Source: Nemertoderma westbladi
Taxonomy: Eukaryota; Animalia; Xenacoelomorpha
Assembly: GCA_032718475.1 (NCBI GenBank)
Contig: JAUCBJ010007511.1
Coordinates: 1-47,759, forward strand
Direction: 5' to 3'
Length of the DNA stretch: 47,759 nt
The notes below the pieces were generated by a model. The model was not told the origin of the DNA and ran no database searches. It worked only from the letters and a program-made list of their open reading frames with translations. Below are positions 1-47,759 of the stretch, one piece after another. A program made the position numbers and the translations under genes. The number at the start of each line of letters is the position of its first letter. Positions within the stretch are counted from its first letter, which is position 1.

Positions 1-914
1 ACAAATAGCAGTATGCAGTATTCACAGATCAATCGTGCCAGTTTGTTTTGATATTTACAGAGTTTAAAGCCAGGTTGTTTGATGCGTAATTGCAGCCAGC
101 TAAAGGATATATGTCCTTGTAATTAAACCTACTAGTGTTGAGCTAAAAAGCATAAAACATAAAACACTAAAAAGCCGTTCTTTCGTGGCTTTGAAAAACT
201 CGTGACTACTGCTCTATACGAGGATACCAACTCCCTTATTCCACGAAGCTCCCGTTCAACACAGAGAAAGAGCAGTGAGATAGGAAATTTTCAGTTCAGT
301 ACTCTGTGATAGGTCAACATCAAGGATAACTCAAATTCTATTGGGAGATACAAAACAAGGCTATGACGCAACCTCCCTAGGCTTGTTGGCCGATTAAACA
401 GAGCCCAGATGCCTGCGTACAGCAAATCAGCCAATAAGCTGGTAACTTGCACTATTTTTAGCTGTAGATCACTTTGAGAGTATTCTTAGCGACTGGGGGG
501 GAACTGGCCAACAAGGCAAACGAATCAGTTATCCCACAAAAGCTTTTACAATAATAATATTGAACCACCGGCACCGTTTACTCCTGGAACGCCACAACTT
601 TTTGATGTGCCTTGTATTTCTGAGCAAAAGGTTTACAAACATCTTTGTAAACGTCTACTGGAATACACAGGCACACCAGGCAGTATTCCTGTGGATGATC
701 TGACACTTTAAAGGTATGAACTTTGTGCACCTTTATGTAAATTTGTTTAATAATAATAATTGAAGATATTTCTCACTTCTCCATAGAAACAAATTAATAA
801 GAAACGACCAATATACTTACGTCAGTGGGCGCACTACCGAGGCACAATTATTAGATACAGTTAGTAGTGTACGTACATAGTATGTGGGCGGAAGCAGTAA
901 TTAAAAATAAATTG

Positions 915-1500
915 GTCGACATAATCTATACCGATTACGCGAAGGCATTTGATTCTGTGGACACTGACAAGTTGTCGCTTAAAAACTAACGTAGTTACGG
1001 AATCAGTAGTGGTGAGGTCTTCGCAAATTATCTAACTGGAAGGTTACAATGTGTTAGGATTGGTGATTCATTTTCCAAATACAGTATGTTTCTGTGGAAT
1101 AAGGGGTACCACAAGGTTCTTGTTGTGGTCCGCTGCTTTTCATTATTTTATGAAGATTTACCGATAAATCTCTAGTCGATCGTGCTTCTGCCAGATTATT
1201 TGCTGATAACACAAAATTATTTTCAGTCATCAACAATTCGGATGATAGGGAATTACTGCTGAATAATATTACCATATTTGCAGACTGGTCAAAGGACTGG
1301 CAATTGAATGTGGATAATCGTTTCAAAAGTGCAAGGTATTAATAATTAGTAGCAGTAAATCCACTACACCTGATTTTACGTATAATATTAATGAATTATG
1401 TTTAGAGAATCTGAGTTCACTTCGTGACCTTGGTGTAACAATTGATAGCAACCTGACTTTTTCCGAGCATATTATGAACACTACTTCTGCAGCTTACAGT
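915..1500 (+). mobile_element. Degraded CR1/L2-group LINE reverse transcriptase fragment
   Basis: Broken plus-strand frames give RT motifs VDIIYTDYAKAFDSV, GVPQGSCCGPLLF, LFADNTKL (FADD decayed) and DLGVTIDSNLTFSEHI; frameshifts and stops present. Confidence 0.85.
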
Positions 1501-1624
1501 ATACTGTAGATGTATTAATGAAATATTTAGATGTTTCGTAACGTCTCATAAAGACGAGTTGTAAACGGCCTATAAATGTTATTATAACTTTCGTTGGGTA
1601 CAGCTTTTGCAAAGTCGGGAATGA

Positions 1625-1697
1625 CGGGTCCAGGTGGGATCGAACTGGTGACCTCCGGTTTGGAAATCTGACGCTCTAACCATTCTGCTAGCGGCTC
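1625..1697 (-). repeat. tRNA-derived SINE head or tRNA pseudogene
   Basis: Minus strand has A-box TAGCAGAATGG and B-box GTTCGATCC at tRNA spacing; acceptor and anticodon stems pair poorly. Confidence 0.65.
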
Positions 1698-2877
1698 TAT
1701 AACTATAACTATAAGCGTTATGGAAACCAGTTCTAGAATACGCAAGTTGTATATGGAATCCATTTATGAAATGTAGACCTTTCTTTGGATTAACTGATAA
1801 ATTGGATTCCGTACAACGCTACTTGACTAGACGGTTATTTTTTCGTTGCCATATGAACCAACAATATATTGTTAGATTGTCTATTTTACAGCTGGAACCA
1901 TTAGATTTACGTAGAATTTATTCAGATGATACTTTTACATAAAAACTAATGCACGGATTGGTTGCCATGAACTATTGAGATTATTTCATACGGGGGTTTA
2001 GTAACACAAGAGGCCATTCCTTTAAAATTTGGGGCCTTAAGTGCAACACTAATTGTGTCAGCAATATCTTTTTTAATCGCGTTGTTAATATTTGGAATGA
2101 ACTTCCTACTTGTGTTGTCTCTACTGTAGTGCATCTGTAAATCGTCCCTGTCTTGAAAGAACAACACAACCGACATATTTTTCAAAAATCACCTTTTTAT
2201 TGTTTCTGACTAATTAGAGCGCCCTCTACTGATCTACCGCGGTCTCGAAGGTTCAAAATCAACTGTTTAGAAGTTATAGGGCTGACCATAACAACTCAAG
2301 CGACATGTTTAGGTTGATCTAATGATAAGGCCCATTTTTTTATAACAACCTAAGCGACAACTTTTTATGTATACAATATTTCCATAGTAATCATGGGACT
2401 ATCCAATGGAATAACACAAAAAGGCCATTGTTTTATAATAATAATAACTTACAATAATGGCTCCATTTGAGAATGTTGTAGTAATAAACAGAAATTGAAA
2501 TTGATAATGCAGTATACACCTCGCTTACTTTCGTCGCTCGCCCCACATCGTTTACGGAATATCTCGATAACTAATTACTAATTATAATCGAATATTTGTA
2601 CCGTATGTCAGTATGTACCCTATACATACTTTGTAACTGATTGACATCATAAATTTCGTAAATTTTTGTACGCAACTCGAAGTCTTCTCTCTCTTGGCCG
2701 TTACCTGTGAGGCTGGGACAGACGGCGCTACAGTAACTCCCATGGTTGAACGCTTTTAAACATCTAATATATTGATTATCAAATATACAGTAATATGATT
2801 CCTATATCGCATATCGCTGAATGAGAGCACCAATTAAGAAATTGCAACCGTCCCCCACTAGAAATAGATAATGCCAT

Positions 2878-3501
2878 GGACCCAGCCTAGCTTGTGTTGG
2901 CTGGGTCCACGGGACCCAGCCTAGCTTGTGTTGGCTGGGTCCACGGGACCCAGCCTAGCTTGTGTTGGCTGGGTCCACGGGACCCAGCCTAGCTTGTGTT
3001 GGCTGGGTCCACGGGACCCAGCCTAGCTTGTGTTGGCTGGGTCCACGGGACCCAGCCTAGCTTGTGTTGGCTGGGTCCACGGGACCCAGCCTAGCTTGTG
3101 TTGGCTGGGTCCACGGGACCCAGCCTAGCTTGTGTTGGCTGGGTCCACGGGACCCAGCCTAGCTTGTGTTGGCTGGGTCCACGGGACCCAGCCTAGCTTG
3201 TGTTGGCTGGGTCCACGGGACCCAGCCTAGCTTGTGTTGGCTGGGTCCACGGGACCCAGCCTAGCTTGTGTTGGCTGGGTCCACGGGACCCAGCCTAGCT
3301 TGTGTTGGCTGGGTCCACGGGACCCAGCCTAGCTTGTGTTGGCTGGGTCCACGGGACCCAGCCTAGCTTGTGTTGGCTGGGTCCACGGGACCCAGCCTAG
3401 CTTGTGTAGGCTTGGTCCACGGGACCCAGCCTAGCTTGTGTTGGCTGGGTCCACGGGACCCAGCCTAGCTTGTGTAGGCTGGATCCACGGGACCCAGCCT
3501 A
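2878..3501. repeat. 34-bp minisatellite, about 18 copies, each unit a hairpin
   Basis: Unit GGGACCCAGCCTAGCTTGTGTTGGCTGGGTCCAC with internal inverted repeat GGACCCAGCC/GGCTGGGTCC; no spacers. Confidence 0.97.
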
Positions 3502-4338
3502 CCACAGACTGTTAGTCCAACAGTCCCCGACATACCGCGGTTGACTGTGACCTTGTAACTGTGTAGCTTGTAACTTGTGACTGTGTAGAAGTGTAGGCCC
3601 CTACTAACATGCTCGTCTAATATGTGCAACTGTTTACCATTATCGCCTTAACAACCTATATAACGTCATCTTCAAGGCAGAACCCCCTAAGTAGATTTTT
3701 GTAGTTCTGAGATAATCGATAAAAACTGTTTATTTTTTAGAGAGATGCCTCAGTTTACTTGTTATTGTGTTTTTTAATATCTAAATATATATAGAATTCA
3801 TATAACTAAACTTTCACTTTGATTTAGAATTACCTTTGAAATATATTGCGGTTTTTTTGTAAAAGTTCTGACTTATGGTGTTTTGCCAAAACAAGGGGAA
3901 CACCGTTTTCTGGTATTATCCCGTAACTATACGATAGTTACGGGGTATTGCCTAGAAAACAAGGTATCCTCAATTTGGCAAAACACCATAAGTCAGAATT
4001 TTTACAAAAAACACGCAAAATATATCAAATAGTAGCCAATGCGTATCGTGCGTCCTTAATTATTTAGTGCGTAGTGCGCACGTAATACATGTCCGCATTA
4101 ATACGTGCTATCTAACATGTTAACTGGCACATGAGCAGGTGTTAGTATTACCTGTGAACGCAATAATAACAAATAAGCACATACAATATAGCTAACACAC
4201 TTGCGCACATGTTGGAAATTTTTGAATTCAAAATTCTAAAGGGCTCCATAAGTTTTTGATATTTTGGTATTAATTGCTTCTAAAACAAGTACGGCACTGT
4301 AGGCCTAGTTAGAATCATGTACAGATGAGGGTCATAAA

Positions 4339-4572
4339 CATTAATGAGGTACACAAGCATTAATGAGGGACACAAGCATTAATGAGGGACACAAGCATTA
4401 ATGAGATACACAAACATTAATGAGGGACACAAACATTAATGAGGGACACAAACATTAATGAGGGACACAAGCATTAATGAGATACACAAACATTAATGAG
4501 GGACACAAGCATTAATGAGATACACAAACATTAATGAGGGACACAAACATTAATGAGGGACACAAACATTAA
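4339..4572 (+). repeat. 19-bp minisatellite, about 12 copies
   Basis: Unit CATTAATGAGGGACACAAA. Confidence 0.95.
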
Positions 4573-5000
4573 ACGATGGACAGATATCAATCAAGGGCAC
4601 AAACATTAATCATGGGCACTATCATTCCATTCCATTCATGATAGATAGGCTTAACCCCCCATCGCACTTAGTATGATTCCTGACCAAACCAATAAACTAT
4701 GTTATTACCAATTGAGGGAGAGGATCAGGTTACAGAGATGGTTTTTATAAGCAAAACAATAAACGATGTTGTTACTAATAAGGGAAGGAGTAAAAAATTG
4801 ATGAACATGAGCGGGAGACAGGAATGGGGGGGGGGGGGGGGCAGCACTGTGTGTGGGTGGTAACATGAATGGTGGGGGTAGGAAGTAAATTGAAAATATG
4901 GGAGTATAAATAGCGGGGGGGGGGGGGGGGGGGGTAGCAGCAAAACAGGCAGCTGAACAAGGTAACCAAACGATTTTAGTGTCTATGATTACTGTTTTAC

Positions 5001-6197
5001 TCCCTCATTAAAGTTTGTGTCCCTCATTAATGTTTGTGTCCCTCATTAATGTTTGTGTCCCTCATTAATGTTTGTCTCCCTGATTAATGTTTGTGTCCCT
5101 CATTAATGTTTGTGTTCCTCATTAATGTTTGTGTCCCTCATTAATGTTTGTGTCCCTCATTAATGTTTGTGTCCCTGATTAATGTTTGTGTCCCTCATTA
5201 ATGTTTGTGTCCCTGCGTTAATGTTTGTGTCCCTCATTAATGTTTGTGTCCCTACATTGATGTTTGTCTCCCTCATTAATGATTTGTGTCCCTCATTAAT
5301 ATTTGTGTCCCTCATTAATGTTTGTGTCCCTCGTTAATGTCTGTGTCCCTCATTAATGTTTGTGTCCCTCATTAATGATTGTGTCTCCACTGATTACTGT
5401 TTGTGTCCCTCATTAATGATTGTGTCCCTCATTAATGTTTGTGTCCCTCATTAACGATTGTGTTCCTCATTAACGATTGTGCTCCTCATTAATGTTTGTG
5501 TCCCTGATTAATATATGTGTCCCTCATTAATGATTGTGTCCCTCATTAATGTTTGTGTCCCTGATTAATGTTTGTGTCCCTCATTAATGTTTGTGTCCCT
5601 CATTAATGTTTGTGTCCCTGGTTAATGATTGTGTCCCTCATTAATGTTTGTCTCCCTGATTACTGTGTGTCCCTCATTAATGATTGTGTCCCTCATTAAT
5701 GTTTGTGTCCCTGATTAATATTTGTGTCCCTCATTAATGTTTGTGTCCCTCATTAATGTTTGTGTCCCTGGTTAATGATTGTGTCCCTCATTAATGTTTG
5801 TCTCCCTGATTACTGTGTGTCCCTCATTAATGATTGTGTCCCTCATTAATGTTTGTGTCCCTGATTAATATTTGTGTCCCTGATTAATGTTTGTGTCCCT
5901 GGTTAATGATTGTGTCCCTCATTAATGTTTGTCTCCCTGATTACTGTGTGTCCCTCATTAATGATTGTGTCCCTCATTAATGTTTGTGTCCCTGATTAAT
6001 ATTTGTGTCCCTCATTAATGTTTGTGTCCCTCATTAATGTTTGTGTCCCTCATTAATGATTGTATCCCTCATTAATGTTTGTCTCCCTGATTACAGTGTG
6101 TCCCTCATTAATTATTATTATATTATTATTATTAATGTTTGTGTACCTGATTAATATTTGTGTCCCTCATTAATGTTTTAGTGTCCCTCATTAATGA
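5001..6197 (-). repeat. Same 19-bp minisatellite in inverted orientation, roughly 60 copies
   Basis: Unit TTTGTGTCCCTCATTAATG is the reverse complement of the 4339-4572 unit. Confidence 0.95.
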
Positions 6198-8002
6198 AAC
6201 AAATTGAAATGAAATTATAAAACCAGTATATAAATGAGAAATTACGGGGTTTTGACAGGTTGTTATTTCTGATTTAAGGGGTTTTGCCAGGTGGACTGAA
6301 TTTCATATACTTGAATTTACGGTGTTTTGCAAGCAAATTATTGACTTGTGGGGTTCTGCCTCGAAGTGGGCAAAAGTTACGGGGAACTGTCTTTGGCTTA
6401 TAACTCAAAAATGGCTGGTTGAAAAGTTTCGGGGGTCTGCCAGACGAAAAAGCCGATATCGAATTACCCAAAAAGTCAAAAACATGAAAATCGAAAAAAA
6501 TCGACTTAGGGGGTTCTGCCTTGAAGGTGACGATAATGTGTTTTATGCTGCATAGTGAAACTTTAAATACGTTACAAACGAATTATTCATTATTTCTGTT
6601 GAAGTTGAAATTGCTGAAAACTGGTTCTCATTTATCTACCAATTAAGGATGCAAGGTAGAGATGCGCCTTGGTGAGTCCCCTTCAAGCATTCGTGTCGAA
6701 ACGAAAACTGCCCTGGTCCCCATGCAGGAATCGAACCCACGACCAGTAGGTCGATGTGAATTCGAAGCAATGGGTATTTTTTTTACATTTTATCTTAAGA
6801 GATAATGTCTAAATATACACTAGCATATTTAATGTAAATACATTCATACACTCATATAAAACAAATCTGTCACGTACCGGTAGGTTCTTATGAAAAACCC
6901 AAATCTGGCGTTTGATTTGTTTTACAGAGTTATAAATTATGATTGGTAGGCCCTACTTAAGTTGTTTTAAAAAAACAGAAAATAGCAGCAAAAATAACTT
7001 AAGCGCCAAATTGTGCACAAAAATCAATATTGTGGAGTAAAAGAATCACATATGAAATTTTTAACATTACAGGTCGAAATTATAAACAGTGCTGAACGTT
7101 TTAGTCGAAACACAATAAAAATAACCAAAATCCGAATTTTAATCAACAAATCGTCGTTCCTGAACAATTCTGATAATGGCGCTTGTGTTGTTCTTTCAAG
7201 ACAGGGACGAAATATATTTAAAAATAAATTACAAACCGATAATTTTACTAAGTACGCTAAATTCGATAGAAATCTTTAACATTTAATTTCATCATTTTAA
7301 TTTTATGATATTATTGTATCCTTTACCTATGTTTTTATCTCTTTTATTTAGCTGGTACTTAAGTCGCCTCGATTAGTGCAATTATGTATCTGATAAGTGT
7401 GTTTGCTAAATGTTTGTCGGTCTGTTGTGAGCTGTATCAGCTGAGGTGTCTCCTCAAATATAATATCTTATATTTATCTTATCCTATGGGTTGACTGATT
7501 TTCTAGTTATGACGGTATACATACATATTCAGCCGGCGCAAGAACACCATCTTGAGCTGCTTGGAAGGTAGCATCCCAAGTGAGTCATGGAGCGATATCC
7601 TATCTCCTTCAACACCACAGCCAACATGGTGGTCGTTTCTAAACGAGTCAGTGGGTTGTCGTCCCGTTACGGCTAATTGTCGCGTTACGGCTAATTTTTA
7701 AAGTAAAGTAAAGTGGTGTGTACTAAAGTAGTGTACAGGTGGACTATGAAGCGGAGGTTGAATGAGGTAGAGTATATACATATGGCACACATATGCATAT
7801 ATACATATGTATGCCATAATATTGCATACATTTAGTGTTAAAACCCCGCTACATTAAATCACGCGTAAAAACATTTATTTCACCTCTAAAAGCGCACTGT
7901 TTTATTATTAACGGGTGAAATAATTCACAAATTGATTAATTTCTCCTCCTATTTTAGGGGATGATATAAATGGATACAATTATTTAATTTTATCTTCCCC
8001 TT

Positions 8003-8530
8003 AGCGATTGGCTGATTTGGGAGGGAATTTAAATACACAATTATGCTGTAATAAATCCGCCCGCTAATGATTGGCTGATTTAGGGGAGAGTTTAAATACA
8101 CAGTTATGGTGTAATAAATCCGCCTGCTAATGAATGATTGGCTGATTTAGGGGAGAATTTAAATACACAATTATGGTGTAATAAATCCGCCTGCTAATGA
8201 TTGGCTGATTTAGGGGAGAGTTTAAATACACAATTATGGTGTAATAAATCCGCCTGCTAATGATTGGCTGATTTAGGGGAGAATTTAAATACACAATTAT
8301 GGTGTAATAAATCCGCCTGCTAATGATTGGCTGATTTAGGGGAGAATTTAAATACACAATTATGCTGTAATAAATCCGCCCGCTAATGATTGGCTGATTT
8401 AGGGGAGAGTTTAAATACACAATTATGGTGTAATAAATCCGCCTGCTAATGATTGGCTGATTTAGGAGGGAATTTAAATACACAATTATGCTGTAATAAA
8501 TCCACCCGCAAATGATTGGCTGATATATGG
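8003..8530. repeat. 63-bp tandem repeat, about 8 copies
   Basis: Unit GCTAATGATTGGCTGATTTAGGGGAGAATTTAAATACACAATTATGGTGTAATAAATCCGCCT; an inverted single copy lies at about 8705-8760. Confidence 0.95.
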
Positions 8531-9144
8531 GGGAATCCTTTGAAAATCCTTTATTTCCTAAATTGTAGGCTACCAATTGCGGTACTGTTGTAAAGAATGT
8601 CATTTTCAAATAGGCATCTCATTATATTTCGATAAATTATCCAATCGCTTGGGGTGTATATTATTTCAGCCTGTCACTAGCGCGAGGATTTAATAACACA
8701 TCATTTGTGTATTTAAACTCTCCCCTATATCAGCCAATCATTAGCGGGCGGATTTATTACGGCAGTGATTTTTTATGTCCTTTTATTTGACTTTTTTGTC
8801 CTCCTTTTTTTACGAATTGTGCATAATGACTTTTGTTGTCCTTTTAATGACTTTTGTTGTCCTTTTAATGACTTTTTATGTATGTATTTCTTCAAACTGT
8901 CAGACAGTTGATTTCAACATGCCTATGCCAAAACATTCAAAATTTGTTGATTTCTGGTCTGTCGGACAGTTCGTTTCACTATGCCTGTGCCAAAACATTC
9001 CATGATTCCATGATTTATAGACTATGAGATAGAATTCCATATGCGCCTGTTGTAAAAGACTCTAAATTTAATAGTTTGTGGTTGTTGTCGATAATCGATT
9101 ACCACATGACGTAGCAAAATACTCATTTTATAGCCAAAAACAAT

Positions 9145-9833
9145 TACCAATTGATGGAAAGGAGCAGGTTAAGGCCGGATTTTCTAACCAAAACAACAAA
9201 CAGTCACTTTACCAAATCAGGTAAAGGAGCAGGTTACAGAGGCGGGATTTTCTAACCAAAATAATAAACGATCATTTAACTAATTGAGGGAAAGGAGCAG
9301 GTTACAGAGACGGGATTTTCTAACCAAAACAATAAACGATAACATTACCAATTGAGAGAAAGGAGCAGGTTACAGAGACGGGATTTCTAACCAAAACAAT
9401 AAACAGTCACTTTACCAAATCATGGAAAGGAGCAGGTTATAGAGACGGGATTTTCTAACCAAAACAATAAACGATAACAATACCAATTGAGAGAAAGGAG
9501 CAGGTTACAGAGGCGGGATTTCCTAACCAAAACAATAAACGATCACTTAACTAATTGAGGGAAAGGAGCCGGTTACAGAGGCGGGATTTTCTCACCAAAA
9601 CAATAAACAGTCACTTTACCAAATCAGGGAAAGGAGCAGGTTACAGAGACGGGATTTTCAAACCAAAACAATAAACGATAACATTACCAATTGAGAGAAA
9701 GGAGCAGGTTACAGAGGCGTTGATTTCCTAACGAAAACAATAAACGATCACTTAACTAATTGAGGGAAAGGAGCAGGTTACAGAGGCGGGGAAAGGAGCA
9801 GGTTACAGAGGCGGGATTTTCTAACCAAAACAA
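9145..9833. repeat. 68-bp tandem repeat, about 10 copies
   Basis: The AAAGGAGC core recurs at 9291, 9359, 9426, 9494, 9562, 9630, 9698, 9767. Confidence 0.95.
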
Positions 9834-11186
9834 CCGGTCAGCCGTTAGGCCTACCAGTACCGTATTTAAATGGTAGGCTACACAGTAGGCCTACAGCAGT
9901 ACCGGTGCCGGTACTAAAATACAGAAATACCTGCTTTATACCTACATCTGTACATACAATACAGCAAAATAGTGCTATATATACTAATAACGGTACTGAT
10001 AGCCTGAGAGAACAGCAGTAGAGAAACCGGTAGCATGGAACCTAACATTAGATTTTTGGAGGACATAAAAAAATCAAAAAAAAGGACAAAAAAAGGATTT
10101 AAACGGACAATAAAAATTATTGTGATTTATTACAGCATAATTGTGTATTTAAAATTCCCTCCTAAATCAGCCATTCGCTAAGGGGAAGATAAAATCACAT
10201 AAATGTATCCATTTATATCATCCCCTAAAATAGGAGGAGAAATTCATCAATTTGTGAATTATTTCACCCGTAAATAATAAAACCGTGCGCTTTTAGAGGT
10301 GAAATAAATGTTTCTGCGCGTGATTTAATGTAGCGGGGTTTTAAAACCAAATGTATGCTATAAGAGTATAGAGCGGGCACGCATTGTCGAAGGTTTAAAG
10401 AAACTGGCGGTGCCAATGGTATGAGGGTTAGTAAAGAAAAGAAAAGCTTAATTTATTAAAAATTTAAAGTTAAACATGTTCAATTACATTACGTTAAACG
10501 AAACGAAATAATAAGTGTTTCGTTTCGTTTTTCCGTTTCGTTTCGTTTTTCCGTTTCGTTTCGTTAAATTCAAAATTGATTAAACATTATGATATAATTT
10601 TAATAATATATAAAAATAATTAATTAATTTATTTAATTAATTAATTAAATAATTAATGTAGTAAAATATATTAGCCACAAAGATATACAATTTGAAGGAA
10701 TATTATTAACAACACAGTTACAATACTACTGAGTAATACGCCCATAACGCAAGCCACTGAATAATAATACTGCAGTATAATATTGCATTGTATTACCATT
10801 ATTATAGGGAAGCCCTATTGTATACACTCACTGGGTTACTACCCGTCGCGTCAGACAACCACTAGAAATAACTCACCTTCAATATACTACCCAGGCTACA
10901 GTATGACGTGACATGTCTAATGTCTCCTTGTCTGTGCCACTAATGAACCCCATGTTAAATAAATACATGTTCTGGAATGAATATTTATGACATTGGCTGC
11001 CGCTCCCGTTGACTACTAAGGGCGCAGACATGGCGCTTCCCCAATGCCCTAAATAACCAATACCCTTCCTAAATACCCAGCCGGCTACTCCAGTTGCCAG
11101 ACAACCAATAGTTTAATCAATTTAAAAATAAATACTGAAATAGGTGCAACTGCAAATATTATAATATGCAAAGGTTTATCAAAAGT

Positions 11187-12730
11187 TTAAAATCTACTTG
11201 GTCGAAATCCGTTTTGGCTCTTACGCAGTAGTTTCTCTATGTGAGGCCTAATCCTATATAGAATCATTTTATTGTATATTTTGGCAGCTAACACAAGCAG
11301 ACAGATACGATAGATTGTTGGTATAACGAGGTCTCCTTTCTTGGGGAGAGGCTTTAGTTTACCTTTAGTCCAAATTGGTGGTAACTTTTCCCCTTTTAAC
11401 ATCCGGTTGCAAACATTCAATAAATGGTCTGTTTAGCACTCCCGTTTTCCATACCTCCGCTGGGATTTAATCTAATCCACTCGCTTTAATATTGGACATG
11501 CTTTTAATGCTTCTTTGGAGTTCGGCAGGCAAAGCGGTTTTGAACTTCTACTGTATCATAGTCTTGTAATAGACTGTAATCATAGTTGATTTGCTTGCTT
11601 ATCATGGGTTTGCTGGCTTTCAAACTGAGTCTGATCTCTGCAGTCACAATTCTGTGGTTAGGTTGAACGAGCTGTATGCCTCGCAGTTGATCATGCTGTT
11701 TCTCCACTTTTAGTTTATAAGGATGTAATCCAGTTGTGCTTTGGTTCCATTAAGGTATTGAAAGGTCCATAGCTTCCCCTTACTCTTTTCGAATGTGTTG
11801 TTTGTTGGCATCAATTCACATTCTTCCATTAGGTCTAAAAGTAAGTACCAATTTCTGTTAGAACTGGTGTTATAGGTGTAATCCTTGATGTCTTCTGGGC
11901 CAATTTGCGCATTCAGGTCACCAGCAATGACTTTAACATTGTGTTACGGAATGTCCTTTATAAGTCCAGTCAGATCTTCATAAAACTTGACTGCTTGTTC
12001 TGGCTCTGAGGCATTTGTTGGACTGTAGCAACATACTGTATACTGTTGTATTGGGATTCCCATCAAATGTTGCGATCATAACCCTGGAATTTATAGATTC
12101 GATGTTGTTTAGGGTCTTAAGTGCAAATGGGCTTAGCAGAATTCCTACTCCGCCAATTGATGCATTGGCCGAGTTTCTTACTGCTGAGCTTGTTACTAAC
12201 GTCCATCCATTTCCAATGTCATTGTACTTCATGGCAGTGTCTTCATGACAAATCCGATGTTCTTTGTTATATTCCATTGCCAGAGCAACCATGTTGTCAC
12301 CCTGTTTTCCTTGTTCATTGTAGCAATCTTTCGTGTCTTTTTACATTTCAACAGGTTGGTTCTTCTTTCTTCTGTCTTATGTTCCAGTAGCCAATTTATC
12401 GACCGCAGCCTGGTGTACCACTGAGGGACGCGGTCCTTGTTGACCCGGGCGACGACCGAGCCGGTATTTCTCCTGGAGGGTTCAAATACTCATCTCTTTC
12501 AGTTACGAGAGTAAACCGCTTGTGGTCGCAACTCCTACAAGCGTCTTCGCAGTAGATCGCCGTTGGTTGATTACCTTCCGCCGACCTTGTCAGCATGTCT
12601 AGCCGTTGGTTGATTACCTCCCGCCTATCCATGGCCTACAGCCCTGCTGCCGACTGTAGGGGTCCTTTTGTTACACCCTGAACAAAGTATGCCTCCTGGG
12701 TTAGGTATCCAGTAGAGACAGAGCGGGGCG
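11187..12730 (-). mobile_element. RTE-like non-LTR retrotransposon 5' portion (putative 5' UTR, APE endonuclease, start of RT), 3'-truncated
   Basis: KIGYWNIR near 12395, GVGILLS, CYSPTN, AGDLNAQIG, QLDYILIN, then PLPKKGDL...AAKIYNKMIL.RIRP...SQNGFR; multiple frameshifts. Confidence 0.85.
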
Positions 12731-13199
12731 TGTATCATCACTCTATTGCAGATGCGTTCAAATAACGTATGTGTAGGTGTATGGAAGAGTAGAAGCGATG
12801 CAAATTTCAATTAATCATTAGCCGCCCACATTATATTCAGACATACACATACACATACGTTATGTGAACGCCCCTTTAATCAAAAATCGTATTTTGAGAA
12901 AAATCGAATCAATCTAAAGTTCAACGGATCTGCACGAAAACATGTGAATGTCTGTTTGAACAACTTTTCACTCACTACATACGTAGTACTTACCAAGTTT
13001 GGTTTAGTTTCGGCAATGATTGGCTGACTTATCTTGGTTTTAATCAACATTCTGAAACTACAGGTATCGACAGACAGACTGCCTGATTTTTGACCAAAGT
13101 TCAGAATCATTCTAAACTTTTGACATAACACATATTTACCAAGTTTGGTTTAATTTCATCAATGATTGACAGACTTATTACTGTTCTTATCATAAGTCT

Positions 13200-14098
13200 G
13201 AAACTAATGGTCTGGTACCGACTGACAGACGGTCTGATCAGATTCTTTCTAAACTTGAAACAACTGGTCTGGTACCGACTGACATACGGTCTGTCTGATC
13301 AGATTCTTTCTAAACTTGAAACAACTGGTCTGGTACCGACTGACAGACGGTCTGATCAGATTCTTTCTAAACTTGAAACAACTGGTCTGGTACCGACTGA
13401 CAGAAGGTCTGATCAGACCAGTGGCCGGACCTCCGCATTGCTAATGTAATCCATAGTGGGGGTTGGGGGGTGCTTTTTTGCCGAGTCAGCTCTCGGGGCA
13501 AATACCACACCCGCAGTGGGTGTCGCAATGGAGTCAGATATGAGGCCCATCACCCATATCTACTCTGGCGCACATGACCCACCATTGGCTGTTGCAGCTC
13601 ATCTGCTGGGTCATGCCCTGTACCCTTGCTGCCAGGTGCAGGTCGCAGTGAAGTGCTCTCAGAGTGGACATGAGAACACTCTACTCCTGACCAGCCATTG
13701 GTAGATCACCATCTGCCTGGTCAGGCCATATACCCCTGCAGCCAAGTATATGGGTCCTTAATCCAGGACCAAGGTCTTTATCCCAGAACGAAGGGGGTCC
13801 TAGTTACAGGACCAGATTTGCCCTGGTAAGAGGGTCTATGCAGCTACAGGTGGCACCTCCTTTATGCTGCATGGAGGTGGCAAGTTTTCTTGATCAATGA
13901 CCTAGAATACCTGACCTGACCTGTTTAAGAAACAACTGGTCTGGTACCGACTGACAGACGGTCTGATCAGTTCTTTCTAAACTTGAAACAACTGGTCTGG
14001 TACCGACTGACAGACGGTCTGATAAGATTATTTCTAAACTTGAAACAACTGGTCTGGTACCGACTGACAGAGACGGTCTGATCAGATTCTTTCTAAAC
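13200..14098. repeat. 57-bp tandem repeat split by a 0.5-kb insertion
   Basis: Unit ACTGGTCTGGTACCGACTGACAGACGGTCTGATCAGATTCTTTCTAAACTTGAAACA, about 4 copies left and 3 right of the insertion. Confidence 0.93.
13418..13923 (+). mobile_element. GC-rich, hairpin-rich insertion with (ACCTG)3 tail; SINE-like
   Basis: Interrupts a 57-bp unit; ends ACCTGACCTGACCTG; several internal inverted repeats; no TSD. Confidence 0.55.
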
Positions 14099-15196
14099 TT
14101 TTAACGAATTACATTCGCACAAAGTTTGGATTAATTTCATTGAGGAATGACCGATATTAGCGATCAAAAATTAGACGACGACGACAGACAACTCTTTAAT
14201 AAAATGTCCTTCGCCGTATGCATGTTTTAGTTTAAGAAAGTGGAGGGTTCCTGATAAATAAGCTTTCAAAGATTAGACTGATAGAGCCAGTCAAGAGGTT
14301 GAGATATAGTGGAACCCATATGCGAAGCTCGCATACTTTCGTGGCTCGCCCCACAAAATCACCATTAAGTATTTGAATGAATTTTGACAGATTTGATTGA
14401 ATTTCGACCGAATATTTCCACCATCCACAAGCGTAGCCTATGCAATAAGCTATGTTACCCGCACCGGGAATATTTCTCGTCATGGCAAACCAGGGATAAA
14501 GTTAATCAACACAGAGGCAAGGAAGTTATTACCAATAGAAACGCAAACTTTGTCAAGAAACAGTGCATTGCAACTCCCTGCGAGTAACGTAACACAGTGT
14601 CAATGAGACTGCATTATAATATTCAGCACTAAATGTTGAGCAAATAACAAAAGCGAATTGTATCAATCGCACTACGGCGCTTAATTAGCCAATTTGTGGG
14701 CAGTTCACCTACGGCAAAACAGCAGATGGGAAAATGGCGTGTCTGAACATAACTGCCCCAATATAATTGGGGAAAATGCGTAGCACTGGGGGAGGAGTTG
14801 ACTGTCGATAACTACTGTAGACATACCATTATTGGGCTGGAATGTTAATAATGTCCTCGCTAAACCAACCAGCCCGCAACGATGCGAAGTTACTTTATTA
14901 ATCTCGTAAATTACGCGAATGCCCGACTGTATATAAAATAGAAAAGCTAATATTGTTTACTTTAAACTTATAATTACAAAATACAAAGCCAAAAAGCAAA
15001 ATGAATGCTGCATTATATCATTATATACATCAAATAAAATAAGACCTGAACCAACTATACGGAAAACTAACCGTGTAAGTAAAATTCACCTGAATCTATG
15101 CTTGTAACTGCCACACAATCTAGCGGAAAAAGGGATCATTAGTTATAACTGCTTCAATACAAAATAAAACACTATCTAATCAACTAATTAGTTATA

Positions 15197-15789
15197 CAGG
15201 GTGTAACACAAAATGTAATGCGATTCCATTGAATATTCCGGAAGTCTGTACCCTAACGGACGGAATGAGTATTTATTGGTGTGACACTTATTTTATTGCT
15301 ATAGAAACTCGAAATATGATACGGGGGTAAACGCTACGGCGACAGCAGAGAACCACTCCCGAAAACGACAAAACCGAAACTGTAACCTGTGATTTTGAAT
15401 CTCGTTTATTGTTTTGGTTACAACAGCCTTCCAATATAACCAGTTATGTTTCCTCAATTAACAATTAACTTTAATTTAAAGTTAATAATCATTGTCGGCA
15501 GTGGTTGACGGTTGTAAATTCAAATCGGCTCTAAAGATATCCCCAATTAAACAAGTGTTTTGGAGAAGATAATCTTATATTAGTGCTAGAGTACATTCTA
15601 ATTTTTCTCACAATGATAATTATTTAGCAACTTTACTATGCAATTTGATTTTTACAGTTTCCATATTCTAATTGAGGAATACAACTAAGTTAGGATACTG
15701 ACTTTCAGGAGATACCCGAAATACCAAGATTTCTTATTCATATTATTAAAAAGGTAAGTTCGCATTTTCAAACTTCACGTGACACTCTG
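15197..15789. mobile_element. Possible Tc1/mariner-type MITE
   Basis: TA|CAGGGTGTAAC ... GTGACACTCTG|TA; short imperfect TIRs with TA flanks. Confidence 0.4.
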
Positions 15790-18131
15790 TATAATTGAGG
15801 GGGGGGGGGGGGGGGTCAAATAATGGGTGATGAAAAAAACTGGTCTCTGGTAACCTTTGTTTAGTAGAAAGAAGGGAACAGGTTACATTGGTTTCTAACC
15901 AAAACAATAAACTAATTTCACTATTTATTTGTGTTCCCATATCCCCCTTTGAGCCATTTCATTTCTTTCGTGACCACATTCCCCCCCTTACATATAACTA
16001 ATACTAACTCTAACACACACCAAAAACTAACCGTTAGTGATATTAACAAGTAACAATTCACCTTAAATAAACTATTTACCGCTAAATAATAAACTTGCCA
16101 ATAAATTTATAATAAATATTCACAAAATATTCGTTATAATATATCTATATATATTATATACCACAATAATATAGTTATATTATAAGTGTAGCAACCCAAA
16201 ACGAATCGATCCACAGATCAATGTCAATGTGGTGTCACGTTGTTTTTCTCTACAAACTAACTAAATATTTCGCATTTTCTATTTACAAATAATGTAAAAA
16301 CCAGTCCAAAAAGCCAATCAAAGCACTCCCAATAATGATTATAAGAAAATAGATACGTAGGCGTACGGTACGGTACGGTACGCATTATGGGAAATAAAAT
16401 ATAAGATACTGTCAGATTAACTTACAGTGCAAGGCATTTTAATGATTCTACACTATTCTACTGGAGACAAAAGCTGAAATTGTAATAGTTCAAGATTACA
16501 CTTTACCTCGCGTGCGTATGTAATTTAATTAGAAATTAGTTTACGAAGAATTTACATATCCAAAATCTGAAAAGTTAAAGGAGGAAATTTATTGTAGATC
16601 CAGGAACCTGAAAAATAATTTATGGGGAAAAGTAACGAATGTGGGACTATTGGTTACTCATATTGAGTTAAAGATACCTTCACAGGGAAAATACTTAATT
16701 TAATGGATTTATTCTGATGTAAAAACTCCAACCTGGAATCCGATACAGAGTTGCCTGCACTGCACCCAAGTAATAGTCCATGTCCCGTCCCCACTGGCTT
16801 CTCACCCCAGTAGCGGTCGCATAAACTCTTATCCGCTGTCGTAATATCTACGAATCCTATTTCTACCTTATCTACCCATTGGCCGCTGTTGTAATTTCAA
16901 ACACAATATTTATTCACGTGAATTAACTAGGCGGCCCTATAACGTCACGCCAGGTGCAGAAATAACATGTCCCTGGGGAGAATTTGGTAATTTGGTAACT
17001 CTAAAATTGCAATTATTTTTCAGTGTGATGGTTAATTCCTTGATTGATGCAAATTTTGAATATTTTGATGCGCCAAAAATATCTGTAGATCATAAAAATT
17101 GAAAATTCCACCAAAACCACCAACAATTTCATCGTTGTTTAATTAAGCATTATTCGTTTCTTAATTTTACAGTTTAAGAATTAAATTACAGTACGTTATA
17201 TACATTATACGAACGGTACAGTACACACTTGTTGTTGCAAATTTGCTCTCACTCACTCAGTACTGTTACTAGTTAGCGAAACAAACCACTGAGATTCCCA
17301 CAATGTAAGGAAACTTTACTCGATATTATGTATTAAAATAATATTTAAATATTATTTATTACCCAGTAGCCAGTACCATTCACTCACATTAGCCACTGGC
17401 GCACCGTGACTTAGTGGGTCTAGTAAGCCAGATTACATTCTCTAAAACTATGGACTAAAAGTCGCCTCTCTTTGGTGGTCGATTCTTCGATAAATAATTT
17501 CAGCGAGTCAGCTTCATTAGAAACAATAAAAAGAGACAAAAAAAACCTGCAACCAATGGGAGAGACACTTAATATTGTAAGAGTATCAAACATAAGACTA
17601 AAAGCCAATTAAATGTACAGCACAACGATAACACAACTATAAATCCGTCACTAAACAAAGGAATTGAAATAAAATATATTATTAATAAATATATAATAGA
17701 AAAGAACTCATGGAAGGCCGCCTTAAATAAACAATGAAACCGCCGGTATAGGTAACTATGAGAAAGAGACCAATCTCTTCATATAGGAGTGCAATTAATA
17801 ATACCTCGAGAAAAACAATAATTAGAGAAGCTGCACTCCCCCCCCCCCCCCAAGCTAGAACTAGTTATGAATTATAAATTAGATCAAGAAGTTACTATTA
17901 TAAAGCTGTTAAGGTTACTAAGCCCTAGTCGCCAAACTACCTACCAATACAGCTGCTAATCTAATAGAGTAGAGGATAGGCTAAACTTAGCTTAAACTCG
18001 ACTCGTCTCGTCTCGGCCACAGAAACGATGTCATTGCCTTGGCGACCGCCCCGTCTCACCGAGGTCCCTAGCAACGGCGTTTACTCGGCGACCTTACCGA
18101 GTAACTGGGATCCCTAGCAACGGGGTTGCTG

Positions 18132-19583
18132 TTACTGGAGCGGCGACTCGGCCAGCCGGTTCCAGCAGTCGCGCTCCGCCGCGTAGGAGAAACTCAGGAA
18201 ATAGGGTTCCTCGTCGATTGACTCGAGGTGAGACTTCCCGCCAGGGGGCGTCAGTTGCACCGGCTCCCCGGTGAACTCGGCGTCGAAGTTTCGGACGTCC
18301 TCCGCCGAGGTAATCTGCGGTTTAAACGGCGGCGGGATCTGTCGCTTCTCGAGCAGCGAGAAGTCGATGCAGGAGAAGAATATGTGTCGTTTAACCTCCT
18401 CGACGTCGGTCTTTCCGCCGCCTAATCGCAGACGGGGATCGCGGTTTAGGAAACGGCTGAGGACGGAGCGAGCGTTGTCTGAGAGACGGGAGGGGAAGCG
18501 AAGATCGCTGGTCAGGATCTGTTCGAACAACAACTCGTGGTCCCGGTGGTAGAAGGGCAGGCGACCGCACATCATCTCATAGAGGACTACCCCGATGCCC
18601 CACCAGTCAACCGATCGGCCGTAGTCGTTGTCTTCCAGCACCTCTGGTGCGAGATACTCCGGGGTCCCGCAGAATGTCCGGGTCTTCGCGCCGTACGTGA
18701 TCTCCTCCTTGCAGAGGCCGAAGTCGGTGATCTTTATGTGGCCGTCCGAGTCCAGGAGGAGGTTCTCCAGTTTAAGATCTCGGTAGACAACCCCTTTACT
18801 GTGGAGATAACCCAGAGCGGAACAAATCTCTGCCCCGTAGAATCGAGAACGTTCCTCGGAGAACAAACGTTCCCGAGAGAGATGAAAGAACAGTTCCCCC
18901 CCGTTGCAGTACTCCATGACGAAGCAAAGACGATCTTTAGTCTGGAAAGAATATTTAAGTGCGGTGAGGAACGGATGCCTGGAGTTGCGCAGAACGCGGT
19001 TCTCTGTGAGGGTGTGTTCCACCTCGTCTTTCTGTAGAATTACTTCCTTCTTAAGGATTTTAATAGCGAATAAACTGCCAGTAACCTTTTCCCTGGCCAG
19101 CAAGACTTTCCCAAAAGTTCCTTTACCCAACATTTTTAACATCTCGAAATCTTCCAACGTCATCTTCTTCGACGGTCTTTGATCTGAGTCGGTGCTGGAT
19201 CTACCGTAGACCTTTTTGGTATCTTCCGCATCCTCCATGGCGCTGTCTGTAAGAGACTCGGCGACACTCGTTATAGCGTCAACCCACTCCTCACGTTCAG
19301 CATGGGATTCCACATGAAACATTCGCTCGATCAATGTTGTCATCTGTAGACATCGCACCAGGAAGGTATTGGCTCTAGGTTTTTCGGTTTTCATAACCTG
19401 ACATTTAGCGACGGAGAATGTGTTGAGAGGATCAAACTCCGATCCAGGAAGGGGTTTATCTTTGTAGCCAATAAATGAACCATCGTTTTTCAAATGAAAA
19501 TAACGCGGTCGCCAGTTTTTTATATATTCTCCCCGTTTCATTAGCCACCCTTCCTTCATTATAACCTCGGGGTCATCAGCCAT
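18132..19583 (-). CDS. AKT: RAC serine/threonine-protein kinase (AKT/PKB), intronless, 483 aa
   Basis: PH domain [20 protein letters not shown]; kinase motifs [34 protein letters not shown]; turn motif LTPP; hydrophobic motif FLSFSY. Confidence 0.98.
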
Positions 19584-19944
19584 TGTACAAATTCAATAAG
19601 ATAAAGTTCAGTAATTACCGGTGCCAGTCTGCCGGTAAATACGTATGGTATTACAGTATTAATCCCTGTAATACACTACACAGTACACTGGTACAGCAGT
19701 AATCCGGCTCCCACTGTCTCAGGCAGAGCGCTGGAGCGGTAAAGTAAATTAAGAAATTAGGTAAATTTTAACAAAATCTTTTTCTTTAAAAAACTGCAGA
19801 AATGTGTACGCGAGTACTGCTAGGACTGTAGGTGTAGGTACTGAGGTAGTACCGGTAGTTAATACAGAAAAAATAATTAAAGTTTTGTGGATTCACTCAC
19901 AAACAGTAACAGGCAACAGCAGTCAGTGACGCAGTCGCAGTCAG

Positions 19945-19986
19945 TGAGTCATTACATTAAATTACGAGACATGTGAGTCACGTGAC
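19945..19986. promoter_or_regulatory. Candidate AKT upstream motif cluster: two TGAGTCA sites and a GTCACGTGAC E-box
   Basis: TGAGTCA at 19945 and 19974; palindrome GTCACGTGAC at 19977-19986, about 400 bp upstream of the ATG; motif match only. Confidence 0.35.
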
Positions 19987-20434
19987 ATACAGACATACAT
20001 TGAATTGCCTAAGTACAAATGTTATAAATAAAAACAATATGTTATAAAATATGTTGTTTGAAATAAGAACTGTATAAAAAAGTAGTATTTATTATTTTAA
20101 CGCCACATACTGATACTGACATACTGTACTTCTGTATGTACAAAGTTTTAGTGCGAAAAATAGAGTATTTTAAATAAAGGTCTAGTGCAAAAAATACACT
20201 AAAATAAATCGAGTTGATTAAAATAGTAACATCATTTTAAAATAATGGTCTAGTGCAAAAAATACGTTAAAATAAATGGAGTTGATTAAAATACAGTAGT
20301 AACATCATGTACTGACAGAGGTAAAATTGAAACATTATAATATGTACAAGGGTCTAAAATTTATTTAAATTTTCTACTACCTATGTCTCAATGTCTGTAC
20401 TAAGAAACTACTGTACTTTACTACCTGACAGATT

Positions 20435-21030
20435 AACTGTGACAAAAATGTTTACTGTAAAATCAAATAAATCAAAATAAATTAAGAGGTGTTCTTTACT
20501 TGGCACTGACACTGACAATTAGCGACGGCCTAATTCAGTAATTGACGTAAAACATTACATACAATAGATGATTAGTTTAATAATAGAAGAACGAAAACTA
20601 TTATACATAATTCGTGACCTAGCTAAATTGTAATGTAGGGTGTAGCATCATTCTACTATACCAGTCAACCAGTACCTGCACACATATAACAATAAATTTA
20701 AGCGTTGCCTTTGAATAAAATAGAATGCTACAGTATAAACTAAAACTCTAAACCTTACAGTATGCCAAAACTTTAGGATTATTGTTGTAAATACTACTGT
20801 ATCAGTATCAGATACAGGGAGTTAGAGATAGATATGTCAAGTCCTAATAATGATGCACAACTATCTGTTAATTGGGATGAGGGATGGGCAATCAGTGTGG
20901 ATTATATTGCTCATTACTGTATAAATTTTAATAAATCGAAACTGTAAACTGATTCACAAACCAAACTCTTGGGTTAAAGAAGAACCATGACTATATACTG
21001 TATAATTGAATATTCATAATTATAATTCAC
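20435..21030. repeat. Upstream non-coding block duplicated at 44160-44660
   Basis: Shared ACTGTGACAAAA..TGTTTACT, AAACCTTACAGTATGCCAAAACTTTA and GAGATAGATATGTCAAGTCCTAATAATGATGCACAACT, in the same orientation relative to each AKT copy. Confidence 0.9.
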
Positions 21031-22824
21031 GAGGTACAATAATTCGTAACCACCTTTAAACTCATCTTTATCTGTATGTATGTAGATTTGTCAAGAACCT
21101 AACAGAAACGTCAAAACGTAGTTACTGTACGGCTAGTATGATAAGCCGCACAAAGCAATAATGTCTAAAATATCATGATTAACAGAGACACTGAGGCAGT
21201 GGCCCCATCGCATCGCGGTCAATTAATATCTCCCTCCTCTCAGCGAATTAATTTCCTAACTCAATGTTAAATTATCAATTATAGTCTACCTGCCAACTCC
21301 CGAAAATTAAGTTTAGATGGCATTTTTTGTTAATGGTTGGCATCCACCTGATTTTTGTACTTCAAGACATGGCGAATCCAGCTAGGCCGGATGCCACCTC
21401 TGCATTTTTGATTTAATGCCTTTTTTTGGTCTTCAAAGTTTTTTGCTCAAAAATGTGTTTTTGCAATTTTAGGATACAAGTTCATGGTGAATGTTAGTGA
21501 ATCTCGTCTCATAACCAGTGTATAAATTGAAAGTTAATCAAAATGCATCAATGTTGTCCTGAAACTGTTATAAACACTTTGGTAAAGAAGAAAATTTCCG
21601 AAATTCCCTTGCAGTCCGCCAACCCGGCCCTAGTAACCGCCTTAGCAACAGATTTATGAAATTTAAATTATCAATTTCTTTGTCTCACCTTTCCTTTTCC
21701 TGAGAAAATCAACAAACAGTTTTAAAAATAAAAAAACCCATCACACAACTTATATAACATCTTGGGAACACATCAAGGGCAATATATAATCAAATAGCGT
21801 CCAATGTCGCAGACACAGACCCATTATTTGGACCAGAGTAATTTTCACAAGTATCAAAATATTAAGTTTAAGTGGAGAATTCGTGTACCTTTACTCAACT
21901 ATTTGCTTATATATTTGTAATTATTTGAAAATATCACTACAGCTAAGAAGCATGGTGATACTTCCCGTCATATTGTACACATTCGGGTGACATTTACAGT
22001 CCACGTTACCATAGCAACAGACCAAATAAGACAATTTAACAAGAATATAATTTACAGTATAACTATAATGCAGTATTCCCTAGGCCTACCTTACTAGAGT
22101 TTGAGAGATTAAATGTAACACACGTCGCATAGCTATAACCTTCGACTGTTAGTCAACATCCTATCGTGACTTGGGGGAAAATTGTTTAATATAAATATGA
22201 ATTTTAAAGTATCTCATGCGTTCATTGAGGAGACCTACAGTGAATAGTTAACTCACTCTAAATTCTGCTACGATATTAGTTTTGCAACAGGCAGGTACAT
22301 CACACTATGCACCGTCGAGACAGGGAGGGGGCACAAATCCCCTTTCTGTTTTTATTTTGTTTTTATTTCAATTATTTTTTCTCAATGTTAAATTATCAAT
22401 TTAGGGAAAGGACCAGTTTACAATGGCACGTTATTCCAACCAAAACAATAAACGAATCTTAATAGAACAGATTGAAGTTTAATTTTTGAGAGTAATCGGG
22501 TGTTATTTGCATCGATTTTCCCCTGGAGAGGGATCAATTATGATTGCGTTGAAAGACCCCACCCCCCCTCTCTGTCACCTTAAATATCGACCTACCTAAC
22601 AGTAATGTTTCTTTCACTTTGAGATTGATTTTCACTATCACTTGCATCTGCCTATTATTATTATGACTTGATGGAAATGGATGATGACGAACATATTCCT
22701 ACTATTAAAAGGAAAACTTGCCCGAATGAGGTTTGTGACGAGACATGCATAGTATATGGAGCAAAGAAAGATGAGCTATTAAGAATTGCTTCAGTTGACG
22801 GAAAGTTAAAATTAAAGGTGTCAG

Positions 22825-25125
22825 CACTACTACTATTACTACTACTACTATTACTACTACTACTATTGGCATCCCACATTGCAGCTGCATTATATATATT
22901 ACATATATATTTAGAATGCTGTGCAGGCTTGTCGACAAAATTGCGTTGCCACAACTCTCTGGCACCCATGACAATTGCTATATCATCCGCATCTTCAAGG
23001 CCAGTGTCCTTTAAGATGTGTCTCAAGAAAGTCATGGGCTGTCCACCATGCTTATTCACTTCATGAGGTAGCCAAAGTACAAGATAATGCACTGGCTGTT
23101 CCTCACAGTGAAAGCAATGTCCTGCATGGCTGAGGCGGTTCCGTTCAAGTGGCAAATTGAGAAAGTGCCATCCAGAGATTTGGTATCCTCTGCAGTTAGA
23201 GCCCAGCGTGGACTCCCATGGAACTACTGCTGCCAGTAATAATCGAACCTTGAGGTACCGTTTTATTATGTGGGACTTACAAACCCTGGATAGTCTATTC
23301 AATGCAGCCTATGCCTCCCCCTTATGTATCCGAAGGTCCTCACCTGCGTTTCTGATCCATGATCCCAAGTAGCAGAAGTCATCCACGTGCTCAAGCAAGC
23401 CATTCCTGGAGCTTATTCCCTTACGATCAGACATTTCTTGAGGGCTGTCTAGGTTCACTGTCATAATTTTTGTCTTCTTTGAATTTACAAAAAGACAAAC
23501 ACTAGAAGCAACCTTGTCCAATGAGCAAAGAAGCCTTTGGGCTACCTCTAGTGATTCTGACAGTACCCCTATATCATCAGTAAAGTCTATATCAGTTAGG
23601 TACTTTGCTGGATTTCCTCCACTTATTGTGCCAGTAGGGGGTACCATCATCCCATTTTAATAATTTTAATTTTTATGGTCTAAGGACATGCGTAGAACAC
23701 AATCAACCACAATTAAGAATTAGAATGGTGCAAGTGTGTAACCCTGAAGGATTCCGCATAAGAGTTCGAATGGATCTGTGTCACCATCAGCAGTAGACGC
23801 AAATGGTGGAACCATCAAACAGTGATCGGAAAGCTGCAATAATTTCCCCAGGAAACCAATGTGCTACAAGTATGCTAAACATCCGTGGTCGGGAGACTGA
23901 GTCGAAGGCCTTAGAGAAGTCAACAAAGATAATAGCCAGATGTATGTCTTTCTTTGTTGATAACTCTTTGATTATCCTTCTAAGTGCCAGAATAGACTTC
24001 ATGTCCCACGACCTCTATGGAACCCATTTTGGTTCTCACAGGATTCCTGATGCGATTTAATAGAATTATGTTGTATTGCTTTGCAGCAATCGAGATTAAC
24101 GAGTTTCCACGAAAAGCTTTATAGGTTGTTAGGTTGCCCTTTTTTGGTGCATGGACCAACTTATATATTTTCATTTCTTGAGGGACTATCTTTGTCCTAT
24201 AAATACTCAGAATAATGGGGTGACTGAGCTCTAAGCACTCAGCAATTTTAAAGACCTCAGGGGCACGCCATCTACTCCAATGGCACGATTGGTCTTCAAG
24301 CCCCTTACTGCAGTCTTAATTTCAGCAAATGAGATGTGGATATCTGTGAGCACAGAATCAGATACACGATGTACCTCAAAGTTATCAGGCAATACCCTGT
24401 TATGTTTGGAAGCTTCTCAAAGTAGGCCTTCCAACATCCAACCATTATTGAGGAGTTCAGGAGTGTGCCGGCTTGTCAACAAAATGGCACCGCCACAACT
24501 CCCTAGCACCCATGACATTTGCTAGATCATCCGCATCTTTAAGGCCAGTGTCATTTAAGATGCGTCTCAAGAAAGTCATGGGCTGTCCTCCATGCTTATT
24601 CACTCCATCAGGCTGCCAAAGTACAAGATTATGCACTGGCTGGTCCTCACGGCGAAAGCAATGTCCTGCAAAGCGGAGGCGATTTTATTCTAGTGTCAAG
24701 CTTGGGGGAACCAATGAGACACCTCCAATGTTATATAGTGTCTGGTTGGAGATGTGTGCATTGTACTTGACACAATGAACCCGGCGTAGCATTCTTGTGA
24801 ATGTGCCATCCAGAGATTTGGTGTCCTCAGCAGTTAGAGCCCAGCATGGACTCCGTGTCCACAATAATAGGTAATAGCTGGATAAGGGTCGAAGTGCAAA
24901 TATACTTCAGTCTTGTTGTACAGAATAGAGCTCCTGTATTTCCCACGAAACAGAATATGGTATATCTGGGACGTGTGACCACTTGGTCCAGTATGAAATG
25001 TAGATGAGTGATGTTGACTTGCATTAAAGTCACCCAGGCAAATTAAGAATGCATGCTGATCCACTCCATCAGTAGATGCATGTAGATTGTGGTAGAAATT
25101 TTCCACTTCATCTTTCTGCACACTT
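22825..25125 (-). mobile_element. Scrambled RTE-like LINE fragments with (AGT)n tail
   Basis: PKKGNL, FVDFSKAFDSV, GILQGYTLAPF, DIDFTDDI, VDDFCYLGS, AGHC..PVH.LVLW; 3' segment present twice (about 22925-23230 and 24468-24860); endonuclease piece LGDFNA near 25030. Confidence 0.85.
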
Positions 25126-25325
25126 CTTCTTGTTCCACATACTATGCAAGTCTCTTCACAAATCACATTCGGGAAGTTTACCTTTAAGAGTGGGAATATG
25201 TTCGTCACCATCCATTTCCATCAAGTCATAATAATAATAGGCAAATGAAAGTGATAGTTTCGACGCAATCAAAATTGATCCCTCTCCAGGGTGAAAATAG
25301 ACGCAAATAGCACCTGATTACTCTC

Positions 25326-25716
25326 CGCCAGACCGTCCTACGGACATCTTGCCCCACCCCGCAGGGTTGGTGGCATTAGGTTCATAGAGGGCCAGTCGGG
25401 ACCTACCGGTAGCCTTATCTGGGAGTCCCGGTCTGAGTCGGACATACCTGTACTGAGGGAGGCCCTGACTGTCAGATCACACCCTTACCGGTACTACACC
25501 TCACGGCCTATATCCCTGGTTCGTTGAGTACCTACCGTCATAGGTTTTACCTCACCTAGTTAGTTAGGCCTATCATTTGTTGTTTATTGTTTACCTTTAC
25601 CATAGCAGGATATTTACCACCCTGTCTATCGCTTATTATACGATTGGATTATAGCCTATCTTCCTATTAGCATTCCTATTACCACTCAGCCAAGTGGCGA
25701 CTTTACCACCTTGGCG
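25326..25716 (+). repeat. 5' LTR (391 bp)
   Basis: CGCCAGACC...ACCTTGGCG, direct repeat of 29439-29829 with two differences spotted. Confidence 0.96.
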
Positions 25717-25730
25717 TGGTGGCAGCGGTG
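25717..25730 (+). promoter_or_regulatory. Primer binding site, tRNA-Leu
   Basis: TGGTGGCAGCGGTG is complementary to the eukaryotic tRNA-Leu 3' end CACCGCTGCCA-CCA. Confidence 0.85.
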
Positions 25731-25801
25731 TACGATTATTCGAATCCCTCCTGAATACCAACCCACGGTACCGGTACCGGCTGTCTAATTACGGATAAAA
25801 G

Positions 25802-28800
25802 ATGGCCGCACTCAAAACACCACGCCTAAACCCCTTATCTAAAACCGAATCGATAAACTCTTTTGAAGCTTGGCGTCAAACACTAATATATAGCTTATCA
25901 CTCGACCCAGAATTCGCACGATTCACTGCCGATGGAGTTCGATGGACCAAAACATCGCCAGCCCATCCGACCCGCGGCCTTGTAGGCGACGGAGACAATA
26001 TCCCCGCCACTCAGCGGCGCACCGCACAGCAGAAAGTTACTACTCTCAACCTACTACTAGGACAAATAGCAAACTATGCGCCTATAATTTCACGTAACTC
26101 AATTATACACTCATCCACGTCACTGAACTTTATCTGGCAGGCCTTGCGCCTTCATTACGGTTTCGAGTCGTCTGGCTCACACCTTCTCGACTTCGCCGCT
26201 ATACAGCTTGAACACGAAGAGCGACCCAAAGACTTGTATCAAAGACTCGTCGCGTTCACCGACGACAACTTACTTACTGTCGATGGCGGTATATCTCATT
26301 GTGGCGAAGCCCCTATAGTTGACGAGGAGGTTTCCCCTTCTTTAGAAAACTTTATCGTCTTGACGTGGTTACGTTTAATAAACCCAGATTTTCCTCAACT
26401 CATCAAGCAACGATATGGCACAGAGTTGCGCTCCCGCACCCTAACATCCATGAAACAGGAAATCAGCCAGGCCCTGCCATCCCTACTCGATGAACTTCGC
26501 ACAAACGCCGATGTCCGAACTTTCCGCACTTTCACATCGTCTTCCACATCACGCGCCCCACCATCGGGTGCCCGCCGGAGCGGAGCACAAAGCTCCCGAG
26601 CCCAAACCACGAAAGTTTGCCCCCTCTGCCAACAGGCGAACCGCAGGGATACTGACCACTTCCTTAGCACCTGCCGTTTTCTACCTGAACAGGACCGCCG
26701 GTTCCTTGTTCGCACCCGCGTCGTCGAGGTAACTGACGATGAGGAGGAGTTGCCCGAGGAAACATACTATCCGGAAGAAGAAGGCTCTATCCCCGAATTG
26801 GCCCATAACTTTTCCCGCATGCTCGCTGCATTGGACCGTTGTAATCTGCGCTTATCTCCACGAAAGACATTTATATGCCCGGAGTCTACTACTATCCTTG
26901 GATGGAAGTGGAGTCGCGGCTCACTCGCCGCATCCCCCCATGTCGTGTCAACACTTGCTACGTGTACCACCCCCGGTACAGTTCGCGCATTGCGATCCTT
27001 TATCGGTTCGTACAAAATCCTCGCTCGGGTCCTTCCTCGATGCTCTGCACTAGTCGCCCCACTTGATGGATTAGTCAGTGGTCAACCTAGCGATCCAGTA
27101 GCCTGGGAGGAGGCCACCCTAACAGCTTTTCGCCGAGCACAGGCAGCACTGAAGACGTGCCGGACAATCGTCATTCCCCATCCATCTGACGAACTATTTA
27201 TCGTCACTGATGCTGCAACCAGCACAGATGGATTGGGTGCAATTCTGTACGCCAAACGCAACTCCACACTTCATCTCGCTGGATTTTACTCTGCAAAGCT
27301 CAAAACACATCAACGTGCTTGGTTCCCATGCGAAATGGAAGCCCTGGCTATAGCATCAGCCACCCATCACTTCGCACCATATCTGACTCAATCAACCACC
27401 CCATCAACCATCGTAACAGACAGCAAACCATGTGTGGAGGCATTCGCCAAGCTTAGCCGTGGCGCATACTCATCCAGCCCACGTCTAACCACATTCCTGG
27501 CGACACTCAGCCAACATAATATCGCTGTAGTCCATATCACCGGCATACGAAACCTTCCTGCCGACTTCCAAAGCCGACAAGCACCAACCTGCACCGATGG
27601 ACACTGCCAAGTGTGTAAGTTTGTCGAGGAGCTTTGCGAGGCACCCATCATTCGAGCGTCATACGATAATGCCAGTGCTGCATCATCCCGCCCACTATAT
27701 GCTACTCGCAGCACTTGGTTAGCCACTCAACAAGAGTGCCCCGATCTACGCCGCACAGCGGCGCACTTGTCACAGGGCACCCGCCCGTCAAAAAAAGAGA
27801 CATCCATCAGGGACATAAAGCGATATCTTGGCTGTGCTACTGTGGCCTCAGATGGACTTCTCGTTCGCCGCCAAATGGCTCCTTTTAACTCACCCCGGGA
27901 CCTTATTATTGTCCCCCGCCATGCCTTACCGGGATTACTTATGTCAATGCACCTAGAGTTACAGCACCCGTCCCGGGCCCAGCTTCGACTTACAGCTTTA
28001 CGATATTTCTGTGCCCTAGATATCGATCGCGCCCTAGTCGCAACGTCCACCAGTTGCGCCCAGTGTGTAGCTTTGCAGGCCGCCCCTCGAAGACCCATTC
28101 CCCAGACATCTGAAAAGCCACCAGACGTTATTGGAATCTCATTCGCTGCCGACGTCATCCGACAGAATAAACAGATGATACTCCTTATCCGGGAGACAGT
28201 TTCATCTTACACAGCAGCAACACTTATCCCAGACGAGCGCCACGAAACATTGCGGGACACCCTATTGTGTCTTTGCATTGGACGTTACCCAATCGCAGGC
28301 CCCTGCGCCGTGATACGCACCGACCCGGCCCCCGGCTTCCGCACACTGTGTGAAGACAAAACTCTCCTGGCTCACAACCTCAACATCCAGTTAGGAGACG
28401 CGAAAAACGTTAATAAAAACCCGGTAGCGGAGCACACAATACGAGAGCTCGAAGAGGAGCTATTGAAGCTTCACCCAACCGGAGGACCGTACTCAGCCGT
28501 ATCCATTGCTATCGCCATCGCCCAGTTAAACTCACGAATTCGCGCATCCGGTCTGTCAGCTAAAGAAGTTTTTAGCCAGAGGGATCAATTCACTGGGGAA
28601 CAACTCCCAATGTCCGACAACGACCTCATTACATCTCAACATCGGTCCCAGCTAGCCAATCACGAGCCCAGCACTATATCGAAGTCACGTGGTGGCCAAC
28701 GAATTAAAGTGTCCCCTCCGATCGGTATTGGCGATTTAGTCCACCTTTATAGTGATCAACGGAAATTACATGGACGTCCACGTTATATTGTTTCCGCTGT

Positions 28801-29173
28801 CGATGCGGACTATGTCAGTGTCCGCAAATTCTCAGGTTCACAACTACGCGCACGAGCATACCGTGTCCTCCGCTCTGAGTGTTTCCGCGTACCATACCAT
28901 CAGTCTCCAGTTCTAAGTCAATTTAATCAATCATCCGAGGACGATGATGACACGTCCTACGTCGAAGCCTCACCTGTCAACCCACCTCAGCACCCTCAGG
29001 ATGACCCGGGTTTCAGTCCAATGGCTCCACTCGAGTCCCCGTTGAGTTTGTCTCCCCCTCGTCCTAACAACACTGTTACTGATGACGGACTTAATATGGA
29101 GCCTCTTACCCGAGCCCACCGCAGAAGGCAGCCTCCTGATTATTACGGATTCCCTAGGGACAACGGATTGTAA
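25802..29173 (+). CDS. Gag fused to RT C-terminus, RNase H and integrase; protease and RT core missing
   Basis: Gag with CPLC..H...C; RNase H VTDAA, CEMEALA, TDSKP, ADFQSR; integrase H..H/C..C, ADV, RTDP, NKNPVAE; no D(T/S)G or YxDD motif. Confidence 0.88.
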   Translation: MAALKTPRLNPLSKTESINSFEAWRQTLIYSLSLDPEFARFTADGVRWTKTSPAHPTRGLVGDGDNIPATQRRTAQQKVTTLNLLLGQIANYAPIISRNSIIHSSTSLNFIWQALRLHYGFESSGSHLLDFAAIQLEHEERPKDLYQRLVAFTDDNLLTVDGGISHCGEAPIVDEEVSPSLENFIVLTWLRLINPDFPQLIKQRYGTELRSRTLTSMKQEISQALPSLLDELRTNADVRTFRTFTSSSTSRAPPSGARRSGAQSSRAQTTKVCPLCQQANRRDTDHFLSTCRFLPEQDRRFLVRTRVVEVTDDEEELPEETYYPEEEGSIPELAHNFSRMLAALDRCNLRLSPRKTFICPESTTILGWKWSRGSLAASPHVVSTLATCTTPGTVRALRSFIGSYKILARVLPRCSALVAPLDGLVSGQPSDPVAWEEATLTAFRRAQAALKTCRTIVIPHPSDELFIVTDAATSTDGLGAILYAKRNSTLHLAGFYSAKLKTHQRAWFPCEMEALAIASATHHFAPYLTQSTTPSTIVTDSKPCVEAFAKLSRGAYSSSPRLTTFLATLSQHNIAVVHITGIRNLPADFQSRQAPTCTDGHCQVCKFVEELCEAPIIRASYDNASAASSRPLYATRSTWLATQQECPDLRRTAAHLSQGTRPSKKETSIRDIKRYLGCATVASDGLLVRRQMAPFNSPRDLIIVPRHALPGLLMSMHLELQHPSRAQLRLTALRYFCALDIDRALVATSTSCAQCVALQAAPRRPIPQTSEKPPDVIGISFAADVIRQNKQMILLIRETVSSYTAATLIPDERHETLRDTLLCLCIGRYPIAGPCAVIRTDPAPGFRTLCEDKTLLAHNLNIQLGDAKNVNKNPVAEHTIRELEEELLKLHPTGGPYSAVSIAIAIAQLNSRIRASGLSAKEVFSQRDQFTGEQLPMSDNDLITSQHRSQLANHEPSTISKSRGGQRIKVSPPIGIGDLVHLYSDQRKLHGRPRYIVSAVDADYVSVRKFSGSQLRARAYRVLRSECFRVPYHQSPVLSQFNQSSEDDDDTSYVEASPVNPPQHPQDDPGFSPMAPLESPLSLSPPRPNNTVTDDGLNMEPLTRAHRRRQPPDYYGFPRDNGL

Positions 29174-29438
29174 CTCATGTAGTGAGCCTAATATCCCTAG
29201 TACTACTTATAGCTTTAAAACTGATATAGTAAAGTCCGCCCGACTGTACAACTGAAACTGAAAGTTAATCCCGTCACTAGCAAGTCATTTCACAAACTTA
29301 TATCTAAAACGTGACGTAAGTCGTTCAAACTGAAAGTACATGGTGTAGCTGTGTCAATATTAGTCTGATTGATAGTGATTTAATATTGTGTTGTGCAGTA
29401 CCACCAGAATAGGAAGGTAAAAAGGTCGAAGGAGGTCG

Positions 29439-29829
29439 CGCCAGACCGTCCTACGGACATCTTGCCCCACCCCGCAGGGTTGGTGGCATTAGGTTCATAG
29501 AGGGCCAGTCGGGACCTACCGGTAGCCTTATCTGGGAGTCCCGGTCTGAGTCGGACATACCTGTACCGAGGGAGGCCCTGACTGTCAGATCACACCCTTA
29601 CCGGTACTACACCTCACGACCTATATCCCTGGTTCGTTGAGTACCTACCGTCATAGGTTTTACCTCACCTAGTTAGTTAGGCCTATCATTTGTTGTTTAT
29701 TGTTTACCTTTACCATAGCAGGATATTTACCACCCTGTCTATCGCTTATTATACGATTGGATTATAGCCTATCTTCCTATTAGCATTCCTATTACCACTC
29801 AGCCAAGTGGCGACTTTACCACCTTGGCG
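29439..29829 (+). repeat. 3' LTR (391 bp)
   Basis: Direct repeat of 25326-25716, preceded by purine-rich tract 29411-29435. Confidence 0.96.
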
Positions 29830-31720
29830 CTCAAAAATTAAACTTCTATCTGTTCTGTTGATATTCGTTTATTGTTTTGTTCCGAATAACCTGCCACTGT
29901 AAACTGCTCCTTTCCTTAAATTGATAATTTAACATTGATACAAAATATTAATTCGCCGAAAAGGGATTCCCCCCCCCCCCCCCCCCCCCCCCCTCCCCTG
30001 TCTCGACGGTGCATAGTGTGATGCATCTGACTGCTCCAAAACTAATATCTTATCAGAATTTAGATTGAGTTAACTATTGACTTTAGGTCTCGATAAACGC
30101 CTGAGATACTTTAAAATTCATATTTGTACTAAACAATACCCCCCCAAGTCACGATATGATGTTGACTAACAGTCGAAGGTTATAGCTATGCGACGTGTGT
30201 TACATTTAATCTCTCAAAACTCTGGTAAGGTAGGCCTAGGGAATACTGCATTATAGTTATACTGTAAATTAAATTCTTGTTAAATTGTCTTATTTGGTCT
30301 GTTGCTATGGTAACGTGGACTGTAAATGTCACCCGAATGTGTACAATATGACGGGAAGTATCACCATGCTTCTTAGCTGTAGTGATATTTTCAAATAATT
30401 ACAAATATAGAAGCAAATAGTTGAGTAAAGGTACACGAATTCTCCACTTAAACTTAATATTTTGATACTTGTGTAAATTACTCTGGTCCAAATAATGGGC
30501 CTGTGTCTGCGACATTGGACGCTATTTGATTTTATATTGCCCTTGATGTGTTCCCAAGATGTCATATAAGTTGTGTGATGGGTTTTTTGATTTTTAAAAC
30601 TGTTTGTTGATTTTCTCAGGAAAAGGAAAGGTGAGACAAAGAAATTGATAATTTAAATTTCATAAATCTGTTGCTAAGGCGGTTACTAGGCCCGGGTTGC
30701 CGGACTGCAATGGAATTTCGGAAATTTTCTTCTTTACCAAAGTGTTTATAACAGTTTCAGGACAACATTGATGCATTTTGATTAACTTTCAATTTATACA
30801 CTGGTTATGAGACGAGATTCACTAACATTCACCATGAACTTGTATCCTAAAATTGAAAAAACACATTTTTGAGCAAAAAACTTTGAAGCCCAAAAAAAGG
30901 CATTAAATCAAAAATGCAGAGGTGGCATCCGGCCTAGCTGGATTCGCCATGTCTTGAAGTACAAAAATCAGGTGGATGCCAACCATTAACAAAAAATGCC
31001 ATCTAAACTTAATTTTCGGGAGTTGGCAGGTAGACTATTAAGGGAAAGGAGCAGGTTACAGTATTCTAACCAAACCAGAACAATAAACGACAATTAATAG
31101 AACACGTCACAGTTTTACTGTAATTTAGAAGATTATTAACAGCTGTTTTTGCTTCGATTTTCCCCTGATGGAGATGGTTGAATTTTAGTGGCGTGGTCAC
31201 AAGTGCAATGAGTAGGCCTATATTGAAGCAGTCGCTAGTTGTAAATATGGTATACGTAGAAACCACCATACGTTAAAGAACACTGCAGTACGACTGGTGC
31301 TAGTACGACTGAACACCATTTTTTCGACTCCTGTATGTAAAGATTGAAAGTGAATCGGGACTCACCCACTAAGATACACGGAGGTCAAACTACAGTACTA
31401 CTGTTTCAGATTTCACACTATTTTAGAATGTTGTAATCCTTAAAAACATCTATACAGAAAATATATATACAACTGTAAAATATTTATATCTACAGTAGTT
31501 GTATGGAATAAATTTAGCACTACCAAATCGCCATAGCGAAATATTTTCCAACTTTATATCGCAGTGGGAATTTATTTCTCAGTATGTCCCTACGCCATAC
31601 ATTTATACTATGTTTTTGTTTGTCGAGTATGTCACAGCGTCATTCTAAATATAATCACATGACGTCATTCGAATACACACTATAACTATTTGACAATTCT
31701 AAAACTTACAAAATTAAAAT

Positions 31721-31781
31721 AGGTCAGAATCAAACCAGCGGCCTTTACATTCATAACCCCAAGTGTTATCCACTACGCTAA
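31721..31781 (-). repeat. Degenerate tRNA-derived SINE head
   Basis: Minus strand A-box TAGCGTAGTGG and B-box-like GGTTTGATTCT at tRNA spacing. Confidence 0.45.
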
Positions 31782-31949
31782 TTTGGTATGAGTTGAAAGT
31801 GTTAATAATTAATTTACAAATTAATTTAAATGCTTTCCTGTTACAATGTGTTCCTAGAAAATTTAAGTGCCTAATTACAAATAATTCCCTACAATAAATA
31901 AAAATAGATTCGCCATTATTCAAAATTAGCATGTTAAAGCTTTTACAGC

Positions 31950-32240
31950 CCTCGTTTTGTTATTTCCCTCGCTGTCGCCCGGGAAACAAAATCACTCGTG
32001 CCGCAACGCTATGAAGTGCTATTTTAAGATCAACGACGTTCGTAGTACATACAGTACAGTAGTTTTGAATATGATCATTGTTTGAGCGACGTTTACTGTA
32101 GGCCTCTGTAAGCATTAGGGTATAATGCAGTAGGCCTACCTTGACCATCCAACCAAACATCCGAGTATTGGTAAGCCATACGATTTTAATTTGTTGTAGC
32201 CAAGATAATCCACGACTCCATGTGGCATTCTGACCATCAT
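31950..32240 (-). pseudogene. Remnant of a DDE/integrase-core transposase (possibly IS3EU-like)
   Basis: LGYNKLKSYGLPILGCLVGWSR then SNND resemble the DGYDKLKPYGFPIHGCIDGxSR...NND motif; catalytic Asp positions decayed. Confidence 0.45.
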
Positions 32241-32363
32241 TCCAGTAAGACGGTGAACCGGTGAACGAGAATGTGAAAAAAAAAAGTTAACGAGAATGTG
32301 TCCCATTCGCAGATTCCTACACGCGGAGTACTGTAGGTCAGCCACAGCAATCAGCGTCACAAT

Positions 32364-33624
32364 CAGTGGCGGCGTTAGGGCCCCCCGAACCCCCCGATCG
32401 GGGGGGGGGGGGGGGGGCGCAGGGCGAGCACGCAGGGGCCCCGAGCACGCAGGGGCCCCGAGCACGCCGGGGTCCAGAGCACGCCGGGGCCCCGAGCACG
32501 CCGGTGTCCAGAGCACGCCGGGGCCCCGAGCACACCAGGGCCCCACATAGCCAATACTTCAATATGAGCCATGGCAACAGAGCCAGACCAAAGGGGCTGG
32601 GTGAGTTAGGTATACTCAGGGGCGCGTCTAGGGGGGGGGGGGGTATGGGGCTCGATTCCCCCCCCCCCCTCCCCCACCCCCTCCAAACTGCATGGGCATG
32701 GCCTGTCTATTTGAGAACGTTTATTTGGGTATTGTATTAGTTTAATTTTGAGCTTGGGTTGAACATAATTCGATGAAAGGCAGTGTTATAGTACTATTCG
32801 CTTTGTACGCGATTAAATCCAGATATCCCACGACATAGAAACAACGTTACATAAACAACGTTACAGAAACGTTACATAGACGGTCTTTTCTAACCAAAAC
32901 AATAAACGATAAAATTACCAATTGAAGGAAAGGGGCAGGTTACATAGACGGTCTTTTCTAACCAAAACAACAAACGATAAAATTACCAATTGAGGGAAAG
33001 GGGCAGGTTACAGAGGCGAGTTTTTCTAACCAAAACAATAAGCAGTTACAATACAAAATGAGAAAAAAGAGCAGGTAACATAACAATTGAGGGAAAGGAG
33101 CAGGTAACAGAGGCAGGCTATTCTAATCAAATCAATAAACAGTTACAATACAAAATGCGAAAAAATAGCACGTAACAAAAAACGGGCTTTTCTAACTACA
33201 GTATTTAATATAATTATTTAACATTGAAAAAGGCAGCATCTGGATTTAACTTAAAGATATAATTATTTGTAGGGTTTTTCGCAATTTCAAATTTGGGGAG
33301 TCATCTCAGCCTAAGGTGAGTGTTCTCAGCCTAGGCTGAGATAACTGGGGAGTGTTCTCAGCCTAGGCTGAGACGACTGAGGAGTGTTCTCAGCCTAGGC
33401 TGAGATAACTGGGGTGTTATTTCAAGAGGGAGTTATCTCAGCCTTGTACACCCCCCCCCCCCCCCCCCTCCCATCCCCCATCCTCACACACTGGGGGGGG
33501 GGGGGGGGCATGCAGGAGCTCCTTTTTTCTTCTTCCTCGGGACCAATTTTGTTTGTTTAGAGGCCCTATTTTTTTTATTTCGGGGGGGGGGGGGGGGGGG
33601 GCGCAGACCCTAACGCCGGCACTG
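32364..33624. mobile_element. hAT-type non-autonomous element (MITE)
   Basis: TIRs CAGTGGCGGCGTTAGGG / CCCTAACGCCGGCACTG; perfect 8-bp TSD GTCACAAT (32356-32363, 33625-33632). Confidence 0.92.
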
Positions 33625-35608
33625 GTCACAATCATATTGTGACCAAAGCAAGGACGTGATTGTGACACATCGACAGCACATGATATTAACGTGACACAAA
33701 TGATATTAAGTGTACTGTAGCTTCAGCTATCACGACAACTTAAATATCATCACCGGCATACATTTTGCCATAACCCTTGCTCTTGCATACCGGTAGTGCA
33801 TCTGCATACGCAACGCAGCCCAAAAATGATGACGTAACCCTCTTCGTTTAATTTCTTTGTAAATCTCATAATTTATAACCCTTTTACTCAACAATTCATG
33901 AATAATACCAATTTGGGAGAAATTTACCGAACATTATCTCACTGATAAATGATCATCTGTTGTATATTTCTTTTGTTCTTATAGGTCCTTATTACGATTT
34001 GTGCTATAATTATTCTTATGTATTGTGTACTATGCTGTTTAGTTGATTATTTTTCTTTTTGTTCTGTTATCACATATGTAGTCTGTACCCGGGTTGCCGG
34101 TGTATGATAATAACAATTAATAATAATAATAATAATAAAACAACCTCATTTATTTACTAATTTCTGTCTGGTCATTAAAGATTTATATCTCACATATATA
34201 GAACCATTCATAGACAGATAGACCATGCCTGATTAGGGCTGGGTCACACATGAGCTTTCAACCATGACCTACATACTATAGATACGACCCGCCCTGCTGC
34301 TACAAAGCCCCTAAATTTAGTGGGCCAGTTATTTCTCTTAGATAGAACCCCTGAAACAATATGTCTAGCGCAGCGAAAGAACTCGACCCTGACTAAAATT
34401 ATGTCCTCTTTCAGATGAGACAAATAAAAATTTAATAGCTACAGTAGTTTTCGAGATATGAGGAGTTCTTGGCACCCATACCATATCAACACCTTTAGGA
34501 ATTGATAAAATTACACAAAATACATCACACTTCAAATACTTTGATATAACCATTAAACCATACTATGCTTTTTGTTTTGTTGAATTCATTATTAGTAATC
34601 GAAAGCAAGATTAGAAGTAAAATTTTCATTTTTTTTAATAGATATTAAAAGATCTCCAAAAGTGCAAGTACTGTACAGTAGCACTTTTTTCAAAAGTGGT
34701 AAAGTTGCCCTACAGTTTGGCTACTGAGGTTTTAAAATGTGCTGATTTCAGATAGGGGGGGAAACTGGACGCAATAAAAATCATCCCTCTCCAGGGGAAA
34801 TTCGACGCAAATAGCTTATGATTACGCTCAAAAATAAAACTTTAACCTGTTCCATTGTATTTAGTTTATTGTTTTGGTTAAAATAACGTACCACTGTAAC
34901 CTACCAGCCAGGATTAAGAAAAACTCAGTTTCACCATCTGGAGAGAGTACCTGTGCTTCTGTGTCACAATATAACAATCCAATGCCAGCAACCATATAAT
35001 ACATATAATGTTGATAGAATAATATCGAAATTTTTTAAAAATAAAACTATTCATTATATAATTGCTTGGACATAAAATAGTGCTTTACTTTCTTTGATGA
35101 GGTGGCCTCGAGAAGTACAGTATAATTTACTAAGATGAAAGATCAAAGGGTCATTTATACGTCAAGGGGGTCATTAGGGAAAATATATATTTTATTTTCA
35201 AGTAATACATACAGTTACGCAATTTTACTCCAAGCAATTATTACCTTTTTGCAGCTTAAAAGTTCGAGATATTTTCATGAAAATTTAATCAATGGCTTCG
35301 AATCCATCGGTAGGTTAGACTTTCAAAGTCACTACCGGTACCATACGATTGACCACGGTAGCTTATTACAGTATGTCCCGGTATGTTAAAAAGACACTTG
35401 CAAAAATTTATGAAACTAGAACTGAATCTGAAACCATTTTTTTTGGGAACTTGATCTGAAATAAATAGCTTTCCTTTATTAGAACTGAAACTAGAACTGA
35501 AACAAAATTATTATTTTTTGGGAAAAAATGTTCTAGAAATGATTTTAAATTCCCCTCCAATAAATCTGCAAATTGTACTGGTGTACATGAATAAAATATA
35601 TATTACAG

Positions 35609-36060
35609 TGTAAAGGTTTGGACGTTGTCTTTGTTATGATGAAAATAATATAGTTTTGGTTCTGGTTTTTAATGTCTAACTTTCAACTAATTATTACGGT
35701 CTCCAAATATAACTTTACCGGTAATTAAATCTATTCTATTTCTCTTTCTCTCTCTCTCTTAATGAAAGTTACATGCAATATTTAAGCAAGCTAGTGTTAG
35801 TGGTTTCTTGCAGCAGACATGTGAGATGTCACTCTGATAAATATCTGTTTAATTGACATCTACTGTATAAGGGCTATTATTGAGACTACATCTGTTTTGC
35901 ACATGAAATCAACATGCTGTATCTTAAGTAAATAAATAAGGTGTTTTGCTTTGTAGAAAGATAGGTAAAATGTCTCGACTAACAATTTTATGAAAATACT
36001 AAATTTGATTTTGTGATTAAATTATTTCTAAGCTTCCTTGACTATTCGGCATGCACTACA
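35609..36060 (-). repeat. 3' LTR (452 bp)
   Basis: Direct repeat of 40244-40695 with about four differences spotted; adjacent PPT GGGGGGAGATG (minus strand) at 36061-36071. Confidence 0.96.
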
Positions 36061-36100
36061 CATCTCCCCCCATTAAGTTATGGAATAAGAATAACTAAAA

Positions 36101-39100
36101 CTAAGAGTCAAAGAAATGTACTTGCTTTCCGCTTCTAGTAGTAATGATGTTTCGCGGTTGAGATTGTGAGTTATTTTCTTTGTTAGTTTTACTATGTAAT
36201 ATCTTATGAGGTTTTAGTTTCTTGGTTGGAGGGGGTTTCTTATTAACGTTACCGGTATAACAAGGTTTTAAGCGGTCGATTGATATTCGTTGTTCTCCTC
36301 TAAGAGTTTCGATAGAGAAATGTTTATCCGTTCTGCTGAGAACTGTAAATGGTCCTTGGTAAGGCGCTTCTAATGGTTTGCGGACCCGATCGATTCTAAC
36401 GAAAACTTTGTCACAAGTCTTTAATTGTGGTGGTAAGTATGTTTTCAACTTTGGCTTGCTCTCTTGGTAATCAGGAGCTTTACTGTCTACAGCAAATCCT
36501 ATTTCCGTTATATGCTTGTGAAGTGTCTTTACAAAGTCATAATTAAAAGTTGTATCTTTAGTAGTTAGTAAACAAGCTGGCAACAACGGCTGTGTTCCCG
36601 TTACCAATTCAAATGGAGATACATTAGTAACGCTAGATGGCGTTATTCTGTGACTGAAAATAACTATTGGTAAGGACTCTAACCAATCTGATTTCCGTGC
36701 TTTGAGTGCAGCCTTTAAAACTTTATGGAATCGTTCTATTTTTCCGTTACTCTGGGGGTGGTAAGATGTGGTACGCATACGGTGGAAACCAATCAGCTTA
36801 GAGAGTTCAGCTAGTAATTCAGATTCAAATTGACCACCGCGATCTGTTGTGAGGTAAAGGGGCACTCCAAATCGAGAAAACCAGACTTTTATAAATGCAG
36901 TCGCTGTGGCAACAGCTGTGATTGACGTAACTGGCTCTGCTTCTACCCACCCAGTGTGTCGATCTATGAACGTTACTACGTGTCGATATTGGTGCTCACC
37001 CATGTCTAGTGGACCAATGATATCTGAATGGATATGTGTGAAACGTGGTGCCAAAGGAAATGGTGTTAGGGGTGTTTTTGTGTGTTGTATTACTTTACTT
37101 GCTTGACAAGATGTGCACAATTTACACCATTCCACTATGTCGCGTTTAGCATTTGGCCAAATATAACGATCAGTTATTATGCATATGGTCGATTTAATTC
37201 CTGGATGTGACATGTTGTGTAGTTCATTGAATACTGTTCGTCTACATGAATCTGGTAGGATGGGTCTAGGGTATGCAGTAGTTACGTCGCACTTAATAAC
37301 TTTACCATTTGCTAATGGAAATGTTTTAATATTTAGCGAATGATCTTCAGGAAGGATTAAATTGGCTGACTGTTGAGAGGCAATATCTTCCAATCCAAAA
37401 GAATCAATACTAATTGAAGCGATTTGACGTGATAAAGTATCAGCGACTATGTTACTTTCTCCTGCAATGTATTCAATGGAGTCAATGTATTCAGAAAGGA
37501 ATGAAAGCTGGCGGTTTTGTCTAGGAGAAATGTTCGATGGTTTGTTGAATGCAGACGTAAGTGGTTTGTGGTCTGTGAATATAGTAACCTGTCGGCCTTC
37601 TAAGTTACTGCGGAAGTGCACTGTAGCTTGATATGCCGCAAGTAATTCTCGATCAAAGGTTGACCATGAGGTTTCATTTGGTGTTAATCGTCGAGAGTAA
37701 AATGCAATGGGGACTGATTCTTCTTCTGATATTACTTCGTGAAGAGAAGCTGCGATAGCGTCCTTTGAAGCATCAGTGGTTAGAATCAGCTTACAATCCT
37801 CTGATGAAGGATGATGTAATAAAACTGCGTTAGATAATGAGTTTTTCAACTTCTGGAAAGTTTCTTTGTGTTCCGATGTCCATTCACCTTCATTGAAGTT
37901 TCGTTGTGGTTGTTTACGTTTCAGTGGTTGAGTTTTGTTTAAGAGAGATTGAAGGGGTGCTACAATCTGACTGAAATAAGGTCTGTGTCGTCGAGAGAAT
38001 CCAAACATTCCCAGAACCCGTCGCAACTCAGTATAGCTACGTGGTTCTGGCATATCGACAAGGGATTTAACTCGTTTAGGTGGAGGTAAAATACCGTCGG
38101 CCGTCACTAAGAATCCAAGAAATAAGATTGATGGTTGTACCCATTGGCACTTGGCAAAGTTTATTTGCAGGTTGTGCTGAGTTAAACGTTCAAATACCTT
38201 TCTTAGGTGAATGTAATGAGTTGATATATCCTTAGAGTGTATCATAATATCATCGAGAAAAGGAAATACAAATTCCAAATCTCCGAGTACTTCATGTATA
38301 TCCCTTTGAAAAGTTTGTGCAGCGTTTTTAAGACCATCGGGCATCCGTAAAAATTCAAAGAGACCAAAAGGGGTTGTAATAGCTGTCTTTGGAATATCTT
38401 CCTCTGCCACAGGAATTTGATGGTATGCTTTAACGAGATCAATGGAGCTGAAAACTGTCGAACCTTTCAGTTTGCTATTAAAATGCTGTATGTGCGGCAG
38501 CGGATATTTATCACTTTGTGTAATGCGGTTCAAAGCTCTATAGTCTCCACATGGACGCCAATTATCAGTACTTCCCACCTTTGGTACCATATGTAATGGT
38601 GACGCCCAGGGACTACTTGAAGGGCGTATTATACCACGAGAACGCATATCCGCGAAAACTTGTTGAGCAATTAGTAGTTTGGTCCCACTAAGTTGACGTG
38701 GCTTTGCGTATGTGGGTTGGCATTGGTTGGTGATAATTCGATGCACAGTATTGTGTGGAGGTGTGTCGGTATGAATAATATCATAATCAAACAACTTAGA
38801 ATGTTCTTTGAAAAGACTGGATAATGTTGAATCAGGGTGGTCGATTTCCACTTTGAATATAGATAGACTTTTCGATGTAGTTGGATTGAGATTGCATTTC
38901 AGTTTTGTATAATTATCCACGATTAGTTTATTTTTGCAGTCCAATAGCATGTCATAATTTGATAAGAAATCCAATCCCCAAATGTTTTCTTCAACGTCGG
39001 CAACATAAAATATCCAAGGAAATTCTCGTCGGAGGAAATTAATTCGGACGTGAACTTTTCCGTGGACATTTATGTTATTGCCTGAAATTGCTGTGAGTTT

Positions 39101-39292
39101 TGCATCCGTATTGTCCCATAGTAAGCTTCTAATAAACGAGGAAGGTTTTAGTATGGATACTTGTGAGCCGGTGTCTATAAGAAAAGATAAGGATTGGTGG
39201 CTGTTGTTTATAGGGTTTATTGCTGCGGTTAATTTGAAAACGGCAGCTCCCTCAGAACTAGCAGCAAATGTTCTGAGGGCAGTTAGTTTTCC
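36101..39292 (-). CDS. Gypsy Pol (protease, RT, RNase H, integrase), entered by -1 frameshift
   Basis: Frame of the listed 36101-38974 ORF stays open upstream through [10 protein letters not shown] to the gag end; [46 protein letters not shown]. Confidence 0.92.
39220..39292 (-). promoter_or_regulatory. Programmed -1 ribosomal frameshift signal (slippery site plus stem/pseudoknot)
   Basis: G GAA AAC at the gag end, 6-nt spacer, 10-bp stem CCCTCAGAAC/GTTCTGAGGG, loop TTGCTGC complementary to downstream GCAGCAA. Confidence 0.8.
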
Positions 39293-40140
39293 TGCCCCTG
39301 GGTATCAGGGGAAGGAGATGATGAGCGCGATGCAGGGCGTGAGTTTGGTCGGGAAGATGGTTGCATTCGACGCGGTTTTTCTCCCGGCCAAATACACCAT
39401 GGCGTGCATGTATTCGCTTTTGTTCCATAATATACATGGTATCGGCAGATTTTTGGCCGTTGTCCTTCGCTGAACGGGAATATAGCTCCGACTTTTGAGG
39501 TAGAAGTGACAGGGTAGGGTGCTCTTGCTCTGTAAGTGTTGCTAACACCTCTGTAAACATCACCACTGGTATTAACATAGTTTGGGTGTTGAACTCTGGC
39601 GACATCATATGAAGTACTTGGTTGAGGGATTCCACTTGTAAATTGGAGGATGGTGTCCGCCAGTGTTGCGAAATCTTCGGGTGGTACACCCTGATGAGCA
39701 ATCAAAGCAGAACGCACCGATACTGGAAGTGCTTGTAAGAGTTTGTGCCGAACTAGGTCGTCATCCGCCGTTAAGTTACATTCTCGTAATTTTCTTTTTA
39801 TACGCAGATACACTAAGGAGGGCTTTTGGCCGTCTAAAGTTACCTGTCCAAGGGCTTCCTCCAATAATTCAGTTTTCGATTTCTGATAGAGTTGGAGAAT
39901 GGTAGATTTAATATCGTCATATGATTGAATGTCCGTGGAAATGTTTAAAGCGACGTCTTCTGGCAAATTCGCCATAACGTGGTGAAATTTGGTTACCTCG
40001 CTTGTAATGTTGGCTAATGTAAAGTGGGATTCCAACATTCTGAACCAAACGCTGGGGTTAGAACGGAAGAACACCGGGGGTTTAACGGAAACGCGAGCGA
40101 CGTTTACAGCGTTACCAACATTTTCGCCGTCACCATCCAT
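39283..40140 (-). CDS. Gypsy Gag, 285 aa
   Basis: [16 protein letters not shown]-terminus and C-X2-H-X9-C-X3-C motif [18 protein letters not shown]. Confidence 0.92.
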
Positions 40141-40230
40141 GATGTATTCGATAAGAGTTAATCATAGTAACTGAGTTTCGAGAGAGTTTTTCCCATCTGG
40201 AGTTGAAGGTAGTAGTAATAAGGTCCAAGA

Positions 40231-40242
40231 TCCGGGTCACCA
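40231..40242 (-). promoter_or_regulatory. Primer binding site, probably tRNA-Trp
   Basis: TGGTGACCCGGA one base from the 5' LTR; near match to the tRNA-Trp complement TGGTGACCCCGA. Confidence 0.7.
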
Positions 40243-40243
40243 A

Positions 40244-40695
40244 TGTAAAGGTTTGGACGTTGTCTTTGTTATGATGAAAATAATATAGTTTTGGTTCTGG
40301 TTTTTAATGTCTAACTTTCAACTAATTATTACGGTCTCCAAATATAACTTTACCGGTAATTAAATCTATTCTATTTCTCTTTCTCTCTCTCTCTTAATGA
40401 AAGTTACATGCAATATTTAAGCAAGCTAGTGTTAGTGGTTTCTTGCAGCAGACATGTGAGATGTCACTCTGATAAATATCTTTTTAATTGACATCTACTG
40501 TATAAGGGCTATTATTGAGACTACATCTGTTTTGCACATGAAATCAACATGCTGTATCTTAAGTAAATAAATAAGGTGTTTTGCTTTGTAGAAATATAGG
40601 TAAAATGTCTCGACTAAGAATTTTATGAAAATACTAAATTTGATTTTGTGATTAAATTATTTCTAAGCTTCCTTGACAATTCGGCATGCACTACA
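40244..40695 (-). repeat. 5' LTR (452 bp)
   Basis: Direct repeat of 35609-36060. Confidence 0.96.
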
Positions 40696-41614
40696 ACAGC
40701 ACAGGACAGTCATCCATGCCTGTAATTCAAACTTTTGACCTACAGTAGTGGCCTGTAATAATTGGACTTCTGTATTACAGGCAGGATAATTTAAGATCGC
40801 CTAATGTGTGTATTTGGATGGATCGAAAATCACTGTCCATAGAAACCAAGATAAGAAATTATCAGATCACTTTGTAGTGACGTCAAATCTGTAGCAGCTA
40901 ATCACAGCCGATTTTCACAATTGTCTTCCCGGGCCGGGCTTACTTAAACCTTCCCACCATTTCTATCGTTTTCCAAGTATTTTTATAAAAAACACGCAAC
41001 TCGATTCAGGGAACCTTGTTACCCACCCAATTGTTTCTAGCCCAACAATTTGCGATCCGGCACTATAATATTACCACGATGAATATCACGATTTAGCTAG
41101 TTGGACAGGAAATATTTTGTGATGGCTGTGATGATATATTACACTTGATACAGTTGTTACAGTATATTAATTTGTGATGATACAGTATATTTCACGAAGT
41201 TATATTACACATGTCCGAGCTTTTTGTTTGTCGCTGTAGAAAGTAAATTCAGTTTTCAATTTTAAGCAAAAAAACATTTTTCATATTTTATTCTCAAAAA
41301 TATGTGTGATAATGCGTCTTGAAAAGAGCTGACCCATTTTTGCCATTGCTATTTTTCTGAAAAACCTTTTACCGCTTAAAAATTCATCCAAATTATTTTG
41401 ACTCTTAGTACATAAAATCTCAAAAATCATAAAATGTCATTTTGGCCACTTTTCTGAGTGTGACCCTTCCATTTAAATAGTCTTGGTAAAGCCTTTGTAC
41501 AGTAGCACCAATTACTGTAGTAAGCAACATTGTAAGGTGAGTGTGTAAGGTAAGTGAGCACTGTGCAGTGCTTGTTTCATTTGGTTCGAACGCTTCTATG
41601 TCTGCTCGTATCAT

Positions 41615-42817
41615 TTATGCGTATCTAATAGTGTTAACGGCGGCAGGTGGCGGGATCAGTCGCTTCTCGAGCAGAGAAAAGTCGATGCAGGAGAAGAATA
41701 TGTGGCGTTTAACCTCCTCGACATCGGTCTTTCCGCCGCCTAATCGCAGACGGGGATCGCGGTTTAAGAACTGATTTAGGACGGAGCGAGCATTGTCTGA
41801 GAGACATGAGGGGAAGTGAAGATCGCTGGTCTGGATCTGTTCGCACAACAGCTCGTGGTCCCGGTGGTAGGAGGGAAGATGACCGCACATCATCTCATAA
41901 AGGATAACTCCGATACCCCACCAGTCAACTGAACGGCCGTAGTCATTGTTTTCCAGCACCTCTGGTGCGAGATACTCCGGAATCCCACAGAATGTCGCAT
42001 CGTATGTGATCTCCTCCTTGCAGAGGCCGAAGTTGGTGATCTTTATGTGGCCGTCCGAGTCCAGGAGGAGGTTCTCCAGTTTAAGATCCCCATAGACAAC
42101 CCCTTTACTGTGGAGGTAGCCCATAGTGGAACAAATCTCAGCCCCATAGAATCGAGAACATTCCTCGGAGAACAAACAACCCCGAGAGAGATGGAAGAAC
42201 AGTTCCCCCCCATTGCAGTACTCCATGACGAAGCAAAGAAATTCTTTAGTCTGGAAGGAATATTTAACTGCGGTGAGGAACGGATGTCTGGAGGAGCGCA
42301 GAATGCAGTTCTCTATGAGGGTGTGTTCCACCTCGTCTTCCTGTAGAATTACTTTCTTCTTAAGGATTTTAACTTTGAATAAACTCCCTGTATCCTTTTC
42401 CCTGACCAGCTGGAATGACCCGAAAGTTCCTTTACCCAACATTTTTAACATCTCGAAATCTTCCAACGTCATTTTCTTTGATGGTCTTTGATGAAGAGAC
42501 TCAGCAACACTCGCTATAGCGTCAACCCACTCCTCACGCTCGGCGTAGGATTTCACATGCAACATTCGCTCAATTAATGATGTCATATGTAGACATCGCA
42601 CCATGAAGATGTTTGGTTTTTCGGCTTTCATAACCTGACATTTAGAGAAGGAGTATGTGTGGAGAGGATCAAATTCCGATTCATCAAGGGGATATTTGTA
42701 GCCAATAAATGAACCATCGTTTTTCAAATAAAAATAGCGCGGTCGCCAGTTTTTTATATATTTTCCACGTTTCATTAGCCATCCTTCCTTTATTATAACC
42801 TCGGGATCATCAGCCAT
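41615..42817 (-). CDS. AKT: AKT paralogue, 400 aa; predicted pseudokinase or young pseudogene with open frame
   Basis: Collinear with 18132-19583; KRGEY->KRGKY, YRD->YGD, DFG->NFG, GTPEY->GIPEY; four in-frame deletions; homology stops after IPPP so turn and hydrophobic motifs are absent. Confidence 0.8.
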
Positions 42818-42884
42818 TGTACAAATTCAATAAGATACAGTTTATAATTTACCAGTATTAACCAAGAGACTTTAGCGCTGGGAC

Positions 42885-43280
42885 CTACTACTACTACTAC
42901 TATAATTGGCCTGCTGCATTGAAACTGCACATTTATGTAAGATGCTATGCTGTCATAACAAAAATATTATATTATTATCATTAATATTATTATTATATTA
43001 ATTCATCACCGTGCAATCCACAATTAGCAAGCCCAATGCAGCGTGCATTAAGAATTCTATACCGGCTTATCAACAAAGTTGCACCGCCACATTCCTATGC
43101 CCCATGACTTTTGCAATATTATCCGCATCTTCAAGGCCAGGCCTTACAAAAGTCATGGGCTGTCCACCATGCTTAATTTCTCCATGGGGCTGCAAAAGCA
43201 GAAGACTGTGCACAGGCTGGTTGTTATGGAAGCGATCCCTGAGAGCACTCCACCATCCAGAAAACCAATACCGGTATGTC
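42885..43280 (-). mobile_element. 3' fragment of an RTE-like LINE related to the one at 22825-25125
   Basis: QPVHSLLLLQPHG..KHGGQPMTF...GLEDAD and (AGT)n tail. Confidence 0.75.
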
Positions 43281-43482
43281 ACCTTAAAGAGTTATTAGCA
43301 AAAAATGGGAAACAATTAACACCCCAGTTTGTCAGCTACAAACGGTCAAGCTTACAAACAGGGGGAGCCTTGCCATTGGAACTAAATTAGAGTCACATGA
43401 CTGCGCAATCTACCACATATTACTGTAGAGCCATTGTGTTTACTATATATTATTGGTTAAATGCATTGTAATTACTTACCTA

Positions 43483-43718
43483 ATGGTGTAATGTAATAAA
43501 ATAAATGGGTTTGTTCAGAAGTGGATAAAATGAGAAAGCGCGTCACCTGGGGTTGAACCAGCGCTAGATGTACGTTTTGGCCTAACAACTAGCCCCTGAC
43601 ACTCACACTCCCACCTAATCCAGCCAATCCGAAACGTACGTAATAGCGCTGGTTCAACCCCCGGTGACGCACTCTCTCATTTTTTCCACTTCTAAAAAAC
43701 CCATTTACATTACATCAT
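43483..43718. repeat. Hairpin/MITE-like inverted repeat with about 80-bp arms
   Basis: GCGTCACCTGGGGTTGAACCAGCGCTA versus TAGCGCTGGTTCAACCCCCGGTGACGC, extending outward. Confidence 0.8.
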
Positions 43719-44159
43719 ATGGGCAACCCAATATGCTACTGCCAATAGAGAAAGAAAGAAACTATTAATTAAAGAGAATCAAACCAATTAACCATGGCTC
43801 TAGCCAAAACATTGATAAAGATTCTCTCTCTGACAGTGTATACCAATGTAACCATGATTTTATAGTTCAGTGTTTGCGATCTCCCATACTGGGGCACCGC
43901 AATAGTTTTTACGTTGTTCATTATTATTATCACACCAGTCTCAGACCTTGTGCTATTATACACATATCTACTTGTATACTGTTTACTGTTTATTACCTAT
44001 GTTATATTATTATACATGGAAGGAAAGACAAAGAAGCCTAGTTTCCCCCAAGTCCAGGTCAGGTACATTATCTGTCCCCTAGAGCACCATTAAACACAGA
44101 CCCCCTATTCCAGTGGAACTGTAATAGGCCCCACGAGAGTGTAGGCCTACTACTTGGCC

Positions 44160-44660
44160 TACTGTGACAAAATGTTTACTTTAAAATCAAAATTAATAAA
44201 CTGAAAGGTGTACTTTACTTGGCACTGGCAGTTAGTGAAGGCCTAATTGAACAATACATAAAATAGATTAGATGATTAGTCTGATAGAGGAAATTACAGT
44301 ATTATACATAAATTTGACCTACATGTATATAACAATAAATTTAAGCATTGCCTTTGAATAAAACAGAATGCTATAAACTGTAAACCTTACAGTATGCCAA
44401 AACTTTATATTTATTTAGGATTATTGTTGTAAATACTAGACTACTGTATTAGTATCAGATACAGGGAAGGGAGTCAGAGATAGATATGTCAAGTCCTAAT
44501 AATGATGCACAACTGACTGTTTGAGTGTTAGGGATGAGGGATGGGCTATCAGTTTGGATTAGATTGCTCATTTTGTACAAATTTTAATAAATCAAATCCA
44601 AACTGTAAACAGATTCACAAAACCAACTCTTTATAATTGATTAATTATAATTCATAAAGG
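44160..44660. repeat. Upstream block duplicated from 20435-21030
   Basis: Same shared strings as 20435-21030; a further short match 46068-46121 to 21074-21130. Confidence 0.9.
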
Positions 44661-46483
44661 TACATATAATGTCAGTGTATCCACCAAAGAAGGTTAGTGT
44701 TGCTTACAGGTGGATACAAAGCGATGGTGGTAATACACAGTTTCTGGTAAGAGTTTCTGGCATTGCTGGTGCAAGCGGAGGCTTCCTATCTAGCTGGGAT
44801 CTTTGAGTGTAAAACAACTGTAGTCGTCTTTCTATCTTTACTTTCATAATATTCAAATATTATAAATAAAGCAGACAGACAGATAACCAGTTAAAAGCCC
44901 CAAAGTCCGGGTTTGAGTGAACCGTTTATCACAAACAAGACTGTAGCTAAGGTTGCCGTTACTACACCATTGTTTTGGTTAGAAAAAGCCGTCTGTGGCC
45001 TGCTCCTTTCCCTAAATTGGTAACTAAAATGGTTACTAACACAAATCTTATTGGGCCAACGTTGCACGCGGGCGAAGATTTCCCGTGGGCGAAGGTTGGA
45101 CGCGGGCGACGATACCCTATAGTACAGTAATACTATACTAATACAATATACAATACCTGGGGATAACACAGGGCCTCCCCAATACATCCTACTGTACGTA
45201 CACTGGTCAAGCAATTTAAACACAACACATTTACTGTATGGTATGGTAGATTAGACAACCACGTGATTTCCTTTTGTTTGGCCACTGGGCCTTAATTAAC
45301 CTGACCTTTGTGGGTAACAAACTTAGTGATAATTAAAGCTATCGACTGGACTATTAAGGTGATATATTGGTTTTTGGGTTACCGAAGTGCATATAGGAAT
45401 AATCCCGTAACATGTAATTCGTAATAACTATTTACATACTGTACTTCTATGTAAAGTAGCACTTTACAGTGTGATGTTTACAGTGTGCTTTGTTACATGA
45501 CCGAACGTAGTCTGTGAGTGAAAATAAAGCCACGAGGATCAGAACAATGTAAAGTACTTTGCAACAAGTATGTATGCAGTTTTATTCCAAAATTGTAACA
45601 TTACGAAATGATTGTATATATATTATAAGTGATAGAAACTGCACAAATTATATTACAGTAGTTGCTGTATAAATAAATGTAAAAATGAGATTATGTTACA
45701 AAATTATGTTATAAAAACGTTAGCTTATATTTATGGTTGCGTTTGGAGCCATGTTAATAGTTTATAGCTACTGGTTATCAATAGCTTCCAGTAAGTAATG
45801 CAATATGCGTATCTGGCTATCAGGCAATTAATAATAACTATTGTTTATGTGGTAACATATGACGGCGTGATTGTTAAGTAACGCCGTCATTGGTTACTAC
45901 ATAAACATGGGACATTACAACATCAATACAATACTAATGTACAGGCCAATACAATGTTCATGTCCTCTAAAGTTGTAAAGTGCTAAATAACAACTCGCCG
46001 TTAATACTAACGGCATTGAGTAATGTCACAATTTCAGAATAAACACCTTTAAACAATTATCTTTAAATGTATGTAGATTTGTCCAGACACCTAATATCAA
46101 AATAAAAACATAAATACTGTACTTATTTCGTTTATACCCATCCAGCTCTATACTGTAACCCTGCCTTTACATATATATGTACATGTACACCATGTCCTGG
46201 AATATAGTGTCGTAATTCAGTGACACGCCCCCCCCCCCCCCCTTCTAATTTTTCTACAAATCTTATGAGATTGCATGAAATTTGAAACAGAGATAGTTTC
46301 ACCTCCCGACCACTGGCTGGGTGAGCCAGAATTTTTACTTTTGCTTTCAATCTTTAGTTACAAGCGTTTAAAAAAAGTGTCTCCAGCGATATTACACCAG
46401 TTACACCGAAGTTATTCTTCTACCTTATAGCTGTTTGTTGGTACTGATATAAAGCTGGTCGGTCATGTAAGGATTCCAAATGT

Positions 46484-47759
46484 AACACAATTTGAAAAAT
46501 GTTGACAAATAGCTGAGATATGGGCGTTCAAATGGTGCATAGTTTTGCACCCTGCGCGAGGCTATTTTATTCTATTTAATAAATGCATCATAATCTGTAA
46601 TATTTTGTTTATCCAAATACGTAGCTGGGAAACAATTTTACTTTTTCCATATACTAATATATATTTAAGTACAAATACAACAATTTTGTTACCGGTAACT
46701 TTAAGAGTTATGAACGGAATTGACATGGCTATTTAGATTTCTTTGCCGACTGAATTCTTTATGACAATAAACGCACTTGTTGAAAAGATAGTTTATTAGT
46801 GTGCAGCACACAGCAGCTCAACCCCGCATTCCACCCCCGCTGCCTCCGATGGCCGCCCCGTTGTTGGTGAGCCGGATGGAGATTTCTCCCACGTCAGCGT
46901 TGTGAACTGGCCGGTGACGTGATGACCTTGACCCGCGCAGGCACATGTGGGCGGCCCGAACCAGCAGAAAACTGATGTGTCGTCGGATCCAGGTAACGCA
47001 CTCTGCGTAGCTGATCTCCCGCTTATCCGCCAACAGAACAGCAAGGTGTTTGAAGAACTGCGTCGAGGATGGTGAGATTCCCCCAAAAGCAGACATGATC
47101 AGTGACGTGAAGGTCGCCAGCTCGACTTCCCTGACTCGTTCTTCATAACGACCCCGCTTCCGCGCCTCATGGTGGAGATGGGCGCCCTCTAGTGTCATTG
47201 CTGCATTGGTCGGAGCGAGAGGATTGAAAACCGAGACGTCCAAAAAGGTTATCTGGAATCTCGATCTCCAAAACCCAGACATCGCCACGTCCAGCCGCGC
47301 CTCCTGGTCCTCTGTTGTTGAACGCCTCTCGAACTGCTCACCAATGATAGGTTGCAATCGGGGTTCGATCGAGACATTCTGGGAGACCTCGGTCAGGGTT
47401 GATGCGACGAAATCCCGGATCTCGTTGTGCCGAATTGACGGATAACCGCCAGTGGGGCACGACAGGACATGATTCAAGGACAATTGTGTCCCACAGGCGC
47501 AACGAGCCGTGACCAACTGGGGTAACCAGCCATAGCGAAGACAGAGTGATCTGTGAGTTTGTGAGTGAGTTTGCTGGGCAACAATGCATTACATCTTTAA
47601 TCATACTATTACGTTGCTATTCATACAGTACATTTAAAAAATGTTCCAGAATATGGTTTATTTATTATATAGAATAAAATAGCCTCGAGCCGGTGCTAAA
47701 CCATGCATCTTTTGAACGCCCATATCTCCGCTATTTTTCAACGAAATTCAAATTGTGTT
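46484..47759. mobile_element. Inverted-repeat element whose right arm runs off the window
   Basis: 46484-46584 is the reverse complement of about 47660-47759 (GAGATATGGGCGTTCAAA, CGAGGCTATTTTATTCTAT). Confidence 0.7.
46795..47560 (-). mobile_element. 5'-truncated CRE-clade non-LTR retrotransposon (zinc knuckle and restriction-like endonuclease)
   Basis: LCLRYGW, CACG...HVLSC..GG...RHNEIRD, EPRLQP, ARLD, GFW, DVSVFNP, E..KR..Y, LRGSR. Confidence 0.85.

What the first reader, a model, noticed from the sequence alone, without database searches (positions are those of the whole stretch)
41615..42817. AKT duplicate combining an E17K-type PH domain with a predicted dead kinase: candidate natural decoy/dominant-negative AKT
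Seen: residue 19 is Lys (AAA, 42761-42763) where the intact copy has Glu (GAA). DFG is NFG, YRD is YGD, the activation loop is shortened by 3 aa with GTPEY->GIPEY, the PH-kinase linker lost 22 aa, and the turn and hydrophobic motifs are gone. Known: this position corresponds to human AKT1 E17, where E17K gives PI3K-independent membrane binding, and the DFG Asp binds catalytic Mg2+. Inference: if expressed, this would be a constitutively membrane-bound inactive AKT able to compete with its neighbour for lipid, PDK1 or substrates.
Basis: partly seen in the sequence, partly recalled or inferred. Interest (0 to 1): 0.85.

Follow-up and report, generated by a model that had tools for sequence, protein, structure and literature searches.

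The report
Kinase-dead AKT twin, unlatched lipid sensor
An animal genome carries, 23 kb from its normal AKT growth-signalling gene, a second copy with an open reading frame that is predicted to be catalytically dead and has changes where human cancer mutations unlatch AKT's membrane-binding domain, so it may be a natural AKT decoy, but expression is untested and a decaying pseudogene is not excluded.

Summary
The 400-codon ORF is a tandem DNA duplicate of an intronless AKT 23 kb away; upstream non-coding blocks were copied too. E17K is joined by F55Y, Q79H, D323N, N53H, F358C and L362Q at activating or autoinhibitory-interface positions, while PIP3 ligands K14, R23, R25, R86 are kept. The frame looks selected: no stop (neutral P 0.007-0.04) and 4 of 4 internal indels in frame, against 6 of 29 in neighbouring non-coding or repeat pairs (P 0.005). 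Against: changes hit invariant and variable sites equally (27/185, 29/206), branch dN/dS is about 0.65-1, the interface tests are post hoc, and expression is untested. Akt1 V164F was not dominant-negative in cells, and E17K/kinase-dead AKT1 promoted survival, so 'decoy' is only one reading. Best: selected pseudokinase damping AKT at membranes (0.35); scaffold 0.2; pseudogene now 0.4 in two forms. The scan's notes hold no earlier AKT finding.

The parts
41615..42817 (-). Duplicate AKT ORF, 400 codons, no intron in the coding sequence
42506..42793 (-). PH domain (residues 9-104); K14, R23, R25, R86, Y18, I19 equivalents kept
   Evidence: Pfam PF00169, 62.9 bits; residue mapping
42761..42763 (-). 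K19 = AKT1 E17K
42653..42661 (-). H53 and Y55 = AKT1 N53H and F55Y
   Evidence: N53 in the interface list of PMC8379990; F55Y scored activating in PMC9018718
42587..42589 (-). H77 = AKT1 Q79H (Q79K is an activating hotspot)
   Evidence: PMC4826202
42493..42494 (-). Site of the 66-nt in-frame linker deletion; linker window 11 residues against 21-64 in 99 homologues
41693..42454 (-). Kinase-fold domain (residues 122-375), predicted inactive; K179, E198, D274, N279, T308 equivalents kept
   Evidence: Pfam PF00069, 209 bits against 252 for the intact copy
42413..42415 (-). F135 = AKT1 V164F, C-spine residue of the ATP pocket
   Evidence: PMC12721161
42374..42376 (-). K148 = AKT1 A177K, second C-spine residue (all three bases differ)
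42089..42091 (-). G243 = R273G (YRD to YGD)
42032..42034 (-). N262 = D292N (DFG to NFG), a CpG-type transition
41981..41983 (-). I279 = T312I, just after the 9-nt activation-loop deletion
41948..41950 (-). N290 = D323N, kinase side of the autoinhibitory interface
   Evidence: PMC8379990
41831..41845 (-). C325 and Q329 = F358C and L362Q, hydrophobic part of the autoinhibitory interface
   Evidence: PMC8379990
41615..41645 (-). Non-homologous 9-residue tail and stop; the AGC C-tail with turn and hydrophobic motifs is absent from this copy and found nowhere else in the window outside the intact gene
42818..42856 (-). 39-nt leader shared with the intact copy (19584-19622)
44161..44631 (-). Two co-duplicated non-coding blocks (partners 20436-20621 and 20684-20970)
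46040..46122 (-). Third co-linear non-coding block (partner 21047-21130)
18132..19583 (-). Intact AKT, 483 codons, parent-like copy with all catalytic and tail motifs
   Evidence: branch length 0 against 0.32 for the duplicate

Best explanation
This tandem AKT duplicate has an open frame that was likely kept by selection and encodes a protein predicted to be a folded pseudokinase with an unlatched PH domain, which, if expressed, would occupy PIP3/PIP2 membrane sites and likely damp the neighbouring active AKT. Shown: DNA-level duplication, open frame, the substitutions and their positions, all protein change on the duplicate's branch. Inferred from human AKT1 data: loss of catalysis (strong) and release of autoinhibition with retained lipid binding (moderate). 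Inferred from statistics on one pair: selection on the frame and fold (moderate). Untested: transcription, protein, localisation and the sign of the effect.
For: No stop codon where 3-5 are expected, P 0.007-0.044. 4 of 4 internal indels in frame against 6 of 29 in 12 non-coding or repeat pairs of the window, Fisher P 0.005; P 0.02 if the 3' junction counts as a frameshift. Expected frameshifts 3-20 by choice of control, none inside the domains. CpG transitions 15/59 synonymous against 12/102 non-synonymous, P 0.03. One of 32 invariant Gly/Pro changed and no new Pro, against 5-8 expected, P 0.002-0.03, post hoc. C-lobe depleted of changes, P 0.009, post hoc. 3 of 4 validated activating positions (E17, L52, Q79, D323; PMC4826202) changed, P 0.005-0.015; without E17 and with F55, 3 of 4, P 0.003-0.011; 5 of 15 interface residues listed in PMC8379990, P 0.013-0.058; all post hoc. 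AKT-specific kinase positions 14/72 changed against 10/92 AGC-wide, P 0.04. Disrupting D323/D325 or deleting the kinase domain promotes PH binding to PIP3 (PMC8379990); kinase-dead AKT1 sat constitutively at the plasma membrane (PMC4337624).
Against: Changes are spread evenly over conservation classes: 27/185 invariant against 29/206 other sites, P 0.89, as in neutral decay (simulated fraction 0.47, observed 0.48). Branch dN/dS from transitions is 0.65-0.97; the pairwise 0.27 is mostly two-branch synonymous change plus transition bias. Retention of the four PIP3 ligands is not significant (0 of 4, P 0.36-0.52), nor is the loss of 1 of 5 core catalytic residues. Mildness of substitutions is borderline only (P 0.07). 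Nine arginines are lost, many at CpG sites. N53H, V57F, F88L and the 2-residue loop deletion may weaken the PH domain. Akt1 V164F and A177F were not dominant-negative (PMC12721161).
Confidence: 0.35

Rival explanations
1. A pseudogene that has decayed neutrally since soon after duplication; its frame is open by luck and the cancer-like and pseudokinase-like changes are coincidences.
For: Even spread over conservation classes. Neutral rates predict 27 synonymous changes on the duplicate's branch, about half of the 58 seen. dN/dS up to 0.97. At least one critical kinase residue is lost in 85% of neutral simulations and E17K arises in 5.5%. Loss of CpG (o/e 0.87 against 1.11). Repeat fragments lie between the shared upstream blocks and the start codon.
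Against: Joint chance of no stop and no internal frameshift is about 2e-6 to 4e-3 over the ranges tried; Gly/Pro retention and interface enrichment add to this.
Confidence: 0.25
2. An expressed pseudokinase with a positive, kinase-independent role: a membrane-held scaffold that supports survival or other signalling instead of blocking AKT.
For: AKT1 K179M and E17K/K179M protected cells from death in a PH- and lipid-dependent way (PMC4337624, passages). V164F-type mutants are designed to keep the kinase fold stable and were not dominant-negative in Akt1 (PMC12721161). Retention of the C-lobe and of Gly/Pro fits a binding role for the kinase fold better than a pure lipid sink.
Against: Tail lost and substrate-side surface changed (F349S, F358C, L362Q, R346H). 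Same lack of expression data and near-neutral dN/dS.
Confidence: 0.2
3. A once-translated, selected copy (for instance a hyperactive AKT that was then disarmed) that has recently lost all function and has not yet picked up a stop.
For: Would explain frame and fold signals together with CpG-type hits such as D292N and the Arg losses.
Against: The order of changes cannot be read from one pair; 27 invariant-site changes imply a long period without AKT-type constraint during which the frame still stayed open.
Confidence: 0.15
4. A weakly active, lipid-deregulated kinase.
For: K179, E198, D274, K276, N279 and T308 equivalents are kept; very low activity is reported for some pseudokinases (PMC9988210, Introduction).
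Against: V164F alone abolishes Akt1 activity (PMC12721161); D292A is used as kinase-inactivating (PMC7435276); A177K, R273G, T312I and loss of the hydrophobic motif add to it.
Confidence: 0.05

Closest known systems
AKT/PKB (RAC Ser/Thr kinases; PF00169 + PF00069 + PF00433; PDB 7APJ, 8UVY)
   Same: PH plus AGC kinase layout, 85% identity to the neighbouring intact AKT, 56-62% to 63 other AKTs, best PDB matches by sequence and fold are AKT1/2.
   Different: No C-tail, NFG, YGD, filled ATP pocket, linker shorter than in any of 99 homologues, seven changes at activating or interface positions.
Engineered Akt1 C-spine pseudokinases V164F and A177F (Hodapp et al. 2025, PMC12721161; abstract and passages read)
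   Same: Identical V164F change and a bulky residue at A177.
   Different: Natural; also unlatched and tail-less. The engineered mutants keep autoinhibition and were not dominant-negative.
Kinase-dead and E17K/K179M AKT1, AKT2 G161V (Vivanco et al. 2014, PMC4337624; passages read)
   Same: E17K PH domain on an inactive kinase; membrane-held.
   Different: Engineered or somatic alleles with a full tail; reported effect is pro-survival, not inhibitory.
Oncogenic AKT1 alleles E17K, F55Y, Q79K, D323H (PMC4826202 passages; PMC9018718 passages and section 7)
   Same: Two exact changes (E17K, F55Y) and two at the same position (Q79H, D323N).
   Different: In tumours they act through a live kinase; Q79H and D323N themselves were not among the alleles I read about.
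Kinase/pseudokinase paralogue pairs such as PSKH1/PSKH2 (PMC9988210; abstract and Introduction read)
   Same: A paralogue that lost a catalytic Asp beside a canonical partner.
   Different: PSKH2 is shown to be expressed and conserved across vertebrates; this copy is known from one sequence.
AKT3 splice form lacking S472 (as reviewed in PMC6873690; passages read)
   Same: Natural AKT form without the hydrophobic-motif site, reported to oppose tumour growth.
   Different: A splice variant with an intact catalytic domain and wild-type PH domain.

Membership tests
AKT/PKB kinases | N-terminal PH domain of AKT type with PIP3 ligands K14, R23, R25, R86 | tested here: met
AKT/PKB kinases | Descent from an AKT gene | tested here: met
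   Sister to the intact copy, SH-aLRT 100, quick tree of 39 rows
AKT/PKB kinases | Intact VAIK, HRD and DFG motifs | tested here: not met
   FKVK, YGD, NFG
AKT/PKB kinases | AGC C-tail with turn and hydrophobic motifs (PF00433) | tested here: not met
Pseudokinases | Lacks at least one canonical ATP-coordinating or catalytic residue (definition in PMC9988210) | tested here: met
   D292N plus V164F and A177K
Pseudokinases | Kinase fold retained | tested here: inconclusive
   Model pLDDT 79, kinase domain about 3 A from AKT structures, but the model is driven by an alignment of normal AKTs
Pseudokinases | Expressed as protein and lacking activity | not testable with these tools
   Needs transcripts, proteomics and an assay
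Pseudokinases | Maintained by purifying selection | tested here: inconclusive
   Frame tests say yes; site-class test and branch dN/dS do not; no orthologue found
Non-processed pseudogenes | Disabling stop or frameshift | tested here: not met
   None within PH or kinase domain; only the 3' truncation after the kinase domain
Non-processed pseudogenes | Neutral amino-acid evolution | tested here: inconclusive
   dN/dS 0.65-0.97 from transitions; CpG test 0.46, P 0.03
Retrocopies (processed duplicates) | Homology limited to the mRNA, no co-duplicated flanking DNA | tested here: not met
   Three co-linear non-coding blocks up to 3.3 kb upstream; the parent's coding sequence has no intron either
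Dominant-negative decoys | Lowers the output of the active paralogue when co-expressed | not testable with these tools
   Akt1 C-spine mutants failed this test in COS7 cells (PMC12721161); this protein is untested

The most novel reading that the evidence does not exclude
Selection has built a natural AKT decoy by the same moves that tumours and protein engineers use: it broke the PH-kinase latch at several human oncogenic positions (E17K, F55Y, Q79, D323), plugged the ATP pocket with the C-spine change V164F, cut the tail and kept the lipid-binding residues, giving an animal a dedicated germline-encoded competitor of its own AKT.
Probability: 0.25. Interest if true: 0.8.

Novelty: new variant of a known kind. 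Interest (0 to 1): 0.5.

Why it matters
Pseudokinases arising beside active paralogues are well known, but my searches found none described for AKT (open-access library only), and no protein with N at the DFG position among 384 fetched relatives aligned there. If expressed and selected, this copy would be a natural test of an open question: whether kinase-dead AKT acts as an inhibitor or has a positive non-catalytic role. It would also show germline use of cancer-type AKT changes made safe by a dead kinase. If silent, it is an ordinary decaying duplicate and a caution about reading known mutations into neutral change.

Tried and rejected
No whole genome is held for the window, so other AKT copies outside it are unknown. 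Sequencing runs: no RNA holder was listed; this is no evidence on expression, and no reads could be laid. No close relative: best full-length identity to the intact copy was 69% among the 120 listed hits, up to 76% for short fragments, and at most 65% to the duplicate among 150 representatives. Two exact DNA pattern scans of metagenome contigs gave 0 matches. Retrocopy origin rejected. Pairwise dN/dS 0.27 rejected as proof of selection, because it mixes both branches and ignores transition bias. In one search three T>A changes in multi-hit codons were booked under 'stop'; one search moved them to non-synonymous, with little change. A 7-nt slippage frameshift at the 3' junction is possible but not supported (shuffle P 0.10). 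Structure models cannot tell open from closed: neither the duplicate (rmsd 10.7 A to 7APJ) nor the intact control (8.4 A) was modelled closed. Excess double changes at codon positions 1+2 (6 against 2.2, P 0.02) may reflect site heterogeneity or multi-base events; not used. The tree's careful search did not finish, and it does not place the animal (long stem 0.78). The 2012 PH-kinase interface screen by Parikh et al. was not held under the id I recalled; PMC12638386 had none of the six terms sought. No complex prediction was run, since the claim is loss of binding.

Full report
Observation. The ORF at 41615-42817 (-) is open for 400 codons and is 85% identical in protein to a 483-codon AKT at 18132-19583 (-). 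Human AKT1 numbering below comes from an AKT1-type hit used as reference and agrees with the alignments to solved AKT1 chains.

Origin. Both coding sequences lack introns. Homology covers 39 nt of leader and three co-linear non-coding blocks further upstream, so this is a tandem DNA duplication, later spaced out by repeats, among them two elements with near-identical long direct repeats. Homology stops at 41646; the AKT tail occurs only in the intact copy. In a quick tree of the two copies and 37 chosen homologues they are sisters, with branch lengths 0 (intact) and 0.32 (duplicate). At 47 of 56 differing sites the intact residue is the commoner one among 99 homologues, at 6 the duplicate's, 3 tied (the 99 are the hits left after dropping the four top long hits and 17 others over 545 residues). 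No close relative or orthologue was found.

Catalysis. The duplicate has D292N, R273G, T312I, the loop deletion and no hydrophobic motif. It also has V164F and A177K. Hodapp et al. made Akt1 V164F and A177F to block ATP binding while keeping the fold; both were inactive, and neither was dominant-negative (PMC12721161, abstract and passages). D292A is used as kinase-inactivating (PMC7435276, passages). Among the 390 proteins fetched, 382 of 384 aligned at D292 have D and none N; 315 of 319 have V164 (one F); 323 of 324 have A177. K179, E198, D274, N279 and T308 are kept. A dead kinase is a strong inference.

PH domain and latch. PMC8379990 (passages) lists 15 interface residues; 5 are changed here (N53H, Q79H, D323N, F358C, L362Q), against 1.5-2.3 expected, P 0.013-0.058. 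It also describes an R273-T82 contact; both are changed. PMC4826202 (passages) names E17, L52, Q79 and D323 as the validated activating sites; 3 of 4 are changed (P 0.005-0.015). F55Y, scored activating in PMC9018718 (section 7), is present exactly. I noticed this pattern before fixing the lists, so these tests are post hoc. K14, R23, R25 and R86 are all kept, which is not significant (P 0.36-0.52). E17K leaves PIP3 affinity unchanged and raises PIP2 affinity about fivefold, still about 25-fold below PIP3 (PMC9417420, passages); loss of D323/D325 or of the kinase domain promotes PIP3 binding. So increased membrane occupancy is plausible, full PI3K independence is not shown, and N53H, V57F, F88L and a 2-residue deletion where 99 of 99 homologues keep the length could impair the domain.

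Is the frame under selection? For: neutral simulation on the intact sequence with class-specific rates expects 3-5 stops and gives none with P 0.007, 0.018 and 0.044 at 100%, 80% and 65% of the observed load. The four internal indels are 3, 6, 66 and 9 nt; 12 non-coding or repeat pairs in the window give 6 in-frame of 29 (Fisher P 0.005, or 0.02 counting the 3' junction as a frameshift). Depending on the control, 3-20 frameshifts are expected (P of none 0.04 to below 1e-4). CpG transitions are rarer at non-synonymous than synonymous sites (12/102 against 15/59, P 0.03), if the intact copy gained no CpG. One of 32 invariant Gly/Pro is changed and no Pro is gained (P 0.002-0.03), the C-lobe holds 20 of 56 changes against 50% expected (P 0.009), and AKT-specific positions are hit more than AGC-wide ones (14/72 against 10/92; P 0.04, using 116 of the 150 representatives); these three are post hoc.

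Against: changes fall on 27/185, 7/56, 8/54 and 14/96 sites from the most to the least conserved class, the neutral pattern. Pairwise dN/dS is 0.27, but neutral rates predict 27 synonymous changes on the duplicate's branch of 58 seen on both, and transition-based bounds for that branch are 0.65-0.97. BLOSUM and AGC-profile scores of the changes are only borderline milder than neutral (P 0.07). At this load 85% of neutral runs lose a critical kinase residue and 5.5% gain E17K. Controls for indels come from A+T-rich DNA, which may slip more than coding DNA. The finding was picked because its frame is open.

Reconciling. The two sets of results fit a protein whose frame and core are weakly kept while catalytic and latch surfaces are free or favoured to change. 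They also fit, with a joint chance of about 2e-6 to 4e-3 before ascertainment, a lucky pseudogene. My judgement: about 0.7 that selection kept the frame while these changes built up, about 0.6 that the copy works today. Given function, competition for membrane lipid and PDK1 access is the simplest role for a tail-less dead kinase with an exposed PH domain, but a positive scaffold role is a serious rival, since E17K/K179M AKT1 protected cells as well as E17K did (PMC4337624, passages) and C-spine mutants did not inhibit endogenous Akt.

Structure. The model of the duplicate has PH and kinase folds (pLDDT 79, pTM 0.67) and matches AKT structures best, but it leans on an alignment of normal AKTs, and the intact control (pLDDT 72) was not modelled closed either.

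Novelty. Five literature searches for a natural AKT pseudokinase or decoy gave 0, 0, 0, 16 and 112 papers; none of the 12 and 12 listed for the last two described one by title or abstract start. The library is open-access only and supplements were not read, so kinome tables that list such a copy could have been missed. The scan's own notes hold nothing on AKT by words, by sequence or near this place; notes on other pieces call the genome an unidentified animal, which I take as an unchecked lead. Verdict: a new variant of a known kind, a candidate AKT-derived pseudokinase, interest 0.5.

Noticed in passing
window 20684-20970 and 44327-44631: Co-duplicated non-coding block only 7% diverged (20/275), far below synonymous divergence (about 22%), with four 5-nt and one 10-nt extra stretches in the duplicate's copy. 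May be a constrained 5' exon or regulatory element; the 5-nt periodicity is unexplained.
   Followed up: partly
window 25326-29829: Element with 391-nt direct repeats (2 mismatches) and a 1123-codon ORF in which Pfam finds RNase H but no reverse transcriptase; the repeat-bounded unit begins CGCCA and ends TGGCG. Possibly an internally deleted or atypical LTR element.
   Followed up: partly
window 35606-40695: Young LTR retrotransposon between the two AKT copies: 455-nt repeats with 5 mismatches, DUF7041 ORF (39283-40140) and RT-RNase H-integrase ORF (36101-38950).
   Followed up: partly
window 21281-22490 and 29830-31038: Two inverted copies of a 1.2-kb repeat, 95% identical over aligned bases; no ORF of 100 codons lies in it.
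   Followed up: no
window 18132-19583: The intact AKT has no intron in its coding sequence, GC3 0.61 and CpG o/e 1.11 against 0.80 for the window, Met at the W80 position and a long stem branch (0.78).
   Followed up: partly
window 2878-3501, 4325-6196, 8006-8536, 9144-9790, 13199-14100, 32871-33177: Minisatellite arrays of 34, 19, 63, 68 and 57 nt; the 68-nt unit recurs as single copies across the window.
   Followed up: no
window 42410-42418 and 42371-42376: The V164F and A177K changes sit in clusters of several adjacent base changes (5 in 9 nt, 4 in 4 nt), so each may be one multi-base event.
   Followed up: partly
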